From: Nageia nagi | Taxonomy: Eukaryota > Plantae > Pinophyta | Direction: 5' to 3' | Assembly: GCA_050084985.1 (NCBI GenBank) | Contig: JBITNC010000001.1 | Coordinates: 89,218,001-89,282,000, forward strand | Length of the DNA: 64,000 bases | In this document: positions 1-64,000 of the stretch, piece by piece | Position numbering within the stretch: position 1 is the first letter of the stretch | Layout of the letters: each line of letters begins with the position of its first letter | Position numbers and translations under genes: made by a program | Notes under the pieces: generated by a model | The model's input: the letters and a program-made list of their open reading frames with translations, nothing else | Told to the model about the DNA's origin: nothing | The model's database searches: none

Positions 1-3000
1 ACCATTAGATATAGCTGAGGATGAAGTACCAAACACAAAATACTTGCCATCCTTGTTACAAAAAGAATATCTTACATTTCCATAAGAGGAGTTGATACAC
101 ATCAATATTGGAACTTTGGATGATGAGAGATTGTAACAAATTAGAGTTGTTTTACCTCTTCCATAATAAGAAAGGTACAAAAATAAGTTTATTGAGCATT
201 CTAAGAATTTTGCTTGGTCTTATGATGATATGCCAAGATTAGATCCCTCATTTATTATGCACAATCTACCATTGAAAGAGGATGTCAAGCCAATCAAACA
301 AAAACCTAGAAAGAAGCATCCTTCCAAGGCCTTATTAGTCAAAAAAGAGAGAAAGAAATATTTAAATGTTGGTTTCATAAGGCCTATTAACTATTATGAT
401 TGGATGGCTAATATTTTTCCTATCTCCAAACCAACTGGTGATATACGAGTATGTACAAATTTTCATGATATCAGTAGTGTTTGTCCTAAAGATGATTTTC
501 CATTGCCAAATATTGATATGATTATTGATAGTATAGCTAGTCATGATACATTATCATTTATGGATGGTTTTCTAGCTATAACCAAATTTTAATTAACCCT
601 TTTGATCAACATAAAATAATTTTTACTACCCCTTGGGGTAATTTTTGTTGGATGGTTATGCGTTTTGGACTTAAAAATGCAAGAGCTACATATCAAAGAG
701 CAATGGTCACCATGTTTCATGAGCACATTCACAAAACCATGGAGGTATACATTGATGATATTTAAGTCAAATCCAAGCAAGGACAAGATCATCTACAAGT
801 GCTTGAAGAGGTATTCCCATTTTGCAAAGGTACAAACTAAGACTTAAACCTCAAAAATGTGCATTTAGAGTCACTTCTGGTAAATTATTAGGATTCATGG
901 TTTGTAATACAAGAATAGAATTAGATCCTAAAAAAATCAAAACCATTGTTAATATGCCTCCACCAAAAACTTGAAACAATTAAGGATCCTCCAAGCTAAA
1001 ATAAATTCAATTAGAAGATTCATCTCACAACTTAGGGATAAGTGTAGGCCATTCACTCATCTACTCAAAAAGGATGTAAATTTGTATGGATGACAATTTC
1101 AAAAAGCATTTGAGGATATTAGATGATATCTACTTCATTCTCCCATCCTAGTCCCCATGGATTTTTCAAAACCTACTTACTTATACATCTCAGCCACATT
1201 ATATGCACTAGGAATAATGCTTTTTCAAAAAATATAAAAAATAAGGAAAGAGCCATCTATTATCTTAGCAAAACTTTGATTGATTATGAAACTAAATACA
1301 CTCTATGAAAAACTTTGCTATGCTATTATCTTCACTACTAAAAAATTGAGGAATTATTTATTATATTGCACTACATTTGTTGTTAGTCCTATCAACCCAT
1401 TAAATATCTTATGTCTAAGCAACATTTATCAGGTAGGCTTACAAAGTGGTTTAATGTTGTTATAGGAATTTATATAAATATGGTAAAACAAAATTTGTTA
1501 AAGGCCAAGCAATCATAGATTTGATAGAGATTTTCCTCAAGATGAAAAGAAAATATCCAAGAAGAATTTCCTAATGAATTTCAAAGTGACCCATGATGCC
1601 AGCATCATGTAGATAAGCTTAAGGGATGCCAACACATGATTTGATGAGATCTAATCCTTGATGACTACATATGCCTCACAAAAGATGAGCCTACTTCATA
1701 GACTCTATATTTTGATGGGTTAAAATGTTGTCATTAAGCAAGAGTAGCTACACTAGTACCAATTGAAATTGAATATGAAGAGACCATCCTCACAATTCAA
1801 AAGTTAAATCCTCAATTCAAGTTATTCTCCTTCTTACATAGATCATATGGATTGGATTTAAGTTGTCTTATTGTATAAGAGAATGATTTTCAAAATTGGT
1901 ACTGTGATATTTACAATTATTTGAAAAATCAAATACTTCTTATAATTTTGATAGAAATGAAAAAGTAAGATTGAAAAGAACTGTGTAAAATATGTGATAA
2001 TTGGAGAAATATTGTATAGGAGATCATTTATGGTGCATTATTGAGATGCTTAACACATGATGAGATAGCTACTACCTTAAACAAGCTCATGATGGTCTAT
2101 GATGGTGATCACTTTCATACAAAAACACTATACACCAAAATTTTGAGAACTAGATACTACTAGCCTACTATGGAAAGAGGATTGCAAGGCTCATGTTAAA
2201 ACTTGTTTGCAATATCAAAAATATGCAATTTAGAGAAACAACCTACTGAAGAGTTACATTTTATTATTTCTTCATGGCCATTTGCTACTTGGGGCATAGA
2301 TTTGATTGTATGATTAATCCCTATTCTAGGGAGGGACAAATTTTTATTATAGCTACAGAATTCACCACAAGTGGGTGGAAAGCAATCCAATCAAATCAAT
2401 CACTCAACCTAAATCATTGCATTTACTCATCAAAAAATCATCACAAGGTTTGGTGTACCATAAAGGTTGACAATGGACAATGGCCCAAATTTCAAAGGTA
2501 AAGACATGAAGGCTTTTTGTAAAAAGTTTCATATTGCACAAACTTTTTCTTCTATCTATTACCCTCAAGGTAATAGTCAAACTGAAGCCACAAATAAGAC
2601 AATCAAGAGCATACTTACCAAAACATGGATAAATACAAGAAAGATTGGCATGAGCAATTACCATAACATTATGGGCATATAGAACTAGTATCTATACCAC
2701 CATGGGCAACACCATTTTCATTTGTAAATGGAGATGAGGATATTTCCCCAATTGAGTGAGATTCCATCTCTTAGAATTTCCTTACAAGGTGACATCTCCA
2801 ATGAAGATGCACAAAAAGTAAGGTTGCAGTAGCTAGAATCATTAGATGAAAAAAAATCAAAGCCATTGGACATCAAAAGGTATATCATGCAAAACTCAAG
2901 AGAGCATTTGGTAAGAAGATCAAAGCAAAAGAATTCAAAATAGGGGATTTAGTATTGAAAGAAAACATCAACAAAATATAGCAAATTATGAAGCAAAAGG

Positions 3001-5632
3001 CAAGTTTGAGCCCAATTATTTGGTCCATATGTTTAATTGATGTAACAAGATCAAGTGCATATAGATTATCATCCATCTTAAATGATTCTATGCTTAAAAT
3101 CAACATCATGCCCCATAAAACACATCAATTCATGAGTAGGGGCATACAAACTTAAAAAAAAAAACACAAAAAATCCCACGATGCTAGCAACTTGCACTAC
3201 AACTAGCTGATAGCTAGCATGAAAAAAAAATGATCATGATGACAAAAAAAGTGAAAACAAAGGAATATGAGAAGCATTATCGCCCTTCTAAACTTCACTA
3301 TACATTCTATGCTACATTTCTCGTAGCTCTGAATAGCACTACTCTCTTCCATATGTTTTGATTCATGACTGTTACCCAAATGATGACATGGTGGATTTGG
3401 GTTGCCACATGTTTCATGCATGTGACAAGATGGCTTCCTTACCCCCTTTTTAGCTTCAGATAGGGGCAATCTCATATTCAACTATAAGTATGATGAATTA
3501 GCAGACTTTCCTATTAGAAGGTAAAATAATTTTATTTTAGCAAAAATCAAGGATTCCTACGATGTCACAGCATGTAGAAGACTGTTCCCATGATGCTAGT
3601 GACATGGAAAAAAAAGAGAAAAGAGAAATGATAGTTCAAATGTCTTCGGATCATAGACATAAAAATGTATGATCATCGATGGCCAACAACACAGTTAGTG
3701 AGAGTTCACTCACTTAAAATAAAATCAATGATACACCATGAGCAAGTTGTTGATATTGATTCATCATTAATAGATGATACAACTTACTATGTATCCATAT
3801 AATTTTTGCTTTGAACCAATCCAAAGCATACTATACTTCGGATCATAGACATAAAATGTATGATCATTATTGCCAATGACATGGCTAGTGAGAGTTCACT
3901 CACTTAAAAGGTAAACTAATGATGCAACCCTAAGCAGATTGCAACATTGATTAATTATCAATGAACGATGCAACTCACTATGCATCCACTATATTTTATG
4001 ATTGACATTTCATTGTAGGTTTCTATATCCCAAAGAGAAGAAGAAAATACATCGATTTCCATGCTACTAGCGATGTGCATACTATTCCTATGCCATCAAT
4101 GGTGTCCATTTCATCATCATTCCATCTTTATCAAATCAGATCTTCTCTATTTCAAGGCATGAACATAAGTACAAATGGTTTTTGAGTATGAAAAATGATA
4201 GAATGGCCAAATTCATGGTGGAAATAGTACAAGGGGCAAAAACACATTTTCCATCTCCAAAATTAGATATGGGATCATATAGCTACCTGATAGCATAGTC
4301 ATTTCCATCATCTACATAGCAACATTCCTAGAGAGAGATTCTTCATCATATTTTACCTTAATTGCACCATTCAAGGATCTTTCCTAGGGCATCCAAGGGG
4401 CTAGCAAGGGACCCTCATCATCATCAACAACAAGGGACTGTATACAAAGAGTTCAAAGTTCTCAAAAGTATTTCTTCTACACATCTTCTTTGGACATGTA
4501 ATTTCTTTGGTTCAATTACACCTTAAAGAGGGGCAAATGTAGATGCCTAAAAATGAATTATTATTTATTAAATAATTCATTTTAAGCCTCAATAATCTAT
4601 TATGTAAAAGGAGTTAAATATACCCTAATTCATGTCAAAGCTATGTAATATGTCAAATGGACCCTTGTGGCATATACAAGGGGTCAAAAAGATCAAAATC
4701 ATGTAAACGTGTATCATATATATAGGCATCAAAGATGACCTAAAACATAGCCATAGATTTAAGGGGATCATCTCTTAAAGAGAGGTCACGGGAAAACGAA
4801 TACAAGGAGGACTCTAGAGAGCTCTAGCACATGTTACATCACTCTGTTATGCTAAATAATATTCATAAGTTATATCTTATGTTTGCTATCTGATGACTCT
4901 TCAATTCACTCATCGTTACATTCTTTATTGCATCTGTTATATTGCATTATCCTAAGTTGTCAACGATGTGCCAAGTATAGGACATAATAGTGTGCAATTG
5001 AATGAATGTATGCTTATCTTTTGTGTATGTTTATCTTAATGGAATGAACACATGATATAATTAAGCACAAGTATCTTTTTTTTATGCATTATTACCATAT
5101 TTCATATATATGCATCAATAAGAAATAAGTAGACCAATAGTGCATTAATTAACCCCTATAAATAATTAGTTGCATTATTTCAAGACTTCAATTATACTCT
5201 AAGATTTACATTCTTGTGATCTTTCATCCCTTTGTGAATGAGATTTCATGCATCGAAGGTGGGGCAATGACATTGAGTGAAGGGTGAGGCATTTGGAATG
5301 GTAACCCAGATGACATTGATGGTTTTTGGCATTACCATTGGGTTAGAGGTCAGATTGGTAGTCCCATGTTTGAAGGAAGCTCATCATTTTCCTCTTTAGA
5401 TTGAATTCCTTCTTCTCATCATAGTAAGTATAGTTGTATCTTTCATAAATCTAGTTTTGATAAGTCAAGGTTAATTAGGTCATTGTCATCTTTCATATCA
5501 TCAATTTCTTGTTATTTCATAGTTAATTGGTGAATTTAATTATTCTATAAATAACCCTAATAATTATTATTTTAGTTATAACAAAATATAATATTTTTTA
5601 ATTTCTTGGTATAACCCATCATTCTTCTTACA
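1..5632 (+). mobile_element. Degenerate Ty3/gypsy LTR retrotransposon, 3' part (RT-RNaseH-integrase remnants, long 3' UTR, PPT, 3' LTR); Athila/Tat-like
   Basis: Broken ORFs with gypsy RT motifs (IRVCTNFHDISSVCPKDDFPLPNID, LSFMDGF; 230..592), RNaseH (ERAIYYLSKTLIDYETKY) and integrase (MDNGPNFKG, YYPQGNSQTEATNK; 2467..2682) in RT-RH-INT order; purine tract aaagaggggcaaa ends at 4537, followed by TGTAGA at 4538. LTR right end (~5632) is approximate. Confidence 0.85.
4538..5632 (+). repeat. Putative 3' LTR of the gypsy element
   Basis: Starts TGTAG directly after the PPT; candidate end ...cttcttaCA at 5632; partner LTR is outside the window. Confidence 0.5.
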
Positions 5633-6079
5633 CCATACTTTGTATGAGGGTATGATCATAGGCTAGAAATTGATATTTTAGTATTGTATAATTTCATGGC
5701 TTGATTAGTTTTTCATTGTTAATGATTTTATAATAATATATAATGAATATACATGTGGCTACTAATGATCTCTTCTTTAGTCTTATTTATGTTGTTAACA
5801 ACTAAATTAGATTTTTATTTAATTAAAAACATATTTTATGTATCTAATTGACTTAATATAATTATTATCATTTTTGAGATATATTTCTTAAATAAAGAGC
5901 ATTTCAATAATTTATATTCTTTTAATGATAGGTCCAAGTAGTGCTACCCAAGATATCTTGGCTGATGGTGGAACTTCATCTATAAAGGAGGGAAAGATTG
6001 TGATGTAAATCATAATTTGGACCTTGATATATAGAGAACTCATACATTTTATGTTCAGTGTTCTTCAACACTACCTATC

Positions 6080-7047
6080 TGTAGACACTCTAAAAATGCA
6101 TAAAGTTAGGTCATATCAATATTTGAACAAAAGCTTATTACTTAAGCAAAATAGTCAAAATTAGTCAACATTACAATTGATCTATAGATCTTGTAATCAA
6201 CCCATCAACATTTTATACCATGTAGTCGATCAACTGACTGGTAGTCGAATGATCAATCCTAAAATAATTATTTATAAAAGTTAATTTTGAAGATCAAAAT
6301 CTTAACAATTAATCATTTGAGCTATTATTTTTTTTGTTTGAGAATTCTAAGCATTGTTTGATTCAAATATATAAGCATATTTTTTGGTAATATCTAGGTT
6401 TTTGAGGGAAATCCACCACAGAATCACTTCAATCTTATCCCACCCCATCTTAGCATGGTTTGAGGTATATTTGTGTCAATTCATCATATATTGTATCATA
6501 TTGCTTGTTTTCCTTAATATTTTGTAGGTATAGGTACAATATTGAGCAATCTTGGAGCATATTAGAGTATTTGTATCTTTTTTCATGTTATTTGTTTATT
6601 TTACATGCATTATGCATCCTAGACTAATCTAATGATAGATTCACGTTAGCTAGTCACTTAGTCAATCTTGATCATACCCATTATCATTATTTATCATTAG
6701 TGTGTCACTTAGCATTATGGGTATCTTGCATTACCCATAAATATTATTTTCTTACATTTTATTTAGCATTATTTGTTTAGCATTGTATCATCTGAGCATA
6801 ATCTTGAATCATAATCTTTATCATTTAGTACAATCTTTATTTTCATAAAGAATCATATAAAAGCATATCATATGAGCATTATCTTGCATGTAGGCATACT
6901 TTTATATTCTACACACCTTTTGATTAGGGTGTAGGGGGCCTAAATATATCAAAGATAGGGATTAACCCCTACATGTGGGCCTTGGGATCTTAAGGGGCCA
7001 AGGTTGAGGTTCCCCCTACCATGTTAGATTACATTTAGGTTTTAACA
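6080..7047 (+). repeat. Old solo-LTR-like repeat
   Basis: Starts TGTAGACACTCTAAAAATG, candidate end TTTTAACA; visibly related to the repeat starting at 62818. No TSD found. Confidence 0.4.
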
Positions 7048-10000
7048 TTTTATTTTTGTGAGTATAAAAGCCAAAAAAGACTATATAAGATGTCATAGCA
7101 ATAATATTTATCAAAAGAAAAGGATCACATTTCTAATTTTTAGTATGATAAACTCATATCATAAGCATTGATTGTATTTTAAAGTTCTTAGAGATATTAC
7201 TCATGGACTAATTATCTTACTTGTGCACGCATTTTAAGATTACACTATAAAGTCTATATTTACACCCTCATTATTTATTGTATTTCCTTTATTTATTATA
7301 TTATAGTTTAAGTTTGACATCTTAGTAGAAAACCTTGATGATGAACTCAAGTTTAAAGGTACTATGGAGGGAACAATATACAACGATGCATTATGGGATG
7401 TCAACACATCGCACCTTTGAGGAATGGAGGTTTAAACTTTGGAGGCGAGTTGTCTTGAACGTGTGTGGTACATATCTAGGTTATAATCTACTTGGAATAG
7501 GTAAACAACATGTTGGTTATACATTTGTATTCATATTTAATTAGATGTTGAGCATAAAAACATTAGATCTTATGAGCTGTAATTATTAAAAATCATACCA
7601 TGGATTAAAGCTTTTTAGTTTATTATAATTAATATTATTATTTGAGTAAAATTATTTTTTTGTATTAACACATGTATTCACAAGTTTAATACCATTCTAC
7701 ATATTGACATAACATGATAGTGCCAATATGACTCATATCATTATATGCACTTGCTTCAATTACATTTGACTATTTGTAAGTATATTTTACTTTTAATAAT
7801 TTCAATTTGGTACCTTTATTTTATTTATTTTTCTTTTTTTTTTTGTAATAAGGGGTTTGATTAATACATTGAGCCCTACACTTTGTGTTCAACAAATAAG
7901 TATAAATAATACTCCATAAGTCCATCACTATCCTAGGGTGATTTCCTATTATCTATAAGGTTTTTTAAGTTTATAGGAATGAGGATGTAGAAGAAGAATT
8001 AAGGCATAAGATCTAAAGATTATATATATATATATATAATTTTGAGATTAAGCATAAACTATACTTTAGTTTTATACAGAGAGTGTAAATGCATATACTT
8101 AATTATACACTTTATTTTAAATTTCACATATTTTTAGATATAACTTTTATGGTTTGATTGGTTTATTTTGGGATATAAATCGAGAGGATTGCAATATATC
8201 TGCCTAGCACACTACAATGTGTCACAATCAATAATCTTTACATTTTAAATAAAACTTACATCCATCTAGTCAAATTACATAACTTAGGGTTGACTGTGCA
8301 TGTTTTTATATGCTTTAGGCATGGAATTTAATACTTGATCCATATTTAGAATCATGTAAAAATAACACATTTGGTAATTATATATCATCAAATTCTCTTA
8401 TATAGCTCTCTTACATATTTATCTCTTCCACACTTATTGACAAGAACCTCAACTATTGACATTATTGAATAGTCCTATCATAATTCAAGAATTGTATCTC
8501 ATTATTGCTTGTTATTTGTTGAATCAACTTAGGTTGAGGGCTTATATAATGCATCAATAGGTTACAAATATCCCTTCTTGACATTAACATCCCAAACTTT
8601 TGTCTCTTGACAATATATAAAAAGTCCACATTAAATTGTATTCTTCTTAACATCATAATCAAAATTGAAGTTATACCTAATCCATTAATATAAATAAATA
8701 AAAATATAATATACGATCCATACCAAAGATCTAGTTGAATCTATACCATCATAAGAAATAAATATATCCATATTAACAAACAAATAAAAAAACTTTATCA
8801 ACATTTCAATCTAAAATATTAATCTATTTCAATTCAAAAGAACAATGAAATTCAAGCACTATCATATCATTAACTATTCAACTTTCAAAGTTTTATTTGA
8901 ATCTATTTTCTATATATATTCATCATTAGAGTATCAATTATTTATGCTCAACATTAATCTTAAACTTATAGAGCAAGTCCACCCATGTCAGGGGACTTAA
9001 GGAAGTATCAGGAATACTCCATGGGAGGTATAGGTTCAGATCTCTCAACCCCTACATAGTAGAACATGTAAAAGGAGTTTAAATACCCTTCTTCAAAATT
9101 GAAAAAAGAATTTACTAATATTAAAAAAGAAAAACTTGTCTAATATCAAAATTAATATTATCTTTTACCATGTAACTTTACATCTGCAAATTCAACAACT
9201 AAAATGAATAATGAAAATCTTCTACTTTTATCCCTTTGACCAATCCACTATAAATCTTGAACCCATAAACATCATTACATCGAGAGGCATTTTATAACTA
9301 GCTTTGATATAACCCCTCATATATCAAAAAACGCCGAGAGGTATTATTCTTGAGCTTATTTCTTATTTGAATTATTTGTAACCTCCTATTCGAATTATTT
9401 TTATGCGAATTATTTTTGTTTTGTGTGAGTAATTGAATTTATTTATTTGTGAACTGTGATATATTTATACAATTATGTAGATATAATTTTTATTAGCCGA
9501 CTATTTTTTTTTTTCAAATTATTTTCTTGAAATATAGCTCACATATTGTTGATGGACACACATGCGACATTTGGCTCTCCATCCCCCATGTTGCAGTTGT
9601 AGTTACATTGTATGTCTGTTTAACAATAATACAATGATTAAAATTAATCCATGACTAACATTTGTATAAATAAATGATTGAAATTATTCCACAACTTTTT
9701 TCATATTTAATTATTGTTATTGGATTTTTTTAAAATAAATACTATAATATTTATATATATAATATTTTTATTTAATAATATTTATAAAATATATAAAAAT
9801 ATTTAAGATAAACATATTAAGATTGATATCTCTCCCATAGATATATATTATAATATCTAAACTAGTTAATATCATTTGTATGGTTCCTAACTAATTTTAA
9901 ATGTATATAATATCATAATTAACATTGTTTTTTAACCATGTTAATTTTATTTTACGTCTTCACATTCTTCAGTCAAAGTTAGCGATGGAAATCCTCTACT

Positions 10001-10393
10001 TTTACTCATGAGCATCATCGATATTGTTTGTAAGGTTCCTATTTGCACACATGTCTCCAAAAGTGATACACCCCTCCTACCCAAACATCAAAATCAAAAT
10101 CAATGAGGACAAGCAAAAGTTCTTAAACAATTAATCAACAAAAACAGAAATCTTGTAATTAGCACCTCCACATGCTGTCTAGGCTATCCCATGAGCAGAG
10201 AGATGTTGGGATTGGGAAGCGAGGTATACGTGGCAAATATAGGCTCTTGGCTGTTGAAAATACCATAAATGGAGGAATCCCAAATTTAAATCCAAGTCGC
10301 TATTGCTGTAAAACAGTTATGTGTAATAGTCGTCTTGATTGTTGTTACTTTAGGCAAATATTCATATCTATGACAGACTGGCATAGTTGTGCC

Positions 10394-10410
10394 TATATAT
10401 TTAGTATATA
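10394..10410 (+). promoter_or_regulatory. Candidate TATA box of SMO2
   Basis: TATATATTTAGTATATA about 150 bp upstream of the ATG at 10551, followed by a pyrimidine-rich 5' UTR-like tract. Confidence 0.4.
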
Positions 10411-10550
10411 GTTAGAGCAGTGCAGAGACAGCTGAATCTGAGAATTACAGTCTACTACAACACTCTCTCGTTTTGTTTTCTTTTTGGGCTCAGCCCCCCT
10501 TAAAAAGTGACCCGACTTGATAGGACTGAGCCTGATTATTCTGGATTTTG

Positions 10551-10580
10551 ATGGCGGCCTTGCTTGATAAAGGATGGGAG
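10551..10580 (+). CDS. SMO2: SMO2 coding exon 1
   Basis: ATG GCG GCC...TGG GAG|gtaatt = [10 protein letters not shown]. Confidence 0.85.
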
Positions 10581-13500
10581 GTAATTGTTTATGCTCTTAC
10601 TTCAGAAATTTGTATTTTAGTAAACATCATTATCGAATCTGTGGCATGATTTCAATCACCCACAAAATGTTTTTCAATCATCCAACTGAGAAATAAACAT
10701 GGATTCTTGGATGTGATGTGATGAATTTCACACCCAGAAGGGAATGCCATCAAATGACTAACTACACTTTAAACAATGGTATCCGATGGCATGGGTTCGC
10801 TCATCCTCATTGCATAGTTAGGCCTGCGATGTTTTTTTCCAAGCGCCCACATTATTGCCCAAAATATGTTCTGTTTTATTTTTTCATTACCTGGAATGAA
10901 ATGGTAACCACAAACTTCTTTAGGGGAGCAATGTATTTATTGCAATGAAAAATGCATGTGTTCTTGTGAATCGACTGTTGATTTAGGTCTCCAGGATCCT
11001 ATGGGGTGGTAACTTTAGACCACATCCTGGAAGGAACTCATTTTAGGAGCCCCAGTTTAGTATGCCTGTGTGATTTTGGGAATAATGGTGGGTTTTGAAC
11101 CCAAGCTGAGATGGTTGCTGGCTGTCTGACGTAGAGGGCATATTTAAGTTGGATATTGGAAGCTAGTCTTTGGGTAAATGTGAGTTTGCTTATTCCATCA
11201 TTTTTTTTTTCATGTTTTTGTTCTTTTTTTTCTTTCTCCATTTGTTGTCTTTAGCTATTTTCTTGTTAGTCAAACAATATGGAACATCTCATTTTCTTTA
11301 TGTAGAACATTGCATTAGAAATGACGCATTTTACTTAATAAAATAGTGAATCTCAGCAGAAAATATGGAGGAGATACTATTTCTGATTTTATGGGTAAAC
11401 TTTTGATGATGTGAATTATTTAATAAGTGGTATGACTGAATTTTTTTTTTGACAAGGATTATTACGACTTTTCCTAGTTATTGTTTATGTTACTTTATAA
11501 TATGTTTCCAAGTAGCTAAATTGCTAAAACTACATTTTTTTTGTTCTTGACATGTTCCTTTTATAACTTTCTTAATTTAGTTTTTCAATTGTTTTGCAGT
11601 ATCTGATTACAAATTTCACGGACTTTCAACTAGCTTCCATAGGCAGCTTCCTTCTTCACGAAGGCATTTTTTTCTTGTCTGGGCTTCCTTTCATAGCACT
11701 TGAGAGATATGGTCTTCTGGACCAGTACAAAATCCAGGTTTTTATTTTTTAGTTCATCATTCAATCTGGCATTGATTGTATAATGTTCTGTTTTATTTCT
11801 TGTTCAATTATCACTTACAAGGCTATGTTCTTTTGTTAAAAAAGGATGCTTAAATTCAACTATTTTGAATCTAATGAGGTACATATGGGTGATGCATTGG
11901 ATGATAACTTCTTGATCATAATTCTTAATTATGCATGATTAATACAATTTACCCTATTAATAATAATAAAAAATCTTAGTTATCCAGCATATAGTTATTG
12001 TCTTTTTAATACCAAAAAGTAATTAGATCATGTTAACTACCTATCACACTAGTAGTGTTCATCTTTATTTCTTATAAGTGGCCTTGCAGTATGATTTTTA
12101 CCTGTAAGGAAGGAATGAAATAGATCGATTGGTGGACAGAGATCTCAAAGATGTCCATTCATATCCCATCATTTCCTTTTATAATTCTTGGAGCTGATTG
12201 GATGCATAATTCTTTGTGGTTGAGAGGTGTAGGGGTTTAAGTAATGCTTTCAGATTGTAAATTGTGGAAAGAACCAATACATGCAGTTCTGCATGGTGTA
12301 TCATGCTTGAAATAATACTTCAAAAGTGAACAATTTAATTTCTAGAGTCTTTTGTGCAAGATTTCCTGTAGTATGTCAGATAAGAAACCATGGCTCAGGA
12401 AAAGGATTTCAGAAATCTACTATGCATCATTTGAAGGGGAGGTTCTGGCAGCCCTCATTATTTGCAACTACACACCGGTTGTTTTGTTAGTCGTAGATGC
12501 TCTGACTAAAATGGATAGTGATGTTTTGATGAGGAAAATGATATTCTGTTGTTTTTGTGGACTTCCTATTGTATAGAAAACTAAAAAATGTGAAACAACA
12601 GTGCCCTTCAAATGGTATATTGCAAGAACATACCACAAAAAGATTGCAACTATTGGTATGATCTTGATGTTGTTGATTGGTGGGAAGAATGAAGAAATGA
12701 ACACGATTTTTGAAGAATCAAAACATTGAACACAAAACAAAGATTGAACCAAAGCCCTATAATAATCTTATATCAGATAAGATCAACATAATTACAAATA
12801 ATGTAAGGAGTGTTTTTTAAATAGGTACAATAACTATGTAATTGACTCTCCTCCAATAAGTGAACACACATTTGATTAATCCAACTCCATATAATATACA
12901 ACCAACTGATAAGAGTCAAGCATGTTGGCAATAGTATTAATAAATGCATGGATGAAATTATGGTAACATTCAACACCCTCCCTTAGGTTGACATAAGGGG
13001 CCAAGAATATGCTCTCTATAATCTTCATTTGAAGAAGAGGAGGTGAAGGTATCATCAGTACAACACCTTCCCTTGGTAGTAGCTACCTTTGCTTTCAAAC
13101 GAACAAAAGTGACCTGTAGCAAAGGCTTTGTGAAGATGTCTACCAACTGATTTTTTGTAGGAATATACTGCAAATTGATATCACCATTTTGCACCTTTTT
13201 ACGTATGCAATGCATATCCACCTTTGTGTGCTTGGATTGCTGATGCAATGCTCGATTCTTGGCCATGTGGATGGTACTTCAATTATTAACCCATTTACTG
13301 TACGGTTTGACCTACCCACTTACACCCCACATTATTCTTGCCCTTCAACCGAGGAACCAACTCTCAAGTTCTGCTCTTCATTAAAGTATCATAAACTTTC
13401 AAGTTGCATTCCATGTGGGTTTTCCATGTGCCTTCTTGAAAGTAGAAGGATCATCCCTCCTTTAGCATTACACATGAAAGCAAAATTCACCCAATTTTTC

Positions 13501-16500
13501 TATCCATGAGTCTTACCCCTTGCTTGCCCTGTCCAATGACTTTTATGTAACCTCCTCCATAAGTCTCCTAGACCCCTATGATGATTTGAAGGCCTTTAAG
13601 AAACCTTAGTAGCCCCGTTCGAATGAGTATTGTGATGATGATCACCATGTCCATGTTCTCCATCATTGTTTATCTACTACACCTCCAATGTGAAGAGCCA
13701 TCCCATGACCATCACCATGCACACCATGAAGAGAATGAAGGCCAAAACAGCGAAACAATCATTCACCCAAGATCACAGAATTTGCAAAGCACTACAACGA
13801 AATGAAGTTCACACCAAAACTGATTGATTATTGCAGTGAATGCACCAAGAATAAATAGAATAGGTGCAAATAACTTACGGTGGCACACAGTGACAAACGG
13901 TGGCACACGGTGGCGAATCATAACAAGAAGTTGTTATGATTTTACATATGGTGGCAAATATCCTAGTGAACTTAAGTAACTAAATACTCAAGTAAATAAA
14001 ATAAATAAAACACTAATACCCCCCCTTAAGTGAAACTAGGAGGTAAAACAAGTGACACATAAAGATGAGTCCCGGCAACAAGGCCTGATTAGGTACTCAT
14101 TTACAATATCTAGCTGAAAGATGATGAAAAAACCACATGGGAAAAACCATCTATCAGCAAAGAAAGAAGAAAAAGAAAGAAAGAAAGAAAGAAAGGAAGA
14201 TGTCCTCAATCAACACCCCCCAAGGACAACTTCAGTCACCCCGAGCAAAGTTTGCAACTCAAGGAAGCGAGGCGATGCAAAGGATTTCGTGAAGATGTCG
14301 GCAATCTGCTGTTGAGTCGAAAGATACTCCAAGCTGAGAACCCCATCCTGAATATGCTGTCGAATGAAGTGCATGTGAACCTCAATATGCTTGGTTCGCT
14401 GATGCTCAACAGGATTGCGAGAAATATGAATTGCACTTTGGTTATCACAGAAGAGAACAGTAGGGTGATCCTGAGAAAAACCAAACTCAGCCAATAACTG
14501 ACGAAGCCAAAGAGCCTCCTGACTAGCTGTAACTGCTGCCTTGTACTCTGCCTCTGTAGATGATAATGCAATAGCCTGCTGCTTCTTGCATGACCAAGAT
14601 ATAGGAGAAGATCCAAGACAGAAAACATAACCAGAAGTGGAACGTCTATCATCAACTGAACCAGCCCAATCTGAATCAGTATAGCCCACTAACTCAGTAG
14701 AACCACGGCCATAGGATAAACCAAAGTGAGGTGTACCTCTCACGTATCGAAGAATGCGCTTGGCAGCTTGCCAATGACTATCATGAGGAGCCTGAGAGAA
14801 TCGAGAGAGTAAACCAACTGCATAGGAAATGTCAGGACGAGTATGGGTAAGATACAAAAGACTTCCTACCAATTGGCGATACAAGGTAGCATCACAAAGA
14901 GGAGAGGTGCAAGAAGAAGTCAATGTAACCCCAGATTGAAATGGCGTAGGAGAGGTCTTGCAATCAGTCATCCGAAAACGCTGAAGAAGATCCAAGGTAT
15001 ACTTGTGCTGACATAAAGAAATTTCTGTAGCAGTCTGATTGATCTGAAAACCAAGGAAGTAATGGGCCAATCCCAAATCTGTCATCTCAAATTGCGCTGA
15101 AAGAGAACGCTGAGCAGTCTGAATATGAGAAGAGGAACTCCCAGTGAGAAGCAAATCATCAACATAAAGAACAAGTATGGTAATGTCCTTCCCATCTCTC
15201 CAAATGTAAACGGTATTATTAGAGTAACACCTGACAAAACCAGTAGAAAGAAGAAAGGAATCCATCTTTGCATACCAAGCTCGAGGAGCTTGTTTGAGAC
15301 CATAGAGAGACTTTCGTAGTCTGCAAACAAGAGAGGCATCCTCAACAAAACCCAAAGGTTGCTCCATATAAATCTCCTCATGCAAATCTCCATGTAAGAA
15401 AGCACTCTTAACATTCATCTGAAAAATAGACCATCCCTGAGAGGCAGCAAGTGCAAGTACAAGCCAAAAGAGTATGAGATTTTTGTGCATAAAGGGAAAT
15501 TGTATGAGGCAATGGGACAAATTAGTTCAAGTATAAGTGAAAGCCTTTGGTTTCACTTAGATGGATGTAAAACCCCTTTTGAATGTATGGACAAACTTGC
15601 AAATTTGTTTGGTAAGGTTGATCACATAAGGTCTATGCAGCTTGAAGCAGAACTCACAGCACTTTCACCTGATGATTTCTCTACAATTGTTGACTACCTC
15701 ACAAAATTCAAGGAACTTCTCACACAATTAAAAGGAAGTGGTAAAAAGAAGGAAGACAAAGATTGTGTGTATCTCATTCTTTCAAAATTGAGGGGACCTT
15801 TCCAAATTTTTGCCTCTACATTTCTGTCTACTATGGATGCACTTGGGACAAATTTTACTTTGCCTAGCTTAGAAGAGTTTTGTGAAAGACTTACTAGGGA
15901 AGAGATCAAACTTTCCACTCTTGAGTCTTCTACCTCTTCTTCCAAAGCTTTAGTTGCATCCACTCCCAAAGGGAAAGGCAAATCTAAAGCTCAATCTAAA
16001 CCCACTGCAACTTCTCCCAAGCCAACTCCTTCTACAAAAAAGGAGAAATCTAACACCACTTGTACCTATTGTAAAAAGGAGGGTCATCCTGCCACTAGGT
16101 GTTGGAAAAAGTTGCAAGATTTAGAAGAAACCATAAAAAAAAATAAGGTTGTTGCCCCAAAAGAACATGGTAAAGCCCTTAATGTCCAAGGTCGATCTTC
16201 TAAATCTTTTTCACAAAAATGGGTTTTAGATTCTGGTGCTTCCCATCATATGACCTCTTCCCAAGAGTCATTCACCTTACTCTCTTCTAGTTCAACTTCT
16301 AGCATTGAGGTAGGAGACTCTACCTTTATTCCTGTTCAAGGACAAGGAGATATTGTGGTTGATGATGGTTGTATCTACAATGTATTGTATGTGCCCAATA
16401 TTTCAGCAAATCTTCTTTCCATCTATCAGATATGCACTTCAGGCACAGGGAAAATTGTTTTGTTTACCCCTCATGGAGCAGAGATTAGAAGTCTCAAGGA

Positions 16501-19500
16501 TCCACAATCACTTATTTGTCAAGGTGTTATTGATCATGATGCACGATTGTATTTCTTTGAGGGTTTTGATACTTCTTCAGGTTCATGCCTTGTTGCTCAT
16601 GCAGATTTTGAGAGTAAAATTTGGCATGAAAGATTTGGCCATCTTAATTATAGGTATTTGAAGGAGTTGAGCACTCATAATATGGTTTTGGGATTACCTA
16701 AGGTTTCCACCAGTGATGGTGTTTGTCCAGGTTGTGCACTTGGTAAACAACATCAAGATCCTTTTCCCAAAGGAAAATCCCATCGAGCATCTTCACCTTT
16801 GGAGTTGATTCATAGTGATTTGATGATTTTTCCCACACCTTCTTTCAAGGGAGCTAAGTATGCATTGCCATTTATAGATGATTTCTCAAGACGTACTTGG
16901 GTATATTTTCTCAAGTACAAAAGTGATGTTCTCTCTCACTTTAAAGTTTTCAAAGCTTTAGTTGAGAATCAGGCTTCCACATGCATCAAAAAGCTTCGTA
17001 CTGATAATGGGGGGGAGTACTTTAGCACTGAGTTTTCTGATTTTCTTACTGCACATGGGATTATACATCAACATTCTGTTCCTTACACACCTCAACAGAA
17101 TGGTGTGGCTGAGAGGAAGAATCGTACTTTGAAGGAGATGGCTAACTGCATGATGCATTCTAGAGAATTACCACCTATTTTTTGGGCTGAGGCAGTTAAT
17201 TGTGCTAATTATATTCAAAATCGTACACCCCATAGAGCTCTTGATCATATTACTCCAGAGGAGGCTTGGTCTGGAATTAAGCCTGATGTCTCATCTTTTC
17301 GAGTTTTTGGGAGTTATGCTTGGGCTCATATTCCGAAGAAGAAAAGAAAGGCTTTGGATAAGAAGAGTACACCACTCATTTTTGTTGGCTATTGTGAAGA
17401 CATGAAGGCTTATCGACTCATTGATCCTGCTACACATGATGTCTTCTTTCATACTCATGTACAATTTGATGAGCGACTTCATTGTTCTGACACTCCCTCT
17501 TCTTCTCCCCCTTCTCCTTCTCTTGATATTTCTCCTATGGTTGATATGATTGAGGATGATTCTAGCACTGCTCCTCCTTCACCAGTCACAGCACCTGCTA
17601 CCACAGTTGAGGCTTCTACATCCCTCGTTGATTCTACTAGTGCCCCTTTACCTAAGTGGGCACGAACTACTGTTGAGGAGGCTCTTCCTTTTATCCAGGA
17701 TCTTCCATCTTCTAGACGCCCTCCTTCCATTGGGACTGGCCTTGTTTGTCAGTCAATTTTGGGTGATCCCCAAACCTTTTCACAGGCACATGGAATACAG
17801 GAGTGGGATGATGCTATGAATGTTGAGTATTCTTCTTTGATGAAGAATCAGACTTGGGACTTAGTGCTTCTTCCCGAGGGAAGAAAGATGGTTCGTTGTA
17901 AGTGGGTTTACCGAACCAAGTATGCTGCTGATGGGTCTATTGATAAGTACAAAGCTCGTCTGGTAGCTAAGGGTTTTTCACAGGTTGAAGGTGTTGATTA
18001 CACTGAAACCTTTGCCCCTGTTGCTAAGATGAATTCTGTTCGGCTTGTACTTGCACTTGCTGCCTCTCAGGGATGGTCTATTTTTCAGATGGATGTTAAG
18101 AGTGCTTTCTTACATGGAGATTTGCATGAGGAGATTTATATGGAGCAACCTTTGGGTTTTGTTGAGGATGCCTCTCTTGTTTGCAGACTACGAAAGTCTC
18201 TCTATGGTCTCAAACAAGCTCCTCGAGCTTGGTATGCAAAGATGGATTCCTTTCTTCTTTCTACTGGTTTTGTCAGGTGTTACTCTGATAATACCGTTTA
18301 CATTTGGAGAGATGGGAAGGACATTACCATACTTGTTCTTTATGTTGATGATTTGCTTCTCACTGGGAGTTCCTCTTCTCATATTCAGACTGTTCAGCGT
18401 TCTCTTTCAGCGCAATTTGAGATGACAGATTTGGGATTGGCCCATTACTTCCTTGGTTTTCAGATCAATCAGACTGCTACAGAAATTTCTTTATGTCAGC
18501 ACAAGTATACCTTGGATCTTCTTCAGCGTTTTCGGATGACTGATTGCAAGACCTCTCCTACGCCATTTCAATCTGGGGTTACATTGACTTCTTCTTGCAC
18601 CTCTCCTCTTTGTGATGCTACCTTGTATCGCCAATTGGTAGGAAGTCTTTTGTATCTTACCCATACTCGTCTTGACATTTCCTATGCAGTTGGTTTACTC
18701 TCTCGATTCTCTCAGGCTCCTCATGATAGTCATTGGCAAGCTGCCAAGCGCATTCTTCGATACCTGAGAGGTACACCTCACTTTGGTTTATCCTATGGCC
18801 GTGGTTCTACTGAGTTAGTGGGCTATACTGATTCAGATTGGGCTGGTTCAGTTGATGATAAACGTTCCACTTCTGGTTATGTTTTCTGTCTTGGATCTTC
18901 TCCTATATCTTGGTCATGCAAGAAGCAGCAGGCTATTGCATTATCATCTACAGAGGCAGAGTACAGGGCAGCAGTTACAGCTAGTCAGGAGGCTCTTTGG
19001 CTTCGTCAGTTATTGGCTGAGTTTGGTTTTTCTCAGGATCACCCTACTGTTCTCTTCTGTGATAACCAAAGTGCAATTCATATTTCTCGCAATCCTGTTG
19101 AGCATCAGCGAACCAAGCATATTGAGGTTCACATGCACTTCATTCGACAGCATATTCAGGATGGGGTTCTCAGCTTGGAGTATCTTTCGACTCAACAGCA
19201 GATTGCTGACATCTTCACGAAATCCTTTGCATCGCCTCGCTTCCTTGAGTTGCAAACTTTGCTCGGGGTGACTGAAGTTGTCCTTGGGGGGTGTTGATTG
19301 AGGACATCTTCCTTTCTTTCTTTCTTTTTCTTCTTTCTTTGCTGATAGATGGTTTTTCCCATGTGGTTTTTTCATCATCTTTCAGCTAGATATTGTAAAT
19401 GAGTACCTAATCAGGCCTTGTTGCCAGGACTCATCTTTATGTGTCACTTGTTTTACCTCCTAGTTTCACTTAAGGGGGGGTATTAGTGTTTTATTTATTT

Positions 19501-22500
19501 TATTTACTTAAGTTCACTAGGATATTTGCCACCATATGTAAAATCATAACAACTTTTTGTTATGATTCGCCACCGTTTGTCACTGTGTGCCACCGTAAGT
19601 TATTTGCACCTATTCTATTTATTCTTGGTGCATTCACTGCAATAATCAATCAGTTTTGGTGTGAACTTCATTTCGTTGTAGTGCTTTGCAAATTCTGTGA
19701 TCTTGGGTGAATGATTGTTTCGCTGTTTTGGCCTTCATTCTCTTCATGGTATCAGAGAGGGTCGACCTCTGAATCTCCCTCAATTTGATCAGCAAATATG
19801 TGAGGGGGGATTGGCCTCTTTACGCCAATCCCCCCCTCATCTCCATTTTTTTTGTTGCTTTTTGATGTGTGGTAGATGACCTGTGTTTGTGCTCTTTGTG
19901 GAGAGGAAATCTACGTAGTTTGGTGGTTGTTCAGAATTTTGTGAAGGAGAAAGAGTGATGGATTTGTGGGAGGCCTAATCACCCTCTACCTGGCAGCATT
20001 TGGTTCTATTCCTTTGCAACAAGGCCATGAGTTTTTAACTCATGGGAATCAAATTGACGATGGTGGATATTGGTGATCTTTTGATTCTATTCCTTTGCAA
20101 CAAGGCCATGAATTTTAATTCATGGGAATCAAAATTGGCGATGGCGAGAGAGCCTTGTTAGCATTCAGTCTTGGAGCTTTTGGCGTCAGATTTCGTAGTT
20201 GGGTTCTCTCTCGCGTCTTTGTCTTGACAAGATCTGCATGCAGCGCGTGTTTTTCGGCCTGTGGGTTCAGGATCCCCACTCCCTGTGTTTGAGAGTCTTC
20301 TCTCGCTTCCAGCAGACGGCACCTTTGGCCGCGAGATCGTTTGCGTGATGCTCGTCTCCCTGCCGACCACCGCTGACTGTTGAAAACGTCCAGATCTGAT
20401 GCGCATCTTTCACTCAGCTCCTCGCGCAACCCTGCTCGCGGCCCTCCTGTTTGCCACTTCATTGTCGGCCCTCTTAAGCCGCTTGCGCGCGTTTCCGACT
20501 GCCTCTGCTCCTCCCACGATGGTTATGGCTGCCTCGCGATTTTTTCCCGCGTCCACGACGGCGTTGACTTTGCCTAGTCTTCGTTGCTCAGTTTCGTCGC
20601 GTTTTTCTCCTGCGCAGCCACTCGGAATGCCACGTTCGTTCGCTTGTTCGTCTCGGCGTTTCCTGCGTAGCCTGATGGTGGTCGTCGTTTCTCCCTCTTC
20701 GTTGGATGGCTTGCCTTCCTTCGATGGACTTGCATGGTGGCCCATTTTATGATTTGCTTGGAGATTTTTTATCAGCAGTTGCTCAAGAACGTCATAAAAA
20801 TGACAATCATGTTGTTTTTACATTTTTGTCAACCAAATTTACTTTTGATAGTAAATTTGGATACCCATTATCGAGCTACACCTTTTTGCTTTTTGTTTCG
20901 CTCGATTTGGAGGACAATTGAAGAAGTTGTGAAGGTCAGAAGAATTGGACCCCCACCAATTTCGAATTTAATTGGGGCAGCTTGTGTAACAGTCACGTTT
21001 TTCGAGATTGTGCTTTCATCGGGGCTCATTTTTGGGAACGGACACTTTCATGATGTTCCTCATTCCATTCCGATCGTTTTGAGTAGCTAGATGACCCATT
21101 TTCCCTTCCCCATCAACCGATAATCACAATTTGAAGTTCTGCCATTTAAATTTAATTAAATTCACTGTTTTTAATTTAATTAAAATTTTCTAATGTTTTG
21201 GGCATTAAAAATTTAATTTTTGCTCCAAAACGAATTAATTCCATAACTTTTGCAAACGGACTTCATTTTGAGTACCGTTTTTTGCATTGTGGAGCAGACT
21301 TCGAATAGTTTTTGATGAAATTGGTTGTAAGCCTAATTTATAAAGGCAAATTTTAAGGGGGGGCTTTATTTACAACTTTGTTTTGATAGGTTCCTAGGAG
21401 ACACATCATGAGGATCAAACATTTATTACAGTCTTGAATTTTTGTTCAACATCACTTTGGTTGATGTTTAGTACTGCATTATGGTTCCTCATGCTCCCAT
21501 CGACTTTTTGAAGTCGTAGTTAGTGGACTGTTTCTCTACTAAGTTGTGCGGTCATCAGCATCTTTCATGGGGGATCACTTCTTATTCTAGTTGGGAGGAC
21601 TTCTATTTGTATCCAGTTTTTTGCATCTTCCTCGTGTTGCATTCTCTTCATCGTGTTGAATCTTGGCACCAAGAGTTTTGGTGATCCATCTTCTTCGACA
21701 GTGTTCCTGAGTTCGACATCGACTTCCTTCATGGATCCTTGTACCATTTTTGGTACAGTGTTAATGGGTTCTAGGTACCATTTGGTGTGCCTTTTGCATC
21801 ATCAACAAGCTCTTCAAAGAAAAGTTCGTGCCCTAATTTCAGGTTGAGGGACTCTCTTTGTTTGTGTTGATCGAGTAGTGACTCTTTGATCCAGCTTTTG
21901 TTGGAGGTTCTTTGTTCTTCAGTTGCACATGTTCGTTATCTTTGGTCGCTCTACAACTTCTTTGTGCTTGATTCATTTTGTTAATGGGTACCTCATCAGG
22001 CCTTGTTGCCGGGACCCATATTGTACTAGTTTGCTTATGTCTACTACCTCCTAGCCTCGCTTAAAGGGGGGTGTTAGAGTTAGTTAAGCTTGCTAGGTTA
22101 GGGTATCTAACTTTAGAGTCCCTATTACCGTTGTTTTGTAAAACCATGTGCACGAACTTTTCTTTGAAGAGCTTGTTGGTGATGCAAAAGGCACACCAAA
22201 TGGTACCTAGAACCCATTAACACTGTACCAAAAATGGTACAAGGATCCATGAAGGAAGTCGATGTCAAACTCAGGAACACTGTCGAAGAAGATGGATCAC
22301 CAAAACTCATTGTGCCAAGATTCAACACGATGAAGAGAATGCAACACGAGGAAGATGCAAAAAACTGGATACAAATAGAAGTCCTCCCAACTAGAATAAG
22401 AAGTGATCCCCCATGAAAGATGCTGATGACCACATAACTTAGCAGAGAACAAGTCCACTAACTAGACTATCAAAAAGTCGACGAGAGCATGAGGAACAGT

Positions 22501-25500
22501 AATGCCGTACTAAACATCAACCAAAGTGATGTTGAACAAAAATTCAAGGCTGCAATAAGATTCGAACCTCATAATGTATCTCCTAGGAACCTGTTAAAAT
22601 AAAGTTGTAAATAGAGCCCCCTTTTGAAATTTGCCTTTATAAATTAGGCTTACAACCAATTTCATCAAAAACTATTCGAAGTCTGCTCCACAATGCAAAA
22701 AACGGCACTCAAAATGAAGTCCGTTCGCAAAAGTTATGGAATTAATTCGTTTTGGAGCAAAAATTAAATTTTTAATGCCCAAAACATTAGAAAAATTTAA
22801 TTAAATTAAAAACAGTGAATTTAATTAAATTTAAATGGCAGAACTCCAAATTGTGATTCATGATTGATGGGGGAGGCAAAATGGGTCATTCAGCTACTCA
22901 AAACGATCGGAATGGAATGAGGAACATCATGAAAGTGTCCGTTCCCAAAAATGAGCCCCGATGAAAGCACAATCTCGAAAAACGTGACTGTTACACAAGC
23001 TGCCCCAATTAAATTCGAAATTGGTGGGGGTTCAATTCTTCTGACCTTCACAACTTCTTCAATTGTCCTCCAAATCAAGCGAAACAAAAACAAAAAAGTG
23101 TAGCTCGATAATGGGTATCCAAATTTACTATCAAAAGTAAATTTGGTTGACAAAAAATGTGAAAAAACATGACTGTCATTTTTATGACGTTTTTGAGCAA
23201 CTGCTGAAAAAATCTTCAAGCAAATCATAAAATGGGCCACCATGCAAGTCCATCGAAGGAAGGCAAGCCATCCAACGAAGAGGGAGAAATGACGACCGAC
23301 ACACGGTTGTCCCAAGGCGGCAACAGCCAAACGAGGAGCACCAAAAGAGCTACGAAGATTGCAACGGAGGGAGGTCGGCAGTGGAGAGGAACGGCTACGC
23401 GAAATAGAATGGCGACGACGACCACCATCAGGCTACGCAGGAAACGCCGAGACGAACGAGCGAACGAACGTGGCATTCCGAGTGGCTGCGCAGGAGAAAA
23501 ACGCGACGAAACTGAGCAACGAAGACTAGGCAAAGTCAACGCCGTCGTGGAGCGGGAAAAAAATCGCGAGGCAGCCATAACCGTCGTGGGAGGAGCAGAG
23601 GCAGTCGGAAACGCGCGCAAGCGGCTTAAGAGGGCCGACAATGAAGCGGCAGACAGGAGGGCCGCGAGCAGGGTTGCGCGAGGAGCTGAGTGAAAGATGC
23701 GCATCAGATCTGGACGTTTTCAACAGTCAGCGGTGGTCGGCAGGGAGACGAGCATCACGCAAACGATCTCGCGGCCAAAGGTGCCGTCTGCTGGAAGCGA
23801 GAGAAGACTCTCAAACACAGGTAGTGGGGATCCTGAACCCACAGGCCGAAAAACACGCGCTGCATGTAGATCTTGTCAAGACAAAGACGCGAGAGAGAAC
23901 CCAGCTACGAAAATCTGACGCCAAAAGCTCCAAGACTGCCAAACTACGTAGATTTCCTCTCCACAAAGAGCACAAACATAGGTCATCTACCACACATCAA
24001 AAAGCAGCAAAAAAAATGGAGATGAGGGGGGGATTGGCGTAAAGAGGCCAATCCCCCCTCACAGATTTGCTGATTTCCTTTCATGGTATCAGAGCGGGTC
24101 GACCTCTGAATCTCCCTCAATTTGATCAGCAAATCTGTGAGAGGGCATCTCCATTATTTTTTTTTGCTGCTTTTTGATGTGTGGTAGATGACCTGTGTTT
24201 GTGCTCTTTGTGGAGAGGAAATCTACGTAGTTTGGTGGTTGTTCATGAATTTTGTGAAGGAGAAAGAGTGATGGATTTGTGGGAGGCCTAATCACCCTCT
24301 ACCTGGCAGCATTTGGTTCTATTCCTTTGCAACAAGGCCATGAGTTTTTAACTCATGGGAATCAAATTGACGATGGTGGATATTGGTGATCTTTTGATTC
24401 TATTCCTTTGCAACAAGGCCATGAATTTTAATTCATGGGAATCAAAATTGGCGATGGCGAGAGAGCCTTGTTAGCATTCAGTCTTGGAGCTTTTGGCGTC
24501 AGATTTTCGTAGTGGGTTCTCTCTCGCGTCTTTGTCTTGACAAGATCTGCATGCAACGCGTGTTTTTCGGCCTGTGGGTTCAGGATCCCCACTCCCTGTG
24601 TTTGAGAGTCTTCTCTCGCTTCCAGCAGACGGCACCTTTGGCCGCGAGATCGTTTGCGTGATGCTCGTCTCCCTGCCGACCACCGCTGACTGTTGAAAAC
24701 GTCCAGATCTGATGCGCATCTTTCACTCAGCTCCTCGCGCAACCCTGCTCGCGGCCCTCCTATCTGCTGCTTCATTGTCGCCCTCTTAAGCGCTTGCGTC
24801 GCGTTTCCGACTGCCTCTGCTCCTCCCACGACGGTTATGGCTGCCTCGCGATTTTTTCCCGCGTCCACGACGGCGTTGACTTTGCCTAGTCTTCGTTGCT
24901 CAGTTTCGTCGCTGTTTTTCTCCTGCGCAGCCACTCGGAATGCCACGTTCGTTCGCATCGTTCGTCTCGGCGTTTCCTGCGTAGCCTGATGGTGGTCGTC
25001 GTTTCTCCCTCTTCGTTGGATGGCTTGCCTTCCTTGATGGACTTGCATGGTGGCCCATTTTATGATTTGCTTGGAGATTTTTTATCAGCAGTTGCTCAAA
25101 AAACGTCATAAAAATGACAGTCATGTTTTTACATTTTTGTCAACCAAATTTACTTTTGATAGTAAATTTGGATACCCATTATCGAGCTACACCTTTTTGC
25201 TTTTTGTTTCGCTCGATTTGGAGGACAATTGAAGAAGTTGTGAAGGTCAGAAGAATTGGACCCCCACCAATTTCGAATTTAATTGGGGCAGCTTGTGTAA
25301 GTCACGTTTTTCGAGATTGTGCTTTCATCGGGGCTCATTTTTGGGAACGGACACTTTCATGATGTTCCTCATTCCATTCCGATCGTTTTGAGTAGCTAGA
25401 TGACCCATTTTGCCTTCCCCATCAACCGATAATCACAATTTGAAGTTCTACCATTTAAATTTAATTAAATTCACTGTTTTTAATTTAATTAAAATTTTCT

Positions 25501-28500
25501 AATGTTTTGGGCATTAAAAATTTAATTTTTGCTCCAAAACAAATTAATTCCATAACTTTTGCAAACGGACTTCATTTTGAGTACCGTTTTTTGCATTGTG
25601 GAGCAGACTTCGAATAGTTTTTGATGAAATTGGTTGTAAGCCTAATTTATAAAGGCAAATTTTAAGGGGGGGCTTTATTTACAACTTTGTTTTGATAGGT
25701 TCCTAGGAGACACATCATGAGGATCAAACATTTATTACAGTCTTGAATTTTTGTTCAACATCACTTTGGTTGATGTTTAGTACTGCATTATCATTCCTCA
25801 TGCTCCCATCGACTTTTTGATAGTCATAGTTAGTGGACTTGTTCTCTACTAAGTTGTGCGGTCATCAGCATCTTTCATGGGGGATCACTTCTTATTCTAG
25901 TTGGGAGGACTTCTATTTGTATCCAATTTTTTGCATCTTCCTCGTGTTGAATCTTGGCACAATGAGTTTTGGTGATCCATCTTCTTCGACAGTGTTCCTG
26001 AGTTCGACATCGACTTCCTTCATGGATCCTTGTACCATTTTTGGTACAGTGTTAATGGGTTCTAGGTACCATTTGGTGTGCCTTTTGCATCATCAACAAG
26101 CTCTTCAAAGAAAAGTTCGTGCCCTAATTTCAGGTTGAGGGACTCTCTTTGTTTGTGTTGATCGAGTAGTGACTCTTTGATCCAGCTTTTGTTGGAGGTT
26201 CTTTGTTCTTCAGTTGCACATGTTCATTATCTTTGGTCACTCTACAACTTCTTTGTGCTTGATTCATTTTGTTAATGGGTACCTCATCAGGCCTTGTTGC
26301 CGGGACCCATATTGTACTAGTTTGCTTATGTCTACTACCTCCTAGCCTTGCTTAAAGGGGGGTGTTAGAGTTAGTTAAGCTTGTTAGGGTATCTAACTTT
26401 AGAGTCCCTAAGTTAGTTATCATTTAATGTTTACGGTCATTGAATGTTTACGATCATTTAATGTTTACCGTTGTTTTGTAAAACCATGTGCACAATACCA
26501 TGTGCTCAAACCATGGTATTTGTTCTTGTAATGGTTTTACAAAACAACGGTAATAGGGACTCTAAAGTTAGATACCCTAACCTAGCAAGCTTAACTAACT
26601 CTAACACCCCCCTTTAAGCGAGGCTAGGAGGTAGTAGACATAAGCAAACTAGTACAATATGGGTCCCGGCAACAAGGCCTGATGAGGTACCCATTAACAA
26701 AATGAATCAAGCACAAAGAAGTTGTAGAGCGACCAAAGATAACGAACATGTGCAACTGAAGAACAAAGAACCTCCAACAAAAGCTGGATCAAAGAGTCAC
26801 TACTCGATCAACACAAACAAAGAGAGTCCCTCAACCTGAAATTAGGGCATGAACTTTTCTTTGAAGAGCTTGTTGATGATGCAAAAGGCACACCAAATGG
26901 TACCTAGAACCCATTAACACTGTACCAAAAATGGTACAAGGATCCATGAAGGAAGTCGATGTCGAACTCAGGAACACTGTCGAAGAAGATGGATCACCAA
27001 AACTCATGGTGCCAAGATTCAACACGATGAAGAGAATGCAACACGAGGAAGATGCAAAAAACTGGATACAAATAGAAGTCCTCCCAACTAGAATAAGAAG
27101 TGATCCCCCATGAAAGATGCTGATGACCGCACAACTTAGTAGAGAACAAGTCCACTAACTACGACTGTCAAAAAGTCGACGAAAGCATGAGGAATGATAA
27201 TGCAGTACTAAACATCAACCAAAGTGATGTTGAACAAAAGTTCAAGACTACAATAAGGTTTGATCCTCATGATGTGTCTCCGAGGAACCTATCAAAACAA
27301 AGTTGTAAATAAAGCCCCCCCTTAAAATTTGCCTTTATAAATTAGACTTACAACCAATTTCATCAAAAACTATTCGAAGTCTGCTCCACAATGCAAAAAA
27401 CGGCACTCAAAATGAAGTCCGTTTGCAAAAGTTATGGAATTAATTCGTTTTGGAGCAAAAATTAAATTTTTAAAGCCCAAAACATTAGAAAAATTTAATT
27501 AAATTAAAAATAGTGAATTTAATTAAATTTTAAATGGCAGAACTTCAAAACGTGATTATCGGTTGATGGGGAAGGCAAAATGGGTCATGCAGCTACTCAA
27601 AACGATCGGAATGGAATGAGGAACATCATGAAAGTGTCTGTTCCAAAAAATGAGCCCCGATGAAAGCACAATCTCGAAAAACGTGATTGTTACACAAGCT
27701 GCCCCAATTAAATTCGAAATTGGTGGGGGTTCAATTCTTCTGACCTTCACAACTTCTTCAATTGTCCTCCAAATCGAGCGAAACAAAAAGCAAAAAGGTG
27801 TAGCTCGATAATGGGTATCCAAATTTACTATCAAAAGTAAATTTGGTTGACAAAAATGTAAAAAAAAAACATGATTGTCATTTTTATGACGTTTTTGAGC
27901 AACTGCTGATAAAAAAATCTTCAAGCAAATCATAAAATGGGCCACCATGCAAGTCCATCGAAGGAAGGCAAGCCATCCAACGAAGAGGGAGAAACGACGA
28001 TCGACACACGGTTGTCCCAAGGCGGCAATAGCCAAACGAGGAGCACCAAAAGAGCTACGAAGATTGCAACGGAGGGAGGTCTGCAGTGGAGAAAGGCCGG
28101 CAATGGAGTGAGGCACGACCATGGCTAGCAGCAGAAGTCAATGCTGGCTAGACAGCGCACAGACTATGCAAACAACGGGGGAAGTCAACGCAACCGTCGT
28201 GGAAAGGAGCAGAAGGCAGCGGAAGGCGCTCGAGCGGCGTAAGGAGGCCGACAGCTAAGCGGCAGACAGGAGGGCCGCAAGCAAAAACGCGCGAGGAGCC
28301 GAGTAAAGGATGCGCGGCCAAATCTAGACAGGTTCAGCAGGCAGCAATGGACGGCAAGGTGCGAGGTGGTGAAATTATGGTAACATTCAACACCCTCCCT
28401 TAGGTTGACATAAGGGGCCAAGAATATGCTCTCTATAATCTTCATTTGAAGAAGAGGAGGTGAATGTATCATCAGTACAACACCTTCCCTTGGTAGTAGC

Positions 28501-31500
28501 TACCTTTGCTTTCAAACGAACAAAAGTGACCTGTAGCAAAGGCTTTGTGAAGATGTCTACCAACTGATTTTTTGTAGGAATATACTGCAAATTGATATCA
28601 CCATTTTGCACCTTTTTACGTATGCAATGCATATCCACCTTTGTGTGCTTGGATTGCTGATGCAATGCTCGATTCTTGGCCATGTGGATGGTACTTCAAT
28701 TATTAACCCATTTACTGTACGGTTTGACCTACCCACTTACACCCCACATTATTCTTGCCCTTCAACCGAGGAACCAACTCTCAAGTTCTGCTCTTCATTA
28801 AAGTATCATAAACTTTCAAGTTGCATTCCATGTGGGTTTTCCATGTGCCTTCTTGAAAGTAGAAGGATCATCCCTCCTTTAGCATTACACATGAAAGCAA
28901 AATTCACCCAATTTTTCTATCCATGAGTCTTACCCCTTGCTTGCCCTGTCCAATGACTTTTATGTAACCTCCTCCATAAGTCTCCTAGACCCCTATGATG
29001 ATTTGAAGGCCTTTAAGAAACCTTAGTAGCCCCGTTCGAATGAGTATTGTGATGATGATCACCATGTCCATGTTCTCCATCATTGTTTATCTACTACACC
29101 TCCAATGTGAAGAGCCATCCCATGACCATCACCATGCACACCATGAAGAGAATGAAGGCCAAAACAGCGAAACAATCATTCACCCAAGATCACAGAATTT
29201 GCAAAGCACTACAACGAAATGAAGTTCACACCAAAACTGATTGATTATTGCAGTGAATGCACCAAGAAATAAATAGAATAGGTGCAAATAACTTACGGTG
29301 GCACACAGTGACAAACGGTGGCACACGGTGGCGAATCATAACAAGAAGTTGTTATGATTTTACATATGGTGGCAAATATCCTAGTGAACTTAAGTAACTA
29401 AATACTCAAGCAAATAAAATAAATAAAACACTAATACCCCCCCTTAAGTGAAACTAGGAGGTAAAACAAGTGACACATAAAGATGAGTCCCGGCAACAAG
29501 GCCTGATTAGGTACTCATTTACAATATCTAGCTGAAAGATGATGAAAAAACCACATGGGAAAAACCATCTATCAGCAAAGAAAGAAGAAAAAGAAAGAAA
29601 GAAAGAAAGAAAGGAAGATGTCCTCAATCAACACCCCCCAAGGACAACTTCAGTCACCCCGAGCAAAGTTTGCAACTCAAGGAAGCGAGGCGATGCAAAG
29701 GATTTCGTGAAGATGTCGGCAATCTGCTGTTGAGTCGAAAGATACTCCAAGCTGAGAACCCCATCCTGAATATGCTGTCGAATGAAGTGCATGTGAACCT
29801 CAATATGCTTGGTTCGCTGATGCTCAACAGGATTGCGAGAAATATGAATTGCACTTTGGTTATCACAGAAGAGAACAGTAGGGTGATCCTGAGAAAAACC
29901 AAACTCAGCCAATAACTGACGAAGCCAAAGAGCCTCCTGACTAGCTGTAACTGCTGCCCTGTACTCTGCCTCTGTAGATGATAATGCAATAGCCTGCTGC
30001 TTCTTGCATGACCAAGATATAGGAGAAGATCCAAGACAGAAAACATAACCAGAAGTGGAACGTCTATCATCAACTGAACCAGCCCAATCTGAATCAGTAT
30101 AGCCCACTAACTCAGTAGAACCACGGCCATAGGATAAACCAAAGTGAGGTGTACCTCTCAGGTATCGAAGAATGCGCTTGGCAGCTTGCCAATGACTATC
30201 ATGAGGAGCCTGAGAGAATCGAGAGAGGAAACCAACTGCATAGGAAATGTCAGGACGAGTATGGGTAAGATACAAAAGACTTCCTACCAATTGGCGATAC
30301 AAGGTAGCATCACAAAGAGGAGAGGTGCAAGAAGAAGTCAATGTAACCCCAGATTGAAATGGCGTAGGAGAGGTCTTGCAATCAGTCATCCGAAAATGCT
30401 GAAGAAGATCCAAGGTATACTTGTGCTGACATAAAGAAATTTCTGTAGCAGTCTGATTGATCTGAAAACCAAGGAAGTAATGGGCCAATCCCAAATCTGC
30501 CATCTCAAATTGCGCTGAAAGAGAACGCTGAACAGTCTGAATATGAGAAGAGGAACTCCCAGTGAGAAGCAAATCATCAACATAAAGAACAAGGATGGTA
30601 ATGTCCTTCCCATCTCTCCAAATGTAAACGGTATTATCAGAGTAACACCTGACAAAACCAGTAGAAAGAAGAAAGGAATCCATCTTTGCATACCAAGCTC
30701 GAGGAGCTTGTTTGAGACCATAGAGAGACTTTCGTAGTCTGCAAACAAGAGAGGCATCCTCAACAAAACCCAAAGGTTGCTCCATATAAATCTCCTCATG
30801 CAAATCTCCATGTAAGAAAGCACTCTTAACATCCATCTGAAAAATAGACCATCCCTGAGAGGCAGCAAGTGCAAGTACAAGCCAAAAGAGTATGAGATTT
30901 TTGTGCATAAAGGGAAATTGTATGAGGCAATGGGACAAATTAGTTCAAGTATAAGTGAAAGCCTTTGGTTTCACTTAGATGGATGTAAAACCCCTTTTGA
31001 ATGTATGGACAAACTTGCAAATTTGTTTGGTAAGGTTGATCACATAAGGTCTATGCAGCTTGAAGCAGAACTCACAGCACTTTCACCTGATGATTTCTCT
31101 TACAATTGTTGACTACCTCACAAAATTCAAGGAACTTCTCACACAATTAAAAGGAAGTGGTAAAAAGAAGGAAGACAAAGATTGTGTGTATCTCATTCTT
31201 TCAAAATTGAGGGGACCTTTCCAAATTTTTGCCTCTACATTTCTGTCTACTATGGATGCACTTGGGACAAATTTTACTTTGCCTAGCTTAGAAGAGTTTT
31301 GTGAAAGACTTACTAGGGAAGAGATCAAACTTTCCACTCTTGAGTCTTCTACCTCTTCTTCCAAAGCTTTAGTTGCATCCACTCCCAAAGGGAAAGGCAA
31401 ATCTAAAGCTCAATCTAAACCCACTACAACTTCTCCCAAGCCAACTCCTTCTACAAAAAAGGAGAAATCTAACACCACTTGTACCTATTGTAAAAAGGAG

Positions 31501-34500
31501 GGTCATCCTGCCACTAGGTGTTGGAAAAAGTTGCAAGATTTAGAAGAAACCATAAAAAAAAATAAGGTTGTTGCCCCAAAAGAACATGGTAAAGCCCTTA
31601 ATGTCCAAGGTCGATCTTCTAAATCTTGTTCACAAAAATGGGTTTTAGATTCTGGTGCTTCCCATCATATGACCTCTTCCCAAGAGTCATTCACCTTACT
31701 CTCTTCTGGTTCAACTTCTAGCATTGAGGTAGGAGACTCTACCTTTATTCCTGTTCAAGGACAAGGAGATATTGTGGTTGATGATGGTTGTATCTACAAT
31801 GTATTGTATGTGCCCAATATTTCAGCAAATCTTCTTTCCATCTATCAGATATGCACTTCAGGCACAGGGAAAACTGTTTTGTTTACCCCTCATGGAGCAG
31901 AGATTAGAAGTCTCAAGGATCCACAATCACTTATTTGTCAAGGTGTTATTGATCATGATGCACGATTGTATTTCTTTGAGGGTTTTGATACTTCTTCAGG
32001 TTCATGCCTTGTTGCTCATGCAGATTTTGAGAGTAAAATTTGGCATGAAAGATTTGGCCATCTTAATTATAGGTATTTGAAGGAGTTGAGCACTCATAAT
32101 ATGGTTTTGGGATTACCTAAGGTTTCCACCAGTGATGGTGTTTGTCCAGGTTGTGCACTTGGTAAACAACATCAAGATCCTTTTCCCAAAGGAAAATCCC
32201 ATCGAGCATCTTCACCTTTGGAGTTGATTCATAGTGATTTGATGATTTTTCCCACACCTTTCAAGGGAGCTAAGTATGCATTGACATTTATAGATGATTT
32301 CTCAAGACGTACTTGGGTATATTTTCTCAAGTACAAAAGTGATGTTCTCTCTCACTTTAAAGTTTTCAAAGCTTTAGTTGAGAATCAGGCTTCCACATGC
32401 ATCAAAAAGCTTCGTACTGATAATGGGGGGGAGTACTTTAGCACTGAGTTTTCTGATTTTCTTACTGCTCATGGGATTATACATCAACATTCTGTTCCTT
32501 ACACACCTCAACAAAATGGTGTGGCTGAGAGGAAGAATCGTACTTTGAAGGAGATGGCTAACTGCATGATGCATTCTAGAGAATTACCACCTATTTTTTG
32601 GGCTGAGGCAGTTAATTGTGCTAATTATATTCAAAATCGTACACCCCATAGAGCTCTTGATCATATTACTCCAGAGGAGGCTTGGTCTGGAATTAAGCCT
32701 GATGTCTCATCTTTTCGAGTTTTTGGGAGTTATGCTTGGGCTCATATTCCGAAGAAGAAAAGAAAGGCTTTGGATAAGAAGAGTACACCACTCATTTTTG
32801 TTGGCTATTGTGAAGACATGAAGGCTTATCGACTCATTGATCCTGCTACACATGATGTCTTCTTTCATACTCATGTACAGTTTGATGAGCGACTTCATTG
32901 TTCTGACACTCCCTCTTCTTCTCCCCCTTCTCCTTCTCTTGATATTTCTCCTATGGTTGATATGATTGAGGATGATTCTAGCACTGCTCCTCCTTCACCA
33001 GTCACAGCACCTGCTACCACAGTTGAGGCTTCTACATCCCTCGTTGATTCTACTAGTGCCCCTTTGCCTAAGTGGGCACGAACTACTGTTGAGGAGGCTC
33101 TTCCTTTTATCCAGGATCTTCCATCTTCTAGACGCCCTCCTTCCATTGGGACTGGCCTTGTTTGTCAGTCAATTTTGGGTGATCCCCAAACCTTTTCACA
33201 GGCACATGGAATACAGGAGTGGGATGATGCTATGAATGTTGAGTATTCTTCTTTGATGAAGAATCAGACTTGGGACTTAGTGCTTCTTCCCGAGGGAAGA
33301 AAGATGGTTCGTTGTAAGTGGGTTTACCGAACCAAGCTGATGGGTCTATTGATAAGTACAAAGCTCGTCTGGTAGCTAAGGGTTTTTCACAGGTTGAAGG
33401 TGTTGATTACACTGAAACCTTTGCCCCTGTTGCTAAGATGAATTCTGTTCGGCTTGTACTTGCACTTGCTGCCTCTCAGGGATGGTCTATTTTTCAGATG
33501 GATGTTAAGAGTGCTTTCTTACATGGAGATTTGCATGAGGAGATTTATATGGAGCAACCTTTGGGTTTTGTTGAGGATGCCTCTCTTGTTTGCAGACTAC
33601 GAAAGTCTCTCTATGGTCTCAAACAAGCTCCTCGAGCTTGGTATGCAAAGATGGATTCCTTTCTTCTTTCTACTGGTTTTGTCAGGTGTTACTCTGATAA
33701 TACCGTTTACATTTGGAGAGATGGGAAGGACATTACCATACTTGTTCTTTATGTTGATGATTTGCTTCTCACTGGGAGTTCCTCTTCTCATATTCAGACT
33801 GTTCAGCGTTCTCTTTCAGCGCAATTTGAGATGACAGATTTGGGATTGGCCCATTACTTCCTTGGTTTTCAGATCAATCAGACTACAGAAATTTCTTTAT
33901 GTCAGCACAAGTATACCTTGGATCTTCTTCAGCGTTTTCGGATGACTGATTGCAAGACCTCTCCTACGCCATTTCAATCTGGGGTTACATTGACTTCTTC
34001 TTGCACCTCTCCTCTTTGTGATGCTACCTTGTATCGCCAATTGGTAGGAAGTCTTTTGTATCTTACCCATACTCGTCCTGACATTTCCTATGCAGTTGGT
34101 TTACTCTCTCGATTCTCTCAGGCTCCTCATGATAGTCATTGGCAAGCTGCCAAGCGCATTCTTCGATCCCTGAGAGGTACACCTCACTTTGGTTTATCCT
34201 ATGGCCGTGGTTCTACTGAGTTAGTGGGCTATACTGATTCAGATTGGGCTGGTTCAGTTGATGATAGACGTTCCACTTCTGGTTATGTTTTCTTCTTGGA
34301 TCTTCTCCTATATCTTGGTCATGCAAGAAGCAGCAGGCTATTGCATTATCATCTACAGAGGCAGAGTACAGGGCAGCAGTTACAGCTAGTCAGGAGGCTC
34401 TTTGGCTTCGTCAGTTATTGGCTGAGTTTGGTTTTTCTCAGGATCACCCTACTGTTCTCTTCTGTGATAACCAAAGTGCAATTCATATTTCTCGCAATCC

Positions 34501-37500
34501 TGTTGAGCATCAGCGAACCAAGCATATTGAGGTTCACATGCACTTCATTCGACAGCATATTCAGGATGGGGTTCTCAGCTTGGAGTATCTTTCGACTCAA
34601 CAGCAGATTGCCGACATCTTCACGAAATCCTTTGCATCGCCTCGCTTCCTTGAGTTGCAAACTTTGCTCGGGGTACTGAAGTTGTCCTTGGGGGTGTTGA
34701 TTGAGGACATCTTCCTTTCTTTCTTTCTTTCTTTCTTTTTCTTCTTTCTTTGCTGATAGATGGTTTTTCCCATGTGGTTTTTTCATCATCTTTCAGCTAG
34801 ATATTGTAAATGAGTACCTAATCAGGCCTTGTTGCTGGGACTCATCTTTATGTGTCACTTGTTTTACCTCCTAGTTTCACTTAAGGGGGGGTATTAGTGT
34901 TTTATTTATTTTATTTACTTGAGTATTTAGTTACTTAAGTTCACTAGGATATTTGCCACCATATGTAAAATCATAACAACTTCTTGTTATGATTCGCACG
35001 GTGCACGTTGTCACTGTGTGCCACCGTAAGTTATTTGCACCTATTCTATTTATTCTTGGTGCATTCACTGCAATAATCAATCAGTTTTGGTGTGAACTTC
35101 ATTTCGTTGTAGTGCTTTGCAAATTCTGTGATCTTGGGTGAATGATTGTTTTCGCTGTTTTGGCCTTCATTCTCTTCAATCACGCAAAGATCTCGCGGCC
35201 AAAGGCGCCAACTGCCGTGAGCGTGAGAAAAATTCTCAGACGCAAGGAGTGGGGATTCTGAACCCACAAGCCGAAAAACACACGCATGAAGATCCGTCAA
35301 GATAAGAGCGCGAGAGAGAACCCAGCTTAAAAAAGGAAAAACTTCAAAACAATGCTTGCAAATTTGAACTGCTCTGGTACCATGAAGAGAATGAAGGCCA
35401 AAACAGCGAAACAATCATTCACCCAAGATCACAGAATTTGCAAAGCACTACAACGAAATGAAGTTCACACCAAAACTGATTGATTATTGCAGTGAATGCA
35501 CCAAGAATAAATAGAATAGGTGCAAATAACTTACGGTGGCACACAGTGACAAACGGTGGCACACGGTGGCGAATCATAACAAGAAGTTGTTATGATTTTA
35601 CATATGGTGGCAAATATCCTAGTGAACTTAAGTAACTAAATACTCAAGTAAAAATAAAACACTAATACACCACTGTGGTCCTTATGAGAAGTAATAGAAG
35701 TTAGAATCTCACATTCACCATGATGCCTGTATGCAGAACATGAGGCCTATTATGAACATTTTAAGTATTGAAGGGATGATTCACCAGTGATTTTGGTTCA
35801 TTATTTGAATATTTGTCATCCACATGGGAAAATAGAGTGCACCAACATTCAGAGCTTGGAAAAAGGTGTAAGAAAAGAATCACTTGAATTGTCTTCACAG
35901 CTGCAAAGATATGGCCCAAGTATGCTAATTGCAATCTTTTATCCTCTGCCAATTCTATAATGCTGTTGCTCAAGGAATATGATTTTTCTGTTGAGTTGAA
36001 TTATTATAATTTTGGTTCCATTGTTTCCATTATAAATATGCAAAAACAAAACATAGTAGAATCAGCAGCCTCTAGCGGATACTGAATGGTCAAATTTTCA
36101 ACAGTGGTCAAATATCTCAAATTTCAATGATGACAATCAATACCAGTAACAACCACATTGATGACCAGCTCAATGATATCAATTGTACTGTCAGTGTCCC
36201 ATACAGCTACAGCCCTAATATTCCACACCATGTTTTGTCAACCAAAATCATAGCTCAGGTGTCTAGGGGAGAGAACTTGGAACGTCCCACAACTCAGCTA
36301 GCTAGGCAAGCTCAGTTGTCCATTGAGTAGGGACTACACTCCCCTACCTTAAAGCAATGCCGGATTCTAATAATATTTGGGTATTTTCTACATACACAGA
36401 TCTAAAGATGCATATGCACGAATGGTCTCACTTTTGTTGGCCTTGCCATTTGTAGTTTAATGAAATGTTTTACATAATATTCACTCTTTCTTATTTATGC
36501 AGAATTAAAAGTGATGAGCATGATGGCTTCTTGTTCTTGATAACACTAATAACTTGGACTACTCATTGTTGTTTTTTTATTTTATCTAATAGTAAATAGT
36601 GTTGGTCTGTTTTTTTAACAAATTTGTATACGTGGATGTTTTAAATTTTTAATGGATGACCTTTTTTCCCAGTAATTAAACATGTGTATGGAAAAATGCA
36701 TTTTTTTGTGTACCTGTCTATGTATTATTTCAATTTGTTGACCTATGCATTGTTAGGAGCATATATAATAATATAGTTTTGTGTGTTACTAAATTGGACA
36801 AGTGGATATGCCTCAAGGAGAGGGTGTGGAATTTGGATTTACAAAAATGGAGCATATATAATATATATTTATGTTAAATAAAAATGGATGAGTGGATATG
36901 CCTAAAATGAAGTATAGAGAATTTGGATTTAGTACTTACACATGCATGTGTGTGGTGTAAAAAGCGATTTTATCATGTTACTGTAAAAATACAGAATTGT
37001 TTTATATGTTATCTGAGACAGTCAGGCATGAGTTGACTTATACAGACATTATGATATAGTGCAGTATAGGATATATATACAAAACATGCTGTAAATGAGA
37101 ACTCACATTAGAACTTTTTTTAGAATTTCTATGTTTAATTTAATATTGGCTCGAAGCAAAACTAAACCACAGTAGTCCTGGACATGAATGTTTCAAACAT
37201 TAAGCAAAATTTCAACCTCGATATACTGGTAGTCCACACCTTAGCTTAGGCTCTAGAAAGGTATCCTTTCCCATTCCTTAACTGTCTGTTACATCATACT
37301 TCACAGAATATAGTAGTATAATTTCTCAGAGCAAGTGCTATGTAGATGCAGAATTTAAATTTTGTTTACCATCCAGATCCTGGTGATGCTTGATTGGAGC
37401 TCCCTTTCCCTTTCCACTTGTTGGTCAACATTTGAGCTCATTTTAAACCATGTTGGATGGAAAAAGCGCTCCAATTTCATCCATGACCTTTTTCTTCTGT

Positions 37501-40500
37501 TAGGTGATGAATGCTTCTCATCCTTATATTAGTGTTTAGCAGTTTTGTTCTCCATTCTTTAAGATTTGAAGAGTATGCAAATTAATATTTAACTCATACT
37601 AGAAACAAAGGTAACATCATGGCATTTATATGGCATATTCAACCAGATGAATCATGTGGATGAGCCGTTCTATTGAGTTTCTCAAATGTTCTCCTCTTAA
37701 CCAGCATTCTCTTTAATGTTGCTACTTCCTTTACTTGTGCTCTCACTAAACTTCTTCCATGTGGCCTGAAAACTGTTCTCTTGGTTCAATCTGTCTTTAC
37801 AAATGAGCCATTTCAGTTTTTCAACAAACGCCAATTGCAATCAATGAAGTTTCAACTAATTTTAAACTTGCAAAATAACTGCATGTGCATTTTGAGTACA
37901 AAGGAAATGGGATCCTTTCTATTCCTTTTCCTTTAGAACTCATCATTACATGTTTTCCTCAATTACTGATTTTTTTTTTTGGTAGTAACACACTTGTTCT
38001 TCCATAGGGCCTGAACAACCGTTATCTTGGTTCAGTGTATCTTTATAAAGTAAGCCATTTCAGTTTTTCTGAAAACCCCAATTGTGATCAAAGAAGTTCC
38101 AACTGAGCTTAAACTTGCAAAATAACTGCATGTGCCTTTTGAGTACAAAGGAAGTGAGATTCCCTTATATTCCTTTTCTTTTAGAATTCATCATTACATG
38201 TTTTCCACAATTCCTGAAATTATTTTTTTGTAATAACACAATTGTGAGTTGACATGCAAACATTTCTGTCAAAATTACTAAAGCAAGGTCTACACCTATA
38301 TATTTCAAGGTCTCTGCAAACTTTACATGGACAGGCATTGCTACCAGGTTTTTCAAGACAACCAACTAGAATTTTGTAAAAAAAAAAGAAAAGGGAAAAA
38401 AAGGAGCATGCAATCATACTTTTGAAATTAAGATGAAAGGACCAATTTAAATTCTGAATTTCAGCCCAAGATAAGTCTGGTTATTTTTGTGTCATATGAA
38501 TTATTCAATGAACTAGCATGTGTTTTTGTTTCAGTTTTAGCCATTCAAATTCAAATTATTTTTAGAGTTAACCAATTTATGCTTTGTTAGAAACAAATTT
38601 TTGAAAGGCTTTATGAAGCATTGAAACATATCCAATTCAGCCTGAGATGCCTAAGAAAATGCTATTGTAAAGATGGTAAAAGCCAAAAAATAGTATTTTA
38701 CCCCTTATACCATTGAATATATTAACAACCATTGTGCCACAATGATTTGTCATATTGAATAATGATATTCTTTAAATATGTTCTGAGCAGAATGCCAACA
38801 AGTCCACTACATTTTGGATGATGGACCAAACATCTTTCTTAATGAAATTATAGGCCAATTCTAATCCTGGTCCAGTTTTTGTAAATTCTTGCAATAAGAA
38901 GGCTTATAGCTGTGTAATCAGCATCAAGAATGCCTAGGGAAGTCCATTAGAAGGGTTTAATGTAAACTGTCAGAAGAACCTACTTTATTAGATACAGGTC
39001 CCACTAGATGGAGTTAATACAATTTCTAAATAAGAATTGCTAACTTATTTGTGGATTCACCTCCAAAATCTTTCAAGAATAGTATAAAGTATAATGCCTG
39101 TGAGGAGCATATCTTGCAAAGCAGAGTCAGGCTGTGAATTTCCATTCAGTAAGCCTTATAGAGTTTTTTGTGAGTTTGGCAAAACCAATATCATTGTTGA
39201 AGCAATGCAATTTATATTGCCTTTTCTTCCTCCTATATATTCTTAGCTTTTTTTTGCCTCAAAATAAAACAAAGAAACCACCATTATCAAGATATCTTAA
39301 TGGTTTAGACTTTAGACAATGATTTACACTTCCTCAATTTCTGTTGATTCACACATCTAAAAACATTCTTGTGGCAAATTTTCAAGGAAACAATAAAAGA
39401 TGTTCTATTTCAATTTTTCTTTCATTATGTTTCTATGTGAAAGTGGTCATTCCTTTTGCTTGAAGTGATACCTGGAAATTGAGAAATTAAAAGTAGAAAC
39501 TTAAAAGCCTCCAAGGAACAAATAATTAAAACTTAATTCATGGAGTGTTATGCCTTGATATATCCAAGTCTTTTGAATAACAAAGACTTAATTGTGTCCA
39601 TGTTAGGATGTTTACGATCATTTCAACACCTGCATAATCCAATCAGCAGGAGTTTGAGAGAAAGATGACTTTTTGTTAAACCCTGGAATGTCATTGGCAA
39701 GGTTCCCAAACACATCAATTGTGAGGAATATTTGAAAATAAAGAAAAACGTTTTACCCCATTGAATATTACTGTAACAATGTTGGTCTTGAGGAATGCTT
39801 AAAATAACATTATTTTTTGTGAAATTTGTGATATTATATGATTATTGAATTTTATTCTTGCCAAGTTCTTTTGCTGATTTCAATTGCAAGCGAAAAATAG
39901 CCCTGCCAAGCCTGAGTCTCAACAATAATAATGTAAACTATTTATTTACAATTTTATGAATAGAAAAGGTAAAATAATATATTTAATTTTGTTCTATTGT
40001 TTAGACTATCTCAGTTAAGCATATTAATTCTCTTCCTAGTATTTTCATCAGCACTAGAATATGAAACTATGTTTACAGTAGACTCTGGTTGTTGATAACT
40101 GATTATGAATGTAATAACCTCTTGGCATTTTTATTAGAGGAGCATTTGATTAACATGGAAATCCAAATTTATTGAACATTGAAGTGTTCTCTTTCATCTT
40201 AGAAAATTGCATACATGATCATATGAATTAACTTGTGGTTAGTTATCTATAGAGTTGTATCCAGCTTCCTTAAGAAGACTCTTTATCTTCCTCAAAGGCT
40301 TTTGGTATAAATGTATGGAAATGGATTCCATGGTGGTAAATACATGACTGGTTCCAATATTGGTACACATATGCACCCATCAGTTTGGTTGACTAGGTTG
40401 ATAATTTATGTAACAATATAACAAAATAGTAGGTCCAGGTGGTAGCCTAGCTTGTTGCTGGACCAAGATTCATGTCTTGTTTTGTTCAAGGATTTTGCAT

Positions 40501-43500
40501 TGACTTGCATTCAGGTTAATGAGATCGACATTTCGAGTCTGGTGGACCTGTTAACTTTTTGTCTTTGACACTTATTAATAGAAGGATCCTCAAATCTTGA
40601 ACGTGGTTTTCTATGGAAAACATAATCAGGGGTATTTAAAGCCCTTCTTGTTACTGAAGTGGTTTTTGGAATTCATAATATTCAAGGGTTAATGATTGTT
40701 TAAGAAATTGTTCATATCAATCCCTATCAAATGTTGAAACTTGCATTTAAATAAAGAGGAGAATTTTCAGAATGCATAAATCTCGATTGATACCACACAA
40801 TCATTAATATCATATTTTCTGAATACTTGGAACTATAAAGTATATTCATTTAATTTCACTCATCGACTGATAACCAATCAAGTCAAAATTAAAAGTAGGA
40901 TTCACAAGACCATATTTGAATCAATCTTGATATGATTTTTCATGCAGAAAACCCCTTTCTTGCTAAAATTTAGAACTAAAGTTCTATTTCTATCCACATC
41001 CTTCTGAATACTTGGAACTATAAAGTATATTCATTTAATTTCACTCATCGACTGATAACCAATCAATAAGTCAAAATTAAAAATAGGATTCACAAGACCA
41101 TATTTGAATCAATCTTGATATGATTTTTCATGCAGAAAACCTCTTTCTTGCTAAAATTTAGAACTAAAGTTCTATTTCTATCCATATCCTAACTAATTTC
41201 TAAATAAAATAATTAATACTTGGGTTGGTCCTGTTTCATAAAAGTCTTTGTGCAGAACCCCCGCTATAAGAACATTCAAATTCTGGGATAGACAAAACAA
41301 TTGAGTTGTGACATTTTAAAATCATAACAAAGAGCAAGCTAAAACAAGTTTAGAAAAAGTTTAAAATCTTTGAGGTTGAGATCGAATGGTCCTTAGGAAT
41401 TTGACCATGGTCTTTTTTCCAAGCTCCTTCTGCATTTTAGTAATCTGATCTATCTTCTAACTTTTGATCTTGTGATTTGATAATCCAGATTCTCCAATCT
41501 GCTTGAGTTCCTTTTCTTAGACACTCAGTGTCAACAATAGTTTTTTGTTCATAAAGAATTTTATTTTTTAGCATCATGCAATCCTTGCCGCAAATTCTCC
41601 ATTTCTTGTCAAAACTATTGAGCTGATTTTCACAATTTTGGGGTCTCTCAATTTTCTAGAGTAACTTTGAGTAACCCATTTCTATTGTTCAGATGAAGAG
41701 ACCCTTTGTTCCAGGAAGTACTTGAGACTATGATGATACGTCTTGATACATAAATGTCTCTCTAGTAAATATGGTTGCCAATGGTCAACATCTCCTTGCC
41801 GTAATGGACTTGGCCAAATTTCTGCCACTTAAAGCCTTATCAGTGTATTTGATGGGGTGTCTCTCTTGACTGCATCAATTCCTACACCTAAAGCATCACA
41901 CTCAATGGTTTTGTGAAATCCTGTATAGCCATGATTGGGGTGATACACATTGCATGCTTGAGATGCTCAAAGGCATGAACTACTGCATCTTTCCATTGAA
42001 ATGAATTCTTGCAAAGCATGGCAGTGAGTGGGGCCACAATCTTCCCATGATATTTGACAAATTTACAATAGTGGCCTGTCAATCCAACGAATCCTCACAA
42101 GTGTTTCAATGTTTTGGGTGGTGGCCAATTAACCATTGCTTCAATTTTCTTTGGATCAACTTGAACTTCCTCATGTGAGACTTCAAATTGGGTTCGTTCT
42201 GATCGGATGTTTGCTATGGAAATGGAACGAAGTTTTTTAGCAAATGGTTTATTTTCAAAAAGTCTTTGACTACCATAATCATGTAGAAAATATTTCTGGC
42301 TTCATTAAGAAGCCCATTCTGTATATAGCCTCCAATCATCGCTTTAAATTAGATTGTGTCTATGTTGCATTTCCCTAAAGAGATTTCTGTCTTCCTTAAG
42401 AAGACAATCTGGGCATAACTTGTGATTATTGAATTCAATGAGATGGTATCTCTCTGATAGATTTTGTCAAAGAGTACATCGACCTTTTTCATATTCCTAA
42501 ACTTAGCATACATGTCTGTCAGAGCATTCATCAAAGGTATTTGAGTGAAAGTCCAATCTGGGCATATCTTGTAATAATTGAATTCCATGGGATGGTGTCT
42601 CTCTGTTGCATTTTATTAAAATAGTACATGAGCCTTTTGTATCTCCCCAAACTTAGCATACATGTCTATTGTAACATTCATTACAGACGTGAAATCCTAA
42701 TCTGGGCATATCCTGCAATTATTTACTTCCATGAGATGGTGTCTGTCTACTACATTTTATCAAAACAGCACACATATCTTCCCAAACTTAGCATACATAT
42801 CTATCAGAACATTCATCATAGACATTTGACGGAAAGATCAATATGGGCATATACTGCAATTATTGAATTCTCTGAGATTATATATCTCTGTTGAATTTTA
42901 TCAAAACAGTATATATGCCTTCTGTAATAAATTAATCAAGCTATTGATATAGGCTTTCATTAAAAAAACATGTTAACCTTGCAAGCCTAGGCCTTTATTT
43001 TTTCAATGTTGGATGATTGTGTTCTATTTTGTTACCATCCTCTACATCTCCCCTGTTGTTACATGTATATGATTACTTGAATTAAGGAGTTGGAAGGACC
43101 TTGTTGGATTTTATATTTAATATTGCTCGATATTTCAGATATTTTAGAACTAAAGTTCATATATTCACTTGTAAACAAGATCTGATCAATCTTGAATTGT
43201 GTAATATGCCAAACAAATTGGAATGAAACAAAGCCCAAAAAATATAAGATGCTAACTTTCTGTTATTTTCTTATATTATTATTTTTTTTCTTTTTCACAA
43301 TTGGTAACCTTAGATCTTTAACATAACATAACTTGCATAAATAAAACCTAGAAAGTAGACTGCTGAGCATTCCTTGACTGAGTAGAAACGTGAAACTTGG
43401 CTGTCTTCGAAATAGAAAGAGGAAACAGAAAAGGGAGACATCATTAATTTTTGTCTTTGAAGGTTGACAAGGAATGTCCTCAAGCTCCAAAACGTTGCTG

Positions 43501-46500
43501 CTAGGCAAACTTGAAAAAGGATTCCCAAAAAAAACTCTTCCTTTTGAAGAAGAAAGTACAATATATAGAACCTTTTAGTAGGTCCCACCTATTCGAGTAG
43601 AAACGTGAAACTTGGCTGTCTTCGAAATAGAAAGAGGAAACAGAAAAGGGAGACATCATTAATTTTTGTCTTTGAAGGTTGACAAGGAATGTCCTCAAGC
43701 TCCAAAACGTTGCTGCTAGGCAAACTTGAAAAAGGATTCCCAAAAAAAACTCTTCCTTTTGAAGAAGAAAGTACAATATATAGAACCTTTTAGTAGGTCC
43801 CACCTATTCACTTATGCATGTGGATACTAACTTTTATATATATATATACCATAGTAGTAAATCTCGGACTCGGCTCGGACTCGCCGAGGCCCACTCGGAC
43901 TCGAGACTCGGGACTCGGCAAAAAAATCGGCCAGACTCGGCAAAAACTCGGCAAAAGAAAAAATAAAAAAAATATGTATTTTTTCACTGAAAACATAAGT
44001 TTTTTCAATTGCATATTACTTATTATTGTTATTAGTGTCTTCTAGAAGCCTACTTACTCAACATCAACATTATACAATTTACAATATACACAATTACGAA
44101 TAAGAAAAAACGAATAGGAAGGGGCATATGTTTATATTCATCAAAATGTTAAAACTTCAAAGTTCACAATACAAAATGTGCCTATGAGGCTAAGATGGCT
44201 ACAAAATACAAAAGCACACAATCTAATATCTAATTCTATGATGGCTGAAAACTTCAATTTTTTGTCATCCTTTTCCCCTTTGCCCTAGCATAAGATACAA
44301 GTTCCTTTTGTGCCTGAGCTACGGAACTAGATGGCACTTCCCCTTCTTGTACCCTTTGCTCTTCTTGCCCCTTTGCTGCCAACTCCTCAGCTAGAATTTC
44401 AAGATCATCAAAGACAATGTTAGGAATATTAGGATGTTGTAAAGGTTGATCCTCATCATCTGAAGACTCATCCACATCCCCTGAAGGCTGACCCTGATCC
44501 TGTAAAGGCTGATCCTGATCCTGTAAAGGCTGATCGTCTACGATCCATTCACTGGATGGATCAATGGCATCAAGCTCAATGGCCTCATAATCTATACCTG
44601 CAATGTTTGCATAAAGTTCAATATCAATTTCTTAAATTTGTTTTCCAACTTAAAAGAGTTGTATATTTTATGAAATTGTAGATAATGGCCTCATAATCTA
44701 GATTCTATACCTGCAACTTTTTTATGGTGGAGGAGTAGATTGTAGTGAACAAACACAAGATCATTTAATTTTTCTTGTGTTAACCTGTTTCTCCTTTTGG
44801 AGTGAATGTGCTCAAAGATACTCCAATTACGCTCACAACCAGAAGCACTGCATGGTTGGGATAATACACGGATTGCAAAATTTTGTAGGTTGGGTGTAAA
44901 TGACCCAAAATCCTCCCACCATAAGTCTGAAAAAATCCAATAAAAATAGATTTAATACACCACAAGTTCACATGTAAAAATTGAAACTAAGATTAAAAGA
45001 TTAAAGTTTAATGTTTAATATTTAAATAACTTACGTGGTAGCAAAGTATCAACTGCTTTGGCACATTCAGGGGAACTGAAAAGGATGCCGGTGGCACTTT
45101 TATATGCTTGCATCTCAGTTTGTATTGCTGAGCGAATGTTTGGATCAGCCACCAAACGGTCAATAGCAATCCTTAATCCTGACATCACCTCATAATCCTT
45201 ACATTTTTTTCCAAACCAAAATTTGGGATTAAAATAGTAAGCTGCTGCATGAAGAGAGCTATGAAGTTGGAATGTCCAACGACGATCAATGAGATCCCAA
45301 AGGGGTTGGTATTTGGCCTTATCGATGTTATAATGTTTAGCAATAGCTTGTTTGGCCCTTTCCATGGCCTCAAACACATAACCCATAGGTGGTTTGTCTC
45401 CATCAACAAGACGAAGAACTGTCACCAAAGGCTCTACTATCTGGAAAAAAAAATATTTAAATTCAATATAAAGTTTAAAACTTTAAAGTTAAACAAAAAA
45501 ATAAAATTAAAAGTTTAATCTTTTAAATTGTACCTTGATGGCCTCCTCCATGGCCATCCAGAAGGGCTCCTCAAATAAGATGTCATAGACACTCTTCCAT
45601 TCGATGGTGCCTTTGAACCTAGCTCCAGCTTCCGTGAGCCACTCATCACCAACAAACATCTTCTTCATTGCCCCTAGATATCAAATTTATGATTGAAGTT
45701 AGTTAATCTAATCACAAATCAAAAATTAAAAATAAATAACAATTATCATGTGTATGATTATGTTACGATGAAGTTATCAACCTGTGCCTGGAAGAGACTC
45801 TGCAAAGTAATAAAAGTTGTGGCAAATCGTGTAATCCCAGGCCGTGCTATCTCCCTGCCACTAGTGTATTGCCTCATAAGATGCAACACCCATGAATGAT
45901 TGTAAACATATTTGACCACATGCTTTGCCTTCTCAACAATCGTGGCCAGCCAAGGTAATTTGCCAATGTCCTCCAGTAGCAAATCAAGACAATGGGCTGC
46001 ACATGGGGTCCATACAAGTGTTTGGTATTTGCCCTCCAAAATCCTTCCTGCTCTCTTATAAGCTGAAGCATTATCCGTGATGATCTGGACAACATTTTCA
46101 GCTCCAACCTCATCCACTATGCTACCCAACAAGGCTGCAAGACGTACTCCATTCTTCACAATGCCAGATGCATCTACTGATCTCAAGAATACAATGCCTT
46201 CACATGAGGCAACCAAGAAATTGATCAATGTTCTACCCCTACCATCTTCCCAACCATCTGACATAATCGTGCACCCTGATGTGTGCCAACTCTCACGTTG
46301 CTTATGAAGCAACGTTTGAATGTCCTGCACAGCCTCGTCAAGGAGAGGACCCCTCAAATCATAATATGTGGGTGCCTTAAATCCTTGACCGCATGCTGCA
46401 ATAGCCTCTACCATGCCCCGCCAATATGGAGACCTAGCCACATTGAATGGGATGTCTGAAAAAAACCAAAATGCAGCTATCGCCTTCCTGGCTTGCTTGT

Positions 46501-48114
46501 GTCTCTCCTCGTTCCATGCAGTCATACCATGCAATGTGGGTTGTGACCCTGGACTGGAACGTGAAGCAAAAAAAGATCCGGGTTTTGCAATTGAGGCAAT
46601 GCTAGAGCTATTGCCACCACTACCACTAGCAACTCCTCTGCTAGGAAATGGTGATGGCGTATATGTGCTACCTGTCTCTCCAAGGGGGTTTGCCATGGCC
46701 ACATCATGTTTCCTTTTCAATTCCTTCTTCTCTTTATAACCAATGAGAGATGCATTGCACTCTTGCTGAACCTCTAGGGGAACTGTAGGGCATGGCTTAA
46801 CTTCTTTCCCTACTATCCTGGCTAAGTGATACTTGAGGCGGTTTATGCCTCCACTCATATCAAAATTACAAAAGAGGCATATCACACCTCCTTTGTGTTT
46901 TGATTTTCCAGGATTCACATATTTCCATGCAGCATCTTTCTTCCCTGGAGGTAATGTTGTGGGTATTGTTGGCTGCTCATGAGGTAGACTAGCCTCACTA
47001 GCCATGATCCTGCAGCTGCACAAGAAAAATAAAAAATAATAAGATACAAAAATTAAATTTAAATAGAAAAAATAAAAATATAAGCACATGCCACAAGCTA
47101 AAAAAAATGGCTTAAATCACAAATAAAAAATGGTACTTAAAATTTTTGGCACCCGTCCAAGTATTAAATTTAGTCCCTTTACGGGGTTCCAAGGGGCAGC
47201 GCCCCTGGCGTGCCACCCCCGTCACGAGACGGGGCTTCAAATTTTTTCGAAAGGGTACAAACGGGCGTTCGGGAAGAGATCTGGGCTAAAAATTACACTA
47301 TTCCAATTCGTTTGTATCTTACCCCTAAACCCCCTATTTTTACCTCGCGCAAATTAATTCCCTAAGTGTAATTTCCAAAGTTAAACTACTAATAATATTC
47401 GGCGAAAAAAAGAATATAGAAGGTAGAGAAATAAAATTACTTACCTCAAAATTTAGCACGGATAAAATTCGGTTGGTCTAGTTGCAAAATGCTTCTCTCC
47501 TCTCTTTCGCCCTTCTTCTAACAACTGCATCGCCAAAATGACCAAAAAAGACTAGAAAAAGTAATAAAAGGCAGAAACTGGGCACTTTTTCTCAAACTGG
47601 GCACTTTTTCTCTTGCTGGTCGTGTCAGACGAGTTTTGGCGAGTCCGCGGCTAGAAACTCGCGAGTCTCGCCGGGACTCGGGACTCGCCAAGACTCGCCA
47701 AAACTCGCCGAGTCCGGCGAGTCCGAGCTGCCAAGACTCGGCCAGACAGACTCGGACTCGGGACTCGCGAGTTTTGGCGATTCCCGGCGAGTTTTGCTAC
47801 TATGATATATACATATACATACTGCCTCTATCTGGGTTTGGGTTAGTCACACCACCCATCTTTGAAAAAGTTTTGTATAAGATGATCAATAGAGATATTG
47901 GCTTCATAATCCTAGGTAGAAATGAAATGATAGATAGGTGGTCCCGCCTGTCCGTTATTCATCCATGGAGGGCGAATAAGCACTCCATCTCTAGAGGTAG
48001 TGATTCTACGATCGGCATCACCCCCTTGGTTTCAAACCAGAGTATTGGCCCAAGGATCAAATGGATGCATCCCCAATGTTTCATAATGAACATGAGATTA
48101 GGAATTGTGAGCTG

Positions 48115-48150
<36 letters not shown>

Positions 48151-51100
48151 CCCAACTTGCTTGCTCTCAAGCAAAGACAAAGCTAGGTGATCAAGTATCT
48201 CAGCTGACTCCCAAGTAGCATTCTTCTGTGGAAACCCATTCCACAGATTTATACTACTCTTGCATATATATTAAAATCGAGGTCATGACAAATCTTCCTC
48301 TCCTGACTTACTTGCCTTCAAACAAAGCTAGGTGATCAAGTATCTCAGCTGACTCCCAAGTAGCGTCCTCCTGTGGAAACTCATTCCATATATTTATAAT
48401 ATTGCCATGTTTAACTTTTTCTGTAATTTGTCTATATTTTGCAAAAGCTTTAGATTTTTCAGCATTATAATTGATCTGCTGTAATGTTCTCATCAGCTTG
48501 CTCATATCATTGGGATTATACACTGAGTTTTACATCGATTTTCCTCAAGTTGGAAGTGGAAAGGGGCTAGCCTCTTTAGTTCAGTACTTAAATCTTTAAC
48601 ACTACTTGTCTTACAGCCTTGAACATATCTATACTATACAAGAATGAGATTATGGTTGCAATTAAAAAAACCTCTAGGTGATTTGTTATATGTCAAGAAC
48701 CCTTCCTCCACTTTAAAGTGTTTAGCCCTTAAACAACTATAGAATATATTATCTATGGCTGGTTCAACATGAATCTTGGGCAAAAGTTTTTCTAGCATTT
48801 GCACTTAAGATAAAATGTCATTCGAGTCTGTTCTTAAACATTGTATTTAAACATTGTATAGTCATACTTGTCAGAAGGGTGATAAACCGATTGCTTGATG
48901 ATTGATTTCCTGTAACTTTCTTTGAAATAGCATGCAGAACTGCACCCTGTGTATCACTGCAAAATAAAATATTATCTCTTTTTCGCTCAATTGCCCATTG
49001 TTGCTTTCTTCTTTTCCTTAACTCATCATTGAAAGGCCAAATTTTTTTCTATGCATGAATTAGAAACCCTGTTTCCACCCAATATTATCCATCTGATTCA
49101 TTGTATTTGTGCATGATCTTGTATGATTCCGTTAAGTAGTTCACATTGGGCATCTTGGTTTTCCTCACTGGGAGATGCTTCAACCTCTAAAGTGTCAACA
49201 TTTACTTCCCCAGTTATATCTACATTTGCTACTACTTTTCCACGTCCGTTGTGTTCCTTCAGTTGTGAAGACTTTTGCATGTCAATATGAAATAACCTCT
49301 TGCTTTGATTCTTCTACATTTTGAGCACTATAAATTGTGCTAGTTTGTTGCACAGTTTCTGTTTTCATTGCTTGAGCATCCTCTAAATCTTCCTCACATA
49401 TTGAACTCAAGGGAAAATAGGTGTTTAGCATTTTGATCCATGCTCTGGCCGAAGCTTTTGTTGGACCCATTGAATGAGGGGACAATGAACTTCCTCAATT
49501 GATTTAGCGAATCTCTATGAGGCTGGTTGTGCATATTTCTTTGTTTAGGATGCCCCTTGGATTTGGATTTGGATTTCAAGCTGTAGAAGTCCATGAAGGA
49601 TAGATTTCCTTGGAACTCTTCGCTTTTAGTTGCAATTTTGCGTATAGGGCATCTAAATCTGTTGCATGTTGGTCTCCTTCATTTTCTTCTTGTTGCATGG
49701 CATCCCTCAGCAAAAAGTAACTCATGGTAATTTGGAATCAGCGGCTGATCTAGGTGGCTTGTTTCAATTTGCCACAGAAACTGGGGTTTCTCCACATTCA
49801 TAATTTCCTTGAGAACTAATTGTAGGGTTTAGAATGTAGACCATGAGTTTGCATTATTTGGGTGAATAGATCAATGAGTTATTGTCCCTCCTTCAATGCT
49901 TTCATTATGTTAAGAATCTCCAAGTCTTTGTTATCATCTAACATCTTCTGTAACTTCTTTTATTCCCATAGCTGATATATGATTTCTATATTGCTGGCTG
50001 ACATGCACAAAATTTAGGCTATTGTGCTTTCTCCACATGTTGGCAAATGTGGCTACATATCTACTCAACTCACAACTTAACAGTCAAGGTCTCTAGTTTC
50101 ATGTTTGCATGTCACATGCTTGTAGTTTTTGATTGGGTATCTATTCTGCATGCAGAATTTTATGTTTGCATGTCACATGCATGTAGTTTTGTGATTGACA
50201 TGCAGTAGCTTATTCTTCCTCAGGGTAGCTAGACCTTGGCTCTGATACCATTGTTGTATCTCAAACAAAATGGAACGAAACAAAACTAAAAAATATAATA
50301 TGATTTTATTTTATATTATTATTTTTTCTTTTTTCACAAACCCAAACCTTAGATTTATAACATAACATACATGCATGGATAAAACTTAGAAAGTGAATGG
50401 ATAAAAACTCACACTAAAAATAGACTTCTTGGCACTCCTTGATTAAGTAGAAACATGAAACTTGGTTATCTTTGAAATAGAAAGAACCAAAGAAGGGGGA
50501 TGTCTTCAATGGTTGTCTTTGAAGGTAGAGAAGGAATGTTCTCAAGCTCCAAAATGTTGTTTTTGGGCAAACATGAAAAGGATTTCTAAAAAACCTCATT
50601 CATTTTAAGAAAGAAATGCATGCGGGATAATTCTAACACCTATATGTATAGATAGAAAATAAGATACTATGTAACCCAAATATTCCACCTCAAATGCACT
50701 AAAGACACATTTAGATTTCTTTACAAAGAAGCGGTGGTCTTGGAGCAATTGTAGAACATAGTTTGTTGAAGATGGATCTCCCTCGACTTACTATAGATTA
50801 GGATATCATCAAAGGTGAACAATACAAACTTTCTTAGGAAGGGTTGTAACACATTGTTCATGAGGCTTTGGAAAGTGGAGGGTGCATTTGTGAGGTTGAA
50901 TGGCATAACCTTCATTATTTCGGAAAGCAGTTTTGGGATGTCAGCCTTATTCATTCAAATTTGACGATAACCCAAGCAAAGATCCAATTTGGTGAAGAAT
51001 CTTGCCCCATACAATTTATCCAACAAATCCATCAATAACTGGAATAGGAAATTTTTCCTTGATGGTGATCTTGTTGAGTTCATGAAAATCCATGCACACT

Positions 51101-54100
51101 TGCCAAGAGCCATTCTTATTTTTGACTAACAACACTAGGGTAGAGAAGAGACTAACACTGGGTTGTATTAAAAATTCCTTAACATTTTTTCAAATTCATT
51201 TTTTTGTTGGTAGGGATACCTAGAAGGGAGAATGTTTGGTGGGGAGCTACTAGGAATTAGTGAGATCATGTAATCTTGCTCTCGGGGAGGAGATAGTCAT
51301 GTGGGTCCTTCAAAGATTGGGCTAAATTTGTCTAACACATGCTTCATCTCTACAGAAGTATTAACTATTGTTGCAGTGGATAATTCGATGTGGCAAAATC
51401 ATGCTACAACTTCATGGTGGCTATGCTTGAGAAGCTTCTCCATCCTATGTGAGGTGATGATCTATGTGGGTCCTATTGCTAAACCTCTCAATGTAGGCAT
51501 TTTTCCTTTTATAGTGAATTCTATCCAAAGAGCTGAGAAATCCCATAAGAGGTGTCCTATGATTTGTAACCATTAGTACCCTAGTACCCAATCACATCCT
51601 TCCAATTTGTAGTTTAAAATCACCAATGGTCAAGCGAACATTTTTGCAGCATCCATTACAAGGCAACTTGTCTTTGTTAGCGACCATTACTTGAAAATTT
51701 TCGCAATTATGAATAAAGCAATCAACTTGCTTAGCCATTCTAACATCAATAAAGTAGTGAGTACTATCTGAATCTATCAATACCAAAATCTTATTCCCTT
51801 TCACATATCCTATCACTTTCATAGTGCGAGGAGTAATGAATCTTGACAAAGCATTATCACCCTCAACAAAAGTTCCTCGCTCATTTGTTCGAGGATCCCC
51901 ATTGATTTCTCCTTGATAGTCTTGACCCATGTCAAGATTAGAGTTGAACTGACTTCTCTTGGGCTGTGACATCATTGATTCATATTAATCAAGCTTTTCA
52001 TCAAGGGTAGAGTTTTGTGATATTTGGGATGTTAGTTGTTTTTCTAACTTTTGCAATCTTTTTTTCTTGGCCATATCTCTAGTCTTAGGAGCCATGAGTG
52101 ATTTTGGGGATATTTCACTCGATATTGATTTTGTTGAAATTGGGATTTTGGGACTTTTTTTGAAATATATGGAATGAGAGAAATTATTTTTAAATTGGGG
52201 AATGAGGGGATTAAGTGAAATGTGCAATATTTTTTTTTTTGGGTGTAATTTTGGTTTATTTGTAATTTTTTTCTTCCTTAATTGGCCAAAAATTGTAAGT
52301 AAAATAAACCATAGTTGTCAGATTCGAACTCACTGAGGTTCCCTTGGGGTTTGAACTTGGGACTCAAAAAAAAACATGTTCAGACTTGGCAAAAAGAGAA
52401 AAAATCAAATATAAGTTTTTTCAATTGCACGTTAGTAGTGTCTTCTAGAAGCTTTCTTACTCGACATCAACATTATACAATCTACAATTTACACAGTTAT
52501 AAATAAAAAATCACATACAAAAATAGATTTAAATTTAAAATTTTAAGTCACTTTTTCAAGTTTTTGTTTTTTACTGAATCCAATGAGTCTGAGCGTCAAG
52601 ACTTGCCAGACTCGTTCAGAACAAAAAAGTTGGAATTTTACTCTTTTTTTGTTTAATTGTTTGTAACTATTTAACTCTGGATTGGATATATTAGTGTTTG
52701 TGCTCATGGGCTCTTTGATATACAAAATGGTACGTTGAAAGTAACATCCTAAGGCTAACCGTTTACCTATGCATCATCTACTTAGACAGTCGACAACTTC
52801 CTAATGGCTAGTTTTAGTTTTTTCCTAGGTTGTTTCCTGAAATACCTTTCGGTATGTGGCAGTTCATTTCTCTGTATGGGTTCCATTTGAGGCCCAGTAT
52901 TGGTATGGTGTTTTTTGCACCTCACTTCACATGCAACTTTATAGTTTAACATGCTTAGCCAAAAATAAGAAAATAAATCGATAGTAGAAAAATTTAAAAT
53001 AAAATTTAACATCATGTGAATTTTAGAAGAAAATGCAAAAAAATGTGATTTCAGGCCATAGAAAGAGCTTTGATACCACTTGTTATGTTTCTACTATAAG
53101 AGTTTCAACATCCACATTGTTTGAACATGTGAATGGAATTTTTCCTCTAGACCTGCTAAGATTATGTTGTATTATGCAGTAAAGATCAACTTAGCACACA
53201 AGAAACATATTAGCAAGATTAACAGGATGGTAACATAATAAATAATCGACAGTAGGTAAACAAATGAAGATATTGAAGTAACATGAGAGAAATATGCTTG
53301 TTATTGTATTACTATCACTTCCTTTCCGAGGAGGCAACCTCCTTACAGAAGCATAATACAAATCTCCAAGCTAGTTTCTCCAGTTTCTTACTTGTTCTTT
53401 TTATAGGTTTTACAGATTTTAGCACACAAGAAACATATTAGCAAGACGAACAAGAAACATATACTTTGTTACTGTAATATCACTGCCTCTTGGAGGGGGC
53501 AACCTCTTTTGTAGAAGGACAATACAATTCTCCAAGCTAGTTTCTTGGGTTGCATACATAGCCTTTTATAGAATTTACATATTCCTTCCCATACACCATA
53601 TTCTTTCACACATACACCACTCCATAATATTCTTTACAGCTATTACTGACAGCTACACACTTAGACAATATTCCAACACGCTTGTAATTTATTCTCGTAC
53701 GCCTAGTCATTACTAAGACATTACATGTGTCACACGATTGATTGTAACAGAACCATCGTGTAACAGAACCATACAAGTTTAAGCAGTAAACAATCTTGTT
53801 ATTTTTTCATTGGTGACTGCTTTCATTGTTTTGAATATTCAATGAAGAGTACATATAGTGGTTTGCCTGTTCTCTTGTTACATTGTGGAAGTGAGTTTTT
53901 GTATGTTTTGGTGATGCACATGTGTAATCTGGTAATAACGCAGTTGGCAGATGTAAATCACTCAGTTGCCATTTAAGTGTCTTTTAAACACAATAGATTG
54001 TCCTTTTCTTGTAATAACTGAATCTAGAACCTGAAACTTAGCATAAGTTGAATTCAGTATTCTTGAGCTACATATATTAAAGTTGATTTGGTAACAGTTT

Positions 54101-55590
54101 ATTTTGCATACATGCATGCAGAGCAAGAAGAACACCCCCGCTGCACAGAAGAAATGCATTGTTCGGTTGCTACTATATCATTTTTGTGTAAATCTACCAC
54201 TTATGGTGATTTCATATCCTGCATTCAGATTTATGGGCATGACAAGCAAGTTACCACTTCCATCCTGGTAATTTTTCAACTTTTTCCAACATATTCGACT
54301 TGTTGCATTGTAGAAATATTGACTTGCACACATATGGGATGGATTACTATTATCTGATTGATATCATACAATCACATTTTTGTGAAAACAGAATTGTCTT
54401 TATGATACGATATATGGCTTAATATTTGGCCGTTTATGTAATTAATAAGAGGTTACAAGTATTGTATTGGAGTTACTAAGTTTATGGCAATTACTGTCCC
54501 AGATTCATTGTGGCCATATTTTGTTTTGCAGGAAAGTTGTTGTATCCCAAATTGTGTGTTATTTTATTCTCGAGGATTTTGTTTTCTATTGGGGCCACAG
54601 GATTTTGCATACAAAATGGTTGTACAAGCATGTTCATAGCGTTCACCATGAGTAAGATCTTTCTCCTGTGCAGGCTACAAGAATGTTTTATTTCAGATAT
54701 AAAATGAATGTAGATAATCTTGATGAACTTGTGAATTATATCCAACTAGGCATTTCTGTGCAGATATGCCACACCATTTGGATTGACATCTGAATATGCA
54801 CATCCTGCTGAAATCTTGTTCCTTGGCTTTGCTACAATTCTTGGTCCTGCAATTACTGGGCCTCATTTGTTCACATTATGGCTGTGGATGGGTTTAAGAG
54901 TGTTGGAAACAGTAGAGGCACACTGTGGCTATGATTTTCCTTGGAGCATTTCTAAAATGTTTCCAATTTATGGAGGGTTAGTATTGGCAGTTACATACAT
55001 ATCTTTACATGTTTTGACTTCTTGGGGATTCCATTGTTAATCTTTACTTTGGTATGCTTGAGTTTCCCACAGAGCTGATTTCCATGATTATCATCACCGA
55101 CTTCTCTACACCAAGTCTGGGAATTACTCTTCAACTTTCACCTATATGGATTGGTAATCACTCTGCATCTCCTGTTTATTTGCCTCACATGGAAAATACA
55201 ATGCCTTTTTTTCATCTGGTATCTTGAATGATCCTCATCATGTTGGATATAAAACAACCCTCTAAATCCTGTCCACTTGAGCAAAATATCAAATGAAAAA
55301 CTTTCTTCTTGTTTCAAGTGGACAGATTTGCCAATTGAAACCTGATATATTATCAGCATGGAAGACTTTTAAGATTTTACCAGCTAACAGATATTTTGAA
55401 TTGATTTCTTTTACTGTCTTTGATTGAAGCACTTTTTCTGGGTCATTATCATGCTTTCCTATTATGATCTGTATCTGCAATGCTAATTTCAAATTCTTTG
55501 TATGCATATTAATAATAATTGCATCGTGTTTCCAGGTTATTTGGGACTGACATAGGCTACCGTAAACTGAAATCTCTGAAGATGACATGA
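10551..55590 (+). CDS. SMO2: Sterol 4-alpha-methyl oxidase 2 (methylsterol monooxygenase), join(10551..10580,11600..11737,54122..54267,54532..54651,54764..54976,55073..55153,55536..55590), 260 aa
   Basis: Seven exons with GT-AG borders splice in frame (783 nt): [40 protein letters not shown]...[16 protein letters not shown]...PLPSW/KVVV...YWGHRILH...[22 protein letters not shown]...[11 protein letters not shown].../[39 protein letters not shown]. The three His boxes of the sterol desaturase/fatty acid hydroxylase family are present, with a short SMO2-type N-terminus. Confidence 0.95.
11600..11737 (+). CDS. SMO2: SMO2 coding exon 2
   Basis: ttttgcag|TATCTG...ATCCAG|gttttt = [46 protein letters not shown]. 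Confidence 0.93.
12650..13726 (-). mobile_element. Old Ty1/copia remnant (RNase H C-terminus, PPT, start of 3' LTR); target of the composite insertion
   Basis: ORF 12970..13266 [42 protein letters not shown] is a copia RNaseH tail; minus-strand PPT AAGGGAGGG followed by TGTTG at 12975. Left boundary approximate. Confidence 0.75.
13727..14018 (-). repeat. LTR-A copy 1 (outer 3' LTR)
   Basis: 292 bp, 5'-TATTAG...TCTTCA-3' on the minus strand, preceded by PPT. Confidence 0.92.
14210..15465 (-). pseudogene. Copia RT-RNaseH fragment (inverted arm of the fold-back)
   Basis: Open frame [25 protein letters not shown]...YVDD...ADIFTKS; reverse complement of ~18043..19297 with a few substitutions; 5' truncated at the 15465 junction. 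Confidence 0.9.
15485..19297 (+). CDS. Ty1/copia gag-pol polyprotein, uninterrupted but N-terminally truncated at the fold-back junction
   Basis: 1270-aa ORF: zinc knuckle [14 protein letters not shown], protease [10 protein letters not shown], integrase (WHERFGH...[27 protein letters not shown]), RT ([15 protein letters not shown]), RNaseH ([14 protein letters not shown]), in copia order. Confidence 0.95.
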   Translation: MHKGKLYEAMGQISSSISESLWFHLDGCKTPFECMDKLANLFGKVDHIRSMQLEAELTALSPDDFSTIVDYLTKFKELLTQLKGSGKKKEDKDCVYLILSKLRGPFQIFASTFLSTMDALGTNFTLPSLEEFCERLTREEIKLSTLESSTSSSKALVASTPKGKGKSKAQSKPTATSPKPTPSTKKEKSNTTCTYCKKEGHPATRCWKKLQDLEETIKKNKVVAPKEHGKALNVQGRSSKSFSQKWVLDSGASHHMTSSQESFTLLSSSSTSSIEVGDSTFIPVQGQGDIVVDDGCIYNVLYVPNISANLLSIYQICTSGTGKIVLFTPHGAEIRSLKDPQSLICQGVIDHDARLYFFEGFDTSSGSCLVAHADFESKIWHERFGHLNYRYLKELSTHNMVLGLPKVSTSDGVCPGCALGKQHQDPFPKGKSHRASSPLELIHSDLMIFPTPSFKGAKYALPFIDDFSRRTWVYFLKYKSDVLSHFKVFKALVENQASTCIKKLRTDNGGEYFSTEFSDFLTAHGIIHQHSVPYTPQQNGVAERKNRTLKEMANCMMHSRELPPIFWAEAVNCANYIQNRTPHRALDHITPEEAWSGIKPDVSSFRVFGSYAWAHIPKKKRKALDKKSTPLIFVGYCEDMKAYRLIDPATHDVFFHTHVQFDERLHCSDTPSSSPPSPSLDISPMVDMIEDDSSTAPPSPVTAPATTVEASTSLVDSTSAPLPKWARTTVEEALPFIQDLPSSRRPPSIGTGLVCQSILGDPQTFSQAHGIQEWDDAMNVEYSSLMKNQTWDLVLLPEGRKMVRCKWVYRTKYAADGSIDKYKARLVAKGFSQVEGVDYTETFAPVAKMNSVRLVLALAASQGWSIFQMDVKSAFLHGDLHEEIYMEQPLGFVEDASLVCRLRKSLYGLKQAPRAWYAKMDSFLLSTGFVRCYSDNTVYIWRDGKDITILVLYVDDLLLTGSSSSHIQTVQRSLSAQFEMTDLGLAHYFLGFQINQTATEISLCQHKYTLDLLQRFRMTDCKTSPTPFQSGVTLTSSCTSPLCDATLYRQLVGSLLYLTHTRLDISYAVGLLSRFSQAPHDSHWQAAKRILRYLRGTPHFGLSYGRGSTELVGYTDSDWAGSVDDKRSTSGYVFCLGSSPISWSCKKQQAIALSSTEAEYRAAVTASQEALWLRQLLAEFGFSQDHPTVLFCDNQSAIHISRNPVEHQRTKHIEVHMHFIRQHIQDGVLSLEYLSTQQQIADIFTKSFASPRFLELQTLLGVTEVVLGGC
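19481..19746 (+). repeat. LTR-A copy 2 (internal, two small deletions), followed directly by PBS
   Basis: After PPT AAGGGGGGG (19472..19480); ends TCTTCA; TGGTATCAGAG begins at 19747. Confidence 0.92.
19747..22153 (+). mobile_element. Non-autonomous partner element copy N1 (PBS, GC-rich leader, non-coding body, PPT, start of LTR-B)
   Basis: tRNA-Met-type PBS at 19747; no gag/pol ORF; PPT AAAGGGGGG ends 22071; TGTTAGAG LTR-B start at 22072, truncated at 22153. Confidence 0.85.
22150..24074 (-). mobile_element. Non-autonomous partner copy N2 (inverted, both ends truncated)
   Basis: Reverse complement of N1 internal sequence, but with a ~110-bp extra segment and lacking the ~240-bp leader segment of N1/N3; 4-bp microhomology GCAC at the left junction. 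Confidence 0.85.
24075..26532 (+). mobile_element. Non-autonomous partner copy N3
   Basis: Short non-LTR-A end ttcctttCA, PBS TGGTATCAGAGC 24084..24095, internal region collinear with N1, PPT, LTR-B from 26363. Confidence 0.85.
26531..28369 (-). mobile_element. Non-autonomous partner copy N4 (inverted; leader switches to a divergent variant beyond ~28092)
   Basis: LTR-B start 26531..26606 (minus), PPT 26607..26615, body matching N2 up to ~28092, then a diverged homologous leader. Confidence 0.82.
29144..29436 (-). repeat. LTR-A copy 3
   Basis: Duplicate of 13727..14018. Confidence 0.9.
29628..30883 (-). pseudogene. Copia RT-RNaseH fragment (duplicate inverted arm)
   Basis: ORF 29628..30938 nearly identical to 14210..15520. 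Confidence 0.9.
30903..34700 (+). pseudogene. Frameshifted duplicate of the copia gag-pol
   Basis: Same protein split across 30903..31112, 31060..33375, 33318..34679 and 34418..34756 by small indels (~31100, ~33335, ~34292, ~34675). Confidence 0.9.
34892..35178 (+). repeat. LTR-A copy 4
   Basis: After PPT; TATTAG...TCTTCA; not followed by a PBS. Confidence 0.9.
35371..35382 (-). promoter_or_regulatory. Primer binding site (tRNA-Met type) of the outer element
   Basis: TGGTACCAGAGC on the minus strand, abutting LTR-A copy 5. Confidence 0.85.
35383..35667 (-). repeat. LTR-A copy 5 (outer 5' LTR)
   Basis: 285 bp, adjacent to TSD CACCA at 35668. Confidence 0.92.
37752..38230. repeat. Diverged tandem duplication, ~245-bp unit
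   Basis: ttcttccat...gccatttcagttttt...aaacttgcaaaataactgcatgtgc...gagtacaaaggaa occurs twice. Confidence 0.75.
40817..41189. repeat. Near-perfect tandem duplication, ~185-bp unit
   Basis: ttctgaatacttggaactataaag...ctatttctatcca at 40817 and 41002. Confidence 0.9.
41500..42185 (-). mobile_element. Ty3/gypsy RT-connection/RNaseH remnant
   Basis: [23 protein letters not shown]...[31 protein letters not shown]...[10 protein letters not shown]. Confidence 0.8.
42330..42930 (-). pseudogene. Degenerate PLS-class pentatricopeptide repeat (PPR) fragments
   Basis: [41 protein letters not shown] plus further tandem decayed motifs (cccaaacttagcatacat and ctgggcata repeated about every 130 bp). Confidence 0.75.
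43380..43809. repeat. Perfect 215-bp tandem duplication within the LTR
   Basis: gagtagaaacgtg...cccacctattc at 43380..43594 and 43595..43809. Confidence 0.92.
43850..47804 (-). mobile_element. Full-length hAT DNA transposon (3955 bp)
   Basis: 17-bp imperfect TIRs CATAGTAGTAAATCTCG / CATAGTAGCAAAACTCG; perfect 8-bp TSD ATATATAC (43842..43849, 47805..47812); subterminal ACTCG repeats; transposase inside. Confidence 0.96.
44254..47005 (-). CDS. hAT transposase (BED zinc finger, DUF659-type core, dimerization domain); exons ~47005..45782, 45673..45534, 45440..45035, 44926..44711, 44597..44254
   Basis: AWKY...CLFC...RLKYHL (BED), [51 protein letters not shown]...[10 protein letters not shown]; GT-AG introns. 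A possible 1-nt frame problem exists at the exon1/exon2 junction. Confidence 0.88.
50660..53678 (-). mobile_element. Degenerate Ty3/gypsy 5' half (LTR, PBS, protease, RT)
   Basis: PBS TGGTATCAAAGC 53067..53078 next to a candidate LTR 53081..~53678; protease [15 protein letters not shown] (51592..51975); [20 protein letters not shown]...FDDILIYS (50721..50954). Confidence 0.78.
52310..52670. mobile_element. Decayed short non-autonomous derivative of the hAT family at 43850
   Basis: Begins CATAGT; shares ataagttttttcaattgca...agtgtcttctagaagc...acatcaacattatacaat with 43995..44090 and caagact..ccagac with the other hAT end; many CpG-to-TpG changes. Confidence 0.7.
54122..54267 (+). CDS. SMO2: SMO2 coding exon 3
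   Basis: atgcag|AGCAAG...TCCTG|gtaatt = [49 protein letters not shown]. Confidence 0.93.
54532..54651 (+). CDS. SMO2: SMO2 coding exon 4
   Basis: ttgcag|GAAAGTT...CATGA|gtaag; contains HRILH and HSVHH boxes. Confidence 0.95.
54764..54976 (+). CDS. SMO2: SMO2 coding exon 5
   Basis: gtgcag|ATATGCC...GGAGG|gttag; [16 protein letters not shown]...[10 protein letters not shown]. Confidence 0.95.
55073..55153 (+). CDS. SMO2: SMO2 coding exon 6
   Basis: ccacag|AGCTGAT...GATTG|gtaatc; HDYHH box. Confidence 0.95.
55536..55590 (+). CDS. SMO2: SMO2 coding exon 7
   Basis: ttccag|GTTATTTGGGACTGAC...ACATGA; [17 protein letters not shown]. Confidence 0.92.
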
Positions 55591-58500
55591 ACATGAGAGA
55601 ATCTTGTGAAGTAATTTTATATGAGAATCCAAATTCAGTTGAAGTCCATCCATGAGGCTTGTGCGGATTTGTGGTTAAGACCAGCTCCTGTTAGGAAGCT
55701 TCTGATGTGTGTCCCTTTTTTTTTGTTTAAGTTCTGAATGATCTTGGAAAAAATCGGATCTGTTTATGTACACTTCTTTACGAGTCCAAAGAGTAAAACA
55801 CACGATTCAAATGTTTATTTGGATTTGGATGAGTTGATTGTATCTTACATTCAGAGATCAGAAAATAATATTTTGATGCCTTCAATTTCTAGTCTTGTAG
55901 CCTGTTGATTATCTTTAAAACAATTGTAAGTTGAATTTATGGACATTAATATGTGACCATGTAATAAACGTAAAGCAGATTTTTTTGTAAGGATTGTTTT
56001 GTTTTTCTGTTGACTCGTTCTGCCTTTACACAACATATTATACATATCTAAAAATAGAGAGCATATTTTTTTGTTAACATTTCTGCAGCAATTGAGCCTG
56101 GAATAACCTCATGTGATGAGAGACTATGAAAATTGACAAAGGGGAAAAGTCTTTATTGTTTTGATGGATATGCAATGCTGCTGTGAAGTTGGAAGTTTTT
56201 ATTCCTTAGAAAATTGGGTTTCCTGCAATTTTAAAGTGAATGTTTATTCTGCTGATCTGTATAGATGCGTGCAACCAATAGCCTACTAACTAATGGGAAT
56301 GAGATATTCTTCTACTCTGTTTGGGGTAACCTATATATTTTCAGAAACTTTATTTTGGAGAATAGTTTTTTTTTAGCATAGCAAGAATGTTTCCGCTGAA
56401 ATGACTTTGTGAGGAGCACGAAGTATCCTGTAGCAACATCATAGACAAATAAATTTTCATTAGGAAAGCGGACACTGGTAAAAAAAAATTCAAAGCACCC
56501 TGTCAGGCTAGAAAACATAAAAGACATCTGTTGATTTTTGGGATTAGTAAATTTGAAATTAACTCTTATTCTGCAAAGATCCACGACATAAAAACTATGT
56601 TCCAAACAGGTCTCCTAAATAACTGAAAGGTTCATGGGCATTGTAGCTTATAGTTCATTGCTTTATATTTTCAAATATCTTATGAACTTTCTAGAGGTCC
56701 TTGTGTCTTACTAGATACGACGATGTGATCAAAGAAGACCACTACATATAAAACTATGTTCCCAACAAAGTCTCCTAAATGACAGAAATGCTCACAGGCA
56801 CCAGAGCCTGGAGTTCATTGCTTTATGTATTCAACCTCTTATCGACATTTAACAAGTCCTCTTGTGTTACAGGATGCAATCAAAGAAGATAAAATATATA
56901 TGTTTTTGAGTAGAGGGTCGAATAACTTCATGAACTTTGTTGCATGACTAGTGCTTGTAATGTTCCTTGTGAGTTATTGCAGTTCTTTTGATAAATCTGA
57001 TGATACCTTCATTAATGAAGATATAGCTTTGTAAGTTTGTTGCAAAAGTAACAAACTTCTTACATTGAGTCAAAAAAGTAATTTATTGGATGGATTTTTT
57101 TAATTATTTTTGCCAAAAACAATCATTTCCTTTAAGACAATAACTATTGAACAAACTTCTCAATTTCGCACTGGGCATAATCATATGTATAATCTTAAAT
57201 ATAAGAGGATCAACTTTCTAGTACAAACCTTACATGAGCCTGCATACATTTAGTTGGTAGTTGTTGAGGATCACTCTTTGAGGCCACTGCAATTATAATT
57301 GTAATATGGATTGGAGGTCAATTGGAAGAGTCTGAAGCCCTTGCTGAACTTCGAAAATGTCAATATCATTATTGCTTGATTGCGTTATGGGAAGGAATTT
57401 AGTGGAGTCAACTAAGCTATACTTCTGTGACATCCATTGCTAAACTTCAACAAAAATGCTTGGAATCAATTTACAATTAGCAGGTTAAGCTATTGTTGCT
57501 CAAGTATGTGGGATGTTTTATTATTAATCTTGATCCCTCAAAAAAATTACAACGGACTGTATTTTTATTATACTGCTCCTGCAATGAGTTGATGGTAATA
57601 ATGGATATGTAGTGAGGTGGTGATAGTAAAAATATTTAGTGCTTGCTTGAGCACTTCTAGTGGAATCTCTTAAGAATCACAATAGAGAGCCTAGTCTAGA
57701 CAATCTCCAATAACATATTTCACATATTCTCCACACTTCTATCTTGCGCATTCCAACACAATTCTTTTTGTTGGGGTTTAGTCGATTCACTAAACAGTCC
57801 TATTAGAATTGTTATTGAACAAATCAACTAAAAATCGCATATACTTGTTGGGAATTTAATAAATTGAGTTACAGTCATTACAATTATTATTTTACAAAGT
57901 AACTAGATTTGTATTACAAATTATTTAAGAAATTTGGAATTTAATGTATTAGAATGAAAAGATAAAAGAAAAATAGCAATAGGAGTCTTCCTAATGCCAT
58001 GTTTAAGTTAATATGAGATAAGAGTCTCCTCTAACATTTACAGCTGAAAATAAATTCAAAATGTTGCAATCAAAGAAAGTAACCTTAGTGAGTTTAATGA
58101 TATTACATGGCAACATGTATCCCTTCTAGAATCATCAAAGATCTTGGTGCACTTCTAGGAATATTAGTTTATTCTAAAATAATCTGAAATGCTTTAATGA
58201 ATTTGATAGAATAATTAACCAAGTTTTATTTTATGTTAGAATTAACCTTGAATTCCACAACTAGATGAATAGCTTGAAGTCATTAACAATGACTAGTATT
58301 GGGAAAATGCATAGCAATGATTTGTAATGGGAAAATGTCAAGCATGTATTAGCTTTTATCTTGTTACGATAATTTATATCAATTCTTTTTTCATTGGTTG
58401 GTTATATGTTCATCTAGTTTATCTATGATAGAGCATAAGAAGTTCGTCCAAAAAATATTACTTGTCATACTAATTAAACTTAAATGAATGGTGTTAAAAT

Positions 58501-61500
58501 AGTGTTAAAAATGTTGCATCCATACAACCTGAAGGATCTTTATGGAGTAGACAACAAATTTTATCAAATCTTTTTTGAAGATGTCTTATAAAGTTGGCTC
58601 AAATGTTATCAATTTAAGTAAGAAGTTTATTCAAAAATACTACTTGTCATACAAATTAGACTTCAATTATTAGTGTTAAAAATGTTGCTTTCCATATAAA
58701 TTGAAGGAGATTTATGGAGTAGACAACCTTAGATTTTTTTATTAGTAATAAGAATAGGGGTTTGAAAGGTCATGATACCTTTTACAACAATTTTGCTAAA
58801 TATTTAAAATGGCCCAAAATGACCCATCGAAAGGAAAAAAATACAACTAGAATAAAATCCTAATACAAATAATACCTCTGATAGGGGCATTATTTGAATC
58901 CAAAGAGGGCCCCTCCTAAATCTACCACATCTTAGAGATCATCTCCCTACATCCAAAGATCTACCACATCTCAAAGAAGGGATCAAAGTCAAAAGCATAC
59001 CAAAACTAGGGTTGGAGACACTTTGAGAATAAACAGACGTAAAAACAAAAAAAATCAAAAATGTTCTTGAAGATCATCTTGGAGATGGTCTTTTGAAATC
59101 ATCTCTGAGATGGTATTTGAGGAGATCCCTACCTCCTTTCAGTCATCCAATAGTTTGAATTTGAAAACCTCCCAAGGTTTCCAAAGGGAAAACAAAGGAT
59201 TTGAAAATCCAAAACCCCAAATCCACTTCAATCTCCCTCTTGATCACAATGTAAATCACATCCTCCAACCTCTAAGTCGTGCAAATAATGTATCTCATTG
59301 CATCAACACCCATCACATTGAAAAGGATACTATATTAGTTATCTAGCATCTTACAGGCATGTTGCTCCAACACCTTACATTGATTTAAAGATAAATTATT
59401 TATTGCACTTTGATGCTAAGCTCTAAAGATCATCATCCATAGCATCCAAAAGTATTGTAGAATAGTGAAACATGTTTCCTCCTCCTAGGGTTGACTTCAT
59501 TAGTCATATGTAGGTCCATCATAAGAGATGAAGCCCCACAAAACCCCAATAGGAACCCCACCACCATGATCACCCTACCCTTGTGCCCCAACACTCACAT
59601 TGCATTTACCTCCATTCATAGAAAAATGAAGAGATTGACCCCATAATGTCTTAATTAGGGTTTCTAGGGGCCACCAAAAAAGTGATCACCAACCCCAAAT
59701 CCTCACGGTGTTTTGAGTATATATGTATGCTTCAATTTTCAATACAACTTGTTAGAGGCACACCATTACACCAATATCATATCGAATCATCGTCGTAGTT
59801 ACCTCCAGAGACTACAACACTTTGACCTCTCAACTGCATCATCCCCACATCAACACCTCTATGCTCTTTGTCACCACAGATCACCCAAGTCGTCCATGTG
59901 CGTGATGGCCATGGGTGTTAAGGTCTGTATGATGCCACCACATGTCGCAAGTGATGCCCTTACTGACAACCTTAGATTTATAAGGGAGATACACCTTATG
60001 AATTTCTTATCAAATCTCTTCAAGTATAATATATATTATAAAGATGGCTCAAGTGTTATCAATGTAAAATTACCTTACTTATTTTTATCTTCATAATATT
60101 TTTAATATTAATAAAAATTCTAAACATTGGATAAATAAATAAATAAAAGGTAAGGGCTCAATACGTTCAAGATAAATTGTAATGTATTAAAAGAGTGGTT
60201 AATCACCTATATGAATTTTTCGCATGATGAATTGTAAACTAATTTCTTTGAGAATAATCTTTAACATTTTTGGTGGTAATGGTTCATAATTTTTATCCAC
60301 ATGATGAAGAAGTTGATACAAGAAAAATGTAATTATTATGATAAAAATTCTTAACTTAAGGTATATTTAATATAAGATTTTGTAATTAAGATATTAAAAA
60401 AAATCTAAAAGTAAAAGGTATGTCAAAGAAAATCTAAATGAGAATAGTTTACTTTACAAAGCTTATATAATAAGTTAGATTGACTTCGTGATGTTTTTTT
60501 CCCCATTTGTTAATTATTTTATATATAATCTAAGACCTTCGTTTTACACATTATATCATAACATTACAACTTATGAATTATCTAATTCTTGATACTGAGT
60601 TAATATAGCATTAGAAAAAAGTACATAATAGATTTTCTTAATTCATAATAAATACTATGTAGTGATATCATATACATTAAATTAAGAATGCATGTTAATA
60701 TTGATATAGATTGTAAATAATGATATGGCATATGTATGATGAAAAATAATCCTTGGAGAGGTCTAGGACTAATTAGGGTTAATGCTCATTTCTATTAAAT
60801 AGCAATGGATTTGTAAACAACTTAAATATGAGATGGTGAAAACAAGTTGTATGAAAATGTACAACCCTTGTTACCTTAATTTGTTAATATTGTTAGATCA
60901 CTTTTGCATATTGTTCAATTGATTTGCATGTCAGATTATACTTATCATATTGATAAGGGCTAAGTCTTAATGTGGCCTTCAAAATGATTGTTTAATCATT
61001 TCAAAAATTCAATGGAAAACATAAAGGAAAATAAGTGTTTTAGGATAGCAAGGAAAAGATCAAGCTCTTTCATGCACTTGTTTCTCTAACTCTACTTTAT
61101 GGATATGAGGTTTGGAGCCTAGTTTAAGTACTTGGATGGGTCTATATTGAGAGGATTTTTGTCAATATGATTTTAATATCCATTTGGGCCAAAAGATCTA
61201 TCCCTTATCTCATCATTATGGTTGAATTTGATGCATATACTTTGTTAACATTTACAATATTCCATATTGTCAAGTTATTGAATATAATTTATTATATGAT
61301 AATAATGGATCTTGGCTCTAAGAGATACCCTTAGTTAGCTTTCAAAAACTCAATATCACTCACAAATAATGGCAATCATTGGTGATGGTACTCAAATAGC
61401 ACTACTCCATTGAGATCCATATGCTTTGACATAGATAGACTTCCTCACTCCCATCTCTCAAACAAGGCCTTTAATCTCTCTACTAAAGAGATTAATAAAA

Positions 61501-61875
61501 GGATTAAGATGGATATATGTATTTCTCATACCTAGGGTCAACCTGGCTTGAACAAAAAAGAACCACTTTCTCCAAAATGCTTACATCAACTTCAAGTTTA
61601 CAGGAGATTGGATAATGGTACTATTTTCATTCTTGATTACAACAAACTAAGATATCACATGGACCTAGATTTTCTCTTGGTCAAATGAGGGTTACTCACA
61701 CCAAATCTATGCTAATATAAATCAACATATCCTTAAAGACCAATATATTTGTAGGTTATGCAATATGAAGCTAGAATTTGAAGAACATTTTATATTCATT
61801 TGCCCCATTTACTTTGAGATTTATGGTTGGTACCTTTATTTATTCAAATATGCTCATACATTGAAATCTTGGATG

Positions 61876-62690
61876 AAATTTGAAATTTAATTTTAATGTC
61901 CATAAATGAACAAAAAAGCTCAATGGGATTGTAGAAGAGTACATATAAGAGGGCTAAGGAGGCACCTAATGTGACTCAAATGAGTAAAATGAAGAGAGAC
62001 AAAGAAAAATAACAATAGAAGTCTTCATAATGCCATATACAATAAACCAATCTATAGCAATAGGGTTGGTATGTGAAGGATCAAGAGGGTCCTCTAATAT
62101 TCAAGGTAAATAAGAGGCTCATCATGTTGTAATTTATAGGAGTAACCCTAGTGGGTTTAGTGGTCACACAATTATGAGTGGTCCTTCTAGTTTGTCAAGA
62201 ACATTTGTGTGTTATGGATATCAAAAAAGCATCACCCTCTATATTTAGTAAGCTTTCTACCTTAGATAGAGATTAATCACTAGTATATCTAGGTGCACAA
62301 CTAGCTTTAGACTTATCACATTCTTTTTTCAAGTAGAGGAGATTGAGAACTGAAAGCACACCATGGTTCCTAGTGACCTTGTAAGGGTTACCCATTATCA
62401 TATTACCACTAAACCCACCAGGGTTACTCCTTCTAATTGCAACATTATGAGCTTCTTTTTGATATCTAATGTTAGGGGAGCCTTTTGACTCTTCTCATAC
62501 CAACTCTTGTTATCAATTGGCTTGTTGGATATGGTGTTATGGAGACTCATAATACTATTTTTATGTATCTTCTTTTCATTCTTAAATGTTGGAGTCACTC
62601 TAGGAAATCTCTTGTTCCTCTTATATGTACTTTTGTACAATCCCATTGGTCATTTTTGGTCACCTGTGAACATTAATATTAAATTTTGAA
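61876..62690. repeat. Diverged inverted repeat, ~335-bp arms, ~145-bp spacer (possibly LINE-derived)
   Basis: caatgggattgta..agtacatataagagg...ggagtaaccct.gtgggtttagtggt at 61876..62212 matches the reverse complement of 62356..62690. Confidence 0.75.
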
Positions 62691-62817
62691 TTCTTAGAGG
62701 CTAAATTCTATGTCTATTTTAAAATAATTATTTTTATCAATTTGACTCTTCAAGGAAATAAACATAAATAAAATAATTATTTGGGACCATTTTTATATCT
62801 TTGCTAAGGAATGATGG

Positions 62818-64000
62818 TGTAAATGTCCCAAAAGTACATATTTTGAACAATTATCAACATTTGAGCATTTATTCAAAACATGGTCAAAATTAGCAAATTT
62901 GGTCAATGTTGCAGTTGATCGATCAATTGACTAATCAACCTACTGATCCTATAAGATTGGGTAAATAAATTCCATTTATCCCCATAATGTATAAAATAAC
63001 TATATTTACACTATATTAAACAATTAGCTTACTGAGCCTAAGGGTTTGAAAGTCAACATGTCGATCAAAAATAAAATATCTATAAAAGCATAAACCAAGC
63101 TCATTTCATCCAATCATGTCATTTTTTTATAATGCTCATTTCATCAAAAATAAAATATCTATAAAAGCATAAACCAAGCTCATTTATGCTTACTGAGCCT
63201 AAGGGTTTGACTTGTTTATAAGTTTTGCATAACACTTATTTGAGCATTATAAAAAAATTAGCACTTCATCACATATTTATCAAGGTTATATAAGAAACCC
63301 ATCTTTAAGGTTTCTCACCCCATCTTCAAGGTGGAATGAAGTTTAATTATCCTATTTTATACTTGGATATTTTTCTTGTTAGGTTCTTACAGGTATTGAA
63401 CATCATTTGCAACACAATTGGAGCTATTATATCCTTTCATTAGTATATATTTCCTTACTTGCATTGTTGTGTGCATATAGCTTTCACTAGGCTAATTCAT
63501 CCTTTGTCCTTAGGGTTAGATTAGGGTTTGTTCATAATTATGCATACCCATATTGTTCTTTATCATTATTTAGTATGGCCATTGGTAATTGGCTTTATTC
63601 CTATTCTTGATTGTTCATAAAGAGTCATTAGATCACTTTCTTGATTTCTAGGGTTTGAATCTTGTTTCATGTCCTAGGGTTTTACAAGAATCTTTTTCTA
63701 GGTATATTTCCTCATATTTGATCATACCCTTTAGTATTATTTAGTATATTTTTAGAAATTACGATTATGGGTGTTGTTAATTATCATTGGGTTGTGTTTT
63801 GATAACTTTCTTGATTTTTGGTAGGTCATCTCGGCATATATTATGTTTGAATCATTATAACATATCTTTATCACTATAATGAGAATAAACATCAATATTT
63901 TAGCATAAAGATCATTTTAAAGTTATTATAAAGCATCTAGCAGCATCATAGCATAACAAATCATATCATACATGCATGTAATCATTTTCTTCATTTCTAC
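62818..64000 (+). repeat. Old LTR-like repeat running off the window
   Basis: Starts TGTAAATG; shares tttgaacaa...gtcaaaattag...ttgatc and later blocks with 6080..7047. Confidence 0.45.

Follow-up and report, generated by a model that had tools for sequence, protein, structure and literature searches.

A 22-kb insertion in Nageia nagi (13722–35672 of the window, the whole 64-kb stretch of DNA that was analysed) was found to combine the intact outer ends of a young Copia-type element with an interior in which the DNA at the element's landing site is present once more. The interior was therefore likely rebuilt by DNA repair rather than inserted ready-made. A first-pass annotation had described the insertion as one molecule integrated once, and this is not supported, as 6.8 of its 22 kb carry host flank, TSD and LTR-target joint. 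We see about an even chance that the interior was built when the host repaired a break where the element had landed, in a single episode while integration was under way or shortly afterwards.

Outer ends of the insertion

Both outer copies of CACCA abutted precise LTR ends (Table 1), with a probability of 4.5e-4 for one given 5-mer occurring in the flanks by chance, and the outer ends are accordingly of the copia integrase type that had been proposed for them. The annotation's single 5-bp TSD stood for this outer pair but not for the insertion as a whole, as a third copy was located at 29139–29143 because the duplicated segment described below starts 769 bp outside the element, at 12953. The two outer LTRs were indeed almost identical, differing by 0 substitutions and one 7-bp deletion. 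All five LTR-A copies had TA..CA rather than TG..CA termini, and one X3 contig (depth 196) agreed with this as far as 35666. The PBS, which we take to be of the initiator-Met tRNA type, and the PPT were both correctly placed, so that element A displays the LTR pair, PBS, PPT and 5-bp TSD of Ty1/Copia elements. The empty-site allele put forward as a check was recovered as well: contigs from two relatives (X2, 2336 nt; X4, 1252 nt) passed from the right flank straight into the left flank, which establishes a genuine insertion site.

Table 1. Coordinates of the insertion, its segments and the copied host flank (positions in the window).
Feature	Position	Strand	Remarks
Host flank copied inside insertion	12953–13721		99.9% to 28370–29138
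Left TSD	13722–13726		CACCA
3′ LTR-A	13727–14018	–	292 bp; TA..CA termini; U5 end joined to target
PPT of outer element	14019–14027	–	
A(–)	14019–15465	–	PPT, 3′ UTR, RNase H region, 3′ part of RT (RVT_2, E 9e-52)
A(+)	15466–19480	+	one open frame for gag, protease, integrase, RT and RNase H region; PPT after it
Internal LTR-A	19481–19746	+	266 bp; two private deletions; stops exactly at CA end
N1	19747–22149	+	PBS, leader and body (both non-coding), PPT, start of LTR-B (~80 bp, from 22072)
N2	22150–24074	–	internal N fragment of a distinct template; neither end present
N3	24075–26530	+	last ~10 bp of LTR, PBS (24084), leader, body, PPT
N4	26531–28369	–	76 bp of LTR-B, PPT, body, divergent leader
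Duplicate	28370–35178	+	direct copy of 12953–19746: host flank (28370–29138), TSD copy (29139–29143), LTR, A(–), A(+), LTR ending at CA
Leader	35179–35371	–	~50 bp A-type, then jump at 35322–35327 into downstream leader segment
Outer PBS	35372–35382	–	one mismatch
5′ LTR-A	35383–35667	–	285 bp; U3 end joined to target
Right TSD	35668–35672		CACCA

Composition of the interior

The eight segments followed one another in the order that the annotation had given, from A(–) and A(+) through four alternating N copies to the duplicate and the minus-strand leader and LTR, with four strand reversals inside the outer LTR pair. A(–) was 97.4% identical to 18039–19750 in inverted orientation. The open frame of A(+) spans 1299 codons and shows the Ty1/Copia domain order (Retrotran_gag_2, Pol_BBD, gag_pre-integrs, rve, RVT_2), and its first 500 residues were 48% identical to P0001 of Taxus chinensis. 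About 25 N-terminal gag codons are missing, the P0001 match beginning at residue 24. The RNase H region could be aligned to P0003 up to its C-terminus and had no match with the Pfam RNase H profile. The gymnosperm Ty1/Copia elements represented by P0001 and the PITA proteins share this domain order, and A is set apart from them by its LTR termini. Beyond these, metagenome loci yielded four relatives (41–49% protein identity) without LTR or leader similarity, and viral contigs searched by protein and by LTR/PBS pattern gave no match.

For the N segments, a tblastn search with 120 relatives returned no match in 19747–28369, and coding remnants in N were thereby rejected. N resembled A-side sequence in the 3′ UTR (76%) and leader (82%). 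Being non-coding, with a PBS, a PPT and leader similarity to A, N is a candidate non-autonomous partner. Every LTR-B copy was cut off: N3 ends in the first ~170 bp (from 26363), and loose ends in read-run contigs indicated that LTR-B of the family runs past 26531. The N2 leader carries a 242-bp deletion at 23938/23939. The N4 leader was 78% identical to that of N2 and borders on the point at which the 35179 leader ends; the latter leader (35179–35371) was 82% identical to those of N1–N3, and X1 contigs had loose ends at its positions 35322 and 35327. A and N each reached high copy numbers in run X1, with summed depths mostly of 80–600 and 190–450, compared with 0–2 for the flank. Joints from 30881 to 33428/33439 on opposite strands in X2 and X4 represent normal collinear RT of other family members.

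A duplicate that carries the landing site

The duplicate copies 769 bp of single-copy host flank, the left TSD and all that follows up to the LTR end. This flank, single-copy by depth in relatives, is the decayed 3′ end (RNase H, PPT and LTR start) of an older minus-strand Copia element, with tblastn matches of 37–53% in 13063–13452. The duplicate repeats the same inversion joint (30883/30884), its A(+) bears several frameshifts, and it differs from the original by 28 substitutions and 13 indel events, without any private allele of the original. Both A(+) copies stop exactly at the CA of the LTR, with different partners beyond it. Host flank, TSD and LTR-target joint are brought together only by strand transfer, so the duplicate, which holds all three, cannot have formed before integration.

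Sources and ages of the copies

The A 3′ end is present four times, and over 1688 columns these copies showed 16 private substitutions (5, 5, 4 and 2 per copy) and 0 shared ones, with 8/1688 differences between A copies. This indicates that A(–), A(+) and the duplicate trace back to a single sequence and diverged more or less simultaneously, and separate source loci for A(–) and A(+) were rejected. A(–), A(+), the outer LTRs and the duplicate are of equal age. The pattern points to simultaneous copy formation with moderate strength, since a star of this kind would be moderately unlikely (P about 0.11) if the duplicate were later or allelic. Ten of the 16 private substitutions were C>T/G>A (p 1e-5), seven of them at CG/CHG (p 0.005), as expected for real methylated DNA. 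The signal was uneven, covering 8/10 private changes in the left copies and 2/6 in the duplicate. At three of four sites checked, the allele common to all four A copies differed from the X1 majority. As young family members may be near-identical, descent from "one sequence" covers both a fold-back and a sibling cDNA.

The N copies had another history. In the body, 9 of the 12 two-versus-two sites, comprising shared indels and SNPs, grouped N1/N3 against N2/N4, whereas at the 3′ end N1/N4 grouped against N3, both as annotated. N1 and N2 differed at 53/1135 positions (4.7%; 37/53 transitions) and N3 and N4 at 30/1115 (2.7%; 23/30 transitions), against 8/1688 for A, so that a simple fold-back was rejected for either pair, in agreement with the annotation. 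N2 was 4.4–4.7% from N1, N3 and N4. The closest pair was N1 and N3, on the same strand (7/806), with a divergence not above that of the A copies (p 0.27). N1 is N3-like in its 5′ part and identical to N4 across the last 312 bp, which makes it a mosaic of the N3 and N4 types, and three N templates therefore suffice. The proposal that several different cDNAs were joined is supported for N, where templates are multiple; A(–) and A(+) show no sign of being different sequences.

Joints between segments

The internal joints are read here from the assembly, and the read runs sampled do not cover the locus. A run search with 6000–15400 listed 24 runs, 20 of them with a small share and with matches confined to the element part; 0 of the 24 contained half of the locus words (best share 0.15). 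Among the contigs listed when four runs were aligned to 26495–33440 and 35165–37740, none bridged 26531, 28370, 30884 or 35178, a result that weighs neither for nor against these joints. Microhomology amounted to 4 bp at 22150, 1–3 bp at 26531, 8 bp at 19746, 6 bp at 35322 and 0–1 bp at 35178. One X1 contig aligned ungapped across the end of N4 and on to 28373, the fourth base of the duplicate, and so suggests a microhomology of about 4 bp at 28370. One X3 contig suggests that LTR-A is followed by an N-type leader at another site, and the 19746 joint may thus be a feature of the family. Error-like patches were noted at 34997–35007 and in N3, with weak consensus in places. No foreign flank was captured and no LTR-B was crossed, which fits cDNA donors, although cDNA and ectopic chromosomal donors are indistinguishable from the sequence of the locus.

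Alternative explanations

The rival that survives best, although unlikely, is that the assembly joined two haplotypes in tandem, with allele 1 at 12953–28369 and allele 2 at 28370–35178, both running into the leader at 35179. On this reading the duplicate would be spurious while the inversion joint would stand, and the N block would belong to one allele alone. A divergence of 0.4% is plausible at the allelic level, both branches begin at the same flank position and finish at the same leader position, the duplicate ends without TSD or loss, and error-like patches are present. False heterotype duplications are common and often lie on one scaffold, yet mostly with a gap in between, according to one account (PMC9516828), and the window contains 0 N and no gap between the copies. 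The absence of any shared-derived site, for which a uniform coalescence time gives P about 0.11, and the continuity of the X1 contig from N4 to 28373 likewise speak against two haplotypes, and allele 2 would still require an LTR end joined to mid-leader.

We also regard it as rather unlikely that, along the lines of the annotation's model, a 15-kb core (A(–), A(+), N1–N4 and leader) with LTR-A ends was joined before integration, the flank-bearing duplicate being added shortly after. The TSD, the identical outer LTRs and the three N templates agree with such a core, and single-TSD complexes have precedents that arose by template switching (PMC1950507) or pre-integration recombination (10.1101/452573); family members recombine during bursts, according to a further source (PMC5668417). 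The published complexes are, however, collinear and share an LTR, in contrast to the four strand reversals and truncated LTR-B copies observed here. Furthermore, a pre-integration core demands a second rearrangement at the same locus and at an indistinguishable time, and leaves unexplained the duplicate's exact stop at the LTR end, short of N1.

Inverted segments with short microhomology are typical of library or read chimeras. An origin of the interior zigzag in fold-back reads or amplification chimeras inside an ordinary element would agree with the error-like patches and with joints that none of the 24 runs supports, but is improbable: the 15465 inversion joint is present in two copies diverged by methylation-type mutations, the inverted N neighbours differ by 4.7% and 2.7%, mostly through transitions, while the closest pair (N1/N3) is on the same strand, the 1299-codon frame of A(+) is retained, and the duplicate lacks the private alleles of the original. 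Assembly error as a whole, kept alive by the error-like patches, retains a minority share of the likelihood that is still appreciable.

Both families being high-copy, several young A and N elements might have nested in the ordinary way, followed by deletions or later template switching to dispersed genomic copies, and the precise LTR end at 35178 does resemble an integrase joint. This is very improbable, as 0 of the 8 internal segments had a 4–6 bp flanking repeat within 3 bp of its ends (separate internal TSDs would have spoken against the annotation), no inner element with two LTRs was present, every LTR-B is cut off, the copies equal the outer LTRs in age, and host flank was copied. Little likelihood attaches to retrotransposition of a read-through transcript from 12953, which accounts for the precise LTR end and leaves the insertion 15 kb from its source unexplained, or to action of the hAT-type transposase gene at 45758–47116, given that no terminal inverted repeats were noted at the joints.

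Proposed break repair at the insertion site

In the break-repair explanation that we prefer, integrase would have joined one U5 and one U3 LTR-A end to the target with a 5-bp stagger, while within the new element a break arose or a joint was never closed, so that a left arm of 1.7 kb and a right arm of about 0.35 kb remained. The left arm would then have been lengthened by an identical sibling cDNA in inverted orientation, so as to end at a natural free LTR end. Replication of this unrepaired arm would have given two sister ends, a proposed step that would explain why both copies stop at the same CA. Pieces of N cDNA were presumably attached to one sister end, the joint lying at the PBS, and a fragment of 6.8 kb from the other sister came to lie between N4 and the leader, with microhomologies of 0–8 bp. 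Such a process would resemble T-DNA concatenation or aberrant retroviral integration, and not reverse-transcriptase template switching alone. The remaining 15 kb could have been joined before or just after integration, the sequence being compatible with either. More tentatively, it is possible that one Copia integration caught at least five cDNAs of two co-mobilised families (two A, three N) plus a sister-chromatid fragment, one intasome possibly joining the ends of two cDNAs.

Comparison with known systems and implications

The literature search found no close description, the nearest being three-LTR complexes and aberrant retroviral integrations. The three-LTR complexes and tandem LTR arrays of plants (Sabot and Schulman 2007, PMC1950507; Zeng and Sun, 10.1101/452573; PMC11899658) likewise have one 5-bp TSD and nearly identical outer LTRs that enclose more sequence than a single element would supply, and their internal LTR between PPT and PBS corresponds to 19481–19746. 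They consist, however, of same-orientation complete cores of one family without host DNA, whereas this locus has four reversals, truncated pieces of two families and an enclosed copy of host flank and TSD. Of the hallmarks of template switching, the TSD and the most similar outer LTRs were thus found, and same-orientation cores free of host DNA were not.

During aberrant retroviral integration, host polymerase adds viral and nearby host DNA on short homologies, in either orientation, from several templates in series, and the host sequence that becomes duplicated measures hundreds to thousands of bp (Varadarajan et al. 2016, PMC5041404). Element DNA in either orientation and a large copy of nearby host DNA also occur here; in that system, however, integration goes astray at one viral end and no short TSD is kept, whereas at this locus the two outer ends are exact and the rearranged part lies between them. 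Complex L1 insertions (PMC11702581) and the capture of several fragments of Ty and other DNA at yeast breaks (PMC11372161) share opposite-orientation reverse-transcribed pieces and local duplications with the locus. Replication of an unrepaired end into paired sister ends, as proposed here, also occurs in them. They differ in involving target-primed non-LTR elements or induced breaks and short fragments, without an integrase-made TSD, and in not being a fixed germline plant allele. Head-to-head and tail-to-tail joints, microhomology and flank-copied filler are known from T-DNA concatemers and FoSTeS/MMBIR. The joints at this locus share the orientations and the flank-copied filler, with 0–8 bp of microhomology where this could be scored, but its donors are endogenous retroelement copies and its outer joints are of the integrase type.

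A TSD with identical outer LTRs is routinely taken as proof of one inserted molecule, and template-switch complexes have been argued on this basis. The locus is a counter-example to that rule, having its own target junction copied inside. The claim concerns a single locus and its structure, functional consequence being no part of it, and it poses for the whole genome the question of how many TSD-flanked LTR pairs conceal inverted multi-template interiors. If real, the locus documents repair coupled to integration, through which the insert became three times as long, an autonomous element was combined with a non-coding partner, and germline host DNA was duplicated. Should the capture of several cDNAs also be true, bursts of LTR retrotransposition would yield inverted concatemers of the T-DNA kind, drawn from several families and hidden by a TSD and an LTR pair that look normal. 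LTR finders would score such concatemers as single intact elements, and they could be counted in giant conifer genomes.

Anatomy of the insertion

Comparison of the window with itself and inspection of the sequence bore out the segment order of the first-pass annotation, in which inverted pieces of an autonomous Copia element (A, with LTR-A) and of a non-coding partner (N1 to N4, with LTR-B) lie within a single TSD. The TSD (CACCA; chance of a given 5-mer in the flanks, 4.5e-4) directly abuts the LTR ends, and the outer LTRs, previously called almost identical, were indeed separated by no substitutions and a single 7-bp deletion. PPT and PBS were likewise correctly placed for a minus-strand element. 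As read from the sequence, this anatomy is real, and it is unusual.

The window is AT-rich intergenic DNA with 0 N. The domains of A(+) follow the Copia order (gag, protease, integrase, RT) within a single open frame, from which ~25 N-terminal gag codons are missing; the best named matches of the A polyprotein were in Taxus chinensis (48% across the first 500 residues) and among PITA-labelled proteins, which we take to be those of loblolly pine, so that a gymnosperm host is likely. Comparison of N with 120 relatives revealed no coding remnant. The TA start of the LTR-A family, backed by a high-depth contig of X3 (one of four sequencing runs of related organisms, X1 to X4), would cause it to be missed by LTR finders demanding TG..CA. 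The PBS of this family has one mismatch to the N-type PBS.

Segments, joints and other features of the window
Feature	Coordinates	Observation
TSD	13722-13726; 35668-35672	CACCA
Outer LTRs	13727-14018; 35383-35667	termini TA..CA
A(-)	14019-15465	
A(+)	15466-19480	
N1(+), N2(-), N3(+), N4(-)	19747-28369	
Duplicate	28370-35178	copy of 12953-19746
Leader (-)	35179-35371	
Joint	19746	exact LTR end and PBS
Joint	22150	4 bp microhomology
Joint	26531	1-3 bp microhomology
Joint	35178	exact LTR end, 0-1 bp
Joint	35322-35327	extra jump inside leader, 6 bp, seen against two X1 contigs
G/C-rich inverted repeat just behind PBS	19813-19838 (N1); 24031-24056 (N2)	mostly lost from N3; putative hairpin for dimerisation or packaging
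Head-to-tail duplications, right flank	43380-43809; 40817-41190; 37752-38245	215 bp, 100%; 188 bp, 96%; ~246 bp, 85%
452-codon frame (-)	45758-47116	DUF659 (E 9e-59), presumably typical of hAT transposases
Palindrome	47683-47792	110 bp at 79%; possibly an old MITE-like element
Inverted repeat	61877-62164 / 62405-62692	290 bp at 75%; possibly an old MITE-like element
Decayed reverse-transcriptase-type remnants	371-565; 41897-42181; 50772-51189	match non-Copia part of P0113

Empty site and duplicated target junction

In X2, a contig of 2336 nt (depth 5.17) matched the right flank 35667-36141 with its positions 464 to 1 and, with positions 518 to 1250, the copy of the left flank at 29094-28371; likewise, an X4 contig (1252 nt, depth 5.74) carried 35667 at 949 and 29093 at 1006, the records for the two flanks being paired by length and depth. 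Because ~53-56 record letters were left unaligned between the flanks, versus 44-45 in the window, these alignment coordinates indicate that two related organisms (~91% identity) have the flanks side by side, and that the site is a real insertion.

The duplicate differs from its source by 28 substitutions (19 transitions) and 13 indel events. Its start lies 769 bp outside the element, and it includes the left TSD together with the LTR-target joint (29139-29143), which the first-pass annotation overlooked. The depth of the copied flank in X1 to X4 was 0-10, whereas the element reached hundreds to thousands, and in X2 the flank continued as flank past 28371. No cDNA can contain the target that it has yet to enter; the duplicate therefore either formed once strand transfer had taken place or was duplicated by the assembly, and the earlier proposal that everything was integrated once as one molecule fails for this segment, though it may hold for the rest.

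The most serious rival, though an unlikely one, is that two haplotypes were joined in tandem by the assembly, in keeping with both branches starting at 12953 and finishing at 35179. However, no gap is present, although false haplotype duplications most often show one (available text of PMC9516828), and the ungapped alignment of one X1 contig extends to 28373, which hints at 4 bp of microhomology at that point.

Templates and ages

The A 3′ end, present four times, was compared over 1688 ungapped columns; besides positions with gaps, this set excludes the initial 4 columns next to the joint and a patch of 20 columns that resembles errors. The comparison revealed 16 private substitutions (5, 5, 4 and 2) and none shared (internal branch at most 0.18%, 95% upper bound), and the alleles common to all four differed from the X1 majority at three of four sites among those listed. 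A(-) and A(+) thus represent one sequence (the same molecule or identical siblings), and the inversion and the duplication are indistinguishable in age. The substitution pattern has P ~0.11 if the duplicate could have formed any time since the inversion. At gymnosperm rates, the ~0.24% divergence per lineage would amount to some 1-3 million years.

The N copies diverge more from one another than the A copies do. N2 is the most distant (53/1135 differences from N1, 49/1111 from N3, 53/1136 from N4), followed by N1-N4 (31/1139), N3-N4 (30/1115) and N1-N3 (13/1115). The last 312 bp of N1 are identical to N4, against 27/811 differences upstream (p 2.5e-4), where its divergence from N3 (7/806; p 0.27) is consistent with that among the A copies. 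Three N templates therefore suffice, with N1 as a mosaic.

Ten of the 16 private A changes were C>T/G>A (p 1e-5), seven of them at CG/CHG sites (p 0.005), as expected of methylated DNA ageing in vivo; eight of the ten lay in the left copies and only two in the duplicate. These changes speak against a read artefact, and so do the inversion joint, present in both diverged copies, and the inverted neighbour N pairs, less alike than the same-strand pair and thus contrary to fold-back reads. On the other side, doubled letters repeatedly lost at 34997-35007 and scattered 1-bp indels in N3 (24770-25330) look like long-read errors and suggest a weak consensus in the duplicate and N3, and the locus was found in 0 of the 24 runs listed (half of its words being required). 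Error-prone repair synthesis could leave such patches too. We consider a read artefact quite improbable. Nesting of elements with deletions is less probable still; a flanking repeat of their own around inner segments was found in none of eight tested.

Joints

The 8 bp common to joint 19746, the outer LTR/TSD joint and the N3 LTR/PBS joint arise because the TSD on the minus strand begins like the PBS, the first four bases being the same on the element's strand. One X3 contig carried the LTR end, PBS and N-type leader at another place, and joint 19746 may thus recur outside this locus. Past 26531 the family LTR-B runs on in the direction of a TATA-like motif; each of the three LTR-B pieces is therefore truncated. 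The N4 end and leader start adjoin within ~5 bp in N1 coordinates, suggesting that the duplicate probably interrupts a former single molecule; this contiguity is positional only, since an X1 contig whose leader is 95% similar to the one at 35179 continues differently.

Published comparisons and proposed mechanism

As far as the available text of these sources goes, three-LTR complexes with a TSD like that seen here are known (PMC1950507; 10.1101/452573), but they are collinear, whereas this interior is inverted; the authors of PMC11899658 left arrays of greater complexity out of consideration. In aberrant HIV integrations the host appends viral DNA in one orientation or the other, and long stretches of flank are duplicated (PMC5041404, cited in PMC7912079), but one proper end is lost, whereas both outer ends here are precise. 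Excerpts of further accounts describe multi-cDNA L1 insertions with sister-end fold-backs (PMC11702581), yeast breaks taking up two to four fragments, Ty DNA included (PMC11372161), Arabidopsis bursts yielding recombinant ONSEN copies (PMC5668417) and truncated or chimeric EVD forms (PMC10462705), and rearrangements of a DNA transposon pair (PMC12312487). Our literature search, covering mostly open papers (supplements listing complex elements may contain such cases), returned no LTR-retrotransposon insertion that has both ends precise, combines two families in an inverted interior and carries its own target junction within it.

The outer joints are made by integrase, as established for Copia, with 5-bp TSDs reported for 93.4% of plant elements (excerpted text of PMC6317226). 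Beyond these joints we infer a mechanism that, as a whole, has about an even chance of being correct. Of the element, 1.7 kb would have remained at the left and ~0.35 kb at the right, and an inverted identical copy would have been added to the left arm, finishing at the natural LTR end. Once the unrepaired arm was replicated, two sister ends terminating at one and the same CA would be present; this would explain why both A(+) copies stop there with different partners: one sister end would have been joined to the N pieces via the PBS, while N4 and the leader would have become separated by a fragment taken from the other. A core joined before integration, with the duplicate added later, is an improbable alternative. 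Ectopic chromosomal copies are possible donors, but the interior captured no foreign flank and crossed no LTR-B, which favours free cDNA as the donor.

Follow-up and report, generated by a model that had tools for sequence, protein, structure and literature searches.

The window analysed here, a 64,000-nucleotide stretch of the Nageia nagi genome, holds a gene for a sterol C4-methyl oxidase 2-like protein (SMO2) on the plus strand, and the second intron of this gene contains a large nested retroelement insertion. The first coding exon (10551-10580) was placed by tblastn with P0001 and by a spliced joint to 11600 in two sequencing runs (X1 and X9), exon 2 (11600-11737) matches PF04116 proteins, with 87% to P0001, and is covered by an X1 contig with 0 other letters, and exons 3-7 lie with short introns at 54122-55581 (tblastn and sequence). 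Intron 2 has GT..AG ends and measures 42,384 nt (11738-54121; tblastn and sequence), and the loose end of X1 contigs at 11737 is the start of exon 3. Exons identified by tblastn thus stand on both sides of all hairpins and retroelement pieces described below. X1 contigs join exon 1 to exon 2 and pass from 11737 into exon 3, a spliced mRNA that could stem from an allele without the insertion. Long introns filled with transposable elements (TEs) are reported as ordinary among gymnosperms, with little effect of atypical intron length on transcript accuracy (PMC9364684).

We compared the window with assembled contigs, which carry no strand, from seven of 23 listed runs (X1, X2, X4, X6, X7, X8 and X9), whose status as 'RNA-like' or 'DNA-like' is an automated guess; X1 may come from the plant from which the window was assembled. 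The comparison covered two stretches, with the junctions at 22153, 23938, 24074, 35178 and 35667 falling outside them, and X1 contig cover has gaps at 12078-13093, 28296-28532 and, by arithmetic, 33354-33480.

The insertion is a unit of roughly 22 kb (13727-35667), longer than the span of 13727-28369 assigned to it by the initial annotation, with long terminal repeats (LTRs) in the same direction at both ends and a 5-bp target-site duplication (TSD) at 13722-13726 and 35668-35672. The outer element lies on the minus strand; its 5' LTR (35383-35667, from LTR comparison) and the LTR at the other end (13727-14018) differ by 0 substitutions and one 7-nt indel. Next to the 5' LTR are the primer-binding site (PBS, at 35382) and the first 200 nt of this element's leader (35179-35382, minus strand, 82% to the partner leader introduced below), the target of a nested insertion. 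The recipient was an old Copia relic on the minus strand (12953-13726; 41-45% to Copia proteins by tblastn), the last 5 nt of which form the left target-site copy. We sought protein homology of this relic, or a second LTR of it, to the right of the insertion and found neither, which leaves the TSD as the basis for continuity of the empty site. Two related species apparently lack the insertion at this site, and it is a very young natural case.

Two large Copia hairpins lie within the unit. In hairpin 1, the first arm (13727-15465, minus strand; sequence comparison) carries part of the reverse transcriptase (RT), RNaseH, the 3'UTR, the polypurine tract (PPT) and the LTR of the outer element, the loop (15466-18041, plus strand; Pfam on the open reading frame at 15398-19297) carries a 5'-truncated gag, protease, integrase and the RT start of an inner element, and the second arm (18042-19746, plus strand; alignment) runs through RT, RNaseH and an LTR of a shorter variant (about 19480-19746), followed by a primer-binding site. 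These arms (1,739 and 1,705 nt), which cover RT-RNaseH-3'UTR-LTR with an RVT_2 match, are 99% alike, with 10 substitutions, 3 indels (8, 16 and 10 nt) and a longest perfect run of 278 nt. The arms of hairpin 2, aligned at 29144-30883 (minus strand) and 33451-35178 (plus strand, ending exactly at the CA end of the LTR), differ by 9 substitutions and 9 indels, 6 of them of 1 bp. Both pairs are about 1.7 kb long and share 1,384 (hairpin 1) and 1,372 (hairpin 2) perfect 24-mers, and in 20 of 20 block-shuffled versions of the intron the longest inverted match was just 18-53 nt. Near-identical inverted RT-RNaseH-LTR arms of this length in the SMO2 intron, with a second set at 29144-35178, are what the initial annotation had described, and these inverted repeats are likely, judged from their sequence, to give double-stranded RNA.

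Between the hairpins lie four pieces of a non-coding partner element (0 of 4 of its open reading frames match Pfam) that alternate in orientation: c1 (19747-22153, plus strand), with PBS, internal region, PPT and the start of its own LTR; c2 (22154-24074, minus strand), truncated on both sides; c3 (24075-26531, plus strand), with a private 19-bp deletion; and c4 (26532-28369, minus strand), 5'-truncated and more divergent. They form the further inverted arms of 1.5-2 kb that had been noted before (20166-21831 against 22150-23938, and 24671-26531 against 26532-28359), less perfect than the Copia arms because their aligned parts hold 44 substitutions and 11 indels in 1,152 nt and 34 and 10 in 1,416 nt, respectively. 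Copy-specific variants between the partner arms rule out a single-molecule fold-back artefact for them. One X1 contig (865 nt) agrees with c3 at all 8 of the listed sites and shares the 19-bp deletion, and another contains the LTR-PBS-partner junction (loose end at 29140); the first kilobase of c3 has 11 one-base indels against c1.

The domain order of the main family is that of Ty1/Copia elements (Retrotran_gag_2, Pol_BBD, gag_pre-integrs, rve, SH3 and RVT_2 by Pfam), as are its LTRs, PBS, PPT and 5-bp TSD, with LTR termini TA..CA rather than TG..CA. As a correction to the initial annotation, no copy here is complete: those on the plus strand are without the 5' LTR, the leader and roughly 23 gag codons (against P0005), those on the minus strand are without gag-integrase, and none has the full set of 5' LTR, leader and entire gag-pol in a single orientation.

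This arrangement suggests an order of events that starts from the outer element on the minus strand, its two LTRs still at the ends of the unit. A second copy would then have inserted in reverse, 200 nt behind the primer-binding site of the outer element, and the junction with its LTR end at 35178/35179 is clean. Long palindromes are unstable, and an off-centre deletion may have taken both the 5' LTR and leader of the inner copy and the gag-integrase of the outer one, which would leave 1.7-kb arms around a 2.6-kb loop; a limited literature search found no paper on central deletion of palindromes. Finally, a 6.8-kb block (28370-35178), a repeat of the first block, was probably produced by duplication and includes 774 nt of host flank, with the four partner fragments between the blocks. 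The flank copy (28370-29143, minus strand) aligns to 12953-13726 with 1 substitution in 774. The last LTR of the first block is a different variant from that of the second block, which plain duplication leaves unexplained. Pure autointegration of one cDNA was ruled out by reasoning, as it yields no three LTRs plus duplicated RT-RNaseH.

Several of these features could also mean that just one hairpin is real, with assembly having joined two haplotypes or adjacent loci in tandem, or tangled repeats, to give the second block and the pile of partner pieces. The repeated flank comes from outside the TSD and recurs inside it, four fold-backs fall within 9 kb, 7 of the 13 inter-block indels are of 1 bp, and X1 contradicts 4 letters or indels of the second block: the extra letters at 29267 and 31100 are absent from X1, which has three more at 32257, as expected of consensus-type errors. 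Among the contigs listed, none reaches 31 nt to each side of 15465, 26531, 28369 or 30883, and X1 and X4 contigs exit at 26531 into the partner's normal LTR, not across the fold-back. Against such an assembly fault, the partner arms derive from different copies (c2 and c4 have an insertion in common), unlike a single fold-back read, X1 contigs contain deletions private to one copy (the 7-bp one of block 2 and the 19-bp one of c3), there are no N gaps, and 19 of the 28 inter-block substitutions are transitions. Partial mis-assembly, kept in view by the consensus errors of the second copy, is in our estimate unlikely.

Exploring the X1 contigs, we found a ring that spans the loop of the second hairpin. 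Two contigs (1,576 and 967 nt), each overlapping the other at either end, form a closed path of 2,483 nt by way of a joint from 33353 to 30873; this path covers almost the whole loop (30873-33353), with 108 nt on the short side of the joint and 8 letters, a direct repeat, that fit both sides. Canonical back-splicing is ruled out, as none of the 9 possible cuts has a GT-AG, GC-AG or AT-AC signal on either strand. Hairpin 2 contains 373 pairs of direct repeats of at least 8 nt; by a post hoc count, only 2 of these pairs have both members within 100 nt of the stem base, one of which is used by the joint. Past the repeat, the ring holds 3 further letters of the fold-back junction, at a point where the gag of a related species takes another course (loose end of X8 at 15467), a small but specific support for that junction. 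It keeps the window's letter at five sites where the dominant X9 contigs differ (16007, 16048, 16328, 16619 and 16709), and at the 12 differences between the two loops it matches the second copy nine times, including the 7-bp deletion, and the first copy three times; since at 6 of these 9 sites the second copy's letter is also the one common in the family, the ring may be a mosaic of both copies. RNA-like contigs appear to come from the second hairpin loop, and ring ends at the stem base would fit a folded hairpin.

The nature of the ring can be read in three ways. A true circular RNA is our tentative preference, a reverse-transcriptase switch is a somewhat weaker candidate, and a tandem or circle at the DNA level seems improbable. 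Joints with short homologous sequences are reported to be commonly filtered as template-switch artefacts (PMC4132752), and a limited literature search found no paper on a circularised retrotransposon hairpin loop. The joint occurs in one of four RNA-like runs (X1) and in none of three DNA-like runs, one of them from the same sample; contigs lose rare variants, and two of these DNA-like runs come from other species and were read at about half. The occurrence in a single RNA-like run and the lack of splice signals suit the view that the locus is real DNA yet inert debris, methylated and quickly passed by the polymerase with no meaningful double-stranded RNA, the ring being a library artefact or a tandem or circular DNA derivative from elsewhere; the ordinariness of TE-filled gymnosperm introns noted above points the same way. 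This view, which we hold to be rather improbable, has to reckon with a contig path that is unbroken through the joint, carries locus-type letters and ends at the stem base, and with the absence of the joint from the DNA-like runs, as far as their contigs allow.

If the hairpins are transcribed, an internal LTR is somewhat favoured as the driver, SMO2 read-through is a possible one and any other source is very unlikely. Loop and arm contigs with locus-type letters are present in X1, at a contig depth of about 15 (loop) and 3.5 (arms) against 61 for the exons, figures that are no measure of expression rank; X2, X4 and X6 have almost no contig cover of the loop. Inside the insertion, two LTRs with primer-binding sites are directed into the second hairpin, and the mostly second-copy letters of the ring suggest that the RNA comes from the locus and is driven by an internal LTR and not by SMO2, since read-through would pass both loops whereas the contigs favour the second. 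Of the steady intronic source of double-stranded RNA initially proposed, the arms in a spliced intron, their capacity for long duplexes and the locus-type RNA-like contigs stand, and SMO2 as its driver is the less favoured reading.

The proposal went further, to SMO2 read-through as a steady supply of hairpin RNA acting in trans to silence both the Copia family and its partner. Long, 99% alike arms that include the LTR, splicing of SMO2 across the intron in X1, the existence of killer loci driven by a host promoter (10.1101/2020.01.07.897926) and the reportedly small effect of very long gymnosperm introns on transcript accuracy (PMC9364684) all speak for it. Set against these are the bias towards one loop and a family that is large and diverse in relatives (7,015 and 7,531 contigs, most 90-99% alike), for which many other small-RNA sources would be expected; X7 and X8 contig depth is about 10,000 in element bins against about 5, which is no copy count. 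A family LTR/3'UTR contig is, moreover, present in the RNA-like run X2, which may or may not carry the insertion. In Arabidopsis, a nested hairpin of the Copia element EVD was present in one of two silenced lines and was not established as the trigger (PMC11624286). We regard SMO2-driven silencing of this kind as very doubtful, and family-wide silencing by this locus is probably overstated.

We instead favour, with a probability of about 0.48, a 22-kb nested insertion of one Copia element backwards into a sister copy, whose hairpins are likely transcribed, most probably from an inner LTR, and whose hairpin RNA, presumably cut in the arms by Dicer into RNAs of 21-24 nt, would add small RNAs to the silencing of the family without being its single switch. 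A bolder version, in which the stem yields small RNAs against the family LTR and RT while the loop is set free and closes, with no splice signals, as a stable circular gag-protease-integrase RNA of 2.5 kb, making the locus a natural Copia killer with a ring as its footprint, strikes us as a long shot. Because the locus is young, has arm-private letters (14541, 14743, 15114, 15220 and 15415 in one arm of hairpin 1; 18672, 18861, 19207, 19426 and 19556 in the other) and is apparently missing at this site in two relatives, small-RNA and methylation signals can be assigned to it. Among such small RNAs the proportion of 21-nt reads would be expected to exceed that of flowering plants (PMC7111516). 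Should the ring prove to be real RNA, closed loops could be used to search total-RNA data for transcribed TE hairpins; otherwise the locus amounts to commonplace nested TE debris within a long gymnosperm intron, plus some noise from assembly.

By analogy, the locus may work like maize Mu killer and Ac killer and like antisense nested insertions of EVD. It shares with killer loci a long inverted duplication of TE sequence, and Mu killer and the Ac killer alleles p1-ww-id1/id4 are likewise described as natural inverted duplications of a partial TE, with kilobase-long arms that include terminal or promoter sequence (10.1101/2020.01.07.897926; PMC10827316), sited where a host or TE promoter can transcribe them; Ac killer id4 is apparently driven by its own promoter (10.1101/2020.01.07.897926). 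For these maize loci, double-stranded RNA, siRNAs and heritable trans-silencing of low-copy active families are reported, whereas the present locus, known from sequence and contigs, belongs to a large LTR retrotransposon family, is intronic and has arms made of the 3' part plus LTR. Arabidopsis IR71 is similarly a long fold-back that Pol II can transcribe, with RDR-independent siRNAs expected (PMC10827316); the fold-back here differs in being intronic and made of a young retroelement, with a siRNA output that is predicted. The ring resembles the back-spliced circular RNAs of maize CRM1 as non-collinear, ring-like RNA from an LTR retrotransposon body, and whereas those circles of 277-607 nt were validated by RNase R, northern blots and AFM (PMC7010299), the ring here, known from contigs of a single run, corresponds to a hairpin loop and is 2,483 nt long. 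To explain how plants first silence an LTR retrotransposon family, antisense nested hairpins were put forward in the case of EVD, though not tested there as a trigger (PMC11624286). There too a Copia element inserted backwards into a sister copy, with predicted LTR hairpins and a proposed role in silencing; the present locus adds a central deletion that left 1.7-kb arms, a block duplication and partner fragments, and offers a natural allele in a host intron.

SMO2 has exons at 10551-10580 and 11600-11737 and a downstream group from 54122 onward, and its intron 2, of 42,384 nt, carries long inverted Copia arms. Self-comparison confirmed these where the initial annotation had placed them (13727-15465 on the minus strand and 18042-19746 on the plus strand) and also found a direct duplication of 6.8 kb (block 1, 12953-19746; block 2, 28370-35178) with a second hairpin, whose arms lie at 29144-30883 (minus) and 33451-35178 (plus). 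In hairpin 1, 10 substitutions and 3 indels separate the arms; in hairpin 2, 9 substitutions and 9 indels do so, six of the indels being single-base. The two blocks are separated by 28 substitutions, of which 19 are transitions, and by 13 indels. Across 20 block-shuffles of the intron, the longest inverted match ranged from 18 to 53 nt; each arm pair shares about 1,380 perfect 24-mers, and the LTR is part of the arms.

The locus had been delimited as 13727-28369, which is too small, as the unit is bounded by same-direction minus-strand LTRs (13727-14018 and 35383-35667) that differ by one 7-nt indel and no substitution, carry an identical 5-bp sequence on their outer sides, and have a primer-binding site (PBS) adjoining the right-hand copy. 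These LTRs end in TA..CA rather than TG..CA, with the ends fixed by the adjoining polypurine tract (PPT) and the target duplication; a rare type of Copia element with non-canonical termini of this kind is known. On the minus strand, this outer element reads LTR, PBS, 200-nt leader, inverted inner copy, RT part, RNaseH and LTR, with the inner copy joined to the leader exactly at its LTR end (35178/35179). The plus-strand ORF has its domains in Copia order and its nearest named relatives in Taxus and Pinus, which makes a gymnosperm host likely, and lacks about 23 N-terminal residues relative to the Taxus protein. Between the blocks lie four non-coding partner-element pieces, alternating in orientation and derived from different copies, the first joined to the variant LTR that it follows by a regular LTR-PBS junction. 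Ahead of the PPT, Copia and partner have 107 nt in common (76%; 14009-14109 and 21975-22081), and they also share part of the leader (82%; 35179-35327 and 20197-20349), as would be expected for a non-autonomous partner.

Elsewhere in intron 2 are hAT-like transposase remains (zf-BED, DUF659; 44254-47116, minus strand). Head-to-tail duplications occur at 40817-41190 (188 nt), 42405-42911 (144 nt) and 43380-43809 (215 nt), the last 100% identical and either real or an assembly slip. Further retroelement remains (an RT-like ORF, an aspartyl protease match, PBS-like sites) and a 290-nt, 75% inverted repeat downstream of SMO2 account for 170-592, 50250, 51592-51984, 53078 and 61877-62692.

In the simplest history, the inner Copia would have inserted antisense into the outer copy, followed by an off-centre deletion that left the junction present at both 15465 and 30883. 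Long palindromes are prone to central deletion; a limited literature search found no publication supporting this. The duplicated block takes in 774 nt of host flank (one substitution), so the duplication either postdates the insertion or arose in assembly. In two related species, contigs (DNA-like runs X7 and X8) follow the intron from 12014 to about 13677 and continue for 517 and 1,005 letters unlike the LTR, consistent, on the left side of the site, with an empty site in both.

We checked the layout against contigs from public runs. Assembly may have produced part of it: the RNA-like run X1 differs from block 2 at 29267, 31100, 31426 and 32257, the first kilobase of the third partner piece (24075-26531) differs from the first piece (19747-22153) by 11 one-base indels, the last LTR is not alike in the two blocks, and contigs of X1 and of X4, also RNA-like, continue at 26531 into the partner's normal LTR. 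Against this stand the target duplication and clean LTR ends, the departure of the related species' contigs just before the insertion, and the presence in X1 of the block 2-specific 7-bp deletion, the third piece's 19-bp deletion and its letters at 8 of 8 listed sites, and the LTR-PBS-partner junction. We consider one Copia hairpin real with a probability of about 0.8, and the entire layout somewhat better than an even bet.

Two X1 contigs, of 1,576 and 967 nt, share 30 nt at each end and together form a closed 2,483-nt ring, joined from 33353 back to 30873, that spans nearly all of the hairpin 2 loop (30884-33450), its left end 11 nt within the stem and its right end about 90 nt before the second arm. 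The ring carries the block 2 letter at 9 of 12 loop differences and the block 1 letter at 3; six of the nine are the common family letter and three (16289, 17098 and the 7-bp deletion) are not. It also keeps the window's letter at five sites where the dominant contigs of X9, a DNA-like run of the same sample, differ. X1 may come from the window's own source plant, so the ring gives no independent support. The ring may be a true circular RNA; retrotransposon circular RNAs are reported from maize CRM1 (PMC7010299), those described there being far shorter, and a limited literature search found no publication on a circularised TE hairpin loop. Its joint sits on an 8-nt direct repeat, with no splice signals at any of nine cuts on either strand, and may also come from reverse transcriptase switching at the stem base, as joints with short homology are reported as a known artefact class (PMC4132752). 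Among the hairpin's 373 repeat pairs of this kind, only 2 have each end no farther than 100 nt from the stem base (a post hoc count), and the three letters past the repeat match the fold-back junction, where gag in one related species runs on otherwise. Such a switch would still imply folded plus-strand RNA. A DNA-level tandem or circle may also explain the ring, whose joint was found in one of four RNA-like runs and in the contigs of none of three DNA-like runs.

The 8-nt repeat pair is also present in block 1 (15455, 17945), yet the ring is mainly block 2, which points to a promoter of its own for block 2 or to a missing block 1 in the X1 plant. The three candidate promoters would be that of SMO2, that of the plus-strand LTR whose end lies at 19746, and that of the outer LTR (35383-35667). 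X1 contigs have SMO2 exon 1 spliced to exon 2 and exon 2 running on into exon 3, and this spliced mRNA may come from an insertion-free allele. The exon 1-exon 2 joint also occurs in X9, so that either the kind of that run is doubtful or a processed SMO2 copy is present. We lean slightly towards an internal LTR as the driver, since both LTRs would reach hairpin 2 without first crossing loop 1, which fits the ring letters, and one Ac killer is apparently transcribed from its own promoter (10.1101/2020.01.07.897926); SMO2 is a possible but less favoured driver. The initial observation of intronic hairpin arms holds, and its reading as an SMO2-driven silencer finds partial support.

With so many perfect 24-mers and the LTR in the arms, any transcript across both would be a predicted Dicer substrate, for which endogenous inverted repeats provide a reported precedent (PMC10827316). 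A dominant trans-silencer role is unlikely a priori, because 7,015 and 7,531 distinct contigs match the Copia element in the two related species, gymnosperms are reported to have both 21-nt and 24-nt silencing routes (PMC9364684; PMC7111516), and the study of the nested EVD hairpin left its trigger role untested (PMC11624286). That the locus is a Copia killer whose loop turns into circular RNA is an improbable candidate. From sequence and contigs, the locus would function in the manner of endogenous TE hairpins such as Mu killer, Ac killer or nested EVD, and a further LTR-LTR inverted repeat (34888-35178 and 35383-35667; 290 bp, 200-nt spacer) has the same configuration as that proposed for EVD.

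Follow-up and report, generated by a model that had tools for sequence, protein, structure and literature searches.

Complex LTR retrotransposons with three LTRs are known which, according to the accessible text of the reports, form by template switching during reverse transcription (Sabot and Schulman, 2007, PMC1950507; bioRxiv 10.1101/452573). A second related case is the aberrant integration of retroviruses. For this, the accessible part of one report describes that the host polymerase uses nearby host DNA or either viral strand as a template to extend the viral 3′ end, and that several pieces are appended and hundreds to thousands of base pairs of flank are duplicated (PMC5041404). Furthermore, composite insertions of Ac/Ds with re-replicated flanking DNA are documented in the accessible portion of another study (PMC4270019).

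Here, a compound copia insertion is analyzed that includes a copy of its own junction with the host chromosome. It is located in a stretch of 64,000 nucleotides of the Nageia nagi genome, which is called the window. A search of the literature, which mostly covered papers outside of subscription, revealed no plant report of such a structure or of a host pre-mRNA that had been copied from an internal PBS.

Results

The insertion and its integration site

The window contains one copia insertion of 21.9 kb (13727-35667) with the TSD CACCA, which lies in intron 2 of an SMO2-like gene. The name SMO2 is presumed and follows the label of an earlier sequence-only reading, not a database name; FA_hydroxylase (PF04116) was matched on the downstream exons (two of the four fragments scanned). 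The empty site was found on a contig of 2336 nt from a related organism (run X3), which carries both flanks of the insertion (left flank 28371-29094 at 518-1250 of the record, right flank 35667-36141 at 1-464). The TSD and the match of this contig to the left and the right flank indicate that a single integration event took place. The following features were annotated:

11738..54121, plus strand: intron 2 (42.4 kb) of the SMO2-like sterol methyl oxidase gene, from exon translations and GT/AG splice sites
12953..13726, minus strand: copied flank, an older copia relic (RNase H end, PPT, LTR start at 12975) that ends in the target site
13722..13726, no strand: left TSD CACCA, from sequence
13727..14018, minus strand: LTR1, the 3′ LTR of the compound element, 292 bp, TA...CA
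14019..15468, minus strand: PPT, RNase H and partial RT of the autonomous element A (RVT_2, E 8.6e-52), ending at the inversion junction J1 (about 15465-15468)
15469..19480, plus strand: element A, 5′-truncated gag-PR-INT-RT-RH (Pfam order) with an open frame to 19297, then 3′ UTR and PPT
19481..19746, plus strand: LTR2, common to A and N1; its U5 end delimits the source block on the right
19747..22154, plus strand: N1, with PBS, long non-coding leader/internal region, PPT and about 80 nt of the start of a different LTR (LTR-B, from 22072)
22150..24074, minus strand: N2, a non-autonomous family member truncated at both ends
24075..26525, plus strand: N3, with 9 nt of an LTR-like end, PBS at 24084, leader/internal region, PPT and partial LTR-B (from 26363)
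26526..28369, minus strand: V, with the 3′ part of a split leader, N-type internal region, PPT and partial LTR-B
28370..35178, plus strand: 6.8-kb duplicate, from self-comparison and alignment
28370-29143: flank of the duplicate with its own CACCA
29144-29436, minus strand: LTR3, within the duplicate
ending at 30886, minus strand: RT-RH, within the duplicate
plus strand: gag-pol within the duplicate, interrupted by several small indels
34892-35178: LTR4, within the duplicate
35179..35382, minus strand: PBS (35371-35382) and 5′ part of the split V leader
35383..35667, minus strand: LTR5, the 5′ LTR
35668..35672, no strand: right TSD CACCA, from sequence and the empty-site contig

The insertion is a zigzag of the autonomous element A and four non-autonomous relatives, with alternating orientation (the position of the N3/V boundary is approximate). 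The 1299-aa frame of element A has the Pfam order Retrotran_gag_2, Pol_BBD, gag_pre-integrs, rve, SH3, RVT_2. The outer LTRs are on the same strand, and LTR5 differs from LTR1 by no substitution in 285 bp and by one 7-bp deletion. The order gag-protease-integrase-RT(-RNase H), the direct outer LTRs, the PBS, the PPT and the TSD are those of the Ty1/copia family. Its TG...CA termini are not shared by LTR-A (TA...CA), while LTR-B and the LTR of the relative L022 begin with TG; the TA start is a variant LTR end and no ground for dropping the family. A gag-integrase query matched 53 metagenome loci with at best 61% identity, and these relatives were too distant to supply an intact leader or a donor of J1; an exact 22-nt leader pattern had no match in the metagenome contigs. 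Ty1/copia elements of the L001/L022 type (metagenome contigs, 61% amino acid identity) resemble the element in domain order, LTRs of about 290 bp, and a similar 3′ UTR and PPT. However, L022, with an LTR of 287 bp, is a simple two-LTR element, and its 3′ LTR begins with TG after the PPT, whereas LTR-A begins with TA.

The N copies differ pairwise by 1.1-4.8%, N2 from the others by 4.5-4.8%, and seven sites set N1 and N3 apart from N2 and V. N1 and N3, which are 1.1% apart, may represent one subfamily. None of the copies has its own LTR pair or TSD, which rules out that N1-N3 and V originated by nested insertions, and differences of up to 4.8% with shared partitions rule out that they are local duplicates of one template. 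The breakpoints are situated near cDNA landmarks, i.e., at the PBS at 19747, within the initial portion of LTR-B (22154 and about 26525), and, at 24074/24075, 9 nt before one PBS and about 40 nt after another. In contigs of other copies (run X1, records 4 and 5) the leader is followed by the PBS and the LTR end.

The 6.8-kb duplicate and its junctions

The sequence-only reading had proposed that 28370..35178 is a copy of 12953..19746. This was verified by self-BLAST (98.9% identity) and by a global alignment, which yielded 6749 matches, 28 substitutions (19 transitions, 9 transversions) and 13 indel events. The 774 bp outside the TSD were indeed copied, but what had been taken for host flank belongs to an older, minus-strand relic of a copia element, whose RNase H-like frame (12973-13278) shares 39% identity with the RNase H end of the present element (E 9e-20). 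Source and copy have one substitution in these 774 bp, and the flank is thus less diverged than the element part, a difference that is not significant (p=0.5). The private changes reported for the copies were also recovered: LTR copy 2 has a 16-bp and a 10-bp deletion, copies 1, 3 and 5 have neither, and copy 4 retains the 16 bp. LTR copy 4 contains six clustered changes beside a gap (source positions 19570-19576), which look like an uncorrected long-read error.

As had been described, the block ends exactly with the terminal CA of the LTR, which is followed by the PBS at 19747 in the source and by leader at 35179 in the copy. It was also correctly recognized that a single leader was split, because the halves at 28369 and 35179 align to adjacent sequence in the homologous leader (23715-23800) with an ambiguity of about 4 nt. 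Neither a TSD nor exact microhomology was found at the two junctions of the duplicate, and the left junction has a near-match only (TGG on both donors). Short homology at the switches, which is usual but not obligatory in aberrant one-ended integration, comprised 4-5 nt at 22150, where the left junction of N2 overlaps by this length, and the near-match at 28369/28370, and was absent from 35178/35179 and 24074/24075. The chance that one of 14 internal break-ends coincides exactly with one of ten LTR termini was estimated post hoc to be about 0.6%.

The exact U5 end had been attributed to a tRNA primed at the internal PBS on the SMO2 pre-mRNA, with RT running 6.8 kb into the upstream intron and a one-ended insertion of the cDNA. 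Besides this end, the position of the PBS at 19747 on the transcribed strand (11 of 12 nt match the family PBS) and that of the copied flank upstream in the host transcript are in accord with such a process. However, it gives no reason for a landing 8.6 kb from the source within its own 22-kb element, at junctions without guiding homology. Furthermore, the PBS is partly inside a 1.7-kb RNA stem, and the RT path leads through it, which would hinder priming and elongation; the age of the copy equals that of the integration (see below), and the copy bears no mark of an RNA origin, for instance an intron that had been spliced out, although the copied part has no intron to test. Reverse transcription of the pre-mRNA was therefore judged to be improbable.

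The same end could have arisen if a second U5 end, the internal one at 19746, had been strand-transferred by integrase into the leader close by, with re-replication and end joining supplying the flank, as in Ac/Ds, for which composite insertions of this kind are known. A CA-3′ join without microhomology is a strand-transfer outcome, U5 CA ends are present at both sides of 13727-19746, and the U3 end of the element begins with TA, not TG. In contrast, a free duplex U5 end would be required besides the strand leading on into N1, and the copy lacks a TSD. Integrase is not known to cut genomic LTR ends, which also counts against this route, and we regard it as having little likelihood. On the whole, it seems unlikely that the retrotransposon duplicated adjoining host DNA via an internal, tRNA-defined U5 end, be it by reverse transcription of host intron RNA from the internal PBS or by local re-insertion of the end by integrase.

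The age of the duplicate

The four RT-RNaseH-LTR copies have 16 private substitutions and no shared substitution. The private substitutions are distributed 5/5/4/2 among the copies after the six changes of the LTR4 patch had been taken out. The count begins six bases inside the J1 junction; one column at the J1 boundary, which groups copies 1 and 3, was read as junction sequence and left out, and if it were counted as a real shared change the numbers would be 1 shared and 16 private. The result of 0 shared versus 16 private substitutions indicates that duplicate and integration are of about the same age. The absence of shared changes gives only a bound on the lag between integration and copying: a lag of at least half of the copies' age has p<=0.03, and a lag of 20% of the age has p=0.22. 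The proposal that the copy post-dates integration holds insofar as it was templated after the left LTR had been joined to the chromosome, but it did so barely.

This timing bears on a later template switch of the FoSTeS/MMBIR/SDSA type. Positions 13727-15468 and 18039-19746 form an inverted repeat of 1.7 kb with 97-99% identity, the stem of which continues 4 nt into the PBS and has its base at 13723/19750. If this repeat had driven the switch, the end of the copy would reflect the base of a stem-loop and not tRNA priming, and because the U5 end is 4 nt from that base, the hairpin could have led to nearly the same end point. The local template and the near-match TGG at the left junction would also fit. 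However, the copy stops at the LTR terminus itself, 4 nt before the stem base is reached. Microhomology is missing from the right junction, and with 0 of 16 substitutions shared the switch would have to date from soon after integration. A repeat-driven origin is thus a doubtful explanation.

The private changes also bear on a possible assembly artefact, i.e., two haplotypes or a chimeric long read that had been stitched together. Several 1-bp indels in copy 2, the error-like patch in LTR4 and the divergence of 0.4%, which falls in the allelic range, would be compatible with it. But the private changes resemble real decay: ten of the 16 are C>T/G>A, seven of these ten at CG/CHG (background 27%, p=0.006), and of those in coding sequence 11 of 13 are nonsynonymous (neutral 72%), although eight of the ten C>T/G>A changes are located in the source arms. 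In addition, the copy is devoid of all ten private changes of the two source arms, the flanks of the insertion are colinear with the empty site, and an overlap assembler would hardly generate two joins without homology between which a leader is divided in register. An artefact was accordingly given only a small chance.

Among the matches listed no contig bridged 28369/28370 or 35178/35179 with 31 letters on each side, which is no evidence either way. The search covered four of 24 sequencing runs for 27300-30000 and three of 24 for 35140-36900, with 0.50 as the best share of words, and the contigs from the runs were all short and none was tied to the assembled individual. The structure is known from one locus in one assembly.

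Discussion

The preferred interpretation, to which a probability of about one half is assigned, is that the 6.8-kb block arose when repair synthesis copied the DNA of the new host junction locally, in the course of one complex integration or shortly after it. It is based on the one TSD, the identical outer LTRs, element A and four distinct non-autonomous templates, and the equal age of the RT-RH-LTR copies. The sequence-only reading had named template switching at the DNA level as its alternative, and this fits better once it is tied to an integration intermediate; its view of the exact U5 end as a pointer to the terminus of a tRNA-primed strand is likewise supported.

In a first step, stalled cDNAs of several family RNAs would prime on each other and yield the zigzag. 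The segment 13727-19746 resembles a pair of minus-strand cDNAs, each primed by a tRNA, that were linked through their 3′ ends, which would account for its being bounded by U5 on both sides. The connection of A to N1 at the PBS resembles an intermolecular second strand transfer. Subsequently, the outer ends would be joined by integrase. If the V leader was then broken or gapped, a plus-strand 3′ end could remain at 28369; this end would switch to the chromosome at 12953 and copy across the new junction. If the template strand was still discontinuous at 19746, the start of the tRNA-primed strand, a feature that is invisible in the finished sequence, the polymerase would run off there and thereby produce the exact U5 end, and the run-off end would be rejoined to 35179 without a TSD. 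A nearby landing and a missing TSD are expected for repair copying. Against this model, both outer ends are precise and have a 5-bp TSD, while the retroviral precedent has one aberrant end in the accessible text (PMC5041404). The at least five templates also exceed the number of packaged RNAs, which is usually two according to the accessible part of PMC6894440, and microhomology is absent from the right junction and limited to a near-match at the left one.

The locus would represent a fossil of an integration intermediate in the plant germ line, in which an autonomous element and several non-autonomous partners underwent repeated strand switching and the landing site was copied. It offers a sequence-level test of cDNA-intermediate repair. 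If general, this process would be a route to local segmental duplication and to long inverted repeats (siRNA sources) in giant introns of TE-rich plant genomes. Should the duplication via the U5 end be true, it would be a retrotransposon counterpart of the Ac/Ds composite insertions, recurrent across giant plant genomes.

As far as the accessible texts describe the known systems, the locus has in common with the three-LTR elements of Sabot and Schulman that there is one TSD, that the outer LTRs are near-identical, and that an internal LTR is common to two elements (LTR2 of A and N1). However, those are tandems of one family with three LTRs, whereas the present insertion draws on at least five templates and two LTR types, changes orientation four times at points outside the LTRs, and contains a copy of the host junction in its interior. 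Only A-LTR2-N1 consists of same-orientation cores joined via a shared internal LTR, and the other joins are inversions outside LTR homology. The tandem LTR-retrotransposon structures of plants are likewise TSD-bounded multi-unit insertions that arose in one event and were found in long-read assemblies, but in the accessible text they are direct LTR-internal-LTR arrays; structures like the one described here are a class outside that analysis, because more complex arrays were filtered out (PMC11899658). In Ac/Ds composite insertions, which according to the accessible text arise by alternative transposition and re-replication (PMC4270019), a nearby copy also consists of an exact element terminus and re-replicated flank. 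Ac/Ds needs a cut-and-paste transposase that acts on genomic termini, while here a copia element is involved, the copy has no TSD, and no DNA transposon terminus was found at the junctions of the duplicate. The one-ended aberrant integration of ASLV and HIV-1, in the accessible part of PMC5041404, resembles this locus in that pieces were added in either orientation, that several templates were used, and that a large stretch of neighbouring host DNA was copied. In that case one end of the provirus is aberrant, whereas the insertion described here has two precise outer ends and a 5-bp TSD, and its copy of host DNA is internal, crosses the junction and stops at U5.

Structure of the Compound Insertion

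The exon translations of the plus-strand gene in the window correspond to a sterol methyl oxidase-like protein, and Pfam found FA_hydroxylase on two of the four exon fragments scanned. Intron 2, giant and rich in TEs as would fit a gymnosperm-like plant, harbors a 21.9-kb insertion (13727-35667) with CACCA as target site duplication (TSD) at either side. Its outer LTRs (minus strand) differ by a single 7-bp deletion and no substitution. One 2336-nt contig of sequencing run X3, taken as one because length and depth were the same in the left-flank and right-flank comparisons, matched the left flank with letters 518-1250 and the right flank with letters 1-464, at a divergence of about 7-9%; by these matches it is the empty site of a related organism.

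Intron 2 and interior of the insertion in plus-strand order
11738-54121, plus strand: intron 2 of the sterol methyl oxidase-like gene
First, antisense: LTR1 and RT-RH
Second, sense: gag-pol and LTR2, Pfam domains in copia order
Third, sense: PBS and non-autonomous N1, running into part of a different LTR
Fourth, antisense: N2
Fifth, sense: N3, from 9 nt before its own PBS
Sixth, antisense: V
Seventh, after V: the 6.8-kb copy
Last, antisense: remainder of the V leader, PBS and LTR5

From its anatomy, the insertion is classified as Ty1/copia with a variant TA...CA LTR. This LTR type starts with TA (35667, 19481, 14018), in contrast to TG in the other LTR type and in a relative of the autonomous element A (L022:5111-10965); such a poor U3 end might favor complex integrations. 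The relative, a simple element with two 287-bp LTRs that are 90% alike, is a useful structural reference.

The non-autonomous pieces are 1.1-4.8% apart (1122 shared columns), and N1 and N3 stand against N2 and V in 7 of 1002 clean columns, indicating at least three different family members as templates. All of the pieces lack an LTR pair and a TSD of their own. This partner family (19747-28369) has a long, GC-rich, non-coding leader, its own LTR type, a 3′-UTR/PPT style like that of element A (76% over 107 bp), and a very high copy number in runs X3 and X5.

Further repeats were observed nearby. On the minus strand of intron 2, a hAT-type DNA transposon with DUF659 and zf-BED (Pfam; 43850-47804) has an 8-bp TSD and imperfect terminal inverted repeats of 16 bp. 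Degenerate minus-strand repeats of about 150 bp each (42350-42930), with a faint PPR-like translation (Pfam E 0.026, below cut-off), adjoin an RT/RNase H-like relic (41891-42301). Tandem duplications are perfect at 43380-43809 (215 bp; could be very recent or an assembly duplicate) and near-perfect at 40817-41190 (189 bp). Upstream of the gene (1-3100), a degenerate gypsy-like pol remnant was read by eye; a single-frame scan gave no relevant Pfam match.

Junctions and Age of the 6.8-kb Copy

The copy (28370-35178) differs from its source (12953-19746) by 19 transitions, 9 transversions and 13 indel events. The block begins 774 bp outside the TSD and stops at the LTR terminal CA, beyond which the PBS follows in the source and leader in the copy. 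On its two sides lie the halves of a single leader, which align with the homologous leader 23715-23800 in register to within about 4 nt. Contigs of other family copies read across the split: one of run X1 matched from 35179 onward (98 letters, 1 difference) after 21 unaligned letters, one of run X2 had a loose, leader-like end ahead of 35179, and in another of run X2 the match began exactly at 28370 after 58 unaligned letters. Both breakpoints, 28370 and 35178/35179, thus lie where the sequence-only reading had placed them. Its "host flank", in contrast, is no plain intron: the 774 bp belong to an older copia relic, of which they comprise the RNase H end, the PPT and the first 23 nt of the LTR. 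An assembly artefact is unlikely, although the junctions are known here from assembled sequence and the copy carries error-like indels. The structure is probably genuine, and unusual.

The RT-RH-LTR segment is present four times in the insertion. Across the stretch that all four cover, private substitutions number 5, 5, 4 and 2, and none is shared; these counts leave out six changes clustered at a gap in the internal LTR4, probably a consensus error, and one column bordering the inversion junction (~15465-15468). Had the duplication happened later, the copy would carry changes of both source arms; it should therefore be about as old as the integration, with p=0.03 for a lag of half the copies' age and p=0.22 for one of a fifth. 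The private changes resemble genuine decay: C>T or G>A accounts for 10 of 16, with 7 of the 10 in CG/CHG context against a background of 27% (p=0.006), and among 13 coding changes 11 are nonsynonymous, where neutrality predicts 72%. At conifer-type rates, which we assume, about 0.24% per copy corresponds very roughly to 1-2.5 million years. As the copies are of equal age, a single episode is the best reading for the inversion, the capture of the N pieces and the duplication.

A Possible Origin by Repair Copying at Integration

The best explanation of the block, with a probability of about one half, is repair copying at integration. The segment 13727-19746 would consist of two minus-strand cDNAs, each started from a tRNA, that stalled in RT and in gag, respectively, and then served each other as primers. 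An intermolecular second strand transfer would be expected to produce the junction with N1 at the PBS, following the reverse-transcription steps in PMC6894440. After attachment of LTR1 to the chromosome by integrase, the minus strand would run unbroken from 19746 into the host, yet start at U5. From the V leader, a plus-strand 3′ end could then switch to the chromosome at 12953, copy the flank, the TSD and both arms, and run off at U5, because a host polymerase would not enter primer RNA or cross the nick. The source differs; there, RT would have continued into the PBS. Rejoining of the copied end to 35179 would leave no TSD. Repair copying would jointly account for locality, exact end, missing TSD and equal age.

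The sequence-only reading had proposed reverse transcription of SMO2 pre-mRNA, primed by a tRNA at the internal PBS. It predicts the same U5 end but leaves the locality unexplained, and the tRNA would have to prime at, and RT traverse, a 1.7-kb RNA stem; this origin is improbable. A hairpin-driven template switch soon after integration is somewhat less unlikely, the U5 end lying just 4 nt away from where the 1.7-kb inverted repeat has its stem base; the target site happens to be able to pair with the four leading nucleotides of the PBS, which extends the stem by this much. Following the 3′ LTR on the element's strand, the target site (13723-13726) opens with 4 nt identical to those that begin the PBS (19747-19750). 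Such a match has a frequency of about 0.4% per position in flanking DNA, and may be chance or reflect base pairing between the target and a PBS overhang. Transfer of the internal U5 end by integrase with re-replication, as described for Ac/Ds composite insertions in PMC4270019, has little probability.

Comparison with Known Systems

In the literature searched, with most subscription papers outside its scope, no plant insertion was found to contain a duplicate of its own junction that ends at U5. That retrotransposons recurrently duplicate flanks through an internal U5 end is doubtful. Complex elements formed by template switching, as described in PMC1950507, 10.1101/452573 and PMC11899658, have the TSD, matched outer LTRs and a shared internal LTR in common with the Nageia insertion, but their pieces have the same orientation, which is not the case here. 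In the model published for aberrant retroviral integration (PMC5041404), several pieces are appended and host polymerase copies nearby host DNA and either viral strand. The Nageia insertion would work alike, yet the fit is imperfect, because both of its outer ends are normal and the model has one bad end.
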